A stretch of DNA of 59,851 nucleotides, counting the filler, from Bipalium vagum (taxonomy: Eukaryota): assembly GCA_037834085.1 (NCBI GenBank). It is 3 parts of 3 records of this genome, joined end to end, with 100 filler letters (N's around TTAATTAATTAA, not from the genome) between each part and the next. Parts side by side here need not be neighbours in the genome. Positions count along the whole stretch, not along the records: positions 1 to 26,966 come from JBBMKC010111138.1; 2 more parts are not named here. One strand, written 5' to 3'. The notes below the pieces were generated by a model, which saw nothing but the letters and a program-made list of their open reading frames with translations, was not told the DNA's origin and searched no databases. Position numbers and translations under genes: made by a program. Numbering within the stretch: position 1 is the stretch's first letter; the number at the start of each line of letters is the position of its first letter. Positions 1-59,851 of the stretch are shown here, one piece after another.

Positions 1-408
1 TTGATGAGGGCTTCGACATCGCTTGAATCAGTCTCATTTGGACGCCCGGAGCGAGAGACATCATTTAAATTGAAATCACCACTTCTGAATTTGGCAAAAC
101 ACTTTTGGCATACGCGTTTTGGTAAGGCATCAACTCCATACACTTTGCATAATTTTGTATGTACCGCCGCGGCTTCCTTACCTTTATGAAAATAATATAA
201 TATTTATATAAATAATATATAACTTACCTTTCTTAAAATAATATAGCAAGATATAGCGAAAATGCATATTGTTATCATCCATATTGTAAATTCAATTTCC
301 GCTAACAAGATTTAATTATTAAAACAATAATTGAAATAAGATATTTTTAATGTATTAGTTTGAAAAATTTTTATATTAAAAAGCGCACGAACTTAGTTGC
401 CAACCCAA
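1..408 (-). mobile_element. mariner element 5' end (TIR plus transposase N-terminus interrupted by a 46-nt intron-like segment); runs off the window start
   Basis: TIR ttgggttggcaactaagttcgtgcgctttt on - (379-408) next to TA. ATG at 282; joining 228-282 to 1-181 gives MDDNNMHFRYILLYYFKKGKEAAAVHTKLCKVYGVDALPKRVCQKCFAKFRSGDFNLNDVSRSGRP, a typical mariner HTH region. Confidence 0.92.
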
Positions 409-736
409 TATATGTAAAAGTAAAATATATTCATGTCTTGAATGCCTGTGATTTACTATCAAATTTATGATAATAATAATAAATTTATAAGGTAATTGAA
501 TGAATTTTTTATCTGGCTTGTTAATATATTATTTTTTAATATTTAATATATTTTGAAATTAAATTAATCGTGATCTATCTTAAATACTGAAGTGTACTTT
601 TACATTCAGCCGTGTATTATTGGATAATAAAATATTTCGATCACTCACTTTAATTTATCAAGGTTTTTATTATTGTTTTCATTATCATTATCATTATTGT
701 TATTATTGTTTTCCTGTGTTTTTCGATATGTTACAC

Positions 737-836
737 CTGGTTTAACAAGTCCTTTTGATTTTAAATTTTGGCATTGGGACTTTTCATCCTCCGTGATTCC
801 GGGACAATGAGACTTAGCGATAACAAGCCTGTTATT
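737..836 (-). CDS. candidate internal exon, unknown protein
   Basis: tttag acceptor, open frame NNRLVIAKSHCPGITEDEKSQCQNLKSKGLVKP, CAG|gtgtaa donor. Phase-compatible with the candidate exon at 3238-3280. Confidence 0.5.
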
Positions 837-971
837 CTAAATGTAAATTGTATACTAAATATATAATATTAAAATATTTGAAAGTTATTATACAATTTAC
901 TGATCTTAATTTTAGGTGTTCATGTAAACAGAAATAATAAAATTAATACATTAAAACTAATTTTTTGACAA

Positions 972-1703
972 TAGTTAGTCGGAAAATAATGTCCGATCTT
1001 AACATTGAACTTTAAACTTAAGCAGATCAAGTCTAATTATTCCTTCAAGCGATACCTTATTTTGATGAAATTATGGTTTTGGAGCTTGAACTCAGTCCAA
1101 CCGTTATGATGAGCGCTTGTGGTTGTAAAAAAGAACCTATTTTTCGTCACATGTCACGATTTCCTCGAGAAAAAAATTGCTGATATTTATCAAAAGAAGT
1201 GACGAGTACAGTTCAAAATGATGATTTTATTGTTTTTAGTTTAAATCATAAGGTATTGTCAATCTTCCACAAGTTTCCCAGTTGATTTAGATCACCAAGA
1301 ACTTTTTAGAAATTAGCGTCTAACTGTTCTGCGATCTCTTGGCTTGTTTGACTTGAATTTAATGTAATAAATACATTCCATTTTTCTATTTCCATTGAAA
1401 CATGATGTCCACAATCTTCATCAACAGGGCTATTATCTTCATCTCAAATATCGATGTATTAACTGCTCTCTTGTCTAATGCGCCACTGATATTTTGATTT
1501 TAATATTTTTGAATTCATAAAGATCGTTCTTATTTATATTTTATTAATATTTGAATTTTTCACTAAAAAGTTTTACTATTTAAACAAATTTTATTCTTTT
1601 ATTGAAATACTATTATCTAAAATATTTTATATTTCTTTGAACTTAATTTGTTTGAGCATAAAATTGAATTTCAAAATCGGAAATTATTTTCTGACCAACT
1701 TAA
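972..1703 (-). mobile_element. internally deleted, degenerate mariner
   Basis: Imperfect TIRs (tagttagtcggaaaataat / attattttctgaccaacttaa) and decayed HTH/WVPH-region coding remnants on -. Confidence 0.75.
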
Positions 1704-2202
1704 TTGATCTAACGAATCTACTTTTCCTGAATATAATTCACTTTTTTCTTTTTTTAAAAATTATTATTTAAAATAGTATAACAGTAAATATTTGACATAA
1801 ATCGAGATTTGAATTTTCTTATTTCTTTATTATATTCTCTGAAGGTTGACATAAAGAGATTCAATAAATTTACAGTTAAGGATCAAAGTAAATATGCTCT
1901 CTCTTTATTCACCGTTAAACTATATTATGGCTTCAATCATGACGGTTTACATATGTTGATGAAAGGAAAAAATCATAAGATTTTTTTTATTTCTCTAACA
2001 AATCAAAGGAAATGCTGAATCAAAAGATATTGTTAAATTAGTCGATGTTACGAAATCTTATATTTCAAGAGCAGCTTAAATATTTACCAACGATATTATC
2101 AGTTTTAGTAAAATGAAAAGATAATAAATATAAGTAACAATAATACCATTGGTGCTAATGATAAAAACAAACAAAGAAGTATAATAAATAATGATAAAAA
2201 TA

Positions 2203-3046
2203 TCAGGTGTCCAATTAAGTTTTTGCCTTTTTTTTTAAAAAAAGTAAGTCTATTTTTTAAGTATATATTTATTCATCGAAACAGAGTCCTTCACATTGTT
2301 TCCCTTTGCTCCAACTGGGTAATCCTATCTTAATAGAATTCCATAGGTTTACCGCTGAAGAAAGTAGATGCTTCGGATTTTAGATCTGCTTCATTTTCGA
2401 GTGTCCTTTTCTTTAGAGTCTTATTGAGAAAAAAAAACAAATGAAACTCTGTTGCCGAGACATCTGTGTTTAACTTATATCTTTCTTCCAATCTGATGCA
2501 AATTCTTCCTTATTGTTTCTTCGTTGGTATTAAATGTCAATTCAAGTTCTGTAAATGTCAGACTTGAATTAGCCTCAACTGGTTTTTTCAATTTATAATT
2601 GCTCTTGGATACTGGTCTTCTAAGTAGGTTCATAATCTAGATTCTCATTACGTCTGAAATCAATTACAAACTGCTTTTTCTTTTAATGCGTCTTTTACAC
2701 ATGCTAAAAAAGTTTTAGAAAAGTTTCTGAGGCATCAAATCTTAGCTTGTATTCATAAAGTAGACAGGAACGGATGGTTATTTTTTTCGGTCATTTTAAC
2801 TAATAAAAATTATCAAAAAGCAATTATAATATAATATTAGGTTGTCCAGTATGAAATGTCGATTGAAATTTGATTGACTACTAAAAATACGACATTTCAT
2901 ACTGGACAACCTAATATATTTAAGTATAAACAAGAATATTTGATTTAAAGTAATATTTTTAAACAAATTCTTTTGAATAGGAAAAAAAAATAAATTATTC
3001 GATGAAATGTAAATTACAAAATCGCCAGAAACTTAATCGGACACAA
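2203..3046 (-). mobile_element. degenerate mariner with nested MITE
   Basis: TA-tcaggtgtccaattaagttt and aaacttaatcggacac ends; decayed transposase remnants on -. Confidence 0.7.
2837..2914. mobile_element. 78-bp mariner MITE (MADE1-like architecture)
   Basis: Perfect 25-bp TIRs ttaggttgtccagtatgaaatgtcg / cgacatttcatactggacaacctaa, 28-bp spacer, TA on both sides. Confidence 0.92.
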
Positions 3047-3237
3047 TAAAATACGAAACAAATATATAAAGATAATCTAAGAGTAGAATGGAAATTCTTC
3101 CTAAAAGTTTGAACATTAAAAGCCAAATTAATATTTTCCAAATTAATTTTTCTAATATTTTACAATAATCGAACTGTGAAAGTATTAATTTTTTGTGTCA
3201 CATTTATGTAATTATTTTAAGTTTCATGTTAACATAC

Positions 3238-3280
3238 TTTTTGAGTAGTTTCCAAAGACTTTGGTTCTTCTTCTGATTGT
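3238..3280 (-). CDS. candidate 43-nt exon, unknown protein
   Basis: ttcag acceptor and gtatgt donor. One open frame reads QSEEEPKSLETTQK, but all three frames are open. Confidence 0.4.
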
Positions 3281-4100
3281 CTGAACATATAAAATATAAT
3301 TAATTAAATTAAATCAGTGAGAAAGACAGAAAATGAAACGAGTCGGTGCTAATAATTATTGTAATCAGAAAGCAATGAAAAATATATAGAGGAAGAATTA
3401 TGAAATGTTTATTTAAATGCAACAGTTTTCATCTTAGCTAGAATATCAACATAAACAACTTGTGCATTTCATTAATAATTTTTATTTTTAATAATTATAT
3501 TAATTAAGCGTTATTATTAGTTATAGTTATTATATATATATATGTATATATTAAACCAATAAATGAGCATTTATTACTCAAATAAATTAAGATTATCTGA
3601 GACTTTGATACTGAAAAAAACTTTAAACCCGAGAAATGATGAATAAAATAATTTTAAAAATGTGGTTTAATTAGAAAGAGAAATGAAAGATAAATTCGAG
3701 GTTGAGTGGCCACATAACTATTAGGATGAATTTATTTTCCACATTCCTGAATTAATTTTATTTGTTAATTATTAAAAGAGAATGTTATATTATTTTGTAA
3801 ATCTTTTTACTACATTTTGTTAATTCTTTTAAATCATTGCAAATAAATATAAAAGAACCATTCTTTATAATTTAAAGTAGAGTAATATTAAATTACACTT
3901 GAATTTAGTCTAATTAAAATTAACATCAATAAAAAATATTTTTTCAAGCAATTAAAAAGCTCCTAATTCAAATCAATATATTTTAAAAATAATTTCAACA
4001 CGAAGACGAAAAATATGCAAACCGTTTTTTCATAGCAGCCTTCAAATTATATAAAATAATAATAATATTTATTTTAATAATACAATATAAAATTTTTTTA

Positions 4101-4375
4101 TTATATAGCCTTGAGTTTGAATTCAACATTTGCCTGACCACATTTTAAACCCCAACAGTAGTCGGCTAACATAGCGGACATCAATTTCCCTCTATATCTG
4201 CCTTCAACAATTTGATGAAATCTTTTGACCTGATCATCGTTGAAGTCACTACAATTTTTTGGTAAAAATGAGAGAGGACAATGCATCAAACGTAGTTTTA
4301 GTGACAACAGAGAGCCCAGCGTCTTATAAGTTTTAAAAAAGTCATTTACTAACTGCACACAATTCGTTTCCTTGT
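4101..4375 (-). mobile_element. DNA transposase C-terminal remnant, probably Chapaev3-like (CMC)
   Basis: SLKLRLMHCPLSFLPKNCSDFNDDQVKRFHQ..EGRYRGK..AMLADYCW resembles the SLK.HFLHSHLDFFPEN.G..SDE.GERFHQ...RYQG....MLADYCW motif. Family assignment is from memory. Confidence 0.65.
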
Positions 4376-4552
4376 GTTTTCTAGTGTGCTTACCATGGCA
4401 TATTTAAACGTCAAATTCATCTACATCAAGTGAATCTTCAGAACTCATAACTAACAAGTCAAAATTAATAAGACTAATTATAATACATTACAACATTATT
4501 TATTTTTAATTTTATTAAACTTTTAAAACGTTTATGATAAAATATAGGAATC

Positions 4553-4574
4553 TAATAATAATAATAATAATAAC

Positions 4575-4628
<54 letters not shown>
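4553..4628. repeat. (AAT)n microsatellite
   Basis: About 25 near-perfect AAT units. Confidence 0.97.
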
Positions 4629-4629
<1 letters not shown>

Positions 4630-4957
4630 GAAGGATCGGGAAATTGTATTAAATAATACTTTAAATAATATTTTTCTTAAAAATTAACTATGGAAATGAA
4701 AATTAAATATATTTTTAAATATATCCCTTATAAATGGGTATTAAATATTGCAAATATTTATTATTTGAAATAAAATATAATTAAGACTAATACTAATACG
4801 TAAAGCAAAATATTGACTGTCAACCAGGACCACAAATCAGCGAGGAAAAATTCACTTGTAAAATATCAATAAAATCTTTAAATAAATTGCGATAGCTCAG
4901 GGCTGACTGTCTAAAAGACAAAATACTTTACCAAATAAAAAGAAAAGTGACCTATAC

Positions 4958-5367
4958 TCAGTCCTGAGAAATCAAAGGATTAGAAGTCATCGATCTAGAG
5001 CTCACTTCTTCAAAGTTGTCCCAATTGACGGAATTGATTTCGACAGCTTTTATCCAACTGATGTCAAGCAGGTCGATTTTAGTACAAGATGATGGTGTAG
5101 GTACTTTTTCTTCGATTGTCAAACCGGAAAACTGAGCCTGGGGTCCTTTGAAAGGGTCTATTTTTTCTGTCAGCCCTTCCAGTTCCTGCTCCACATGTTG
5201 ATAGAACTGGTTGTGTTGATATTGTTCGAGTCTGGACTTTACTTGTTGTTGATGATGAGGGCCATGGTTAATGAACTCATTACTGACACTGTCTATAAGC
5301 ACTATTGATTGTGTTGGGGAATATTTGCTAGGATTACTGATTGACAGTTCTGTTTCTGACACATTTG
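4958..5367 (-). CDS. unknown gene, exon 3 (last coding exon in this model)
   Basis: cgttag acceptor in phase 1 matches exon 2. Long open frame TNVSETELSISNPSKY...PLISQD then TGA; higher GC than flanks. Confidence 0.7.
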
Positions 5368-5599
5368 CTAACGATCAAAGATAAACAAAGGGTTCAATAT
5401 AAATTTTCAATTGAAAATGCTGATCTCAATTTTTAAAATTTACTGATAGGCGTCTGATTTATTTATTTTGATTTGCGCAATTTTATTTTTTTTAAGGTAA
5501 TATTTTCCAAATATTGTTTAAATAATACTATCGTGTTTTCATACAATAATTTTGAATAGTAAAATAATTTTGCAGGTTAAATTATAATATTTTGCACCA

Positions 5600-6929
5600 T
5601 TTTATGTCTAGTACTTAGATGGCCAATACTATTGACATAACGTAGAACAGTTACAATGAAACAGAAAGACAAATTATCAAATAATTCAATGACGGATTTG
5701 GAGTAGCAGAAATATATGAGATGTCAAATTACAGTCACACAACTGTTGACAGTATCTGTAAAAGAGATAAATCCGCAATAAAATGGCCTTAAAAATATAT
5801 GTACGTTAAAGCAAAAGGATGACACTAAAGTCCGTCCGAAAATTATAATTAAAATGGAGCCAATATGAATGATTTTGATACAAGATTTGAATATAAAGGG
5901 TTTACCATTAAGCAAAGAAAATATTTGGATATTTATAATTCCTTAAGGCAGTCTGATGAGAATCATTCATTTAATGTTGTGTAAATGTTGGTTCAAGAAT
6001 TTAAAAAACTGAAATCAATTACGTGATCTACGTATGAATGGTGAAATGGCAAGAGCTGATAGAAAAGGAACTACAGATTTTGTAAGGAAATTCTAATGGA
6101 AGTTAATGAAATATATTCGTTGTCACAACTAATAAATATGGAAGAGTGTGATTTGTTTTGGAAAAATGACATCAAAAACGGTTTATTGAAAAATCAGGAG
6201 AAACACCACCAAGTCACAAGGCTTCAAAAGAATGATTGACTTTTTTTTAAGAGGCAATTCAAGTGTTAATTTAAAATTGAACCCACTTTAATATATACAC
6301 ACGATAACCTGAGAGCTTTAAAAATGTTAATATAGATAAACTTCGTGTTTATTGGAGAGCAAATAAAAATGCATGAATGGTAAACGCAATATTTTTTGAT
6401 TGGGTGAAAAAAGCCTACTTAAGCAATTAAAGATTTATTCTGAAAAGTACAGCATTCATTTCTCATTTTTAGTTTTACTTGATAATGCACCACGACATTC
6501 AAAACTAGAATCTCTAAATTCTTTATTTGATAGCATTAAGTTTCAGTTTCTCTCATCAAACACAACCTCCATTATGCAACCTATGGATCAGAGTGTGATA
6601 GCAACATTTAACGTTACTACCAAAAAAACCATATCAATCAATTTTAAACCAAAATGTTGATGTGGAAGCACTTAAGTTACTGGTTAAAAATATTCAATCG
6701 TAAATCCAATTAATAATATAGTTCTTTTTAATGTAAGCATGAACCGTCATTGTTACTTCTTCATTGATATTATTGATTACGTTTAAAGGTTTAGTCAAAA
6801 TAAAAATATACTAATATATCCTTATTTGTCATTGTTTAAAAGACTGGAACCCCGTTTTGTATTATTCTCTAATCTTTATTTGTGTAACTTTTTTGGAACG
6901 TATCTCTTACAAAAATCGAGTTCCCCCTG
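5600..6929 (+). mobile_element. degenerate pogo/Tigger element
   Basis: DDE_1-type motifs VLLDNAPRH and FLSSNTTSIMQPMDQSVIATF; CENP-B-like N-terminal remnants; right end cgagttccccctg-TA. Left end approximate. Confidence 0.88.
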
Positions 6930-6997
6930 TACATATATTTGAAAGGATTAATATTGTTTTATAAAATAATTTCAGTTTGAATAGAATAATAACTTAC

Positions 6998-7166
6998 TCA
7001 AGCTGAACTCTTTACTATTGCTCAATGAATTCAAGCAATTTTGATCAAAATTGATTTCACTGGAATAATTTATCGATGTATTTAAGAGTTCCACAGATAT
7101 TTTTGACTTCAAATTAGATGATTCTTCAACCAGAGAACTTATGTCTTTGATGATATATTCACTTTC
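6998..7166 (-). CDS. unknown gene, exon 2
   Basis: aatag acceptor, 169-nt open frame ESEYIIKDISSLVEESSNLKSK...KEFSL, A|gtaagt donor. Phases 0/1 fit the neighbouring exons. Confidence 0.7.
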
Positions 7167-7795
7167 CTATTAGGTTGTTAATTGTTATTACTCTAAATAC
7201 AATCATTAAAGCAGTATTATCATTATTTTTTTTTATTATTTTTTTCATATACATTTGTGCCTTTTAATATAATAACAATTTGTTTTCTCAAATTTAACCT
7301 GACTCGAATTCTAGTAGGTGGTGCAATTAACAACAATTATTAAAGCAATAACGTGTAATTATATCAGTGTAACAGGGTCTATCTTAATAAACCTGTACCC
7401 AATAATTATCGTAAAAGATTTATTTTAAAATTAAATTTTGACTGACTCATTTAATAAAAATCGATTCATTGATTTAATTTTTTCTTAATTATTAATTTTT
7501 AATAGATTCAGTTCAATGTTTATTTGGTATTTTTTTGATGAAGTTTTGATTTTATATGATTAAACTAATCTTAATCGAGTCTGAACGATTTTGTGTTAAT
7601 GTTTCATAAGCTCATTATAATTTAAAGCTTAATATTTTATAATTGTTCCACCAAACGTTAGGTTCAATTCATTCTTTCTGATAACTTAGCTTTTTATGTA
7701 AAGTTGCCCACCTCTTACATATATATTTTAACAAAAATAACCTAAATTATAAATAAAAATAATAACAAAATTATTTATTTTAACTAATCATATTT

Positions 7796-8560
7796 TCGGT
7801 TGTTCAAAATAAAACGGTTTTTAAAAAGCGGTTTATTATCAATCGATAAAAATGTCCACCGTTCAATATTTATTATATGAGTTCTTTTTTTTCGAATCAT
7901 TCTCGTCTTTAAAATTCTGCGAAATCTAAGCTATGGTATAGTATCTCCCCTATTTTTTCCGAAATGTACTTCTTAGACACATTTCCTCAGCTCAGATTTG
8001 GTTTGGGTTGAATCTTCCACCAGTAATGATTTCAAATCTTTATCTTCAAATAATTTTGAAGATCCCAGGGTGAATTGCTTCTTGATGTAGGTCCAAAGAG
8101 TTGTGGTTCGCCATGTTAGTGGTTGCTGAAAAAAAATTGTTACCTTCCATAATAATTTATTTATTCAAACCGTTTTTCTGTTTTGTTCAATTTGCTATTA
8201 AAACAAATGAAATTTTAATACTTTTCACATATAAAATTTTCGCATTTAATTCGAATATATTGAGCTTTAAAATTTATACTTGTTTTTATTAAAAATTTAA
8301 TTTATACTTTTATTTAATTATTAAAATCTTTTAGCTCAATATACTGCAAATTAAATTAAAAAATTAAATATGTTAATCAGATATTTTTAGATTCTCACAG
8401 TAAGCCTTCCGATATCTTTGCCTTTGGTATCGTAATTGCACTTTTCAAATCAACAAAACCAATCATAACTTGTCATAATGACAACATTCTTACAACCAAT
8501 TGTTAAAGTATGCAGACATTTTTGAATTGATGTATTATTTAAACAACGATTTAATAAATA
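7796..8560 (-). mobile_element. mariner fragments
   Basis: TIR-like ttcggttgttcaaaataaaacggt; on -, YDWFC*FEKCNYDTKGKDIGR resembles WF.RFKSGNFDLED..RSGRP. Confidence 0.6.
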
Positions 8561-9165
8561 AAGATAATCGATAATATTTTTTATGTATATTCAATTTTAA
8601 GAATGTATACAAAAGACAATCTGATTTTTTTCTTGTCGTTCAATAAAATGTCAGAGAAAAAAGTTATTTATTCATTTCATGAAGTTATTTTTTCATCCAC
8701 GGGTTTTTACATTTATTCACATTAGTCCCTATTCGACTTAGATTAATTAAGAATTTCCTCTAACACTTCGTCGACACAAGATAAACTGTTGAATGGTCAC
8801 AAAGTTCATATTTTTTGATTACTTTTGAAATATTATTAAACTACAGAGATATTCATGGAAGAACGTGAAACCTAAAATAGTCGATGAAGTTATTTCTGTC
8901 ACATAGTAAGATTTCACTGTTTCATTTGAAGTCAAAGGTCATGATCATTTGAAAATAAATATTTTTTGTTTATTATCATTTTGCTTTTGGCGTTAATAAT
9001 TTGTCAAGTCCGCGGTCATTCTTTGTATTGATTATATTAGAAGTGAATAAAATTCTAGATCGAGTGCAACTTTATTAAGAAAATTTTTAAAAAAATGGAA
9101 AATAGTTAAGAAAAATAATTTGTTAATATTAAGACTTATAGATCAATAAAATATCATATATGAAC

Positions 9166-9369
9166 CTGTTCACTGGCATCTGCAAGACATTCAGGGGAAC
9201 AGTAGTTCAATGAAAAGCAACGATTGACTGTACATCTCGTAGAACAGGGATTCTCCGATTCGTGAGTGGTTTTGGCAGATAAAAGAGGTTCTCTGTGACC
9301 AGAAGATTCTTTTTCCAAATTCATCTGTACTTTTTGTGGCACAAATAGGGGTGATCGCTTTTCAATCAT
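9166..9369 (-). CDS. unknown gene, exon 1 (about 260-aa Ser/Glu-rich product in a 3-exon model)
   Basis: ORF MIEKRSPLFVPQ...CSTRCTVNRCFSLNYCSPECLADASEQ ending CAG|gttcat in phase 0. No recognisable domain; true start uncertain. Confidence 0.62.
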
Positions 9370-9589
9370 ATCTAAGTTTTTCGGAATTTGGTTAAAAATA
9401 TTATCTTATTTGGAAGAAAGTATTTTAATGAGGACACAAAAACAATATAAATAATATACAATCCCTCATTTTAAATTTCATATAAAGTTAGGTATAATAT
9501 ATATTCACTATCATTAACGACAGTCATCTGACAAATTTCCATCGAAAACTAGATACCATCAGCAAAAGTTTTATCCTACTCTTCATATA

Positions 9590-10257
9590 CAGGGTAGCTC
9601 AAAAGTAACTTAATGATTTTAAATAATATTAAAATGTAAATATTCCAGACAATTATTTATTTTGAATATTACATCAGATCAGTCCATAAGTTCGTGCGTA
9701 TTAATAAATATTATATAAATATAAAAATAAAAAGCAAATCGAAATCGATATGAAACATTTATTCATGGAAATAATTACCATTGTTTTCTACAATCTTTTT
9801 CCACCTGTCAGGAAGTTTTTTAAAACCATCTGCATAAAATGACAAAGGTTTGAAGAATCAAAGATATAATGCAATACCCACGAATTTATGGACTGACCTG
9901 ATACATAAACAATAATTCACAGAGGTCTTTATTTCTGGTTTGCTACGGTCTTCCCAATCTTTACAAATCGTTTACGGAGCCCTGACCTCGGAAACGTTTA
10001 ATTAATTGCATAATCATAAAGGCTGTTGGTGGCTTCTTAACATTGAAATGTTGGCAATATTTCCGTTGAGTTCGGATTATTGAATTATTTTTTTGAAACT
10101 AAAATTCCACGATTTTCGTTCGTTCAGATATTGTATATCTTTGTGACATTAATTTCTTGGAATCCTTCTTATATCTACAATTATTTCAAAATAAATAAAT
10201 ATTGATTTTATTTTTTATGAATTTTTAAAATCATTAAGTTACTTTTGCGCCACTCTG
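9590..10257 (-). mobile_element. non-autonomous Tc1/mariner element with a nested mariner deletion derivative (9674-9901)
   Basis: Outer TIRs cagggtagctcaaaagtaacttaatgattttaaa / tttaaaatcattaagttacttttgcgccactctg with TA flanks. Inner TIRs tcagatcagtccataagttcgtg / cacgaatttatggactgacctga. Confidence 0.85.
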
Positions 10258-10699
10258 TATAAAATATACAGTTAAATAAAACAATTTTTAAAATAAAACT
10301 GGGTTTTTATTGAAAGCATTTTATCAAGGTTGTTTTTTATTAGTTTTATCAAAAATTTCTTCAAACGTATATCTTTCTCTTTCTTTTTTTTAGAATTTAA
10401 AATATTTCTTCTTAAATTTATATTGGTTTATTTTTTGAAAGTTTTTATTTTTATATTATATTATTAATTTTTATCACACAAAAGTGTATTCTATTCTTAA
10501 TTTCCTTTCAGAATTTTTTAAAGAATATTTAAAAAGTTGGTTACAGATAAAACATATATTGTGCTTTCTTATTTTCTGTAATTTATTTTCATTTAGTTCA
10601 CAATAAATAATAAATAATAAATAATAGATAATAATAAGATTACCTAGTGAAAAGAAGTTTCAAAATTCTACTAGGTTTTATGAAAAGTTATTCTTAATA

Positions 10700-11590
10700 T
10701 TCTTTTATCAAAATAAATATTTTTAATAACAACTATCAAAAATGTGATATCATTGATATATCAATGTCAAACTATATTTGTAAGTATTGTTTAAATAAAC
10801 ACATCAATGTATTTATTTAAATTTATAATTATAGTAAAATAAATACAGAAAAATTGGAATTCGAGGTTTGATCCGTCATTATTAGAAAAGGGGATTTACT
10901 ATTGCTGCCACCACTATGAGTATTTATGATATTGAAATCTTACAGATGACCACTTTTCCCGTCGTTTTAGTAATTCAGTTGAAACATAAGTCTATTTCTT
11001 TAATCAAGGGAAAAATAAGTATTGGATGTTACATGACCAATCTCCAGCAGCATGTCTCCGAAAGAGTCGATTTTGAAAAAAGATCTGTTTGGTGGAATTT
11101 TAAAGGTGAGATTCATTTTAAGTTTTTATTATAATATCGGGCTATGAATGCTGGTCTCTGATTTGAATAGCTTGACAGAATCAAATTTTGAGAATAATTT
11201 CCAAGTTTAATCAATAAAACCGATTTCTCTATCAGTTTGACAATGTGTAACCTCATTTGAGATAGATATACTACACTTAATGGAATTAAACTCTTGCCTT
11301 ATCCTTCTTATAGTCTATAACTTGGACCCTCAGGCTTTGCACTTTTTTAGAGGACAGTGGTTTCTTAATGTTGAAGAAGTCAAGAAATTTCACAAGAAGT
11401 TCTTTTCTTCCAAGTGTTAAGAATGGTACAGTGAATAAATCATAAAAATTTGCCATAATATGGTAAAATGTTGCACGTAATAACGGTTCTTATTTTAAAA
11501 TTAATAAATTATATTTTTTCTTATTTTTTTATATATAATTGCAGTATGTTTTGCGTTAATTTTGAAATCAAGGATATTTTTGTTAACCTT
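10700..11590 (+). mobile_element. degenerate mariner
   Basis: Remnants of SVWWNFKGEIHF, LLPYPSYSL*LGPS (YSPDLAPSD) and C-terminal motifs. Ends approximate. Confidence 0.75.
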
Positions 11591-11738
11591 TTTAATACAA
11601 TATTTTCCAGTATAGTTTGATTTTATGTGGCTTTTGAAATAGTTAGGAAAATTTGAAATTATTTATTTTTATTAAATGTGAATAATTTTTTTATTAATAA
11701 ATAATAATATTTTATCTAATCAACGTGTCAATTTTTAG

Positions 11739-11987
11739 CAATATGTGATATTAAAGGGGCAATATATGATGGAAGTAAATTTCTTAATAGTAATTTGTCC
11801 AGAATGTAACGAGATTGCGAAAATTGAAAACCTTTTCTCAAACGTATATAGCCATATTAACACATATGAAACTTTTCTGGGTAATCTTATAAGCACCAGA
11901 TGTGCAGGCATGATAATTGATCAAAGTGACAAATTCATTTTGGCTTGGAATAAGATTAATGAAGACATACAAAATATTTTTATGAAG
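11739..11987 (+). CDS. NIT-domain guanylyl cyclase, exon 4 (second half of NIT domain)
   Basis: tttttag acceptor, 249-nt phase 0-0 exon QYVILKGQYMME...AWNKINEDIQNIFMK, AAG|gtaaaa donor. Confidence 0.8.
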
Positions 11988-12314
11988 GTAAAAAAATTAA
12001 ACTTTTAACATAAATGTCTTTATTTATATTTCATTGATAATAATAGATTTATTGGAAAAACTTTAATATTTTAGTGATTTTTTGTTTTGCCACTTATTAT
12101 AATTATTGATTATTGTATTTCTTAACTAATTAAACTTTTTTACATATGTATTATAAAATATAGAATGAATAATAATTATTATAATTATATAATTATACAG
12201 TTTATTTAATAATAAACATTTTAACTTGAGATATATCAGAAATTCTACGGTAATGGTATTATGAATTAACCAGATAAATGGTGAAAGGTTATCGAAAATA
12301 GTTGTTTGTTTCTA

Positions 12315-12863
12315 TAGTGCGCCACAAATTAATTGCCGCACCTTGTAAAATCAAGAAATCTTCATTATTTTCAAACTGTAATTAATTTTTCATAAAATTG
12401 ATGAAAGTACAAGATATAAGAACTTATTTGAACAGCATTGTATTATTTAAATTAAGTTGTAATTTAAGCCTGTTGGTTCGGAAGGTATATGATGGTGGAA
12501 AGCTGTTGGGAAGACATGGATCAATAAATCCTGGAAAATTTAGTAATTTCAATGCCAAATAGAATTTATGAGACTATTTATGCTCACGGCAGCTCAATAA
12601 ACTATAAGAAAATTATTGGTACATTTTTGTGAATAAAAATCGACTTTTTGGAAATTGCGGCAATTAATTCGTGTCGGTTTTTTCTTGATATTTTTATTTT
12701 TTGCTTAATATAGTTGGTTATATTAAGAATTTTTCAATTATTTTTTTACATTTGCATTAAGACACTAATAGCTACATTGTGCAAATATTTTGAAAATTTT
12801 GAAATCTTTGGACAAAAGATAATGTCCTTTTTGTAAATGCGACAATTAATTTGTGGCGTACTG
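12315..12863 (+). mobile_element. Tc1-like deletion derivative in cyclase intron
   Basis: TIRs tagtgcgccacaaattaattgccgca / tgcgacaattaatttgtggcgtactg with TA flanks; internal SMPNRIYETIYAHG Tc1 C-terminus. Confidence 0.85.
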
Positions 12864-13115
12864 TACTTCAAAACGTCAGAAATTGCTTAGACCATGTAAA
12901 ATATTGAATAACAAAATTACTTTTGTAAGTCTAAAGTTTATAAAAGGTCTGGTATTTTGATTATTCCATTTTATCTTCTCAAAATAACAGCTCAATTTCA
13001 AAAATTATATTTTCAATGTCTTTTAAAGGATGAATATGTTTGACAGAATAATTAAAAATAATTGGTAAACATAAAATTTTATATATTTTGGAATTAATTT
13101 AATTTACGAATGTAG

Positions 13116-13328
13116 CTCAAGAATATAACAGAAACACAAAGTTTAAAGAATTTGGAGAATCTATTGTGGAATGACAAAACAAAGTTACTGTTATTTGGAT
13201 TTGCTATATTAACTTTCGGAATCTGTAGCTATTTTGTCTTACGGTCTTACTGGTGTTCAATCAAGATTTTCGAAAATAATATCTATAAATTTTCAGAGCA
13301 CTTTAAAATAAAATCCCTGGAACTAGAA
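13116..13328 (+). CDS. NIT-domain guanylyl cyclase, exon 5 (second TM helix, start of coiled coil)
   Basis: tgtag acceptor, 213 nt phase 0-0, TM LLLFGFAILTFGICSYFVL then KIKSLELE|gtaata. Confidence 0.85.
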
Positions 13329-14460
13329 GTAATATAAATTATTTTTTAAAAAACTTTGTATTATCTTTAATATGAAACATAAATATATATATATTTTGTG
13401 CTCGTTGAAAACGAGTCTTTTTAATTGCTTTAATAATAACCTTACGAACTCAAATTTTAAAAAGAGATATCTAGATGAAATTTTGCTTGTCCACCAGAAA
13501 AATAGGGTACTTTTTTTGAATGGTAGATCTACTTAACAATATCAGCTAATTAAGTTTCATTTTTTGAATGAATAAAATTTCTTGAATGCACTGCTTTATT
13601 ATGATATGTTAACCTTAACATTTATTAAGTCAAAAGTAATGATTTAATAATTTTTTTATCAACCAATTAAGTGTCATACTATTTCATATATTCAAAATTT
13701 TTAAGGATTTTGAAAACCATAAGTGTGCTAAAAATTACTTTGAAGGGCTTCTAATTACAAAGAAAGTTTCTAAAGTCTAATGTACCATAAATATATAATA
13801 TGATGAGGCTAATCAGACCTGGTGAAATTTTTTATTATTTTTCAAATATTTAAAAAGTATGAATGAAATTTTAAAAATAAACTTATTTTTAAAATTTAAT
13901 AAAAAAAGGAATTTCCAGGTCTGAGAAAATTTTTAAAATATTATTTGTTTTGTTACTTAATAAATCTATTCAAAAAACTGACTTGTATTTCTGATTATAA
14001 ACCGATTGATATTAACATATAATATTCGTTCAATGCCACAGACTAAGAGAAAATTATGCGAAACGAACTATCCGAAGAAAATATAAAAATTATTATTTGA
14101 ATTATATCCAAATTTATTTAAAATTATGATTAAAATAAAAATAATAAAACAAAAAAATAAGATTTCATCTATGGACTCTAGACGCCTTTATTCAAGTGCC
14201 TAATATCAATATCCTTTTCCTTAGACAAATAAACACAATATTAATAAATCTTTTTTTCTTATTTAAAAAATTTTGATTATAATTTTGAATTTACAGAGAG
14301 AACGACAGGGATTTTTTGCAATTTTTGATTTATGATCATACACAATTCATGTGAAAATAAGTTAAAATGGAGAGATGACATTTTTTATTAAATTCAATTC
14401 AAATTAATTTACATAAATACTTTTATTAAAAAAATTATTATTATTTTATTCAAAAATAAG

Positions 14461-14660
14461 AACGAAAAGAACAAAACTGATAATATTATAAATTCAATAT
14501 TTCCGAAAAATATTTTCGAGCAAATGAGGGCTGGCAAGGATGTGATAGCTCAACATTACGAATGCGTTACGGTTTACTTTTCTGATATTGTTTCATTTAC
14601 AACGATTGCATCTAAACTAAACCCATTGGAGGTTATCGAAATGCTCAGTGACTTGTATAC
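14461..14660 (+). CDS. guanylyl cyclase, exon 6 (signalling helix, first catalytic Asp)
   Basis: NEKNKTDNIINSIFPKNIFEQM...VTVYFSDIVSFTTIAS..PLEVIEMLSDLYT; gtatga donor. Confidence 0.93.
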
Positions 14661-14705
14661 GTATGATTTAATATTTGTTGTTTCTCAATTATATGAGCTG
14701 ATCAG

Positions 14706-14815
14706 AACATTTGATAACTGTTTAAATAAATATGATGTCTACAAAATCGAGACCATCGGAGATGCCTATTTAGTTGTGAGCGGACTTCCAGTTCAAAATG
14801 GAATATCACATGCTG
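14706..14815 (+). CDS. guanylyl cyclase, exon 7
   Basis: TFDNCLNKYDVYKIETIGDAYLVVSGLP, the class III cyclase signature with the guanine-selecting Glu; GT-AG boundaries. Confidence 0.95.
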
Positions 14816-14858
14816 GTAAAGATTTCAAATTGAAGATAGTTTATTTATTTATTTTCAG

Positions 14859-14963
14859 AAGAAATTTGTAATCTAAGTTTATCTGTTAGAGACGTGATGA
14901 AGGAATTTAGTCACAAAAAAATTACAAAAAATACTTTAAAATTGCGAATTGGTATTCATTCAG
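14859..14963 (+). CDS. guanylyl cyclase, exon 8
   Basis: ttttcag acceptor; EICNLSLSVRDVMKEF...LKLRIGIHSG; phase 1-1. Confidence 0.93.
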
Positions 14964-15129
14964 GTCGATATTCATTATACTTTTATATTATTATTAGTAG
15001 TAGTTTTCATTATTTTTTCTGTTCTATTTATAAATCAGACTTACAATGCCATTACTGCATTATTTGACGATTATCATATATCATATTTCTTTTTTGATCA
15101 TAAAATATTTTTTGATGAGGTTAACCATT

Positions 15130-15960
15130 CATTAATTAGTTTGAATAAATATAAAACTCATTGAGCATTTGGAAATTTATTTATATTATAAAGCTGTTTT
15201 AATAAAGTAATTTGATGTATTAAAATTGATTTAATTTTTGAAATAATACATCTTTAGAAAATGATTGATCAAAGATATAGAGTGCTGGTTTCAAGCAAAT
15301 TAAACCAGACGATGAGTCACATCGTAATTCATGTCAAGCATTCGGAGATGAAGTTCCAGTATTACGTCAATGTCAGCGATGGTTTCGGCGTTTCAAAGAT
15401 GATGATGAACGTCCTGAAGACGAAAAACATCAACGTAATCAGCAAGTTGTGGACAACGAAGAATTAAAAGAAAACATTAAGTTGGATTCCTGCCAAACTA
15501 TTCGTGAGCGTGCAGAAAATTTTGGTTGCACTCAGTACTATAGAAATCTTCCTAGATGCAATCGGAAAATTAAACAGAAACTGAAAATGAGTTCTGCAAT
15601 CTCAAGACATAGCGGGTGAACAATGCCCGAATTCTTCTTCGCGAAACTATGAACAGCGGATTCCTTAACTATTTTGAAATGTCAGATGAAAAATGGATGT
15701 CATAAAATAATACAAGAAAACGACAGTGGATAACCGTTGGAGAACAACAAAAATCGACTTCAAAGCTAAATAATCGTGGATTCAAGGTCATATTGTTTGT
15801 ATGATGAATGGCAAAGATTCTGTATATTTCGAAATGCCTGTTAATGGTCAGCGGAGAATACAGGCCTATACACATAACAAATCAGCTGTGTGGACCAATC
15901 TTTGCACCTTCAAATGAAAGGCATTTTTGCTTCGGTTCTACAATCATATCTGTCTGAAAA
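15130..15960 (+). mobile_element. degenerate mariner in cyclase intron
   Basis: AFGDEVPVLRQCQRWFRRFKDDDERPED, MSDEKWMS and KVILFV*W-like remnants. Confidence 0.85.
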
Positions 15961-16429
15961 GATGCGGAGATAAAACATTCAAAGGAAGAATCCACAAGCA
16001 ATTTTGTATTTAATTAATATTAAGTTTATAAAAATTTTTGTTGATGCCTGAAATTTAAATTTTATTTTATCATCATTTTTCTTATTTGACCATCATCTCT
16101 AACATGATCTTTTTATTTTGATCACGATTGTCAAGAAAAAAATAATCTTTAAAACTTCATAATAAGGACATGTTTGTTGAAAATTAGTTTTTAAAAAAAT
16201 GTATTCCATTAAATAATTTAATGAATAGTTATCCATGAAAAATTGTCAATCTTTCTTGCACGGATGTAAAACCTGAGGTTGTCATCTTTAATTTTAATTG
16301 TAAACACAAAAGGTATATATTGAAAATATTGGATGACAAGAATCTGAAATGTAAATACATAAGTGAACAAATATTAAAATGAACATTTATGTTTACATTT
16401 GTAACTGAGATGCTCTAAGTAATGTTAAA

Positions 16430-17190
16430 GTAAATACAATTCGGTTCAATTCAAGATACAATTTAATATTACTTTTTCGGAAATCAAAAACAGCACGTGA
16501 TCTTTTTAACGATTGGAAATCAAGCTAAACTTTCTCAATTAGTACTGTGAAGCGCAATCTGAGAAGGTATGGCTTGTTCAGACAAATTTCAGCGAACAAA
16601 CCTTATTTAAATAAGCGACATATCAAGAATCGCTTAAAGTGATGCAGAGATTATAGCAAACTGCTTCCTTCTTTTTGGAATGAGGTGATTTTTACAGATT
16701 AAAACCGGACAGAACTGTTCTCTAAAAGAAGAGAATATGTCCGCAGACCACAAGGATTCGGGTATAATCCAAAATATACTACAAAAAATGTTAAATTTAG
16801 AGAAAATAGTTTGATGGTTTATGGCGCAATCGAAGAAGATGACATCAGAGTTTTCATAAGGTGTCTGGATTGGATGAATTCTGATGCCTACTAGGATGTA
16901 TTGAAGAAAGGGTTTTTCTAAAAGACAGAACTCCATGCTATATGTCAAGATTTGTGACTTCATTTTTGGAAAAGTCCAAGTTATACGTACTGTGTGATTG
17001 ACCGACTCAATCACTAGATCTGAAAGCCAGAGTTGCTATGTGTAGGCCGGCAAATATTGAGGTACTGTTGAGGATTTCGGAGGAGTAGTGGGCGATGATT
17101 CCACCATCTAAGTTTAAAAATCTTTATGAAAGCATACCAAGCAGGTTCAAGAGGTAAGTTAAAAAAAGGTATGAATACAAGATATTAATT
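16430..17190 (+). mobile_element. degenerate Tc1-like transposase in cyclase intron
   Basis: STVKRNLRRYGLF..ANKPYLNKRHIKNRL, LMVYGAI and LYESIPSR remnants with frameshifts. Confidence 0.85.
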
Positions 17191-17740
17191 TCGATTATCT
17201 TAATTTTTTATGAGGTTGACTGTTTCTTAAAATGTGTTTGGTCATTTAAAATGTAAATAACAGATGCTTTACTGATGTTTTAGTCTTTTATTCAAAATGA
17301 CTTAAAAATAATGTTTTTGTAAAAACGGTTTTTCTAAATTTACAAAATAATAATAGATAATGTACTTCAACCCTCCAAACACCCGTGAGAAAAGGCTCTA
17401 CACAAGCAACTGATTGGACCAAAAGTGTGTGATCTACCATACGTAGCTAAAATAAGTTACCGGGGACGTGTACCGAGAACAATTATCACGCCTGAGCCAG
17501 ACATTGAGCGAAAAAAGACCAGACTATGAAAAAAAGCAGCATTAAGTGATACTACATTAATTTCTTGTCAATCTAATAAATTATGTATTATTTCTTTATT
17601 AATTATTAACACATCATATTTCTTTCCACTAGCGATTCAAACAATTCTGATTTAATCGATTTATTAAATGACAATGACAAATGACAAAAATAATGTTTTT
17701 TTATTATTTAAGCCAGTAAATTAAAATAATATTATTCTAG

Positions 17741-17839
17741 GAAAATGTGTTGCAGGGGTTGTAGGAAGAAAAAGTCCAAAATATTGTTTATTTGGAGAAA
17801 CAATTAGAATTGTTGAACTTTTAGAGTCCACAAGTGAAG
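17741..17839 (+). CDS. guanylyl cyclase, exon 9
   Basis: GKCVAGVVGRKSPKYCLFGETIRIVELLESTSE; ttctag acceptor and gtaagt donor. Confidence 0.95.
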
Positions 17840-18737
17840 GTAAGTATTCTTAAGCACTATTAGTATATACAAAACTAGTATGTTCAAAAACAAGTTTTAG
17901 ATGTTTGTCTCGGCTTTGGCTTCGACGTTTTTGCAAATATTATAGCTCTTGATTATCATCTTCACTGCATATTTTTCCATGATTGTTTTAATTTCTGCTA
18001 TTTTAAAATCTAATTTCCCGAGTGTTGGTAGTTTGACGGAATCAACGATGCTCTGGCTCCGATTATAAATGTTCTGCTCTCATAGCACCATGTTCTTCCG
18101 AGTTAAGATTCATCTTCTTCCAGTAAAATCTGAAATGTTTGTTTATTTTGCTCCGTCATTACCTATGATAGAGACCACTAATTCAAAGAGGAATTTGACG
18201 TCAATAATAAGGTTTTTTAAGTTTCTTGTTAACTAATCGTGTATCAGAAATTAGGTTTTGACATGAAAAGAAATTATGTCGTCATTTCATATTCATTATC
18301 AAATTATTAATAATTTTATTATAAATAATTTTCTATTCTTTTTCTGGTAAATTTTCCGAAAAATTATTTCATTTTCCTAGAACCAATCAAAAAAGCTTTT
18401 TATTGTTAAAAAAAACTTCAATCAACAATATACTATCTCTTTTGATTCAGCACCTGTCACATATAAAATATTTATAAGATTAAATTTTGTGGACTTATCC
18501 ATTTTTGAAAAATTAGGATCCAATGAATATGGATATCTTCATTTGAATCAATCATCCTGCAATTCAAAGAATGTTGCAATAAATTGAAAATAAGTAAAAA
18601 TCAGACGAAGCGGGTGTAGTATCAAATCTCATTTAATAGCCAATATAGGTCTTACTTGAAGTCATAAACCTAAAAATAAGTCTCAATAGTATTTAACAAG
18701 TACTGTTTTAAGTTAATATGATTTTATAATTATATAG

Positions 18738-18829
18738 AAATGAAAATCCAAACGAGTTATACTACAGTAAATCTGGTGAAGCATAGAAAATTATTCGACT
18801 TCACTTATCGTGGGGATGTATCTATACCG
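18738..18829 (+). CDS. guanylyl cyclase, exon 10
   Basis: MKIQTSYTTVNLV..FDFTYRGDVSIP; tatag acceptor and gtaagt donor; phase 1-0. Confidence 0.9.
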
Positions 18830-19904
18830 GTAAGTATATATAATAATTTATTCATTAAGTTATTATTATTATTTATTAATTATGAATTGCATTTTCTGAA
18901 GTTCAATTTTGATCACATGATTGTAACCGTCTTTATCTTACATTTTCAAAAAACATGTTACACTTCAGAACAGGTACGGAAATAACTTTTTTGGTTAATT
19001 ACAGGGTTGCAGAAACCTAAGGAAAATTTTATTTATTATGTTTTTTTGAAGAATAAAAATTTTTAACGAATGTAATTTTAAACTGTTATCTTATTTTGAG
19101 ACATTTTTAGTTAATTTTAAATATTGAGATGCATAGAAATTTAAAAAGTCATACAATAATCCATTATTGACATCTTCCGAGTCAAGAATTTTTGAATTTC
19201 TCAACATTCCTTTCAAAATCTTTCCTTCTTTATCTTAAAATAATTATCTTATACCACGGGTATTTCTATTGACTATGTATGGACCCACGTATCTTTCCTG
19301 TCCTTAGAGTGATCTACATTCCAAAGTTTGAAAACCCCTGTGAATCCACCACGATGTCATGAATGGTGGAACGGCTAAATTTCACTCTGGTAACAATGTG
19401 CTTGTGAGACATTTTGCTTTTGATGAGGAGATTGGTGTTTTTGATTTGATGTTTTGGTTTTCGCTTCTCCTTGAATAATAATATATAAAAACCATATGTA
19501 TTTATTTTAAAATGTCGAACTTTGAAAGTTATGTTGCTTTTTAAAAATTTGGTTTAAAATAATATGATTCAATCAATAATAAGACTTTATATATCTAATT
19601 TGACACTTTTTATTATATTTAGAGAAAAATAACTGTCCGGATGGTATTCACTTGTACCTTAATAAAAATTTTATTCTTGTCTTTTTTGTTGAAAATTGTT
19701 CTATTTAGTAGATGAAAGATTCTTATATAATGTATCAAAATCTGTAGTTGATAGGATTTTTTAGCAGCTATTAGACTTTAATTGCAACAATGTAAAACAT
19801 CCGGACAGATTTTTGATCATACAGTAATGTTCAATTTTATCATCTTCATAAAACTAAAAAATTATCTTTTCTAAATTTAAAGTAGTTATACATATGAGAT
19901 ATTA

Positions 19905-20584
19905 CAGATTTTTTCATTTAATTTAGACAAAACAATTATTAATCTTGTTTAGCAAGACTTATATTTGAGATAATATTTATAGATGAAGTTGGTTTTAACG
20001 TTTCGATGCGATCAAGGGAGAGATGGTCTTTGAAGGGTTCACCGGCAGTACTAAATGTCCCAGGATTAAGATCAAGAAACATCTCCTAAAGCTGTGCAAT
20101 AAATGTTGATGGACTATTATACTTTGAAAATCAAGTCAAAGTCCATAATACAGAAAGTTATATATCTTTTCTTGATAACCCCCATGTGAAGCTACAAATT
20201 TGTGGTGTTGTTAAGGCAGGTTTTGTCATGGATAATTTTTCATTTCACCGTTCTTGACTTATTGTCGCAAAAATACGAGAACTTGGGTATCGATGTGTTT
20301 ATCTACCTTATTCTCCCTTTCTAAACCCGATTGAGGAGATGTTTGCAAATTGGAAAGAATTGGCTCAAAGATCAGCTCCTACAAATTCATTTGATTTAAT
20401 AAAATTGATTGAAGATATATCAATCAATATATATATGATTGTTTAGGTTTTTATAAACATATGATAAAATATTTGTAAAGATGTGAAGGAAAAGAATTGA
20501 TCATGGATTAAAAAAATTTCGAAATAAATGTTGTTATTTGTCTAAATTTAATGAACATTTGAATAAATTAAATGAAAAACCCTG
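19905..20584 (+). mobile_element. IS630-like Tc1/mariner (DDxE) deletion derivative
   Basis: IFIDEVGFN...VMDNFSFH...YLPYSPFLNPIEEMFANWK with stops; TIRs cagattttttcatttaattta / taaattaaatgaaaaaccctg. Confidence 0.88.
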
Positions 20585-20691
20585 CAAGTTAATAAATATT
20601 TAAGAGATTTACCAATTATAAATTTAGTAATTATTTAATAAATAAAACATGTTAAATAAAAGAATTTTATAATGAAAATATTATATTTTAG

Positions 20692-20742
20692 GATAAAGGA
20701 TCCATTAGGACTTATTGGCTGGAAGGAAAAATGCACACTTGA
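20692..20742 (+). CDS. guanylyl cyclase, terminal exon 11
   Basis: ttttag acceptor; DKGSIRTYWLEGKMHT*, matching KGKG.M.TYWL. Confidence 0.92.
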   Translation, partial: DKGSIRTYWLEGKMHT

Positions 20743-20969
20743 ATGATTATATTTTTATTTAATAATATATTTATTTATTATATTTAAAATGACAAAACCT
20801 GTATAATCAAACTCTATACTTTGTCTTGATATTGTTATATTTAACCATAATAATATAACTAATAGGCCTCCGATTCCAATGTTGTGATTTACCTAAGAGA
20901 TTTTTATTCTATTAATTAATTTTTATTTTTTATTTTTAATTAAATTTTATTCTATAAATATCAAAAGTT

Positions 20970-21026
20970 TTAACGATAGCACTTAACGATAGCACTTAAC
21001 GATAGCACTTAACGATAGCACTTAAC
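20970..21026. repeat. 13-bp tandem repeat (ttaacgatagcac) x4.4
   Basis: Four perfect copies plus ttaac. Confidence 0.95.
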
Positions 21027-21482
21027 ATTATTATTAATAAAATGACGTCATTATATATCTTAACTTTTTATTAATAAAATTAAAAATAAGGATTGAAAAA
21101 TCAGTTGTGACCTCAAGATAACATATATAAATGTAAGGCTAATTAACTTTGAGTCTATAATCCTCGGTAAAGCAGAAGACAATTATTAATTTCTACAAAC
21201 TTAAAAATGTTTGAAATGATTTCATTATCAAAATTCACAGTTTTGTACTTAATCTTAAGCATAGAGACAATTATCTTTACGAAATAACCTTCCAATGTTT
21301 TAGCTTCAATCCTCTGCTCGTCATCATTTGATAATATTTTTCTTTTCTTCCTTGTTTCCTTTTTAATTTTTTCACTAGAGAATTGATCATATTTCAAGTA
21401 TAAAAAATTATAAATTAAAAAAGACTTGTATAGCGTCCTCTTCTTAAACCTTCAACGTGTCACTTTTTATTCACAGATAGTA

Positions 21483-22446
21483 ACGGGTGTTCACTTGAAA
21501 TTTGAAATAGTTGAAAATTTACATTTGATTACAAATGCTTTGTAGAATTTAGTGGTTACGTTTTAGTTATATTGATAAATAAGCATCGATTTATTATAAT
21601 ACACTTTCTAGACATTTCTCTTGGCTACGTTAATAAAATTTTGAAAGAAGAGGGCATCTCAGCCTATCAGAAGCAAAAGAAGTCTCATACAACTGAGAAG
21701 CAAATTGTGTCTCAGAAGCTGCGGATCTGTCGCCTCTATGCAAAGGTTTTATCAATGGGTGACGGAAACCCCAGTTTTCTTGTTGATGATGAGAGTTACT
21801 TTACTCTATCTCATCACAGTATAGCTGTTAACCAGTATTATTATTCAACATCAAGAAACAAAGCTAGCGGTGATGTGAAGTTTTATTCACACATTAAATT
21901 TGAGCCGAAAGTTCTGGTTTGGATTTCTATGAGTGATGCTGGAATTTCGCAACCATTCATTTGTCATTCAAATCTTGCTGTCAATAAAAAAATTTATTCT
22001 CAGAAATGCGTTCGCCAGCGCCTTTTTCCATTTCTGGACGCCAACTACATATTTTTCATAATTGCTACATTTGAAGATCTTAAAATCAATTTTGCACCAA
22101 AGAATATGAATCCTCCATGCTTATCGCACTTGCGATCCATTGAAGACTTTTGATCTATCCTAAGATATAAAGTTTACCAACACAATTGGCAAGCAAAAGA
22201 TCTGGATCAACTCAAAAGAAGGATTAAATACTGTTTGAAAAAGTTAGATTTCACTGCTGTACGTGCCATGATGAGAGATATGAAAGTTAAGTTGAGAAAG
22301 GCTAGAGCCAATGGTGCTGATTCTTTACTTCATTGACATTTTCTAATTCTCTGATGTCTACTGTTTAATTTGTGTTGAAATAAATTTTTTGTAACTCGAT
22401 TATTTAACTTTTATAACATCATTCCAAATTTAAAGTAAACACCTGT
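21483..22446 (+). mobile_element. Tc1-like element (TRT/DD37E-like), internally deleted
   Basis: TIRs acgggtgttcacttgaaatttg / caaatttaaagtaaacacctgt with TA flanks; VDDESYF, KFEPKVLVW, NPPCLSHLRSIEDF. Confidence 0.88.
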
Positions 22447-22559
22447 TATACTATTAGTAGTTCCTTTTGGTAAGAAGAATGTATTTACTAATTCTTTCAA
22501 TGTTTTCCCATCAGTGTAATTTCCAATTATCAGTTTCCTGATATTACCAGTTATCTTAT

Positions 22560-23358
22560 TTCTCTTAACAAACTGCCATTTTTTTGCATTATCATAATAA
22601 TTATCAGACTAATTTTCATCATACCATTATGCTATTATATCAAGCGATTAGTTTTAGTGAGTCTTTAGGATCAAAAGGATGAATTAAATGATTTTTTATA
22701 TTTTTCCCGTACCTATCACACAGTAGGCAGTTGCCGACTTATCGAACATAAGGTATAAAGACATAAACTTTTACTAGTCAAGTTTTCAAAGCAGTGTTTG
22801 TCAGCACCATCCCAGGTGTACTATTAGATATTAATGGTGATCATAATTTTCTCAACCGTTTTGATAGATACATTTGTTTCTATTTTGAATTATGGTGCTC
22901 TGGTTGACATGTAACCTTCTTGTCAATTCTACAGTCGATTGAGTATAATCCTCTTTCAAAAGTGCTTTCAAGTCATCCAAACTCATTTCATATAGCTGCC
23001 CAATACGTTCTTTATCGTTCAAATCAAAATCATGGATTTGAAGCATCGAAACCGTTTACGACATAAGCTCTCAGCTCCTGCTCAATCATAATATGTATTG
23101 TAAATAATCCGAGTTGCTTCGGCTGATGTTTTGCTCTGATTAAACAAAAACAATATACAGTGGCATAATTGCATTTTATCTACTTCCATTATAAGTTCTG
23201 CAAATGAATTGGTAAACTTAAATTAATTATCAGATTAATGATATAAATATAATCAATATTGACTTAAACAAAATACAAATTTTAGCTATATTATTATTAA
23301 TATTACTTAAATTCCACATATATGTAAATCAGCGATGTGAACTTGTGTATATGCCTAA
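22560..23358 (-). mobile_element. degenerate mariner
   Basis: MEVDKMQLCHCILFLFNQSKTSAEA..DFDLNDKERIG..QSTVEL; TIR-like end near 23330-23358. Left end approximate. Confidence 0.82.
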
Positions 23359-23972
23359 CAAATAAAACTTGACTCTTTTAAATCATGCAGTCATCTATTT
23401 AGAAATTGACTTACATTAATAAGATGATTTAAAATATGAATTTGGAAATTTGCCACTTATTATTAAATAATTAAAGTAACCTTATGAAAGGCAAAACTGA
23501 ATGATTTTATAAAAAATATTTTAAATCTAAATGTTATCTGTATTATGTTATATAATGAACTCAAATCACAGCTTGTAAACTTTTTAAACGATAACATTTA
23601 GAACTATTTTGTAAAGAACATTTTTTGAATGAAAGATGACATAAGATCATTAGCAAAAATGGCCAATACTTTACTGAATAAAATTGTTTATTCTTTATAA
23701 AATTATCTTTATCTTTGTCCAAAAATACGCAATTACCTAGCTACCTATCCATTATTTTAATTAAATAGAAATATATTAATAATTATTTTATAAATATATA
23801 TAATTTATTTAAATATAGTTTATTACTTAGATTCTATTATGAAATTGAAAAAATAATATTAATCCATTTAGAATAAAAAAACGTTTAAAAATTGATAATT
23901 GAATAATAAATTTCGCGATGTGATTGGCTTCGGTTACGTTTAAAAGTGAGAGTTAAAGAAAAAATATAAAAA

Positions 23973-24246
23973 ATGAAGTTCAATAAAAACAATAAAGTTT
24001 TTAGTGAAGCAACTCTGAGAAATAGTTCTAATTTGTCTTACTTTTGGACAACGAATAAAAATGATATTGATCCGGAAATAAAGACATTATTAGACCAAAG
24101 TCGATCAAGCCATATTATTGAATTTTTGAAATGTTTTTTTGTGGCCCTGATACCGTTAGTCATAACAATTGCTTTCATAACAGTATTTACAACGAAAAGC
24201 TTTGAAAAGATCCATGGCTCGTACCAGTCGACATGTCAAATTAATC
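23973..24246 (+). CDS. NIT-domain guanylyl cyclase, exon 1 (N-tail plus first TM helix)
   Basis: aaaaATG; TM FFVALIPLVITIAFITVF; C|gtgagt donor in phase 1; ATTGG (CCAAT) box at 23923. Confidence 0.85.
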
Positions 24247-24641
24247 GTGAGTTCAAAAAATAAATAATTATTCATAAAAAAATAATATTGATTTTTAAAT
24301 TTTTTAGGAAAAATTATATTTTTAAAAAAATCATTTAATTTTTCCTTGTTATATCTAAAATTTGTATAATTTCTTGATAATTATTATTTTAAGAAAAGAT
24401 TACATTAAAAGATTACGAATTTCTAAAAAATATGAATGAATTAGTTAAATTTAAATAAATGTTAAATATTATTATGATTTTTAAAATGTTAAATCTCACT
24501 AATAATACATCTCTGACATGAAGTATTAGTGAAGTATATTTTATTTTATTTTATTAACATCTTTTTCCATTTCTACATTTCTTGTTATAAATTAACGATT
24601 TATTATGTTTTTCTTAATTATATTTATTTTATTCCTTACAG

Positions 24642-24897
24642 AGGCCATGGAGATAATTGCAGCTGTCCAAGCTCTTCAGGTGGAAAGAGGTTTGTCTACT
24701 CAATTTATAGCATCAAATCGATCAATTGATTCTCAAAGTATGCTAACTTCCCGGAATGACACTAACCTAAAATTTACATTAATAAAAAAATGGATCAATG
24801 AATCATATTTTACTAATTTTTACAATCTAACTGTTATACGTGCGTCAACGGATTTAATAAATATTTTGAATAGGTATAGAAATCAAATTGATGACAA
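24642..24897 (+). CDS. NIT-domain guanylyl cyclase, exon 2 (NIT domain start)
   Basis: ttacag acceptor; AAVQALQVERGLS matches the NIT motif LVH.LQ.ERG.S; LNRYRNQIDD. Confidence 0.9.
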
Positions 24898-24954
24898 GTA
24901 CTTTACGTTAAAAAGAAATCAGAGAAATAAATAAATGTTTTAATTTATTTTTAG

Positions 24955-25177
24955 AAATTTCAATCTTTCCATTATTAATAATATCAATTATTACACCACC
25001 CTTCATGAAAGTTTTATAAACTTCATATCTGATATGGATTTGGGAGATTATTTTAAGAACTGGCAGTACTTAATTGGACTCAGTAATCTTGTAATGATCA
25101 CAGATACCCTTGGTATCCAAAGAGCTTTAGGTAGCGCATTATTTATGAATTGTGATCTTATTTCTGACCTGAAATCT
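24955..25177 (+). CDS. NIT-domain guanylyl cyclase, exon 3
   Basis: INYYTTLHESF...DTLGIQRALGSALF (second NIT G.ERA.G motif); TCT|gtaagt donor in phase 0. Confidence 0.9.
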
Positions 25178-26002
25178 GTAAGTTCTTTTCATTAAAATAA
25201 TTTATTAATTAAATTTTTATTAATAAAAGTTAAAAGTGCTTATGTTATAACTGAAAATTTTACGTATACTTTTATTAATAATTATTTATATCTTTATATT
25301 TTTATAAATATGAATAGACTTTGTGGGTGTTGTATAAAACCAAAATTTAACACGATTACAAGAAGTTTCTAGACATATAATCCCAAGAAAAAATCCCCTC
25401 GGAATAAAATACCTGAAGTATAAAAATACCATTCATAGTGAAAGGAGATTCATTGTTAGACCTTATATCTTCATATGTTCACATGGAAGTATAAGTATTT
25501 AAATTTAAAATTAAATTGATAATAGTGTTAAGTTCCTAAAAGTGACTGAATTTAGGTTACAAATAACGATAATGGTCTTTTAGGTATATATAAGCGTATA
25601 TGACTATCAGAAGGATTTATGAAGTGTAATTCGGAACCGTAAATAAAAAAGGATAAATGAAAACAAATCGAATCGAATACAAATATTTTTATTTGCAAAA
25701 ATGTGATTTTACAAGGGGGGTTTAAATGAGAATCATTAAATCCTTTCAAAGTTATCCTGTAACATGTGGAAAAGCCCTGAGATGATTTACCAACTCTAAC
25801 TGTTGTGTAAATCACAAACCAAAAGAAAAGTATGGAGAATGTAAAAACAAAAAATGAAGGTAATACTATTCAACAGTGATTACCGGAAAATTGTGGATTT
25901 TAAGATAATTTAAAATGGTCTGTGCAAACTATAATAATTTACTAAATGTAATAAATAATGAGTTAAATAATAATAATGAAAAATATTAATAATAATAATA
26001 AT

Positions 26003-26035
<33 letters not shown>

Positions 26036-26893
26036 TAATAGAATTTACTGCTTGCAAGGACATATAATATTTGTGGCTAAAGGAATTAGAATTTTGTAGT
26101 TGAAGTTTGAAATTGGAAATGTTGACTGAGGTTCAGTATTAGATTGTTGTCTCAGAATTCGTCTCTGGATTTGCATTTGAATTTATCTTTGAATTTATCT
26201 GTCTTTGAATTCGTCTGTCAATTTTGTCTGCGAAGGTTTTGTATCACTTGGTCTTAAATAGTTTTGTTTCGAATTGTTGACAGGAACTGAATTGTTATTG
26301 TCGTCACAGCTGATGATTGTATTGTTTTTGTACCAAATTTTATTTTTATGTTTTTGATTTCAAGCTGACCTTTTATATTGTATTTTCTAAGTTTATTCCT
26401 ATTTTTGTATTTCAAATTTTTCCTTTTTTAGTTTTTTGGGTATAAATTATTTTCATATTTATATTTGTATCACATTTTTTGCTAGATTTTTATTTTTAGA
26501 AACCTAGTCTTTTCTATTTTTAATTTTATATATAATTGTTTGTTTTCTATATATTTTCTTTAATTAGTAATTATTAATAGTAATAATAATAATAATAATT
26601 GTTGTCTCAATTTTATTCTTTTTTAGAGATTCTCATTTTTTACAATTGAACAAAGATAAAATTACTTTTAATACTTTTATTAAAATCAAATCAAAATCAA
26701 AAATTGTCACGATTAAATTTTTTTTTATTGTCAAATTTTTTAATTTCTCTTGAGTCTCCACAATAGAACAAATGAAGTCACGAATCATCTTAACGTACCA
26801 TAAAACTAAGTCCCTATTTTTAGTTAGTATTATATATTAGACTATTTCACGCAAAATGAGGAATGATGACCTTCAAATCATTAGTATCAATAT

Positions 26894-26966
26894 ACAGTCG
26901 GCGCTCAGTTATTTGAACGCTTAGTTATTTGAACTTTCAGTTATTTGAATAATTTTTTGAAAAATT
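26894..26966 (+). mobile_element. pogo/Tigger-type terminus cut by contig end
   Basis: TA-cagtcggcgctcagttatttgaac with three subterminal agttatttgaa repeats. Confidence 0.6.
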
Positions 26967-27066
26967 NNNNNNNNNNNNNNNNNNNNNNNNNNNNNNNNNN
27001 NNNNNNNNNNTTAATTAATTAANNNNNNNNNNNNNNNNNNNNNNNNNNNNNNNNNNNNNNNNNNNN
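26967..27066. other. artificial contig spacer (44 N + TTAATTAATTAA + 44 N)
   Basis: Exactly 100 nt; the core has stops in all six frames; identical copy at 43465. Confidence 0.97.
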
Positions 27067-27439
27067 TATCCTTATTTGGGTAGTTCTACAAATAAAAAAC
27101 AAAAATGTAAACTGTTCAATAAATTTGAAAAGGACTATATTTCTGAACCCTTACAATAATCAATTTTAATCCTGTGAGACGTATACATTTTTTTTATTAT
27201 TCAAAAACAGTCTTTTTCAACTGTCATCTTTCTGTCCTCATTCAAAAGTTTTGCAATAAATTAAAATGTGTTGCATTGGCTTATATAAAATGATTTTTTT
27301 CTGTGTTTAATCCACCAGGGTTTTTAAATTGAAAGTTCGTTTGTTTAAATAATATTTAAACCGTTGTTTTAATATTGTTTATATCGTCCTTAAGATCGAT
27401 GTCAAGTATAAACAATAATAAAAAAGTTAAATTATTTAA

Positions 27440-27770
27440 TGTATTTAGAAATGAATGAAAATTTTTAAAATGACGCTTGCTGTACGAGTGTTAAATGCCG
27501 CAGTGGCCATCAAAAATATCAACGATATTTACGGTGAAATGCTGGATGTTTGAAGATGCCAAAAATTGTTCGACTGGTGTCGTAATGGCTTTCTCAGTTT
27601 GGAGAACAAACCACGAGGGCATCGAAAATCTGTGGTGGATAATGATGTACTAAAAAAAACATTTTGTCGAAAACAAACGAACCAATCAGGCGAATAATCA
27701 AGACCTAGGTGCTGAATTAGGAGTTCGGACCCGATCGATCGACTCTACGTGGACGTTTAATCTCTGGTGT
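27440..27770 (+). mobile_element. mariner 5' fragment
   Basis: NAAVAIKNINDIYGE..CQKLFDW..GFLSLENKPRG HTH remnant. Confidence 0.75.
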
Positions 27771-28359
27771 CTTAAGTCATGGGACCCTGAGAACGATATA
27801 ATATTCAAAAAGCGAGGCTTGAAAAAAGTGCAAATAAATCAGCTTGCAATCGATTTAATTCCATCGGTGGTTGCTGAGAGTTACCACATACATATCTAAA
27901 ACACACAAAGGCTCTTTCCTACTTATTCTCTTCCTTAATATTCTTATCTCTAATTCAAGCCATATCATTACTGTATAAAATCCTTATCAATATTTTTATA
28001 AAATATTTTCTACATAGGTGTGCATTTGTACCGGTTACACACTTACATGGATATGGAGTGCATATGTGATCTTTATTTTTTTTAGTGTTTTGTGTTCGAA
28101 TATTGGATACGTAAGTGTGCTTATGCACCCTTTATTTTGTCTACTTCATATGGGGACACAGCTGATTGTCTATTATTTAAATAAAGAGTAAAATACATAT
28201 AAATAATGTTCTTTTAACAAAATGGTAAGTCAAGTAAGTTGAAGAGAGGAAAATTTTACAATTGGAAGGTAAAAGATGATTTGTGAACTTCCAATCCATG
28301 ATTCTTATATTTAAAGGAGAATGGAGGTGAGGGAATTGGGTTACTTCTGGAATATTGCG

Positions 28360-28660
28360 CCTAATTTAAATTCTTAATTAATTTAAAATTTTTTAAAATA
28401 TTTATTTAATTTAATTTAATATTAATTTAATTTAATATTTATTTATTTTACTTTTAATATTTATTTAATTTAATATTTATTTAATTTAATTTTAATATTT
28501 ATTTTATTTAATTTTAATATTTATTTAATTTAATTTTAATAATTATTTTATTTAATTTTAATATTTACTTAATTTAATTCTAATATTTGTATTAAAATTA
28601 ATTTTTATTGAAATAAATCTTATTATTTAATAGCACAATTTATTAATTTATTAAGAATGG
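28360..28660. repeat. AT-only low-complexity tract
   Basis: Degenerate tttaatatttatttaa repeats. Confidence 0.8.
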
Positions 28661-29571
28661 GAATTTTTTAAAGTATTATTGTTTAATTCAGACATTCAAA
28701 ATATATTGTCTGTTGAAACTGACTGGTTTTGTTGATATCGCAGCTAACAAATAATATATAAAAATATATTTAAATAAAAATATATTATATGTGACCTACT
28801 TTAATATACTTTTCTATATTTTATAAAATAGTTAATGAACGGTTAATAAATTCACCAACCATTTATTTCTGAAAATGCAATATTATATTAAAAAAATAAA
28901 AAGAATCTCCACATGGAATCAGTTTTTACAGTGATTCCATAACTTTATCTCTCCTTTTTCAGAAAATAAAATAAATGTATGTGGAAATATTTTATTTCAT
29001 CTAACTAAAATGTTATAAACCCCACAGAATGATATTTAAATTTTTGTTTTAATATATTAATAAAATATCCTAATCTGCTAGCTCGAGACAGAATTAAAAC
29101 ATTTTATATTATCTTCTTCGGTCTATGAAAATCTATGATAATAATAAATTAATTAAATAATTTCTATAAAAATATATAAAAAGAATCGATTTTTTAATTA
29201 TTTTAAAACATAAACACTAATTAATATTTTTTCTTTTTATTATTTATTCAAATTAAATTAATTTTAAAATCAATAAATAAGCATTACAAAAATTATAATT
29301 ATATTATTATCAAATTAATTATATAATATTACAAAATATTTTTATTTATTTATACACATATATATCATTTATTTAATTAATTATATTTATATTTCTATTT
29401 ACATTTATATTTACATTTCATTATATGTATTTTTTTAATTTTATAATCAGGTTTATATTGAATCCTTACTATTTATTTATATGTAAAATGTGAAAATGGA
29501 TTAAATAATTAAAAAAATATTTTAAAATATTTTTATATTTATCAGTTTTCAAAATTCTAAGAAAGAAAATT

Positions 29572-29704
29572 GGATCATGTTTTTTTTACCTTTTTAGGTA
29601 TCATGTTTTTATTTTAACCTTCCAGTTGCATCAAGTTTTAATTTTGACCTTCGAGTTGCATTAAGTCTTTTATTTGACCAATAAGGTCATAAAAAACATG
29701 ATCC
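29572..29704. mobile_element. 133-bp Merlin-like MITE
   Basis: TIR ggatcatgtttttt / aaaaaacatgatcc (GG...CC ends), exact 8-bp TSD agaaaatt, internal ~29-bp tandem repeats. Confidence 0.85.
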
Positions 29705-30861
29705 AGAAAATTTATAAATTTTTCGATCTCTATTTCTAATATTTAGTTAAATTAGATTAATTTAAAAAATATTTAAACATAATAAATTATTTGTAAATAT
29801 ATAATTGAATTAATTAATGTATATATAAATAATTTTTAATATTTATAATTATTTATTTTTTTAATATTCCAAAATATAACCAAAAATTCATAAGATTCTC
29901 CATGTATTTTTATCATTTAATCAAATAAAATTATTTTAAAAATCACTAAATTAATAATAAATAAAAATTATAATTATTATAAATATACATTATAATAATT
30001 TTTTAATATTAATGAAAATTTATTTTTGAATTTGAGCTGAACATGGACAATTTCATTCAAATTTCAAAGTTTTCATTAACAAAGTTGTAAAGGTGTGGAA
30101 ATAATATTTGATAATAAATAAAACAAGTCGCATTAATTAAAGTAATTAATATTTTGAAAAATTTTTGAAAAAATAATCCTTTTCAAAATACCCACCGTCA
30201 AAATCGATCTATTTTCATCGGCTCAAATTCATTCTTTCTTCACGAGCAACACTGACCCTGCCGGTATGGTGAACATGTTGAACTACGGTTTCGCTAACCG
30301 TTAAGAGTGGCGGTAAAGCGAATTCTGACTGCAATTTATTCGATGGACGTGTTGTACAGAGATGATTAAGAAAATGAGAAGATTGTTTAAAACGAAGCAC
30401 AAACGCATTTTCTAGGATACGCTGGAATATTGTTTTCTCTCTTAAGTCCTCAGCAGCTTTATGCTACTATTTTTTTCATTAAAATTGTTATATTTGTTGT
30501 TTGACCATAAAACATACTGTTTACGAATCCTGAGAGGTTACAAGATACTTCAAAATTAAAAGAGTTAGAATAGGTAAGCACTGGCAAGAAAAATATTTTG
30601 TTTTTATCAGAGTAATTCAAAAGATTACTTTGTTCCTTTTTAAGTGTAAACATGAAGAAAATTGATTGAGAATTCAGAACGCAATGAAGATTAAAGGTGA
30701 TAGATTTTTGAAATAATAATATTTTTTTTAAAAAGAAATTTTCTTTTCTTTTAAGAGTCTTAGGATAAATGCCGCCGTGGCGATTTTGACATATTAGGCT
30801 AATGGATTCTCTGAAAGTCGATCTTGGGTAGACTGCAGGTTTCCATTAGTATTGATCTGAA

Positions 30862-31434
30862 TGTATCTCGGCGTGGAGAAAGATTTAATGGCTATTAGGG
30901 AAAATAGCCGTCTCTAAGCTTAGGGATTGGTGATCCTAGACCAATCCCTACGAATATATAAAGAGATGGCTATTCTCAGAAATGGACCAGAAACTACGTC
31001 CAGAAAGACAATCAAGGATATTTTATTTTTGCCGAGCACATTTTCAAGTATATATTCGTAGAGGACGGTTCAAAGATATTGGCCGAGGACGATTCCAGTA
31101 ATTTTTCTCAACGCTATGGTTATGCAAACGGATTTTACAAGGGGACCCAGCGAGCTTGGGAACTCCTAGGCGACCTGAGATCTTTTGGTGAGATCGTTTT
31201 ATTTATTTATTTTTGTTATTTTCTGAAAAGTTTCTTTCGTGACTATTTCTTCTCATCTATTTCATTACAGCAGTAGTTGTGTTTTCTTTATCAATATTTG
31301 TTTGGTGACATTTTTCAGTTATTGGACTTATTAGAGGCTTATCTGGGCGATCAGTATATTAGGGATTGTGTTTTTTTTATCAATAAAGTTTTATTATAGA
31401 TATTTTTTGATTCAGTTCTTAGGGTGCGAATACA
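30862..31434 (+). mobile_element. LTR-like GC-richer island (possible solo LTR)
   Basis: TGTAT...ATACA ends, TATATAAAAG at 30955, AATAAA at 31382; no clean TSD found. Confidence 0.4.
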
Positions 31435-31858
31435 ATAGAATTATGGGTGTTTTGATTCAGATACAGTTGAGAGAGACGGACACAACATTTTATAAAAGAG
31501 AGGAATTACGGGTACAGGAGCACACGTTACTACGTCTAAGTATAATAGTAACAAAGCGATAGATTAGAAATGAAAGGTAGTAATAATAATAAAAAAATTA
31601 AATAATAATAATAATAATAATGAACATTCTTTTCAATTAATTCGATTAATAAATTAATATAAAAGGTGATAATTTTAAACATCGTTAAGTTGAACTTTCT
31701 AAATTAAGGTAATAAATCAAATAAAAAAAATTTTTTTATGTATAGTAAAATCAATAACAGAAACATCATTACTTTTGGAAATTTTTGTTAATTTATTTGA
31801 CAATGAAGAAAAATTATTATAAAATTTAAATATTGTTAAAAATATTAAGGCGTTTTTC

Positions 31859-31889
31859 ATTGGTCAGAAAGACTGAAATTTCGGCCAAT
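31859..31889 (+). promoter_or_regulatory. paired CCAAT boxes upstream of the Cys-rich gene
   Basis: ATTGG at 31859 and GGCCAATCA around 31885, 60-90 nt before the ATG. Confidence 0.55.
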
Positions 31890-31946
31890 CACATAATTAA
31901 ATTATCAAGATAAATTAGCATCAATTTACCCATTAAGCACAGAGAA

Positions 31947-32172
31947 ATGCAAGCCAAAACGTATTCGGCTCTATCGACAATTCTGTCTTTAATTGCTATT
32001 TCTTCATCGGATAAGTTTCAAGTTGTCGACCATGGTCCCTGTCTCACGAAGGGTCTCCATTATTGTCAGGAACGTGTGAAGAATAGTATTTGTAGTAAAG
32101 TTGCCAATAAATGCTTTTGTCAATCGAATTTTGTGGCTATAAGGGAAAAAGATGCGATCACTTGTAAACCAC
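31947..32172 (+). CDS. secreted/membrane Cys-rich (EB/EGF-like module) protein, exon 1
   Basis: Signal-peptide-like ALSTILSLIAISSS; six Cys in GPC...YC...SIC...KCFC...TC; C|gtaagt donor. Later exons not seen before the contig end. Confidence 0.85.
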
Positions 32173-34859
32173 GTAAGTTTCAAATCAATGTAACGAAATT
32201 TGTTTAAATTGATGGAATTAACAATTATTTTGTAATTATTAATTTAAAATATTTCTGAATAAATTTGACAAAAAATTAACGAAATTATAAAATAATAATA
32301 ATAATATTTTTATTACAATTTTTAAATAAATAATTTTCATTGGTAAAAATTTCTAGTTTGGATTAATTAAACAAATCAATAAAATCATACCATTTGTTTT
32401 AATGCATGGTTAATAATTGTTGATGAAAAATAAAATAATATTAAAAAATAAACTCCCTTATTTTTCTTAAAAGACAAATGATATTTTCTCATTTAATAAC
32501 GTCTGTAAAAAATTTATTTTTGACTTATAAAAGTAAAAAAAATCATTATGTAATTTTATTCTCTTATTTAATATTTAATTATTAAAACAATTATGTGAAA
32601 TTAAAAAAATACTTTCGTAAAATTATGAAATTTTTTATTCGTATTAATCATAAATATTAATTAATATTAATTATTTATTTTTTATTTTTATAATCATATC
32701 AATTTTATTTTATTTTATTTATTTTAATTAATAAATTTTATTTTTATATTTTAAATTTAATTTCCATATTATTTTATATTTATAAAAAAACCTTTAACAA
32801 TGGTAAAAAAATATTAAATATTTATTAATTTTTAATTTTATATTCATTTAATAAATTTTCATTTATATATATATTAATTTACATAATAATTTATAATAAA
32901 TAAATAATTAACTAAATTAAAAAATATTTAAAATTTTTTAAAAAAATTATAAGTACTTATTAATTTTTAAATTTCTCATTTGATTTTAAAATTATTAAAT
33001 TTTAAAAATATTTGGCGCCATCTAGAATTATATATTTCATTTTTCAATTATTACTATTATTATTATTATTATTAAAATCATTATTATTATTAACATTATT
33101 TTTATTACTTATTTATATTAATTATATTTTTTATTCTTCTTATTTTATTATTATTAATATTATTATTTATTTTTTTTACTAACCGAAAATATAGCATTCA
33201 TACGAAATACGGGTACCTAAATATTCTCCTATAAAATAATAAAAAATAAAATAACTACTTCCAAGATTTCAGGGAAATTCCAAAAGTAATTAAAACAAAA
33301 TTTTTATTATTTTTTAATTGCTTAATTAAAATTTCTCGTTACTGATATAATCCACGATAAATGACAATTCTCCATAATTATTTCTCGGAGTCTAAAATTA
33401 TTATTATCACAATAACCTTAATTAAAAATCAATTAAACGTACAATTCATTGAAGTGGAACGATTAAAAGAATACTGTTTCAAACAAACAAACTATTGCCC
33501 TGAGGAAAGTTTTATTATTCTCAACATAAAAAAACGTAACGAATTTCTTAACGAAAATGTGGCTGAGCAATCCGTTTCAACGAGTCTGGAGGATGTACCA
33601 TAAATCCTTTAGACTTCACTTTAATGGGCGGATCACAGTGGATATTTATATATCCATAAATATGAGCATGGCTTTTGATCTGCAGATCATTGAACTGGTG
33701 GGACATCAAGACATAAAATATCATTTCGATGACAGGGACCTTTCCACTGAACAACGTGATTTATTATATTGTTCATTTCGCTTCAGAATTTATTTGTTCC
33801 TTTTTCCCGAGATAAATTATGACATTTTCCACGTGAAATTTTATGGGACAATATAAACACATCAAAAGACCTATTTAAAACAATGTCACCAATCTTTCTT
33901 TTCAAAGTATTACGATTTTTGACGAGTGGAGACGTAAATGTACAAGGACATCGCCTCGTCTCGCTGCATATTTCCTTTGCAAACATGTGTTAAAATATCA
34001 ACGAGAATTTATTTTCCTAACAATGATTTTCTCCAATATTTTGTTTTAATGCTTGGAAATTGTTAATTATTCAAGTCTCCATCGAAATATTTCTGGTATA
34101 TTGGTGACTTTATTTTTAATGAATGAATGATTGGAAGACCATTTTTTTGGTTAACTTTTTGAAGGTTTTATTCTTTTCGATAATTTTTCCGGCATTTTCG
34201 GCTTCGAATTTGATAGGCTCAATGGTTGGGTTTATTTAACTTTAAAAGGAGATTAATCGAATCAAGGGAATTTTAATTTTAATTTTAAATTTTCATTCTA
34301 TTTATAATGTTGTGGTTTATTAAAAATAGTCAATTTAAATTGATGCAGAAAAACAAATACTTTACCATTTGATTTCATATTTGAAATCAATATTAATATT
34401 AAAGGTTTAGTTTTACCGATAAATACGTATGATGCCTTGGTCATATAAATTTTCTTCTTTTCTTTATGCTTCATTGTTTGAACTTTTCAAACCAGTCAAG
34501 TATTAAAATTTTTTAAAAAATAATTAATATTTTATTATTTAATTAAAATTTGTTAATAAAAATTTTGTTTTAAATATTAAATGTATTAATTGCTATGGAA
34601 TTTATTTGAATATATTTTTATTATTTTACTTAGTGTATTGATTGATGTATTGGTTGTATCAAAAACGAGGAAATAGGTAAATGAGGAATAAAATGGACAA
34701 AAGTTGATATTATTTGTGACAAATAATATATGTACACTTAACTCGAAATGATTTACCTTAACAGACAAGATAGGCTCAATTCTTCCCACGAGGGATAATA
34801 TTGCAGTGTACAAGTCTTTGATAGTAAAATGGAAACATTCATCGTTTTTTCGTTTTTCA

Positions 34860-35585
34860 TTTCGAGTTGATTTTTCAGTTTTTTTGTAATGGAAAACCTT
34901 TGCCTTAAGAGTACACTAAAACCAATAATCAACTAGTATGAGATTCAGTCAATTTCAATAAGGATATTCTGACGAAACAACACCCAGACTACATTTAACC
35001 CATTGAGCATATTCATAGATTTTAACTCATGAAGTAGCTGACTATTAAAAGGTTTTAATTTCTCTTCTTTTAAAATTCTTTGAACCAAGGCATTGAAATA
35101 TATTAGTTTCCCGTGATGTATGTTAGATGGATTTCTTAGCTTCAATATTTGCAATTGAACATTTAATGGTGGTGCTCCACGAAACCTCTTCATAAGTTTT
35201 GATAATGCAGATCATACCCAAGGGTAAATTTCTATGGCATTTGACTTCCTTACTTTAAGGGGAATTTCAGTATTATGGAATGGCACCAAGAGGAAATATT
35301 TCCCATAGTACACTTCCGTACGACGATACATCGGTGCGCCAGGAAAACATGTTTTCCATTAGAGATTCGGGCGCCAGTCAACGTATGGGCAGTGGATGAT
35401 GGTTTATGGAACTCAACAAGATATACAAATCCAAAATCAAAAATATTGACAATTTGAAAAAAAAAATCACCGAAGAAATAAAAAGTTTTACCACAGAAAC
35501 TTTGAATAGCATATTTTCAAATATTGTAAAAAGAATGAAATTATGTATACCAGTTAATGGTGGTCAATTCGAACAATTGCTGTAA
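34860..35585. mobile_element. rearranged Tc1/mariner (DUF4817-type) remnant
   Basis: N-terminal part on - (KRFRGAPP..QRILKEEKLKPF..QLLHEL); C-terminal part on + (KRMKLCIPVNGGQFEQLL*). Confidence 0.7.
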
Positions 35586-36248
35586 ATATTTTATATATGA
35601 AATAAAAATTAAAAGATTTGTCTTTAATTTTATAAAACAAGGGATAAAATATTTCAATCTGCTTAAGAAATATTTCTAATTAAATGTCGCTTAAAATAAT
35701 TCTAAATATAAGTAATACTTTGCAAATATTAAATATATAATATATTATTTATTTTACATTAATTAATTAAAATAATATTAATTAAAATAATTGATTAAAT
35801 GAGTTTCAGAAGATAGGAACGTTATTAAATAAAATAATAATTTTATTTATGATAAAATCTTAATAATAATATTTTTAAAAATATTTCAAACAATATTTTT
35901 CTTGCAATTATTTAAACAATAAACATATTTTATTGTTCAACGTAACGGATGATCACAAAAGTAAGAAAGATACGTTCTCTACAAAGACAGCGGTTAAATC
36001 ATGCGGAAATGTGGATTTTTTTTCAGAAATTTCCTTTTATATTATATTTTTTTAGTAAACGTTCGCTTAAACTATGAAAATAAAAAGAACATACGAACAA
36101 TCAATTTAAACAAAATATAAAAGCAACTCAAAGAAAAGAAAAACAAAAATATTTCTCTTAAGAAATCGAGTAAAATATTGTTTATAAAAAATCAAAATTA
36201 TCATTCATTTCTTTAATGTTTGTTTTAAATTAAAGAAATGATACAATA

Positions 36249-37283
36249 TTAGGTATGGGAATTAGTTCCCATCGGTTTGTTATAGATTTATTATTTTTAT
36301 TATAAATATCGTGTATTTGTCATTGAAAATAAATCTAAAAATTATATTGTAATAGATATATATCGTCAGATTTTAGATATCAATAATCAGTATTTGTTTT
36401 AACTGATTAAATTGTTTATTGATTTTATGGAAAATGTAAAATCATCATCATCATTTGCGGGAATCATTATTTTGTTACAATTCAAAGAAATCAACAGCTG
36501 AAGTCTATAGAATAATGAGAAAAACTTATGCTGACTATTTTCTGTTCTAACTAACATAACAAGAATGGTATCGATGATTTAAGACAGGTGGCTTTCAGAA
36601 TGTTCAGGACAACCAAAAGAGTACAGAAATGATGATTTACGTGGAATTATCAAAGACACGTGCCAAATCTTTGAAGAAATAACATAGACATTGAATGTTG
36701 ATAGGAGAACTGTTGGTAAACGGATGTACCCATTGGAAATTATCCAAAAATATGGAAAATAAATACTATATAATTATACTCAAAAGCAAGAAAATCGCAA
36801 AACCGTTTGCAAAATGTAATTAACAAGACATTCATTTTTGCATCGAATTGTAACTGGTGATGAAAAATGAGGGCAGAAAACCATGGAAAATGCCCGGAGA
36901 ACCGTCAACATCGACAATACGAAGATGAACGAACAGAGGTAAAGTGATGCTATGTATCTAGTGGAACTAAGCGAGTGTAATATACTTCTCTAGACGTGGT
37001 TGAGAGGTTCTACTTTACAATCGTACACATCAGACATAGCACCATCTGACTTCTACTTGTTTCGATCCATGGAGCATTCTCTTGCTGAACAGGCCTTCAA
37101 TTCCTGTGAAGAAGTCAAAGAATTGGATTGCTTCCTTTACTCATGAATCCATTCCTTGCCAAAAAGATAGCCAAAAGTTGTAACTGCCAACCTAAATATT
37201 TTGGCTGAAACAAATGTTTTTTAATTTTTAAATAAACGACTTTTTCCATAAAATAAACGATAGTAATAAATTCCTACTCCTAA
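36249..37283 (+). mobile_element. degenerate mariner
   Basis: TIRs ttaggtatgggaattagttcccatcg / cgatagtaataaattcctactcctaa; LHRIVTGDEK* and YTSDIAPSDFYLFRSM. Confidence 0.9.
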
Positions 37284-38989
37284 TATAAAAAATAAAAAAT
37301 AATGTTAATTAATCCTTTAATTTATTAATTATTTAATAAATAACTGTTTTTATAACAAAAAGTCTTGATGGCAGTTTTAGTACTTTTTATGTAACTGAGT
37401 TAATTCAAACAATGGAATGTCAATTAATATTATTTATGAAAATAAATTTACGCTTTCCCAAGTTCTACTGAACGAAAAATTAATTCTTTTTATCTGAGAA
37501 AAGTATGTCATAATTTTATAATTTTCCTCTAATAGGAAGTATGAATTTAAACAAATTAATTATTATTAATTAAATTATCGCATATAATGATTTATCTATA
37601 TCGATTGGTGCATCGATGCTTTGCATTGTATTTTATGACTATGACAAAGATATGTTGACGAATAATTTGAATATTTATACTGACGACTGAACGTCAAATT
37701 AATGACGTTGATAAATTTGTTTTACTTGAATGTCATATTGAGATTTAAAAATAGTAGATGAAGATATGATATCTGACGGGGTCTTCTGCTTTATTACGTT
37801 TAAAGATTGATCAAATGTTTCAGAAACGACTGGAAAAATAGCCAAATCTCACGGAAAGAATAAATGTTAGAATGCTGTTGATGAAAACCGTAAAAATAAA
37901 AATTTTCTGGAGGTTCGTTTACAGTTCTTAATGCAACTGTAAAGCAGGTTGGAAAAGTCACCATTTAATAATGCAGGAAATTGGAGTTATGCGAGATGTA
38001 AATTCACTTGTAAATTTTTAAGAACCTTTTATTAAATAAAGCGCTCCCCTATTTGGATTCGAAATGAATTATCATAAAAGAGACATGGTTGACTGAATTT
38101 GTGTGTGCATTTCTTTGGTCAATATAAACAAAAATCTAAAAACTATTTTTATTAGTGATTAAGAAATAATCAATTATCACAAATGTTCCCGGACTCATTT
38201 CCCAGCCAAATATTGATTTGGTTGAACTTAAAAAGATCTACTAATTGTTCGGTCAATCTTCTAGAAACACTTCATTGATTTCTTTGGCTATTATCGTTGT
38301 ATTAAGGTCATTTTATAAGTGTCAAAGAAAACCCAGATATCTCGTTTTCAAATACGACATCTTTCATCGAGAAAAACTAACAGACGTTTGACTATTACCA
38401 TGAGCAAATGGAAAACAAATTAGAAAATACTGTGAAGAATTACCGGAATTCATTTTATTTTCATATTATCTTGTTTCAATAGATTCGTTTTCTATCTATT
38501 GTCATTTTTCATTTATCACCGAGCTCTGTACGCACAGTGGAATTTCTTTTTTTCATTATTCAAAATTATATTCATATTTTATTATATCTTGATAAGCTCA
38601 TTTCATCTACAATTTAGCTAGAAAAAGATATTTCATATCAAAGAGTTTCCTATTGAAAAATTTCCCTTATCAGTTTAAGAAATGTTCATTAACTTTAATT
38701 ATCTAATAACAGTTAAAATTATTTTAAATTTTATTTATGAAATTCACTGCATTTTATTCCATTTAGAAAATGTTAATATTATTTTTGCTTATTTAAACAA
38801 ATAATTCTATTAAAGATGGAAACGTTTTTCTTATCCATTTCAATTTGCTCTACAAATAAAATTGAAATAATAAATCATTAAAAATTATTAATAAGTAAAT
38901 TAATAAAAAAATCAATATTAATAAAAATAAATTAATTAAAATAAATTAATAAAAAATGATCAATATTAATAAAATAAATTAATGAAATA

Positions 38990-39460
38990 AAATAACTGAA
39001 ATTATTAAAAAATATTGAAAAATGATATAAAATATTATTATTACCATTTTGCAAAAGGTTTTTTCATCTTTAAACCTTCATGCAAAATAGACAAAAACAT
39101 GTTCAATTGAATTGTTTGTGGCAGAACCTATTTCCACCACGCTTATCCGTCACTCATCAAACACCTCATCGTGGATTTCTTGAATGATTTGTAGTGTTTT
39201 GCAGTTTTCGAGCGTCCATTGCGTGAGTCATCTTCGTATGTAATCATCGTATGTCCAAATCGAAACTGCAAACGGCAGCTGTGAAGTGTTGAAAAAGAAA
39301 AAAGCACCTTCTTATAATATTTCGAAGATTGTCTATGGATTTCTCTTGTGCATAATTCTTCCAGAACAAAGAATTTTAATATTCTCGGTACTTAATTTTT
39401 CATTTTACAATTAATACCGCTGTCAAATCAAATTAAAATTTGTAATTTAAACAAATGATT
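38990..39460 (-). mobile_element. mariner 5' fragment
   Basis: Decayed HTH region and VLPQT (WVP-region) remnant on -. Confidence 0.6.
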
Positions 39461-40299
39461 TTACCTTTGGAATTGATTTTATGAATATGTTAGTATTGCA
39501 GATGTAATATTGAAATGGCTAATATAATTTTGCCTTAATGTTATCATTAATCCTATCGTTATAAAAAAATTTTAATCAGTATTCTCCGTGGAGTTTTACA
39601 AGGTTTATCTCAAGAAAAAAGATTTTTAACGTTAATTTCACAAATAAAGAAAGTAATCCCGTAACAACTTCCAATGACTTACACGACTTTTGGAATTTTG
39701 TTGAAAAGAAATTTTATGGAAATCATTTTCCGTATCTTAGCAACAGCCATTACAATGACGATCAATATTCAGTACAAAAGAACGGGTCAGTGAGTACTCT
39801 TCGGGGACTGGGACTGTGGAGAGTTTGTTTACGAAATCAAAAGTTTAAGTTGAATTAGAAGGATAAAAAGAAAATAAAGATTAAAGTTCCCAGCAATGAT
39901 ATTTAATAGACTTCAATGAGGCAATGATTTGGAAGAAAATGATGTGGAAAGAAATTTTGTATTTCTTCAAATCATTATAGTCCTTCTTTGGATATATAAA
40001 TAACATAATTCCGATTTTACTGTAATTTTTCCTTTTTGATTATAATTTTTTAATATTAATAATAATAATTGATAATAATAATAATGATAATAATAATAGA
40101 CCAATTTCAATAATTAGAATTATGGTAAATAAAGACCAAATAATTACATAATATAATATGAAGACTATTTTTCCAATATTGTCTCCTTTGGTGTCTCGGT
40201 TTAATTACAAATAAATAAATAAATAATTTTAAAAATATACTGAATATAATTGTAACGGGAAAATGAAATTCTTGAACCATTTTGATATTTTTAAATTAA

Positions 40300-41400
40300 T
40301 ACAAAGTCTAATAACATCAACTTAGCAAAATATATTTAGTTAAGCTAGAAATACGCTTGTTTGAATGAAAAACATTTACTATACTATCAAATATAGTCAC
40401 GTTGCCATAGCAAATCATTTACTTTCAATTGTCAATTTAAATAGATGCGGTAAATGGATTTATTATTTTTTCACTCCAGAAAACTCTTTCTTACTGATCA
40501 ACCTTAACCAAGGAGCAATACACGAGAAGTTGAATCAGTGGATTGTGGTAAATTAACCAATAGATTAACCAATATATTATTGGATATACAATAAATAATC
40601 AAAATTTTTTAACTGCCTTAAAATTTATTTTAGTAAACCTGATACAAATTTATCAATCAAAGTGATGGCCATTGTTATGAATAACTTTAAACCATCTTGT
40701 AGGCAGTTCATGAATTCCATCTTGAAAAAAAAATTTCCTCAAGCCAATTTTGTATGGCATTCATTGATTAAAAGTGTATATCACACAAGGCCTGCTGCAT
40801 TGATAATGATAATTAGTTTGAGCAATGTCTGTCTGGCTCCAAGATATCCCAGCCCATCTTCATTTTGCTGTCCTTTGTCTTTGAAGCTATATGTTGCCTA
40901 GCATTGTCATGCAATAATATCATAGGTTGTTTTCCTTTTCAACTAAGCGTGTGTTTTAACTTCAAGTATAGATTCAAATGAATTATTTGATTTTACTAAA
41001 TCGGCAGTAACTGTTTCTCCAACATCTAACAGCCTATATTATGTCACGCCATTAATATGGAGACCATTATTTTTTTCCGAAATGATTTCACTTTGAGACC
41101 GATGTTGATGGTTTTCTAGGACACCTATAACTTTTTAAGTTTAGGTTTATCATATTGAATCCATTTCTCATCTCTCATTATGATGTTCCATAAGAACGAC
41201 TTTCGATGCTGAATATTAAGAAGAGAAAACATGTTTCCATTCTTTGACTTTCATTGGATTGAGTGAGTCCATGTGGAACACTGCTGAACCAAATGTAATA
41301 GACATCTCTGATTGACATTTTTGAAAACCTGATTATAATTAATATATATAATTTAAATAAATATTAATCGAAGATTGAAATATTAAAACAACTGTTCTTA
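40300..41400 (-). mobile_element. degenerate mariner
   Basis: On -: YPMILLHDNA, LGARQTL and C-terminal remnants; ends approximate. Confidence 0.75.
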
Positions 41401-43316
41401 AAAAACCAAAGATTTCAATATTTAATAAACCACGTAAACAGAAAAACATGAAAAAAAGACAAAACAGAAGATCATTTCTTCACTGTTAATTCTTATAATA
41501 TTACCAAAATATATTTTTCATTTCTAGTTTTATATTTTATAATTAATTTAACATACTTTCCCTAACCCTTAATTTATTAATTGGTTTTGTTTTAAACTTT
41601 AAATTTATTTAATTTTATTGCATTAAAAATAATAAAAATATAATTGGTTATATAATTATAAAAAATATTATTATTTTCAAATATTATAAAAATTCCCAAT
41701 GATACTTAATTTATTAACGAAAATAAATTTAATAAAATTAAATATCTGAAATTGATTTAAAAATAATTTGATAAAGTTAATAATTCAATATTATTGATTT
41801 TTAACACTATCCAAAAAATAAGGAAATATGAGAATATTTTAACATTTATTTCAGTTAAATATCAAATATATAATAATGAATAAATATAAAACAAAATAAA
41901 ATAAAAACAAACATTGTGATATTATTTTATTATCATTATTATTTTTATCGAAATATTTTATTTAAAATAAAAAATGTTACTAACAATTTATTATTATTAA
42001 AAAATAATGTATTAATTAATCAATCAATTATTAAAATAAAAATTAATGAAAAAAATCATTAAAAAAGATTAAGTAACGATTTTTTTATAAAATATGTAAT
42101 TAATTAATTAAATTAATATTTTCATAATGTTGTTCGACATACTTGATAAAATGAATTGTTAATTAATTAATTAATTAATTGATTAATTAATTACATGAAA
42201 TTTCAGAATACATTGAACGAATCATTGACAATAGTAAGAAATTGCAAAAGAATTCTGAAAATAGGTAAAAGATTATAAATGAAATTAAATTAATTAAAAA
42301 TTTAATGTGTTAATCAATATCGCTGTTTAAAGGGAATGTAAAATAGATGAGATTATAGAATTTCAGTAACGCAACTCAGAGAGATTGTGTTTTAATTGGG
42401 AAAAGATGAATTAAAATACTTTTGCCATGGAAACGAATTTAGTAAAACAACACTTGTTCATATTTAAAATCACATATTTGTTTTCAAAGTTTATCGATAC
42501 GACGTACGGGTTTTGTTTATTTAAACAGTGGAAAATATTCAATCAGAATTAAAAGAAAAACGAAATGATTAAAACAAAGTAAACATTTCAACGTTTTGCT
42601 ACGGAATTTATTTCCATTGAATAATATTCACAATTTCTATTTCTTTTTTTTCCGTATATTTTCTACTTTTGTCGATTTTTATGCTTTATTTTGTTTTAAT
42701 AGATATAATATTCTTTTTGTCTACAGAGTCTTCCTAATTACTGAGGGAATTGTAGTTAATGAATAAATTATTTCTTCCACGAGAATATCATCGAATATCC
42801 CTTTATTCTGACAATTTTTTGCAAAATAATAATGTATAACAAAAGAGGGTGAATATCAATATATTCCTCAACATTTTCAACCACATACTTTCTGTACCTC
42901 TCGGTGTACGGATATGCATTTCAGTTAAAGAAAAAAATGAATAACTTTTTCCTGTTGCCACATTGAAATATACATTTAGAAAGAAAATCACCTTTTAAAA
43001 AGCCAAGGCTTTTTTCTCATTTTCTTCCTAACATTTTGATGAATTAACAATTTTGTTTTAATTACCACGTACTTTGAATAATAATTATGAAATAATTTTT
43101 TAAAAATTTCTTTCACTGCTGTATTAAGTATTATTAAAAACGAAACAATTTCCGAAAGGCCTTTTATCACAAATTCTAAATATTTTTAAAAGAAAATGAT
43201 TTGTTTTATTTTCTTTTTTTCTTTTTAATATTTTTAATTTACTTTATTTTTGTTTTTAATTTATTTTAACAAATATGAGAGAAATAAGTGAAATGATAAT
43301 CTTTTACATATTGATT

Positions 43317-43464
43317 ATTAATATTTTTATTAATATTTGTATTAATATTTGTATTAATATTTTTATTAATATTTGTATTAATATTTGTATTAATATTTTT
43401 ATTAATATTTTTATTAATATTTTTATTAATATTTTTATTAATATTTTTATTAATATTTTTATTA
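43317..43464. repeat. 12-bp minisatellite attaatattt(t/g)t running into the contig end
   Basis: About 12 copies; source of the spurious INIF/INIC ORF. Confidence 0.95.
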
Positions 43465-43564
43465 NNNNNNNNNNNNNNNNNNNNNNNNNNNNNNNNNNNN
43501 NNNNNNNNTTAATTAATTAANNNNNNNNNNNNNNNNNNNNNNNNNNNNNNNNNNNNNNNNNNNN
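43465..43564. other. artificial contig spacer (44 N + TTAATTAATTAA + 44 N)
   Basis: Identical to the spacer at 26967. Confidence 0.97.
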
Positions 43565-43850
43565 TTAGATCCTTTTTAGAAATAATTAATTGCCCATTTT
43601 TGTACTTTTTAATTAATTAATTAATAATTATTATTTTATTATTATTATTAATTTATTTCTGACTCTCTTGCGGTCTTAGTAATTAATTGATAATAATCAA
43701 TTTAAACCCTATTGCGGTCTCTACCATATACTTTAAAAGGGTTGGCAAGGATTTGTCCTTGGCTAACCCAACAATATTAATATAATAATGCAAATATACT
43801 TGATAATGTCAAGTAACCGAGAAAGTTCGATCGTTTTTAAAAAATGTGAC

Positions 43851-44844
43851 TTAGGTGTGTATAAATAACCTTTTTATTTTAAAAAAGAAAAGTGGTTTTA
43901 TAATGAAATATCATATTTTGTCCTTATTCGTTTTCTTTAAATTGATCGATTTCTTTAAAAATGTAAACATTTAATTCAAATCCAAAAAGGCTATAGATAA
44001 AAATTTAATTAGAGCATGTTTGATTTATGAATTCAAATTGGGGTCTAACGCTTCAGAAGCATGTCATAGGATATGTCTAGCGCTTAGTAATGATGTCTTA
44101 CAGGAGAGGACATCCTAAAAATGCCTTATAAAATTAACGTTGATGAGTCTTTTTGAAGATGTATTACACTCCAGAAGACCATCTGACATCTGTGACCAAG
44201 AGCTAAAAACTTGTTGAAGAAAATTCTAAACTTTCATGCCAAGAGTTTGTCGAAGATTAATGTAAGAGACGAAATATGTCGCACACATTTGCATGCAATT
44301 GAAAATTCAAAGAAACTGCCCAAGCGGATCTCACTTTCATTAACAAAAAAGAAAAAGCTTCACAGATTAATACTAAGTTCTTCTCATCTTTCACGATATG
44401 GTGTAACATCATTTTTGGACTTCTTGGTTACCTGTGATGAAAAATGGATTTACTTTATCAACAATGTCAGCTCAGAAACAATGAGATTACACTGGATGAG
44501 ATTGCAGAGAAGATGCTGGGCGATGAAGAGCCGGTGGGAACCGAAGGTGATGACATAACTATCGAGGACTAAGTCGTTTCGTTCGAAGAAGCCCATTGCA
44601 CTTGGAGCACCGTACAGATGTTCTTGTAACAGAAAAGCGAGAAGCCCAATGTGATGCAAGCGTGCGATCAGTTAGATAACGAGATGCACGTGATTCGTCA
44701 AAAGAAGATCCGCCAGCTGACGATTCTTGAAAGCTTTGTGCTGATAAGTAACTTGAGAAAATAAATTTCTCATTTTATGCCACTCTTGCTGCTATGCAAC
44801 TCTTGCTAGGTCACGACAACTGGCCTAGTAACGAGATTCGACTA
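43851..44844 (+). mobile_element. mariner 5' half abutting a pogo/Tigger 3' end
   Basis: Mariner TIR ttaggtgtgtataaataa, RACLIYEFKLGSNASEA, LVTCDEKWIYF; then acidic tail ..KKIRQLTILESF and Tigger-type end aacgagattcgacta-TA. Confidence 0.8.
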
Positions 44845-47031
44845 TATAATTCCATGATTATCCTATTAAACGAATAACAACTTTATTTTCATAATTATCT
44901 GTAATTCCATTTGATTTGGTTAACGAAAATAGTCTACTTTCATATTATTAAGGCTAAATTATTTTCTATTCAAATATTTATTGTTTAACATGTTAAAAGT
45001 AAGTGTCACGATTAATTTAGATCTCCCCATATTTTTCTTTACCGTTTAAGTCGTCACATCGAGAGTTGATGTTTTTCATCATTTAAAGAAAAATTCCATA
45101 ACTTCAAAAAACCAGTGTTCATTAGTGTAGATGAAAGAGTTTCACAAATTTTGTACGGAAACGTTTTTTTAACGACTAAGAGATTTTTTTCAATTACCTT
45201 CATATGGATATATATCAACTATATATATATCACTCTGTTAGAGATATTTATGATTGACAGATATTTACTGCAAATTCTGAAGAAAACCATTCTGAGAAAA
45301 GTTCCAATTTAAACAATTTTCATTGCTCTAATTTTCAATATCGGACTGTCGAATATAATTAATTGAACTTCAAACCTGGATCATATTTAAAAGTTCAGTC
45401 TATACTGAAGAGGAATATAAAAAGAGTAATTCAATCAGAACGAGACGCCCTTGTCTTTAATGCTTGATTTAATCCTTTAATAGTCAAGTCGACTTTATTT
45501 TTGTTTGTTTCAATTAATCCATGAACTTTTTTGTCTGATTCCTTTTTTTCCTTCTTAAAACAATACACTGACGTAGAATCTTAACGAAAACAATGATAAT
45601 TTTCAATTAATTTTTCAATTTTTTTACATAAATAAGAAGACAAAATTACATTAAACATTTTTTTTCAAAATTTATAGTCCAAGTCGATAATCAATGTGTT
45701 ATTGGTTATAAAGGGTTATCAGTATCCTTCTCGATCTTGCAACGTATACGTACCGAGATCTCATTGAAATGTTTGACATTATTGGAATGTATAACAAAAA
45801 GGAAGTTCCTTTCAAAGCTGGACAATGATTTAGGGAAACTCGAACGTTTTTTATTCAAAATGTCAATTCGATTTTATTAAAATTATTTTACTTTTAAGGT
45901 GAGAGTGTTCATGAAATTAAGGCTTAAGATCCTCAATTCTCGAAATTAATCCAGAAACAACTCTGTAGAAATGTGAGGAGAGACTATTTGTTTTACTTAT
46001 TATTTCATTAGAAAATAATTTTCATACAAGTTATGGAAAGGCACCAAAGTGTTAATGACTTTGTCTCATAAAAAGCACTGATTTTAAAATATTGTCTAGA
46101 ATAATAAGCATTAGCTTTTGCTATAATTGCGTACTCAAATAAAATGTTAAACACATTCACTCTGTAATAAGTAAAATAATGTACAAATATTACTTGAAAA
46201 GTTAATTATCCAAAGGTTACTTGCAAAGATCTTCGATTCTTTAAAACTGGCAAATATTGCAGCAAATATATTGATGGTTAAAAAGCACATATATTATTAT
46301 AAATAATTGAGTTGGTATGGCTGGGTTTTTCACTTTAGAATCAATCGGTCGTTTCCAAGATGATGGTTAATAATCAATAGTCATATAAAAAATCATTAAG
46401 AGGTATTATTCAATTTCATAATGGGCTTAACTTCATTAATTAATTCTCTGACGCATTGTGGTATTAAATGTGACCCACTTTTTCCGATATTCATCATTCG
46501 AAATTAAGTTTTTCTATCATAATCCGATTTTTTCTTACAAGCTGATAAACAGATACCTTTACTACAAAGGGTTTAGTCGCAGTTGCGTAGATACATCATA
46601 TCCGAAAATCATCGAAAAAATCGATATTTCTTTAGAAAATGGTACAAAAACCTTCTAATGTAGAGCTTGGTGTCAATTTCATTCAAAATTTTAATCAAGA
46701 TTCAATTTTGCAACATACTTATTAAGCACTGAATGTTTTTCTTATAAATACTTTACTGTTCTTTTGCAGAAAAATAATGAGATTTCATGTCACATGAAAG
46801 GTTTACTCAATTTCCAAAAAAATTTTGATCAATATTATGACTTAAAACAAAGTCAATAAAAGTGCTCTCATGGTGATCTCGAGCAGATTAAGCAAATACT
46901 ACAACAAATCTTTGGCAAAAACTTCTTATTCATTTCGCTTCTTGTTTTTTTTTATTACTAATAGTCGAATATAACAATGAATAAAATAAGTTTCATGAAT
47001 ATTAATATCCATTTGAAAAAAAATTTAGTGC

Positions 47032-47087
<56 letters not shown>
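47032..47087. repeat. (AAT)n microsatellite
   Basis: About 18 perfect units. Confidence 0.97.
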
Positions 47088-47089
<2 letters not shown>

Positions 47090-47429
47090 TAAATCTTAAA
47101 ATAATAATTAAAATATTAACTTATTAAACTACCACTAATGATTTCATTTGAAACAATGATTAGCAACAATAGATTAAATATTTAATTAAAACAACTGTTA
47201 AATTTCCTTTCCTTTTAATTTATTTGTTCTATTCAATAGAAGCAGTCGTGTCATTTTGACTTGTGAATGGTTCATTTCTTTTACATTCGATATACCACAT
47301 GAAAATTGTGGGCGGTGATCTATTATAATTATTTTGATTAATGATTTTTGTCTCTCAATCAGAGTCACTCAAACCTCCTTTTTAATGTATACATTTAATT
47401 TATAAAATAATATAACTTAATGAAATTAC

Positions 47430-47543
47430 CGTTTATATTAAAACCAGTTAATTTAGGACATGCTGCAATAGCCGTTTCCCCAGCTCTTGTGTAATTCCAA
47501 CAGGTCCCAAAGAAATCCAGGTGTGATAAACAATACTTTATTT
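47430..47543 (-). CDS. class B (secretin-family) GPCR, exon 2 (hormone-receptor domain)
   Basis: tttcag acceptor; IKYCLSHLDFFGTCWNYTRAGETAIAACPKLTGFNIN matches C...D..GTCW..T.AG.....CP; G|gtaatt donor; phase 1-1. Confidence 0.9.
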
Positions 47544-47999
47544 CTGAAAGAAAATTAATTTTATATAGCAATAGCAGTATTTTATAAGGTAAACATAAAA
47601 TAAATGAAAATGATACAACGAGATTAAAAATTAACGCTTTAACTTATCTTTTTCGTTCCTTCTAATTAAGTCCATATAGAGTAAAATAGATTTAAAATGT
47701 AATATTTAATAATTATATTAATATTTTTATTAACGAAGTCAACTACGGATCTGATTTTAAAATTATATGCTTGTGTTCATAAACAAGCAACACCGTTTTC
47801 AAATCAAGAATATGTAATTCTAAAAATCTTATTCCATTGTGCCGCAACATCATAAAAATCAAAATATTAGAGTGTCAATGATATCACGATCTCTCGACCT
47901 CTGTGATTGAATGAAAAAAATAAAATATATTATAATATGATTACTAAGAATTATTTGGACTCGAATTTTTAATTATTAATCCCTCAAATAAAATGACAA

Positions 48000-49253
48000 T
48001 TAGGTTGTAACATAATTTTTCGTGATTTTTTACAATATATAAAATGAAGTTATGAAAACATAGTTTATTTAGGAATAATAATGAAAATCATTCGATAACA
48101 TAATTTCCGTCATTGTTTAGGACCTTCTTCCATCTTTCCACCAATTTTTCGAAACTTTCACTCAATAAATTGCTAGATTTGCTTTGAAAGAAATTTGTGG
48201 TCCAAATTTTAAGATATTGCCTCGTTCGGAAAAGTAATACCTTTCATTTAGTTTGGCAGCGAGCGGAAAAGATAAAATTCAGTTGGCGCAAGATCCGAAG
48301 AATACACAAGGGTTGGAAAAATCTCCCAATTGAGCTCTTTGAGGGTGGTTTTGGTTATATTTTCCGTGTACGGTCTGGCGTTATTATGGAGAAGAATCAC
48401 TTTGGCTCGTTTATACTGGTAGTTCACTTTAATAATGTCGTTTACTCGACGCAATTGATTTATGTATAATAGCATGTCGACTGTCTTGCCTTTTGAAACC
48501 ATTTCCAAGTGTATCAGACAATCCCAATTCCACTAAACACACATTATATTTTTTGGATGCAATTCTGGTTTAATTCTGGACGTACCTGTGCAACCAGGAG
48601 TCATCTACTACTCACTATACTTTAAATTTGTATACAGACACCCTTTTTCATTCCCTGTTATGATTCGATGAAGAAAACGCTTTTTGTGGTTGCGTGTTGC
48701 TCGGTGTCTGGCAAGACTTTGAGCAGCAATTTATAAACGACTTTCTCTGATTTTTTCATTGAACTCATATGGTACATAGAAACCAACTTTGGCAAAAACC
48801 ATTTGATTTTAGGTGGTGGTATACTGTCATTTGATTTCTATTCACGTTTTGTGATAATTCCCTGCATGTTTGACGACGCCCACTTCCACCAGTTTGATCA
48901 ATTGGTTATCATTTAAATGTGTAATTTTCAAATTTATTATACCAATATTTTGCAGTTGTTCAGGCTAAAAATTTTTTTTCGACACTGCAAATTTCCTTGA
49001 CAGCTTCTTCTACTTTGCTACTGCGATTAAAATAAAATAATAATGTGTCGAAAACGGTGCTTTTGATCAATTTTGCATTTCATTTCAAACCAGTGGATTT
49101 TTAAAAAATCAAATGATATATCACAATATTTACTATAATTTTCTTAATAAGTAAAATAGATTTCAAATAAATGTATTTACTAATATATAAATATAATCTG
49201 GTTAAACAAAACTGTAATACATTAAATTCACGAAAAATTATGTTAAGACCTAA
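48000..49253 (-). mobile_element. near full-length degenerate mariner in GPCR intron 1
   Basis: TIRs ttaggttgtaacataatttttcgtga / tcacgaaaaattatgttaagacctaa; ILLHNNARPY and YSSDLAPTEFYLFRSL. Confidence 0.93.
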
Positions 49254-50305
49254 TACTTCGAGCCAGATTCCTCGGTAATCAGAAAACTTTTGTGGCAACA
49301 AATATACTCAATAAAAAAATTTGACAATATCTGATAATTAGGTCATATATGGATTGGGTATATTGATGGTTATATATGGATAATTATAACCACTAATGGA
49401 TTCTCAACATATAAACATTATTATATCCAAAAAACATCACGAGAATGTCTTAGAAAATGTTACTTAGAATGTTACTTAGAAAATCCCATCAAATGTTAAA
49501 ATGTTTCATAAGACTCAATACTAAGTAACACCTGGTGTTATCTAATGCCTATATCCAGTAGACCTTATAATTATAATCATAAATAATATTAACTCTCCAA
49601 TACCGCCAAATTGAAAACAAACTTGTTTAAGGTTTAATTATTGAAGATTGTTTTATTTCCATCACGATATTTTATATTTTATACGATATTTTTTATGTAT
49701 AATAGATCTTGCACGATTTGCTTCAATTGCAATGTGTCAAGAGAAAATGGTCATAAATACTATTTTCCGACGATTTATTAAGCAATAAGGTATAATAATG
49801 AGATACATTTATTTCAGTTGTTCGAAATAGGTGATACGTGCTTGACTTATTTTTAATATCGCTGATATATCATGTTGTCCTCATTACCTACTTTGAATTA
49901 AGGTTTCTATGTTATAAACTAATTTACGATTGTATTCTAATTCTATTCCAAGACTTATTTAAAGATTCCTTTATATTTTACAATGTAAAAACCTTTTTAT
50001 AGATGGTTGGTGTTGAACAAGGAGTTAAACAGAAAATCATCAATGAATAATAACCATACCTTCGTTAAATTCTAAGAGTTAGAAATTGGTTTCAACAAAT
50101 TTTCTACATGAAAAAAATCCATTTCATAACACTAAATGCTACAAATGCAGCTTGTAGACGATTTTCAATACTGGTAGATATCAATGAGAATTTCCCATAA
50201 TTTTACAATAATTGAAAAGGTTACCCAAAATACAGAATATTATACAATAAGTTGAAACATATTTAATAAGAAATCTATGAAAAATATACTTCCTATTTTA
50301 ATGTA

Positions 50306-51900
50306 AAGGGTGTTCGATAAGTCTATTCAAAATGTATTTTTATTATTATTTCCACATTAAAAATGTTTAAAATAAACGTTTAATATATAATAGTAATTTA
50401 AATAATTAAATTTTATTTAGTCTGTAAAAAAATTTGATTTAATATTGATAAAGGCGTTTTTATAAATTTCAGAATTTTGACAACAGAAGAAAGAATTTTT
50501 TTGTGTTTAGAATATCATACCACAAAATCAATAATCTTAGTTCGACGGAAACGGACGTGTGAATCGTCACAACTGTATCATATGGGTTCCTGAAAATCCT
50601 GGAAACCCTGCTGAAATTCCAAGAATATCATCAAAAGTGAATCTTAGAATAGCGATGTCTTCCAAAAACTAATTGGTTCCTACTTTTGTTGGGGTTCAAC
50701 TCCAATCATATAAGTTCTGTAAATAAAAATTTGGAAAAAAAATAAAATTTAACTAATAACCTGTCTAATTTAAAATTAAGTATTTTAATTATTAATTTAA
50801 AATTAATTAAATAAATTTTTTAAAAATGAAGTTTAAATATTATTTTACAATCAACTACTGATTTTTAATCAGTAGCGTGTATTTCTAAAATTATAATTTT
50901 CAAAAATGTTTAGAATTTTATTTTATTTTTAATAATAATTAAATATAGAAAGTACGTCATGATTGACAGCTTCACTAGCCAATCAGAGACGCTAAACGAT
51001 CAGTAAATAGTATATAAGCCAGCGAAAATTCATTATTTTTCGCCCAGAAAATTTCCAGATAAAAGGTATGTTTTAGTTTGATAATTTTATCTTGCTGACC
51101 TTGGTTTTTCCTGGCATAGCTTTTTAATTAAGGAGTGTAGTTTTTAGATTGCCTGAGCAATTTGGTGATTTAGTGTCACTGCCGATTGTTGAAGTTTGTT
51201 TGCTGTAATTAAAAGGGTTTTACCCTCATTTAATTTAATAAAGCTTTATAGTGTTACTTTTGTGTTTTCGTTAGAGGGTGAGATAACGAACTCTTAAGAT
51301 AGGCCCACAGCAACCTCAGTGTAGGTTTGGTGAGCTAGATAAGAGTTGCGCCAACACTTTTTTGAATCGGACACTGTGAAATCAGAAAATTATTTACCAA
51401 TGCTCAAAGATTATTTTGTACACTTTAAAGCCATAGAATTCTGCGAAAATCATTTTTCCACAAGATGGAGCACCTCCACATTGGAATATGGCAATAAGTC
51501 AATTTCTCAATGAAATATTTCTTCAACGATGAATTGGACGTAAAGGTTCAATTAGCTGGACTCCTAAGAGTCCAAATCTCACTTCATTGGATTTTTTCTT
51601 GTGGGGTTATATAAAGAACATTGTCTATCGTAACCTTATATCCACCATTGATGAATTTAAGAAAAGAATTATTGACCGATGCTTGAAGTAAACAAATCAA
51701 TGCGGAGCAGAATAGTGAAAACTTTCAATTCTCATTTCATGTTTTGCAGAGACAAAAATGGACATCATTTTGAGCACACTTTATGACAACATAAACTGTA
51801 ATTATTGATATTTAAAAGTAAAGTAAATAAACACATTAAATGATTGTCACTTTTTTTATAATATTTACAAATTGTTAAAATGATGAATAGGCTTATCGAC
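50306..51900 (+). mobile_element. degenerate Tc1/mariner (DUF4817-type) split by a solo LTR
   Basis: TIR aagggtgttcgataagtctattca / tgaataggcttatcga; LIGSYF|FES, QDGAPPHW, WTPKSPNLTSLDFFLWGYIK, NGHHFEH. Confidence 0.9.
50687..51356 (+). mobile_element. 670-bp solo LTR (probably Ty3/gypsy)
   Basis: TGTTGG...CCAACA termini, 4-bp TSD CTTT, CCAAT at 50979, TATATAA at 51011; removing it rejoins the host transposase frame. Confidence 0.88.
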
Positions 51901-54123
51901 TTATTCTAAAAACCAAAGTTTTATTGGACACTAACAAATAAATGTACAAAAATTATTAAAATATTGCTACAAAATTATTACCCATACAAACTTTAATCTA
52001 ATTTTTGTTATAATTATGATGATCAGATAAAAATTACTAACTCCAGCTAGTCTGACGGAAGAAATTTATAATCTTATCATTAAAACCTTTTCTCATATTT
52101 TTCCAGTGAAAACAGAAATTATAATCAGCTTGAAATTAATGGTAATTATAAAACATTCAGATTAAAACTGAGACAGCTGAAAAAAGATTTCAAAAATCAC
52201 TAAATATAATTACTCTTATAACTATCTCAATGTTAAGAATTAAGAGAATTATGTTCTGTGATTATTCATTGAGACATTTGATAAATCGGATTAAATTTTT
52301 AATTATTTCGTTATAAATTATTAATAATAAATTTAATTAATTATAAAGTATTATTTAAGATATAATTGAGTCAGTAATATCAAAGGAAATTCGCAAGCTT
52401 TCGATTATTTTATGATTTTATATTTATTATATTATTGTTTGATTTAATTAAATAAATTCAATATTATAGCTTTTGTTTTAATTAAGTTAAACTGTCATTG
52501 ATATATTTTAATTAGAAACATTATCATTATTTAATTTCTTTTTTACCCTGAATTAGATTTGTTTTTTTCCACTAAAATGTTTACACGAATATTATAAATA
52601 TTATTTAATTTTTTAACATTAAAAGAAAATTATTTTTTAAATTTTAAATAAAGAAATTTTTTTCAGATTTTATATATATGAATCAATTTAAACTTTAAAA
52701 ATTTTAATTAATTTTGTTTTAATTTTATCTCAGCTGTTAGTTGCCTTTTTTAAAATCCTTTAATAACAGAAATTCAAATTCCTTTGTTAAGTTAAACAAT
52801 TTTATATAAAAATATAATCTAAAAAATATAAAAGAAAACTTTCTTTGGATCTGAAATTTATAAACTGTTTCCTGATTATTAAAGGAATTTAATTACTTTT
52901 GTATGAAGTACAAAACAATAATTATTTTCGACATTAATTGAAAATCTCTTTCTATACAATTTATAAGTTTTTACATTTATTATTATTATTATTATTATTA
53001 AAACAAATAATTGTTTTTAATATAGGTTTAACATGATTTCTCTGAATCTTGTCACCATTCAGAAAAGCAATTATTAAAATATTATTTACCAAGTATTATA
53101 ATATAAGACTAGACAGTATACCTATAAAGAATCCTTATAATTAAATAATGAATGAAGATCATGAAATTGAAATCAAATCAATTTTAAGACTGATAAAATA
53201 TGAAATACTATTTTTTCAATAGGTTAAATCAAAAATTGAATATTTAGTCATTACATTGACTTGTTCTGAGGAACACACAACAAAAAATCCTACATATCCT
53301 ATTTATATACATTTACATGTAAAAAATAATCATAAATATTTGTCACTATATTTAAACCTTAAATGGATTTAATCTTACATGGGCCCATAAAAAATCGTTC
53401 AATATGTTCAATTTTTAAAAATCTTTTTTTCTAAAACTATATCAATAATACAACAATAACACTAATGTGAGAAATAACAAATATGATCACTTATAATCAT
53501 TTCCATTATTCGAAAAAGTAATGAGTTTAAAAGGTTATTAAATTTAATAAATTCCATTTTTATTCTAAATATTTAATAAAATATTGATAATTACTATACT
53601 TATAAATAATAATAATAATAATAATTTCATTTTTATTTTTATTTTGATTTTAATATTAATTTAAGTGATTTTTTCGGTTTGTAAAGGTATTGTGGATACT
53701 ACCTATTGAAAAATACACCTAAACCCATTGAAACAGTTCTTTTTAATTGTACTATTTCATGTTTTAAATTTTAAATTTTATTACTAAAGAGTAAGATTAC
53801 AAAAGAATTTCTTAAGAGAAGACATGTTTACACAAGCTTGATATGCATTGTAAGAGACACATAATAGAAATAAACGAATTATTTATTTCTTTATAATTTC
53901 GTAAAAATAAGTAAATTATACTTTTTAAATATATCCTTTAAATTAACTCTAACACCCCGTCACATTACCTAAACGATTGAAATTCAAACGATATCAATGT
54001 TGCATTTATATTTCTTTTATAATAATAGAAATCCGGAAACTTTGGCACTCCACACAGTCACTCCTCTGCAAGATATCAAAACTACTAGCATAGCAGTAAG
54101 GATAGGAAATTATATTGGTTTTT

Positions 54124-54222
54124 GTGTCAGACTTTGACACCCACATTGTCGTTGTTTGTCTCCGGTTAGGAGCCGACAGCGACTTGGATAACTTGAAACC
54201 CTTGCGTCGAATGGTGTGAGGG
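54124..54222 (+). other. three consecutive stem-loops (candidate structured RNA element)
   Basis: Helices 54124-54140, 54148-54183 and 54199-54222 with several G-U pairs. Confidence 0.45.
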
Positions 54223-54699
54223 ATTGATGAATATGCACAGCAGGTAACATCTGGTTTTGAGAAAATGCGCCAGTTAAGTCAAAATAAATCCACTTAATCT
54301 AAAAGATTTGAAAGTGGGTTCTGAGCCTTTTTCCATAAGTAATTTTTGTTGAAGGTATTACAGGAATTATCATGATTTATTCTCCTTTATCGTTATTTTA
54401 GTTTTAGAACAATTTCCCTTTAATGTCATGTATATTATTTTTATTTTTCTCATGTTATATAGAAAAATTAAATTGATCATTCTGAGAAATTTGATTTCAA
54501 ATCTCATTTTCGGAAAGATTAAGCGCTGTTTAATATCTAATTTTAAAATATTAAAACAAAAAAATTAACAAAGCAACGATAAATAAATTAAATATTTTAT
54601 CTTCTGTTTTTTTTTCAGAATAAAAAAAGATTTTAATTTGAAAGAAGTATTTAAAATTTAGATTCCCATTTCCGTTGACATTCTCCAGTTAAAATGACT

Positions 54700-55350
54700 A
54701 AAACAAGGTCAGAGAATCAAGGTTGGTATATAATAAGGTGGTGGAAATATCAAATCAACACAAAATTAAGGAACAATTAAATGCTTGAGGGATTCATATC
54801 TATCTAGTCAAACGCTAAGAAGGTGTAATGAAATGGGTTTTAAAGAAGGCGGCAATATCAGAAGCCAATGCTTACACAAATGATAATGAGGAAACGCTTG
54901 AAATTGACTTACCAATATAAAAATTACCAATTATACTTCGGAAGACAGGGGTTTTGTAAGATAACTTATTAATTATTTGTAAAACTTGATTATTTATGTC
55001 TTAGGTCTGCATGACAACACAAAGTTCGACTGACGCCTGTCTAGTGAAAAATTGATCAAGGACTACTTGTTAACCAAAGTGAAACATCAAAAATCCTTTA
55101 TGATATGGTCATTGATAAGTATTAATGGAGTAGGACCAATTCATTTAGTTGACAGAACACTGCGCTAGGATCAATACATTCAAATATTGCACGACAAATA
55201 TACTATCCGAATATGGAGCATGGTTTCCAAATTGACAGAATTATACATTTATGAAAGATGTAGCCCCGTGTCACAAAGCGAAGTCCAAGAAATTTAGAGA
55301 GCTGACCATACGACATAATTCATTTCAAGAAGGAAAATTTAAAAGACTAA
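54700..55350 (+). mobile_element. degenerate Tc1-like remnant
   Basis: MIWSLISINGVGPIHLVDRT and YTFMKDVAPCHKAK remnants. Confidence 0.75.
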
Positions 55351-56509
55351 GTTGAGAATTTTGACCATAACGAATAGTATATAAAGAGAATTCAAAGAAA
55401 TTTAAGAGATAATAAAATAAAAACACCTAGAAATATATATCTGAAGGTTTTCAGAACTTTCTTAAAGAGATAATATATTGGCTGCCAGTTTGAACTGGAA
55501 ATCATTTGTTGCAGAACTTGAAGAGCATTCATGTAAAATAGAGATAAAATTGACAATACCCAGGAAAATAGAAACGGCTGATAAAGAAGAAAATTAGAGA
55601 AATAAACAGTCAAACCAAAATAAAACACAACACTAGTCACAGAAATGTTAAGAATGGAGTGGAATATATATATAAATTTGTAAATAATTTTTCACGATAA
55701 GAATCAAAATAAAAGAGATATTGAAGACGATTATTAAGATTATGAAAGAATCAGTGAATGTGATCGGTGCTCTGTATTACAGCGAATTTTTTATTACATA
55801 GAGGGGTTTAGAGAAATCGAGAAAAAATTAATCGAAAAGAATGAGGAGTTAAGAAAGCTGAAAAAAGAAAATTAATCGATTACGATTATTGGGGATTTGA
55901 AACCTAAGTTGAAATACGTCGGAATTCCAGATATAAACGGCCAATTTTGAAATATTATCTGGGTACAGAAACTAGAGTCAACGTGATGATTAACCATTTT
56001 GGCATTAAGGATTTCAGATCATATTTCTACGAAATTTATATATATAATATAATGCATGCTTAATATTGCAGGTCGGGCAGCAGTATTTTTCAGATTAGAT
56101 CAGCAGTAAGAGGTTTCCTAGTGATGGAAAAAAATACCAGTTTTTGTTAAACTGATTAAGTTGCAAAAATGATTCGGAATTTCATTCAAAGAAATTTTTC
56201 AAAGATCAGGGAGTTCTTCAGTTGGGAATTTAAAAGAAACATTTTCTATTGATCTAGTTTTCATAAAGATTGGTTATGAAATAATTAAGAATAATCAAAT
56301 ATTTTTTGATATTTAATTCACAGTTACGTTGAATTTAAGAATTCAAATAAACTTAATTTTTAATTAAATGTGTTTTATTTTATTGGATTAACAAGAACGT
56401 AATTGCTTATTTTTCATAAAGACCTGTGACTTCAATTTAACTCTATTTTTAAAAAAATAATGATAAAATAACTCTATTTTAAAAAAAATAATGATTGTTT
56501 AAATAATAT

Positions 56510-57459
56510 TAAGAGATAGTCGATGGATTCAAATTTTAATCAATTTGTTTTGTTACTTTACTTTTTGTGTCATCTTTTGTAAAGAGGATCGGAACAGGAA
56601 ATTGAAGCATATTTTACATTTCTATGATCGGAAAGAGAAAATTGTATCACAAGCGTGTAAAAGATCATGTGAAGTGTATTGGAAAGAAGCTTAGAGCATA
56701 ACATGCAAGCATCAAAACCCATATTAAGAATATAGGTTACTTGAATAAAATTAAATTTATGTGTTCCTTACCAACTTATGGAGAGTCACATTAGACAACG
56801 GTTTGAAATCTGCGATTTGCTTATCAAGGGCAATAAAAATAACTCATTTTTAAAATAATTGGTATTGGGCGATAATTTTCATCGGAAAAGATCATGACGT
56901 AAGTCTGAGGAGAAGTCTGAGTATTGTAACCGTCATGCAATGCTGATGGTTATCAATAGAAAGTTATGCTATACATTTGGTGGGATTATCACTGAATCAT
57001 ATAGTTTGAAATTTTTTCAAACAGCCGAAGAAGTTATCCTGACAATTTAACACTGAAAATTAAATAAATTACCAAACCTTAAAGGCATTGTGTTTCATTA
57101 TGACTGCAAAATCACACTGCTTTGACCACTCGGCAAAAAATATTTAACCTTGGTTAGGACATATTAATACATACACCATAAACCCCAGATCTCGTCCCTT
57201 CTGATTAACAACTGTTTCGCTCTATGAATTTGATGAATAGTAAAACTTTACTGATGATGATTACATTAAATCCGACTTGCATATTTTTGCGGATAAGCTC
57301 AAGAGGTTTTATGAGCGAAGAATTTTTGTTTCTTAGAAGATGGTAACTGGTCCTTGATAGTAACAAAAGATTCATAATTTTAAAAACATATTTTTTCATA
57401 TAGTTTCATATTTCTTTGATTCTTTAAAAATATCGGGAAATATTTTCTTGCTAACCCAT
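56510..57459 (+). mobile_element. degenerate mariner
   Basis: KVMLYIWWDY, GIVFHYD, HTP*TPDLVPSD*QLFRS; TIR-like end gggaaatattttcttgctaaccca. Confidence 0.85.
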
Positions 57460-57684
57460 TTTATTTTGCAGGTTTGTATTTTTTGAAATTTATAGATTAC
57501 TAATTTAAGAGCTACATAATATATTAAATAATAATATTAAATTATATGAATATATTAAATAATGAATTATTCTTTAATATTATTATTAAAGATTTTCTCA
57601 ATAATTAATAAATATTTAATAATATTAAATATTTATAATTTTCCAAAAAAAATAATTTCTAATAATGAATCAAAAAATATATAC

Positions 57685-57751
57685 CTTTATTTGGCTTGAA
57701 ATCCACACAACTTGTAAAGTTACCAAACCTATCAGCTATTGTGACGTTCAT
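57685..57751 (-). CDS. class B GPCR, probable exon 1
   Basis: MNVTIADRFGNFTSCVDFKPNK then G|gtatat. Phase 1 joins exon 47430-47543 in frame and supplies the first conserved Cys and two N-glycosylation sequons. Confidence 0.72.
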
Positions 57752-59851
57752 GGATAAATATTACGTAGCAAATCTCAAAAATTCGATCGTTTTTCGTTGA
57801 AAATATTTCAGAGTTCTATTTGATATGTCTTTTGTTGACAATAGGCCGAATGAACCAATGACTGACTTCGTTCTCCACTACGTACTCAATGTACACATGT
57901 GTTGGCAAACAAATGAAGTCACTGAACAATACTGTAGCACATCTCTATGTCATTTGTGTCGATAAACGGAGGCTAAAAACGTTCTCAACATTTCATCGGA
58001 CAATGTAAATGGATCATATATAACATGGATAAATGTCAAATGTTTTAATATTAAGATTCGATTTGCTGGTTTGATTGACAAATGGAATATGCTTAATTCT
58101 AAACTCCAGCCCTGTGATTTCGAACAGGACTTATTTGAACGTTATGCATAAATGTCGAATTAAAACAAAAAGTATACCGTAAGTAAAAGTGTAAACTGAC
58201 AAAAATAATTCGAAAACTGAGAACAAAAGAAAAGGATAAGCCACTTTTAATTTGTTTATTTATGGTGATCAAAAAAAATTTCGAAAATAATAAAATTAAA
58301 ATTTTTTAATTTTTACTAATTTAAATTCTTTACCTTTTACATTTTTTAACTTATTTTTCTTTGCGATTTTCTGTAATTCTTTTACAATTATCATCTTTTG
58401 TTTGTTTTTTTTATAATAATAAATGCATTATATCCTTAAAGAATTTCTTATAAAATATTTAATTATTTAAAAAGAATATTTAAGTTTAACTCTACAATAG
58501 AATGTTTTGAAATTAGGAAAATTCTTTCAGGTCACTTGTTAATATTATTTTTTAACATTTAACACATAACCAAATCGGATTCCAATTTAATTAAATTTAT
58601 TTTTAATTTTTTTAAAAATTTATTTTAATTTCAAAAGATAATTATTTTTATAATTTTATTATTTTATTTGTATAATTTTGTCTTTATTATTCTTAATTTA
58701 ATATTATTAAATTTAAAAATTGATTTCACTTGAAAATGAATAAAACAAATTTTTTTAAAAATTTTTTTTAAAAAATTTATAATTTATAATTTAATTAATA
58801 ATTTTAATTATAGTAATAATTATATTAATAATATAATAAAAATTCAGGTCAGTATTAATTATCAAGGAAACCAAATTAAAATATCAAAATAATAATTAAT
58901 TAATTTTATTATTATTATTATTATTAATTTTTATTTTTAATAATACTATAGTATAAGTATGAATAGAATTATCTTAAATATTTTTCTTTATTTTATACTT
59001 TAATTGATATAAAATGCAAAAGAGAATTTTTCGGAGTATGATAATTAATTATTATTAAAAAAATTAAGAAAATATTCGGTCTAAGAAAAATTTAAGAAAG
59101 GAAAGCAATATGAGTTCAGTGGTAAAATTCTTAAAAATTTAAATGAAATGTAAAAAAAATATTTTTAAGTATATTTATGTCATACTTGAGTTTAAATAAA
59201 TTTTGCAAACTTAATATGGATTAGTGTTGTTTTTCTCAACTATTTTTTATAGACAATTATTTCATAAAAAACTTTTTGGAAAATTTTTAATTATCAGTTC
59301 AAAAACAAGTTTTCTTCTCAATAGAGTCAGATTAAGTTAGAGAATGTTTTGCAATTATAAAAGAATAATTCATTTTTTGTGTATTCCTCTCAAAGTTTAA
59401 TAATTTTGATTTTAATTATGAAAATTTTCCTATTATCACAGACACAAATTTTCTTTAATTATATATGTGTAAGGAAATCTTGAAATGTGTTATTTGTTAT
59501 TAATACAATGACAGTCATTTGATTAGTGCATAATCGAATTTATTATTTGCGTACCAATATAGTATCTCCTCCGTTTTTTTATTATGTTTTAAAGTTCCTT
59601 TAAAAATTTTTAAAAATCAATATAAGTTCTCCAATCACAAAACGGGAAAGAAACTATACTAGAGCTTCTTTTTAATTTTTTAAAATTATTTTAAGTTTTG
59701 AAATTTTTTCTTAATATCGGAAAATGTAAATGATAAGAATCCCGAAGGAACATAATTTTGTGTTGCTTCTGTGACTTTCTGACCACGGCAAAAGGCAAAA
59801 TATAATAAATGCCGAAAATGAATTTTTTCGCTGCCTGGAATATCCATTTGT

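Follow-up and report, generated by a model that had tools for sequence, protein, structure and literature searches.

The first 410 bases of the Bipalium vagum DNA analysed here (the window, 59,851 nt in its full length) carry, on the minus strand, the left end of a mariner transposon whose transposase frame is broken after codon 18 by a 46-nt insert. On a modest balance of probability, the insert is a scar that error-prone repair of a DNA break left in a single damaged copy, or a single sub-lineage, of a multi-copy mariner, and it took the shape of an intron at an AG|GT that lay ready in the coding sequence. The initial annotation had presented it as a spliceosomal-type intron born by tandem duplication; the observation behind that claim is largely right, and the reading is overstated.

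A mariner left end and its relatives

The element ends at a TA target-site dinucleotide (409-410, minus strand), a position that corresponds to the termini of related loci in an alignment. The adjoining left terminal inverted repeat (378-408, minus strand; inner limit approximate) was recognized by its similarity to both ends of the related locus L001, which reaches 88% over 34 nt with the right one and 80% over 41 nt with the left one. The TA and the short terminal repeat that define a mariner are therefore present at the left end, and the right end lies beyond the window. The 5' non-coding part (283-377, minus strand) is 57-58 nt shorter than in the relatives, as indicated by alignment gaps and by the distance from the terminal repeat to the ATG, which is 126 nt here versus 183, 183, 183, 183, and 184 nt in the five loci measured among the 11 related ones.

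The transposase gene is split into two coding pieces on the minus strand. The first piece (228-282, ATG at 282) comprises 18 codons and 1 nt (55 nt) and is 72% identical over its length to a transposase of Ooceraea biroi (EZA53808.1, designated P0002). The second piece (1-181), which is open to the window edge, is 68% identical to the same protein and contains an HTH_48 domain (Pfam PF17906; E 3.2e-10, 40.4 bits against a cut-off of 24.1), which assigns it to the Mos1-type HTH proteins. The Mos1 and SETMAR chains also match this piece, and an atlas comparison agrees on the HTH family. A cluster with a protein of Monomorium pharaonis (XP_028047611.2, P0160) and the transposase of Forficula auricularia (P0177) are further relatives; the identity between P0166 and the Forficula transposase is 60%. 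These ant and earwig transposases resemble the present copy in the collinear N-terminal HTH region and in a similar terminal repeat, whereas they have a single open frame of 342 aa, Trp at position 46, and a 5' part of 183 nt. The motifs DD34D, WVPHEL, and YSPDL are found in P0160, and the corresponding region of the present copy lies beyond the window edge. The family is a putative member of the 'mellifera subfamily' (with Famar1 and Ammar1), the comparison made here being one of pairwise identity via relatives. Protein searches detected no near-identical family member, the best matches being 68-70% identical, and one search (16 candidates) came back blank. The closest DNA relative found was L001 (187-1476), a complete mariner that has an open frame and a terminal repeat at either end and is 70% identical in the coding part.

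Eight other mariner remnants were located in the window, at 48091-49043 (-), 22891-23189 (-), 56754-57379 (+), 15290-15535 (+), 43993-44208 (+), 37021-37134 (+), 2303-2464 (-), and 9768-9851 (-), all of them far from the present family (about 25-43% to P0166). They had been described as damaged, which holds for the five in which stops were detected but not for the other three, whose aligned 28-82 residues contain none. The window also contains a fragment of a DDE_1 (pogo-type) transposase at 6400-6657 (+) and a 212-codon open stretch at 21515-22153 (+), which by eye resembles a Tc1-type transposase remnant and gave no Pfam match at E 0.01.

The insert and its probable local source

The insert occupies 182-227 on the minus strand. 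When it is read through, an in-frame stop at 186-184 terminates a product of 32 aa. When it is removed, the second coding piece starts exactly 19 residues from the start of the protein, as it does in 94/94 placeable relatives (a full-length search gave 119, of which 94 were placed against both pieces and 25 fell below the placement thresholds and were dropped). The exact spacing in all of these relatives indicates a true insertion, whose removal regains the ancestral spacing. Ten removal registers yield the identical product, and just one of the ten reads GT..AG. These results bear out the initial description of a stop-containing GT..AG segment that disrupts the frame and can be removed to restore it exactly.

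The insert is accompanied by a 23-nt direct repeat at a lag of 46. The first copy (223-245, minus strand) consists of the exon end and the donor, and the second lies at 177-199; read as 245-223 against 199-177 they agree at 21 of 23 places, a score that no shuffle of the insert reached in 20,000 trials. The last 9 nt of the first copy (231-223) are repeated exactly at 185-177 as AAAGGTAAG, so that the junction carries the short direct repeat expected of a repair insertion. Among the 16 similar repeats at lags of 36-60 in the window, the other 15 sit in near-pure AT runs. A local duplication across AG|GT, as first proposed, is thus well supported. Pure tandem duplication is not supported, since it would insert 23 nt. 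The duplicated segment covers just 23 of the 46 nt, and the best match at a lag of 23 is 7 nt. In terms of the Rogers model, AGGT is present in the duplicated exonic segment, and the insert is not composed of whole duplicated units.

The exact 9-nt repeats enclose 37 nt of filler (186-222, minus strand), which contains two further copies of a 10-nt AT motif found at 245-236, as well as an imperfect palindrome of 26 nt with one mismatched pair (195-220). A palindrome of this length was reached by 62 of 20,000 shuffles and by 0/184 AT-rich host 46-mers. The direct 10-nt match of the filler to the flank is not significant on its own (1,332/20,000). The energy of the insert folded as DNA was ordinary (z 0.22), indicating that the hairpin is not unusually stable, and that of the region folded as RNA was ordinary as well (z 0.67). 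Elsewhere in the window the insert sequence gave low-complexity matches only, with no dispersed near-identical copies.

The second copy of the repeat departs from the first at 188 and 186 (CAT for AAG), and these differences abolish an AG that would sit 4 nt before the acceptor. In the 94 relatives the residue at the exon-side Lys codon is R in 61, K in 20, and H in 5. Because the exon-side copy fits the family (Lys/Arg 81/94, His 5/94), the inner copy is the diverged one. By our own arithmetic, the chance that the differences of the inner copy would remove the sole competing AG is 17-27%.

Splice signals and the condition of the copy

Considered as a candidate phase-1 intron, the insert has a donor of the full GTRAG consensus, including a T at +6 that is not derived from the repeat. 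The first AG after the U-rich tract is the frame-restoring acceptor, but it is AAG rather than YAG, and YAG is likewise absent among all 6 AGs that occur within 126 nt. A second donor-like site, AAG|GTAAGG, marks the start of the second coding piece (176-181, minus strand). Matches to a branch point, judged by eye, are weak and lie in near-pure AT sequence. The three putative host short introns, located from reading frames, are of 45 nt (14661-14705), 43 nt (14816-14858), and 57 nt (24898-24954). The 46 nt of the insert fall inside this range, as had been claimed, and all three introns end in CAG or TAG. The 45- and 43-nt introns interrupt guanylate cyclase catalytic exons at 14480-14964 (+), and the 57-nt intron interrupts NIT-domain exons at 23970-25195 (+). 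As the NIT-domain exons are located downstream of the cyclase exons, they represent a second gene or pieces out of order. Three unverified short-intron candidates located between open frames, 31188-31230 (+) with an AAG end, 27973-28017 (+), and 45 nt from 15713 (-), have two TAG ends and one AAG end, which are too few for an acceptor frequency.

Since the duplication spans an AG|GT that already existed in the Lys-Gly-Lys codons, the GT..AG ends come free, and splice ends inherited from coding sequence are no evidence of selection. The intron shape of the insert needs no selection. When 46-nt insertions flanked by a 9-nt repeat were placed at random in the visible ORF, 794 of 20,000 gave a precisely removable GT..AG, and with a 23-nt repeat 2,369 of 20,000 did so; the corresponding values for two intact relatives were 1.9-11.8%. 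With eight other mariner remnants in the window, an intron-shaped case of this kind would be expected somewhere in the genome. In the related metagenome loci, no insert was present at the same place in any of the nine with a readable motif. The Gly codon in these nine is GGC or GGG, never GGT, and they consequently do not have the GT. As they belong to other families, about 65-70% alike, their lack of the insert says little on the present family.

The copy had been described as free of any other lesion. This is correct for stops and frameshifts, of which no more were found in the 78 visible codons, but not for Cys46, for a minority Pro39, or for the shortened 5' part. Position 46 (TGT, 99-101, minus strand) is Trp in Mos1, in SETMAR, and in 77/77 full-length relatives, those of the 119 whose placement starts at residue 1; among 149 mostly fragmentary matches, Trp was found in 127 and Cys in 8. 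The insert with its stop and the Trp46Cys replacement set this copy apart from an autonomous element with a single uninterrupted frame of about 342-350 aa. The Pro39 codon (120-122, minus strand) corresponds to Pro in 1/77 relatives and is the minority letter among the contigs of run X1, in which the other letter at place 122 holds a depth of 1463.6 of 1573.5. The count of odd residues at conserved columns is not exceptional, as 15/77 and 13/77 relatives score as high. Codons 54-71 are identical to the deepest of the listed contigs, which indicates that several of the odd residues are family features and not decay.

A search of sequencing runs with 1-3000 listed X1 alone, and no RNA run, which says nothing on expression. 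Run X1 was compared over 1-188; the kind of its contigs is unrecorded, and it may be the window's own source. Its 44 contigs on this stretch include 16 at 99% identity or above, 19 at 95-99%, 6 at 90-95%, and 3 lower, with depths of 13 to 835, whose sums are not a copy number, one 36-nt skip, and 8 loose ends. The skip, in frame, removes 77-112 from one contig. The sole contig at 176-185 is of low depth and joins place 185 to sequence like 367-397, with T runs at the joint, giving a derivative without the start of the transposase gene. Place 99 is covered by none of the listed contigs with 31 letters to both ends. According to the depth table no contig lies on 186-188, and no junction contig, insert-bearing or insert-free, is among those listed, which bears neither way. 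We read these data as pointing to a multi-copy mariner family that includes deletion derivatives, with one or more minority alleles in the window copy.

Origin of the insert and comparison with known cases

In the favoured scenario, a break repair would have copied the last stretch of the first coding piece a second time, adding filler of local origin through repeated rounds of templated synthesis (direct copy, fold-back, and re-annealing), probably of the polymerase-theta type. Polymerase-theta repair is described as leaving flank-templated, error-prone inserts with occasional reverse-complement parts (PMC5068794, in part), and repair-born introns as having short direct repeats (PMC3443670, in part). 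The present insert resembles such insertions in the direct repeat around it and perhaps in its composition, which may have been copied from the flanks with errors and with one segment reversed. Short repeats flank old introns too (25% versus 26% in Drosophila, in the available part of a review), although, at the rate tested here, this does not extend to repeats of 23 nt. Break repair is further favoured by an insert twice as long as its repeat, in which 9 nt are repeated exactly and a period of 23 nt is lacking, by the palindrome, by how cheaply a removable GT..AG arises, by the AAG acceptor, and by the lack of the insert from nine related loci. The lost Trp46, the minority letter at 122, the short 5' part, and the deletion derivatives in the same run fit a damaged copy. 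Against it stand the full-consensus donor with its +6 T, the host-range length, and the loss of the sole competing AG, together with the unexceptional total of odd residues, the family-like codons 54-71, and the ordinary flank match and hairpin energy. The window copy would then be non-autonomous, and selection would not be expected to keep the splice ends. If the copy is transcribed, the host spliceosome would probably remove the insert in part, given the strong donor, the host-like size, and the weak AAG acceptor, and the predicted spliced product would be a transposase still without the invariant Trp.

A tenable but doubtful alternative is that the same duplication with filler produced a real intron in an active ancestor, that the family carried this intron along as it spread, like Tc1, Tc3, and Minos, and that the window copy decayed later. 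Precise restoration of the frame in the one GT..AG register agrees with this, as do the consensus donor, a size comparable with the planarian short-intron peak of 45-85 nt (PMC13594981, in part), and the loss of the competing AG from the intronic, diverged copy of the repeat. There are precedents in Tc1 and Tc3 of C. elegans, each of which acquired a small intron independently, that of Tc1 being rarely spliced (PMC6004069, in part). The AAG acceptor with no YAG nearby, the second donor right at the acceptor, the coding origin of the splice ends, which leaves no sign of selection, and the nine loci without the insert all weigh against it. It is rather unlikely, in our estimate, that templated break repair at its own AG|GT gave a DD34D mariner family of animals a working intron with which it then amplified, so that the template, the filler made by fold-back, and the subsequent AG loss can still be read and splicing regenerates the junction donor.

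Classical tandem duplication in the sense of Rogers, as a triplicated 23-nt unit with a decayed middle copy, is improbable. The insert is indeed twice 23 nt, three copies of the 10-nt AT motif are present, AGGT lies within the unit, and multi-unit introns of such a kind are known from fission yeasts (PMC4974935, in part), but the distances between the motif copies are 26 and 20 nt instead of 23 and 23, the best lag-23 match is short, the middle copy must have decayed fully while the outer copies stayed at 21/23, and the palindrome is left unexplained. A mis-join in AT-rich sequence, between two members of a high-copy repeat, is very improbable: the family is high-copy, the window has gaps (176 N), and none of the contigs compared over 1-188 runs across the insert, but an assembly artefact would repeat existing sequence and would not readily write new palindromic filler and two substitutions. 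Target duplications of 9 nt are typical of Mutator-type elements, which offer a parallel to the 37-nt segment and the exact direct repeats of 9 nt on either side of it. Even so, a tiny mobile element or an excision footprint, Introner-like, is hardly credible, because the filler is probably made of neighbouring sequence, the palindrome lies off-centre without forming paired terminal repeats, and no match other than low-complexity ones was found elsewhere in the window.

Intron gain is already known in the Tc1/mariner superfamily, from Tc1 and Tc3, from Minos with its 60-nt intron (PMC2874221, in part), and from plant mariner-like elements, in which introns were gained in grasses according to an earlier study cited in PMC4158355 (in part). 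The present case is like Tc1, Tc3, and Minos in having one small, independently acquired segment in or near the transposase gene. Theirs are fixed in active families with documented splicing, whereas here the element is a mariner proper, the candidate intron is known from DNA alone, and its source sequence is still visible. As in intron gain by tandem duplication, a duplicated exonic segment would give both splice ends and the coding sequence is unchanged on removal, but half of the candidate is filler instead of duplicated unit. The germline-specific intron of the Drosophila P element is similar in that unspliced RNA gives a short truncated product (PMC6719617, in part). In contrast, the unspliced product here would be just 32 residues long with its first HTH broken, and nothing supports the suggested tissue-specific splicing control. 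No report of an intron in animal mariners proper was found in the main texts of the largely open-access literature searched. Two genome-wide surveys of mariners (PMC4161770 and PMC5490172) do not use the word 'intron' in their main text, and the Drosophila one treats inserted and deleted stretches as part of routine decay. In planarians, mariners of several subfamilies have been reported (PMC3036899, in part), and the low GC and short introns of the window fit the planarian pattern.

The source of most newly gained introns cannot be traced (PMC4974935, in part); in the present candidate, each base may be traceable to its neighbourhood. Since a multi-copy family would supply copies with and without the insert in one genome, the order of events is testable. 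Should the insert prove to be common to the family and spliced, it would represent an intron observed at its birth. If it is private and unspliced, it would show how cheaply a repair scar gains the shape of an intron at an AG|GT, and would advise caution in calling transposon introns from DNA alone.

What the first reader, a model, noticed from the sequence alone, without database searches (positions are those of the whole stretch)
11739..25177. NIT-guanylyl cyclase exons in permuted order: exons 4-11 precede exons 1-3
Seen: within one ungapped contig, 8 exons from mid-NIT domain to stop (11739-20742) are followed on the same strand by 3 exons from ATG to mid-NIT domain (23973-25177). The block ending ..GIQRALGSALFMNCDLISDLKS ends in phase 0, and the upstream block starts in phase 0 (QYVILKGQY..) where the NIT domain should continue. 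Joined, they give a non-overlapping ~623-aa TM-NIT-TM-coiled coil-cyclase. I saw no exon 1-3 copy in 1-11738, which holds an antisense gene and TEs. Inference: the plainest explanation is two tandem paralogs, one with a >11.7-kb intron 3 hosting a nested gene and one cut by the contig end at 26966. Alternatives are a collapsed tandem duplication, or a truly permuted locus needing trans-splicing between two transcripts.
Basis: partly seen in the sequence, partly recalled or inferred. Interest (0 to 1): 0.85.

Follow-up and report, generated by a model that had tools for sequence, protein, structure and literature searches.

The report
Neighbouring NIT-guanylyl cyclase genes, not permuted
The swapped exon order is really in the contig, but it is most likely the tail of one NIT-domain guanylyl cyclase gene followed by the head of the next gene in a head-to-tail family cluster, on a very fragmented assembly, so it is probably ordinary.

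Summary
Eight exons (11739-20742, mid-NIT domain to stop) are followed on the same strand by three exons (23973-25177, ATG to mid-NIT domain). All have GT-AG borders and matching phases, giving 372 + 251 = 623 codons.

The tandem-neighbour reading is the best one.
- The phase-0 intron between exons 3 and 4 sits at the same place in the paralogs examined at that boundary. Any member's exon 3 therefore fits any member's exon 4.
- One paralog contig (C57098) has the normal order, exon 3 then 4 then 5.
- Another contig (C27016) repeats the window's layout: cyclase last exon and stop, 3.9 kb, then ATG exon 1-3 of a different member, then a mariner and the contig end.
- Both ends of the window contig stop in high-copy repeats.
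- The 11.7 kb upstream is largely transposon debris.
- K-mer depth over exons 1-3 is single-copy, which argues against a collapsed duplication.

Not settled: the upstream gene's exons 1-3 and the downstream gene's exons 4 onward were not located, and no RNA run exists. A real permuted or broken locus (about 10-15%) and an assembly error (about 10%) remain possible.

Side finding: this subfamily's cyclase domain lacks the catalytic Asn/Arg pair.

The parts
1..440 (-). End of a young, high-copy mariner-type element; the left end of the contig
   Evidence: HTH_48 match at 3-203(-). 91-96% identical to dozens of other contigs.
4961..5374 (-).
   Evidence: No Pfam hit, only itself in the genome, no homolog in the protein collection.
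5453..6931 (+). Old pogo-type transposon remnant
   Evidence: DDE_1 match at 6400-6657. About 80% identical copies on many contigs.
8054..8403 (.). Short high-copy repeat
   Evidence: 92-95% identical copies on many contigs.
9586..10267 (-). Repeat with inverted ends carrying a DUF4817 helix-turn-helix
   Evidence: DUF4817 at 9964-10098(-). Inverted repeat 9586-9666 / 10185-10261. 92-94% identical copies elsewhere.
11739..11987 (+). Gene A exon 4: second half of the NIT domain, phase 0 to phase 0
   Evidence: tttttAG acceptor and AAG|GTAAAA donor. Aligns end to end with exon 4 of C57098 and C258225.
13116..13328 (+). Gene A exon 5: second membrane span and juxtamembrane helix
   Evidence: 58% identical over 73 residues to exon 5 of C57098 and C206953, with the same borders.
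14461..14963 (+). Gene A cyclase core: three exons (14461-14660, 14706-14815, 14859-14963) split by 45-nt and 43-nt introns
   Evidence: PF00211. Alignment to ANP receptor 1 with a gap over the 45-nt intron. 96.4% DNA identity to C197736 and 85.9% to C226258.
15281..17400 (+). Mariner/Tc-type transposon debris inside the cycC-cycD intron
   Evidence: HTH_48 at 15281-15616 and HTH_Tnp_Tc3_2 at 16529-16639. Similar debris lies in intron 3 of C57098.
17741..17839 (+). Gene A cyclase exon D, with FGETIRIVELLES in place of FGDTVNTASRMES
   Evidence: PF00211. Alignments to solved guanylyl cyclases. Paralogs compared.
18738..18829 (+). Gene A cyclase exon E
   Evidence: Borders read. Paralog copies on C29990 and C202958, and a partial copy at the end of C27016.
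19943..20443 (+). Tc1-type transposase remnant in the last intron
   Evidence: DDE_3 matches.
20692..20742 (+). Gene A last exon and TGA stop
   Evidence: Homologous last exons on C27016, C247756, C180596 and C202958.
21477..23361 (.). Spacer between the genes, holding two diverged transposon remnants (21477-22457 and 22887-23361)
   Evidence: 81-91% identical to other copies. Single-copy-depth unitigs with no differences cover 21498-21640 and 22389-23140.
23973..24246 (+). Gene B exon 1: ATG and first membrane span
   Evidence: No close copy in the genome.
24642..24897 (+). Gene B exon 2: NIT domain start
   Evidence: PF08376 profile positions 2-82. 39% identical to exon 2 on C27016.
24955..25177 (+). 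Gene B exon 3: NIT domain middle, ends in phase 0 at GTAAGT
   Evidence: PF08376 profile positions 83-144. Aligned with three paralog exon 3 sequences that end at the same place.
25178..26966 (+). Start of gene B intron 3, filled with repeats; the right end of the contig
   Evidence: Repeats at about 25555-25870 and 26050-26775. The last 77 bases are shared at 99-100% identity with dozens of contigs.

Best explanation
The contig covers the junction between two head-to-tail neighbours of a small NIT-domain guanylyl cyclase family.

Gene A contributes exons 4 to last (11739-20742). Its exons 1-3 would lie more than 11.7 kb upstream, beyond a transposon-bloated intron 3 and the contig's left end.

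Gene B starts 3.2 kb after A's stop and contributes exons 1-3 (23973-25177). Its exon 4 onward would lie beyond the repeat that ends the contig at 26966.

The two blocks look like complementary halves of one gene only because the family shares one exon plan, with a phase-0 intron at the same place in the NIT domain.

Shown: the exons, the shared exon plan, a second contig with the same layout, a paralog in the normal order, and repeat-bounded contig ends. Inferred: that A and B are different genes, each with an unseen other half.
For: 1. The intron-3 position and phase 0 are the same in C57098, C27016 and C258225. In each, exon 3 ends seven residues after a conserved Cys-containing pair (CD or DC), and exon 4 starts with E/Q-Y.

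2. C57098 carries exon 3, then 2.2 kb, exon 4, 0.5 kb and exon 5, in the normal order on one contig.

3. C27016 on its minus strand carries a cyclase exon E end and a last exon with stop. After 3.9 kb come an ATG exon 1 and exons 2-3 of a different member, then a mariner in intron 3 and the contig end. This is the same layout as the window. Its end overlaps C29990 by an exact 77 bases.

4. Both ends of the window contig enter high-copy repeats.

5. Repeats and transposon domains are spread along 1-11738, and other introns of this gene and its paralogs also hold transposons.

6. The unitig over exons 1-3 has depth 19.1. Spacer pieces have 16-28 and unrelated unitigs in the same run 10-27, so nothing is at double depth.

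7. The cyclase core of gene A differs from its closest paralog by about 12 synonymous and 4 replacement changes, by my count on the alignment. This suggests gene A is, or recently was, under selection and so should have a 5' part.

8. A divergent exon 5 exists on C230385 whose exons 3 and 4 the profiles did not find. Failure to detect partner exons is therefore weak evidence.
Against: - No exon 1-3 set attributable to gene A was found anywhere in the assembly, and no exon 4-5 set attributable to gene B. Profiles find only four copies of exon 3 and three of exon 4, the window's included.
- An intron 3 longer than 11.7 kb would be far longer than the 2.2 kb seen in C57098.
- The only sequencing run found is probably the assembly's own data and is held as contigs, so it gives no independent check of the join.
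- No RNA data are available.
Confidence: 0.68

Rival explanations
1. Real rearrangement without rescue. One gene, or a duplicated pair, was broken so that a 5'-truncated copy (exons 4 to last) and a 3'-truncated copy (exons 1-3) sit side by side. Neither makes a full-length cyclase. The open frames are still intact because the event is recent or because gene conversion from paralogs refreshes them.
For: - In this assembly exons 1-5 of this type occur once each, while the cyclase core to last exon have close second copies.
- Identity to the closest paralog is limited to exons and mini-introns and stops within about 25 bases of the outer exon borders. This fits gene conversion.
Against: - All eleven exons are open with canonical splice sites in a 26% GC genome, where stop codons arise easily by chance.
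- Exons 4 and 5 have no close donor copy for conversion, yet they are intact.
- Exact complementarity of two fragments needs a three-break event, or a duplication followed by two deletions.
Confidence: 0.1
2. Assembly artefact. One normal gene was circularly permuted by a wrong path through the transposon in the spacer, or through near-identical cyclase exons of a neighbour, or by collapse of a recent tandem duplication.
For: - The spacer holds a multi-copy transposon. For 21640-22389 and 23140-23293, no single-copy unitig was among the pieces listed.
- Paralog cyclase exons are up to 96% identical.
- The assembly is a k=77 graph assembly in 272,664 pieces.
Against: - The spacer transposon copies are only 81-91% identical to any other copy, so shared 77-mers should be rare.
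- Unitigs at single-copy depth with no differences cover most of the spacer, including the copy-specific internal deletion point near 21615.
- Differences from C197736 are spread over the whole cyclase core, so there is no sign of a switch to that copy.
- There is no double depth over exons 1-3, and the contig ends do not overlap each other.
- A normal gene would still need an intron 3 of at least 13.5 kb.
Confidence: 0.1
3. Truly permuted functional gene. Exons 1-3 and exons 4 to last are transcribed separately, and the exon 3 donor is trans-spliced to the exon 4 acceptor to make one 623-residue NIT-guanylyl cyclase.
For: - Exact phase-0 complementarity, and no other exon 1-5 of this type in the assembly.
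- No exon 1-3 within 11.7 kb upstream.
- Exon 4 has a good acceptor and needs some upstream donor.
Against: - Complementarity is a family property.
- A paralog has the normal order, and another contig shows the same layout with two clearly different members.
- There is no complementary sequence between 25178-26966 and 1-11738 that could pair the two transcripts.
- From general knowledge, such genes are extremely rare compared with tandem paralogs.
- There is no RNA evidence either way.
Confidence: 0.04

Closest known systems
Animal NIT-domain guanylyl cyclases (NIT-GCs: placozoan NIT-GCs; Platynereis NIT-GC1 and NIT-GC2)
   Same: Membrane span, NIT domain (PF08376), second membrane span, helix, and C-terminal cyclase domain (PF00211) related to the natriuretic-peptide-receptor type. 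Lineage-specific multi-gene families are described: 12 in Trichoplax, 15 in Platynereis (PMC7400543; bioRxiv 10.1101/2023.08.02.551600).
   Different: The NIT exons here are very divergent. Exon 2 found no real match among 1.84 billion representative proteins. The cyclase domain lacks the Asn and Arg of the FGDTVNTASRMES motif. Whether the two blocks are one protein is not shown.
Tandem arrays of receptor-type guanylyl cyclase genes (for example the gcy genes of C. elegans; from general knowledge)
   Same: Head-to-tail neighbours with one shared exon plan, divergent sensor halves and conserved cyclase halves.
   Different: Here only junction fragments of the array are visible, because the assembly breaks at transposons. 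The array order is not reconstructed.
Genes whose exons need trans-splicing (mosquito bursicon, Drosophila mod(mdg4) and lola, C. elegans eri-6/7; from general knowledge)
   Same: 5' exons do not lie upstream of 3' exons on the same transcription unit.
   Different: In those cases transcripts prove the join. Here there is no transcript evidence, and an ordinary explanation fits.

Membership tests
Animal NIT-guanylyl cyclase | NIT domain (PF08376) in the extracellular part | tested here: met
   Exon 2 matches profile positions 2-82 (E 1.5e-5) and exon 3 matches 83-144 (E 2.2e-4). The genome-wide scan gives 46.1 bits over 24662-25144, above the cut-off. The second half (exon 4) gets no Pfam hit but aligns with paralog exon 4.
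Animal NIT-guanylyl cyclase | C-terminal class III cyclase domain (PF00211) of the receptor guanylyl cyclase type | tested here: met
   PF00211 on four exon pieces. Best solved relatives are ANP receptor 1 and guanylyl cyclase C.
Animal NIT-guanylyl cyclase | Two membrane spans flanking the NIT domain | tested here: inconclusive
   Hydrophobic stretches in exon 1 and exon 5 were read by eye. No predictor was run.
Animal NIT-guanylyl cyclase | Full catalytic residue set in the cyclase domain | tested here: not met
   Both metal-binding Asp are present (FSDIV, IGDAY), as are the guanine-specifying Glu and Cys. The Asn and Arg of FGDTVNTASRMES are replaced, giving FGETIRIVELLES. Two paralogs share the change, while other cyclases of this genome are canonical.
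Animal NIT-guanylyl cyclase | All domains on one polypeptide | not testable with these tools
   No RNA run was found.
Head-to-tail tandem gene array | Another locus where a member's last exon is followed on the same strand by another member's exon 1 | tested here: met
   C27016.
Head-to-tail tandem gene array | Shared exon-intron plan, so that blocks of different members are splice-compatible | tested here: met
   Borders of exons 3, 4 and 5, of exon E (donor) and of the last exon (acceptor) are at the same places in the paralogs that carry them.
Head-to-tail tandem gene array | Each of the two neighbours has its own complete exon set | tested here: not met
   Gene A's exons 1-3 and gene B's exons 4-5 were not located in the assembly. 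Walking out of the contig is blocked by repeats.
Permuted gene joined by trans-splicing | Transcripts joining the downstream-encoded 5' exons to the upstream-encoded 3' exons | not testable with these tools
   No RNA run holds the locus.
Permuted gene joined by trans-splicing | Complementary intron halves that could pair the two precursors (as in some known cases) | tested here: not met
   Self-comparison shows only low-complexity direct matches between 25178-26966 and 1-11738.

The most novel reading that the evidence does not exclude
The locus is truly permuted in the genome. One functional NIT-guanylyl cyclase mRNA is made by trans-splicing a transcript of exons 1-3 (23973-25177) to a separate transcript starting upstream of exon 4 (11739). 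As far as I know, this would be the first such case for a receptor cyclase.
Probability: 0.04. Interest if true: 0.8.

Novelty: new member of a known kind. Interest (0 to 1): 0.2.

Why it matters
If the tandem reading is right, the finding is an annotation caution. In fragmented assemblies, gene families with a shared exon plan produce contigs that mimic exon permutation. Naive joining would then create chimeric gene models from two paralogs.

The locus still adds members to the recently described animal NIT-guanylyl cyclases. Two features may be worth following:
- The sensor halves are fast-diverging, while the cyclase halves are kept alike, apparently by gene conversion.
- The cyclase domain has lost the catalytic Asn/Arg pair but keeps the metal-binding and guanine-specifying residues. 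This suggests a non-catalytic subunit or one that depends on a heterodimer partner.

Tried and rejected
- Exon 2 against 1.84 billion representative proteins gave two spurious hits: a phage baseplate/hydrolase-like protein and a DUF5845-like protein.
- Exact look-up of ten window ORFs in the 15-billion-protein collection found none.
- The protein search with the antisense ORF found nothing.
- Two metagenome scans, with exon 4 and exon 5, found nothing.
- Sequencing runs: only one holder, kept as contigs, and no RNA. The single reads call covered 20600-26599, so depth over exons 4-5 was not measured.
- Walking the assembly graph by the 77-base contig overlaps failed. Both end 77-mers are shared by dozens of contigs.
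- Candidate 5' exons were examined and rejected. C182930 and C196653 (weak exon 1 hits) are unrelated ORFs. C78431 is spurious and lies next to an adenylate-kinase-like gene. C16265 is a degenerate exon 3 fragment. C22917 has a weak isolated exon-4-like match with no other family exon nearby.
- The DNA search for cyclase exons D and E was swamped by an intron repeat, so it was redone with protein queries.
- Spacer homology between the window and C27016 is limited to the last-exon region and exons 2-3. The rest is AT-rich noise.
All searches were exon by exon, by reference.
- The organism was not identified; names are withheld by the tools.


Full report
**What the window is.** Places 1-26966 are the whole contig C111138 of a 440.8-Mb assembly in 272,664 contigs, with about 26% G+C. 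Contig ends in this assembly overlap their graph neighbours by exactly 77 bases, so it is a k=77 de Bruijn graph assembly. The organism's name is withheld. Spliced genes, GT-AG introns as short as 43-57 nt, and mariner, pogo and Tc1 debris show that it is an animal.

I read the borders directly from the sequence.
- The 5' block is e1 23973-24246 (ATG, ends in phase 1), e2 24642-24897 and e3 24955-25177 (ends in phase 0 at GTAAGT).
- The 3' block is e4 11739-11987 (after tttttAG, phase 0 to 0), e5 13116-13328, cyclase exons 14461-14660, 14706-14815, 14859-14963, 17741-17839 and 18738-18829, and a last exon 20692-20742 ending in TGA.
- All phases chain. The blocks hold 251 and 372 codons, 623 in all.
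- Pfam NIT covers profile positions 2-82 in e2 and 83-144 in e3, and PF00211 covers the cyclase exons.
- An alignment to ANP receptor 1 leaves a 15-residue gap exactly over the 45-nt intron.
- The contig has no internal duplication.
- 1-11738 has no exon 1-3 homolog with any query tried.

**Why the two blocks look like halves of one gene.** The family shares one exon plan.
- In paralog C57098, exon 3 ends seven residues after a conserved Cys-Asp pair, followed by GTGAGT. Exon 4 starts E-Y-F-I, where the window has Q-Y-V-I. Exon 5 has the same two borders, and even the intron end before it is alike.
- C27016 (exon 3) and C258225 (exon 4) agree.
- The phase-0 fit between 25177 and 11739 is therefore expected for any two members. 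It is not evidence that the blocks belong together.

**The family is arranged head to tail, in the normal exon order.**
- C57098 carries exon 3, then 2.2 kb, exon 4, 0.5 kb and exon 5 on one strand.
- C27016, on its minus strand, begins with the end of a cyclase exon E (same donor place as in the window). It then has a last exon with the same acceptor place and a stop.
- After 3.9 kb come an ATG exon with a membrane span, then exons 2 and 3 of a clearly different member (35-39% identical to the window's).
- A mariner in intron 3 and the contig end follow.
- This is the window's layout a second time. In the window the distance from stop to next ATG is 3.2 kb.

**Why the contig stops where it does.**
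- The left 440 bases are a young mariner copy, 91-96% identical to dozens of others.
- The last 77 bases on the right are shared at 99-100% identity with dozens of contigs, and 242 candidates were seen.
- 25555-25870 and 26050-26775 are repeats too.
- The 11.7 kb upstream of exon 4 holds mariner, pogo (DDE_1) and DUF4817 elements and short high-copy repeats.
- It also holds one single-copy 138-codon antisense ORF without any homolog.
- Other introns of this gene and of its paralogs carry transposons as well.

**Is the contig itself sound?** The only run that holds the locus (X1) is kept as contigs and is probably the assembly's own data, so it is not independent.
- Its unitigs match with no differences. 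Depth is 19.1 over 23293-25555 (exons 1-3) and 16-28 for pieces inside the spacer.
- Unrelated unitigs of the same run have depth 10-27. Nothing is at double depth, which argues against a collapsed recent duplication.
- The spacer transposons are only 81-91% identical to any other copy. Shared 77-mers should therefore be rare.
- A unitig at single-copy depth covers the copy-specific deletion point near 21615.
- For 21640-22389 and 23140-23293, no single-copy unitig was among the pieces listed. A wrong path there cannot be fully excluded.

**What remains unexplained.** Exons 1-5 of the window's type occur once in the assembly.
- The best other matches are 25-39% identical for exons 2-4 and 58% for exon 5.
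- Profiles find only four copies of exon 3 and three of exon 4.
- By contrast, the 3' half has close relatives on small contigs. The cyclase core is 96.4% identical to C197736 and 85.9% to C226258. Exon D is 88% identical to C263578. Exon E has copies on C29990 and C202958. There are five last exons in all.
- Identity to C197736 covers the three core exons and the two mini-introns, then stops within about 25 bases of the outer borders.
- By my count on the alignment, about 12 changes are synonymous and 4 are replacements.
- I read this as gene conversion keeping the cyclase halves alike while the sensor halves diverge.
- So gene A's exons 1-3 and gene B's exons 4-5 were not found. This is weak evidence against two genes, for three reasons. 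A fifth last exon already requires a member whose 5' exons are unseen. A divergent exon 5 (C230385) exists whose exons 3 and 4 the profiles miss. Other members also lack exons in this assembly.

**Weighing.**
- Two neighbouring genes explain everything seen. The cost is one very long intron (over 11.7 kb, against 2.2 kb in C57098) and two unassembled or unrecognised exon groups.
- An assembly error would need the same long intron (at least 13.5 kb) plus a wrong path through diverged repeats.
- A real permutation needs no long intron. Without trans-splicing it leaves no working gene, although all eleven exons are open in a genome where stops arise easily. With trans-splicing it belongs to a very rare class.
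- No complementary sequence links the two would-be half introns.
- My odds are: tandem neighbours 0.68, broken or partial copies 0.10, assembly artefact 0.10, trans-spliced permuted gene 0.04, and the rest unassigned.

**Comparison with what is known.** The proteins belong to the animal NIT-guanylyl cyclases described in placozoans and many bilaterians (PMC7400543). They were shown in Platynereis to make cGMP in response to an NO donor in a NIT-dependent way (bioRxiv 10.1101/2023.08.02.551600). Both papers report multi-gene families.
- The members here have very divergent NIT exons.
- Their cyclase domain has FGETIRIVELLES where solved guanylyl cyclases, and three other cyclases of the same genome, have FGDTVNTASRMES. 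The catalytic Asn and Arg are lost.
- Both metal-binding Asp and the guanine-specifying Glu and Cys are kept. Two paralogs share the change.
- This suggests a non-catalytic subunit or a heterodimer-dependent one. That is an inference and was not tested.

All searches were exon by exon, by reference.

**Verdict.** The most likely meaning is ordinary tandem paralogs on a fragmented assembly, with a small residual chance of a truly permuted locus that only long reads and RNA can settle.

Noticed in passing
window 17741-17839; also C263578 (L021:66-191) and C202958 (L022:68-193): This NIT-cyclase subfamily has FGETIRIVELLES, FGQTIRIVELLES or FGETIKIKENLES where canonical guanylyl cyclases have FGDTVNTASRMES. 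Three other cyclases of the same genome are canonical. The catalytic Asn and Arg are lost, while the metal-binding Asp and guanine-specifying Glu and Cys are kept. This could mean a pseudo-cyclase or an obligate heterodimer subunit.
   Followed up: partly
window 14435-14988 vs C197736 (L013:508-1062): 96% DNA identity across three cyclase exons and their 43-45-nt introns, ending within about 25 bases of the outer exon borders. The changes are mostly synonymous. The same exon-limited pattern is seen between C57098 and C206953/C260258 (93-94%). This looks like gene conversion among family members.
   Followed up: partly
window 14661-14705, 14816-14858, 24898-24954: Very short introns of 45, 43 and 57 nt lie beside multi-kb, transposon-filled introns in the same gene.
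   Followed up: no
window 4961-5374 (-) and 4104-4403 (-): Open frames of 138 and 100 codons on the opposite strand. The first is single-copy in the genome with no Pfam hit and no homolog found. The second has no Pfam hit and was not searched further. Their nature is unknown.
   Followed up: partly
window 20600-20999: The run X1 unitig over the last exon and its 3' flank has depth 8.1, about half that of neighbouring unitigs (about 20). It may be a haplotype-specific stretch or a coverage dip in AT-rich sequence.
   Followed up: no
C57098 (L001:1-77) and C263578 (L021:506-582): An exact 77-base end overlap links the paralog contig downstream of its exon 5 to a contig carrying a cyclase exon D. 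Yet no cyclase core exons lie in the 4 kb in between. Either the graph link runs through a repeat or that paralog lacks its core.
   Followed up: no
L010 (C78431), locus 3844-4287, minus strand: An adenylate-kinase-like open frame (GGPGxGK motif) lies next to a spurious exon-3-like hit. It is unrelated to the finding.
   Followed up: no

Follow-up and report, generated by a model that had tools for sequence, protein, structure and literature searches.

A predicted alpha-like guanylyl cyclase subunit of the NIT receptor type in Bipalium vagum

A class III guanylyl-type cyclase of Bipalium vagum (assembly GCA_037834085.1) is described here, in which one side of the catalytic site is preserved and most of the other is rewritten. 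The cyclase half of this gene, called part A below, retains the three residues of the Asp side (two metal-binding Asp and the beta5 Arg) and has lost four of the six residues of the opposite side (Asn, Ser, Arg and Lys), where Glu and Cys remain. We consider it reasonably likely that part A is an alpha-like subunit, predicted to donate the Asp residues to a heterodimeric cyclase. Judging from its residues, the protein would probably have to pair with another cyclase in order to produce cGMP.

The gene appears to have the architecture of the NIT-GCs, recently described and widespread invertebrate receptors reported to link NO or nitrite to cGMP without the use of heme, with 12-15 paralogs per species (PMC7400543, bioRxiv 10.1101/2023.08.02.551600). 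A member of this family reduced to a half-site would imply the existence of NIT-GC heterodimers and hence of combinatorial sensors, and would repeat the alpha/beta split of soluble guanylyl cyclase (sGC) on a different NO sensor. This state is new to the NIT-GC family and apparently unreported. The principle itself is already known, half-site subunits being established in sGC, adenylyl cyclase, NeoR and ODR-1/DAF-11.

The cyclase half and its catalytic residues

The window, i.e. the whole stretch of 59,851 nucleotides that was analysed, is AT-rich (GC = 0.26), intron-bearing and holds numerous transposon relics. It is interrupted by gaps at 26967-27066 and 43465-43564, each made of two 44-N runs flanking the same 12-base linker; this linker being identical in both, the N runs do not define the gap sizes. 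Part A consists of eight exons on the plus strand (11739-20742) that join into a single open frame of 372 codons, the seven introns all being GT-AG:

11739..11987, plus strand: first exon found, phase-0 start, probable C-terminal half of the NIT ectodomain
13116..13328, plus strand: second transmembrane helix, then the first part of the signalling helix; colinear with the NIT-GC profile
14461..14660, plus strand: coiled coil and start of the cyclase, with the first metal-binding Asp (14584-14586)
14706..14815, plus strand: guanine-specifying Glu (14749-14751) and second Asp (14761-14763)
14859..14963, plus strand: retained beta5 Arg (14945-14947), a residue of the Asp-donor side
17741..17839, plus strand: main finding, bounded by AG and GT; Cys kept, helix alpha4 rewritten
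18738..18829, plus strand: ends with Pro (18827-18829) at the position of the catalytic Lys
20692..20742, plus strand: last exon, DKG...TYWL and TGA stop

The assignment to the class III guanylyl-type cyclases rests on PF00211 matches above cut-off in two exons (E 1.6e-21 and 6.4e-7) and on the joint presence of the Glu and the Cys. The stronger match, Guanylate_cyc in Pfam, belongs to exon 14461..14660, whose best PDB match is NPR1, and the transmembrane exon 13116..13328 reaches a hydropathy peak of 2.32 over 19 residues. The most upstream exon is less readily identified: taken alone, 11739..11987 has no Pfam match, all its matches in the ESM Atlas stay below 0.9, and it is weakly recognisable against two Mytilus NIT-GCs (z 1.2-1.4 only). 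Against the matching part of the Lingula NIT-GC P0029 it scores z 3.7, a value reached by 2 of 2000 shuffles.

Several features accompany this gene in the window. The intron 14661-14705 is only 45 nt long, in frame and stop-free, with a weak pyrimidine tract; if it were retained, the cyclase would gain 15 residues in the stretch from the first Asp to the Glu. Broken transposase relics (mariner-, pogo- and Tc1/IS630-like; HTH_48, DDE_1, DDE_3) are found at 15281-15619, 6400-6660 and 20258-20446, two of them within introns of the cyclase gene. Elsewhere, a plus-strand frame at 31941-32207 opens with a signal-peptide-like stretch followed by a Cys-rich module and has no Pfam match. Another at 39565-39858 (plus strand), also devoid of Pfam match, ends with GLW...C, which we take to be a claudin/PMP22-type signature. 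A hormone receptor domain (PF02793, E 2.7e-4, under the cut-off) at 47395-47643 on the minus strand corresponds to an exon of a secretin-type GPCR.

The exon 17741-17839 translates as G-KCVAGVVGRKSPKYCLFGETIRIVELLESTSE and its catalytic helix reads FGETIRIVELLES, where relatives have FGDTVNTASRMES. The Asn position is occupied by Arg (codon AGA, 17806-17808) and the Arg position by Leu (codon CTT, 17818-17820). Asn and Arg are both present in 116 of the 118 domain alignments spanning the two positions (126 alignments to 120 fetched relatives), and in a wider set of 262 proteins both Asp are found together with Asn and Arg in 225 of the 246 fully scored domains. Across the 18829/20692 junction, KGKG has become PDKG, so that the phosphate-binding Lys is replaced by Pro; the second Lys of the motif is kept, two residues past the lost one. 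The Asp of FSDIV, the Glu of KIET, the Asp of IGDAY, the beta5 Arg and the Cys of YCLF (17785-17787) are intact. These results bear out what the initial annotation had claimed on the loss of Asn and Arg, on KGKG and on the conservation of both Asp, the Glu and the Cys. Its list of changes was right as far as it went and fell short of three others: GDT to GET at 17797-17799, the alpha4 Ser to Glu at 17815-17817, and PRY to PKY.

Codon for codon, the helix lines up with its canonical counterpart, and at the six invariant columns that deviate at least nine base changes are needed (D>E 1, N>R 2, A>V 1, S>E 2, R>L 1, M>L 2), which are too numerous for a base-call error. A compensated frameshift was ruled out in turn, NTASRM being absent from the other two frames of the exon. 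No second, intact copy of this exon was found among the 2708 six-frame pieces of the window.

The NIT ectodomain and the order of the exons

Pfam NIT (PF08376) matches the window only at 24644-24898 and 24956-25180, downstream of the stop codon of part A. Three exons, designated part B, were delineated in this region, beginning 3.2 kb after that stop:

23973..24246, plus strand: exon 1, with ATG, cytoplasmic N-terminus and first transmembrane helix
24642..24897, plus strand: exon 2, start of the NIT domain with the first conserved Arg (QVERG)
24955..25177, plus strand: exon 3, middle of the NIT domain with the second conserved Arg (IQRALG), ending at a phase-0 GT donor

Exon 1 has a hydropathy of 2.76, and the alignment to the NIT-GC profile starts there at position 47. 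Exon 2 is identified by Pfam NIT above cut-off (E 1.4e-5) and by NIT clusters of the Atlas (0.92-0.93), and exon 3 by Pfam NIT (E 2.5e-4) and the subfamily profile (E 2.6e-13). The Arg column of exon 2 is common to two bacterial NIT proteins, and both arginines of part B fall on Arg columns of P0029, P0232 and these two proteins. From this conservation and a legend in PMC7400543 we infer that they form the ligand-binding pair. Part B, P0029, P0232 and the two bacterial rows have the second Arg, which is missing in five other animal NIT-GCs that were aligned; this division may point to two classes of ligand within the family.

The two parts complement each other. Part A holds the second transmembrane helix and the weakly supported C-terminal half of the NIT domain, and part B the first transmembrane helix and the N-terminal half of the domain. 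Placed in the order B then A, they are colinear with positions 47-605 of a 655-position profile combining Pfam-NIT proteins with kinase-less GCs, with no gap or overlap at the junction, where the phase-0 donor of part B meets the phase-0 acceptor of part A. The B+A protein aligns in one piece with Lingula P0029 (31%, E 5e-90), and the nearest ectodomain matches among the fetched proteins come from Lingula and Mytilus (26-31% identity). The transmembrane exon joins the coiled-coil exon in frame, leaving no kinase-homology domain between membrane and cyclase, and the longest plus-strand frame in the 1132-nt intron separating these exons has 67 codons. In phylogenetic analysis, a clade of the part A cyclase with P0029/P0232/P0269 has a p-AU of 0.62 and a log-likelihood 5 above the free quick tree, and a clade with all 14 NIT rows a p-AU of 0.13; the branch is long and no set is supported. 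The tree is thus compatible with a part A cyclase of the same subfamily as the part B ectodomain, and establishes no clade. The NIT-GC label of the initial annotation is borne out by this architecture, and depends in part on exons that are out of order. Its description of open exons with clean splicing holds for the eight exons and seven GT-AG introns of part A; the gene as a whole is incomplete in the window, the first transmembrane and NIT exons lying 3' of the stop.

No other candidate for the missing halves was detected. A profile of three NIT-GCs, built without any sequence of the window, retrieved the part B exons (E 2.6e-13 and 2.2e-7) and nothing below E 1 elsewhere in the window. In the six-frame pieces of 1-11738, this profile recognised nothing that could serve as the 5' half of part A. 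At 10463-10540 there is a weak match (E 0.06), which was rejected as a 5' exon on account of its stops. No cyclase exon or other 3' half for part B was found in 25178-59851. Each exon is present in one copy in the window, all of them open. On the minus strand, a GC-richer frame of 138 codons at 4958-5374, which matches nothing in Pfam and has a good acceptor near 5367, may be the last exon of a gene of which 9154-9405 (minus strand) is a possible first exon; if real, this gene occupies the place expected for the 5' half of part A.

The likeliest causes of this order are a mis-ordered assembly or two truncated tandem paralogs. We regard as evenly balanced the chances that one gene, or near-identical tandem copies, was shuffled by the assembly. 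Counting against a mis-order, the flanks share no repeats and no N gap separates part A from part B: the repeats needed for a simple swap are absent from the three flanks beyond two minor matches, one of 35 nt and one weak and translated, both between the two upstream pieces. No end-to-end overlap was evidenced in the first contig, where only a contig-end 13-mer is repeated internally. That two tandem paralogs were each cut at the same long intron, one by the window edge and the other by the gap at 26967, is plausible at somewhat under an even chance. Part B would then belong to a neighbour whose cyclase lies outside the view, and would be a natural partner candidate; RGC genes are reported to cluster with NeoR (PMC8815786). 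A real permutation of the gene halves in the genome appears improbable. More specific still, and highly improbable, is a permuted NIT-GC whose 3' half (11739-20742) precedes its 5' half (23973-25177) and which would be trans-spliced or work as two chains. Such a gene would require either that separate transcripts be trans-spliced at the phase-0 intron of the NIT domain or that the sensor be made of two chains; if true, its product would be the first alpha-like subunit known from a heterodimeric membrane cyclase sensing nitrite/NO, and would parallel soluble guanylyl cyclase with a separate origin.

Subunit roles and alternative explanations

In human sGC, the alpha subunit is reported to supply D486, D530 and R574 and the beta subunit R552 and K593, neither homodimer being active (PMC3591389). 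In the GTP-bound rhodopsin cyclase RhGC, the triphosphate is bound by one chain, and Arg577, Lys612, the Asn/Ser of alpha4 and the Glu/Cys pair come from its partner (PMC7384201). NeoR, which carries Glu and Cys without NxxxR, is described as inactive alone and as the Asp donor to the sole working site of the RGC1/NeoR dimer, whose mirror site is an inhibitory GTP site (PMC12264004). A class III site is built from two chains, the first giving the two Mg-binding Asp and the phosphate-binding Arg, and the second the base-reading Glu/Cys, the alpha4 Asn/Ser/Arg and the Lys. An active homodimer combines both Asp, NxxxR and Lys in one chain, and part A instead bears N>R, S>E, R>L and K>P. The pattern that it does show, with the Asp pair and the beta5 Arg present and NxxxR and Lys lost, is that of an Asp donor. 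Because of this attribution of residues to subunits, and of the NeoR example, an inactive homodimer and an alpha-like role can be predicted for part A. The initial annotation had proposed both, and this much is supported; the sequence gives no distinction between a heterodimer subunit and a dead regulator.

From the established chemistry, no site of a part A homodimer would contain the transition-state Arg. If the coiled coil brought part A together with a NIT-GC or receptor GC of the ordinary kind, one working site would arise, to which part A would contribute Asp-Asp-Arg. In the mirror site, which would receive only Glu and Cys from part A, GTP could be bound without turnover and act as a brake, by analogy with RGC1/NeoR. 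Should part B be the 5' half of part A, both NIT arginines are kept and a nitrite, nitrate or NO signal could reach the partner; should it represent a tandem paralog, it would be the first partner candidate. No beta-type partner, and no cyclase other than part A, was found among the six-frame pieces of the window. Two observations go against the alpha-like reading: part A has kept the Glu and Cys of the side that is otherwise lost, and the gene, with exons misplaced or missing in the window, may fail to be expressed at full length.

The change of GDT to GET provides a further indication. It was surveyed in 369 domains scored from 381 of the 387 fetched proteins. Glu occupies this position in 24 of them, all 24 without Asn and/or Arg, and in none of the 330 domains having both; 15 further domains have lost Asn and/or Arg without this Glu. 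Of the 24, 16 came from a motif-primed search. The rows are related and do not represent independent events, so that p-values overstate the association. In unprimed searches, Glu is found in 8/14 N/R-deficient domains versus 0/230 intact ones. In nine tandem two-domain cyclases with both halves scored, including one of Dictyostelium purpureum, the GE-bearing half has both Asp, and the opposite half has N and R without the Asp. The GET mark thus appears to go with working Asp-donor halves, which would support this role for part A, and it offers a handy flag for such halves across class III cyclases. Glu-bearing domains fall at several places on the tree, and a single clade of the part A domain with the single-domain half-site GCs P0154, P0171, P0179 and P0152 is rejected (p-AU 0.007), which fits a convergent origin.

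The pattern of loss looks selected rather than decayed. Sixty columns of the domain are near-invariant (at least 95% conserved among 221 canonical domains); part A differs at 14 of them, and the canonical domains at 0-7 (n=221). In the alpha4 window, six of seven invariant columns differ (hypergeometric 4e-4, for a window picked after seeing the data). Ahead of the PRY motif, 6/41 also differ, four of these being mild hydrophobic swaps in the coiled coil. In a simulation of neutral decay (substitutions only, with an assumed AT bias), the frame and splice sites survived in 628/5000 runs with 4 changed columns, 86/5000 with 8 and 1/5000 with 14. Since neutral decay so rarely keeps them, the bulk of the change probably arose under a protected frame; a late pseudogenisation is compatible with the survival of 628 frames in 5000 at four changed columns. 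The whole domain lies on a long branch, so that relaxed constraint would contribute, and its nearest relative among the matches has at most 58% identity, with no close orthologue.

These data also weigh on the rival explanations. An open frame and a selected-looking pattern suit any maintained role, including that of a catalytically dead regulator or decoy, selected to dampen its partners by halving the sites per dimer or to carry a non-catalytic signal, its Asp serving the fold or nucleotide binding. There is a precedent in RGC1/NeoR, whose catalytic domains are reported to have a maximal rate half that of the RGC1 homodimer (PMC12264004). Nothing would oblige a pure decoy to retain the Asp side, however, and part A keeps 3/3 of its residues for 4/6 lost opposite, together with a GE mark common to working Asp-donor halves; we give this explanation a modest chance. 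A small chance is left to a recent pseudogene or otherwise broken copy, severed at the intron that interrupts the NIT domain (duplication followed by reciprocal loss is one possible route) and no longer expressed at full length, its half-site pattern being the relic of an earlier selected state. The absence of a 5' half from 1-11738 and of a 3' half from 25178-59851, the lack of an N gap between A and B, and the transposon relics filling introns and flanks all agree with such a break. It is opposed by the integrity of the 11 exons, all open with canonical splice sites, and by clustered changes that neutral decay does not readily produce, and a draft assembly with four N runs and repeats at contig ends is a simpler cause of the exon order.

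An active homodimer with shifted residues was also considered. The Arg at 17806-17808 (i-4, one helix turn from the lost Arg) and the second Lys of KGKG, two residues past the lost one, could reach the phosphates in place of the canonical pair, and Glu and Cys are retained as an active GC needs. Against it, an Arg at the ribose-facing Asn site and a Glu at the Ser should crowd the site, Arg is absent from this position in all of the other 24 domains listed as GE-type, and the cyclase Asn and Arg are cited as essential (PMC12264004). Such an enzyme is very improbable, and the alpha-like Asp donor remains the preferred reading.

Comparison with known systems

The B+A protein shares with the NIT-GCs the succession of transmembrane helix, NIT domain, transmembrane helix, coiled coil and cyclase, without kinase domain. 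It departs from them by the order of its exons in the window and by the loss of Asn, Ser, Arg and Lys, whereas both Asp and N+R are kept in 26/26 scored NIT-GC domains, drawn from a strict set of 34 NIT-bearing proteins that includes several mosquito near-duplicates and five bacterial chemoreceptors without cyclase. No family-wide alpha class is thus apparent in these 26 domains. NIT-GC1 of Platynereis is reported to produce cGMP when expressed alone (bioRxiv 10.1101/2023.08.02.551600). A half-site profile search gave no protein with Pfam NIT in the best 120 of 4943 matches (8000 candidates scored), a result of little weight, and a search with the Lingula ectodomain for further NIT-GCs returned only itself and five bacterial chemoreceptors. 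The Anopheles entries P0001-P0006 combine NIT with two cyclase domains, both intact where scored, and are possibly fused gene models of tandem NIT-GCs. The accessible text of the literature, including PMC7400543, PMC1435932 and the Platynereis preprint, mentions no degenerate or heterodimeric NIT-GC, and the supplementary alignments of the preprint may hold some. In these texts the word 'heterodimer' is absent from the preprint and occurs once in the placozoan paper (PMC7400543), about nNOS.

Like part A, NeoR unites a sensor and a cyclase in one membrane protein and has retained the Asp pair, Glu and Cys without NxxxR. It differs by its rhodopsin sensor and its fungal origin (chytrid; RGC1/NeoR, RGC2/NeoR), and its partner and activity have been measured, where part A is known from its sequence. 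The sGC alpha subunit and the C1 domain of adenylyl cyclase donate two Asp and one Arg, as part A would do, and sGC alpha also keeps Glu and Cys. It is soluble and bears H-NOX/PAS domains, in contrast to the transmembrane part A. Orthology was rejected, a transmembrane helix standing directly ahead of the coiled coil; because part A has no sGC-type N-terminus, sGC alpha is a parallel and not an orthologue.

In Caenorhabditis elegans, each of ODR-1 and DAF-11 is reported to supply part of one catalytic site (PMC5225109, PMC8045692), the formal proof of their heterodimer in native cells being described as pending (PMC8045692). They share with the role proposed for part A the condition of animal membrane GCs with a split site, and differ by their kinase-homology type and their ectodomain. 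The Asp are likewise kept and Asn and/or Arg lost in several other half-site GCs: the mutually unrelated receptor GCs P0154 (tardigrade), P0044/P0141 (cephalopod-labelled), P0326, P0179, P0171 and P0152, with Clytia also represented, and the tandem P0250 of Dictyostelium purpureum with its relatives. GDT is often changed to GET, GEN or GES in these receptor and tandem GCs, which differ from the B+A protein by the lack of a NIT domain. Receptor GCs of the alpha-like kind may be more frequent than one would expect from the nematode pair.
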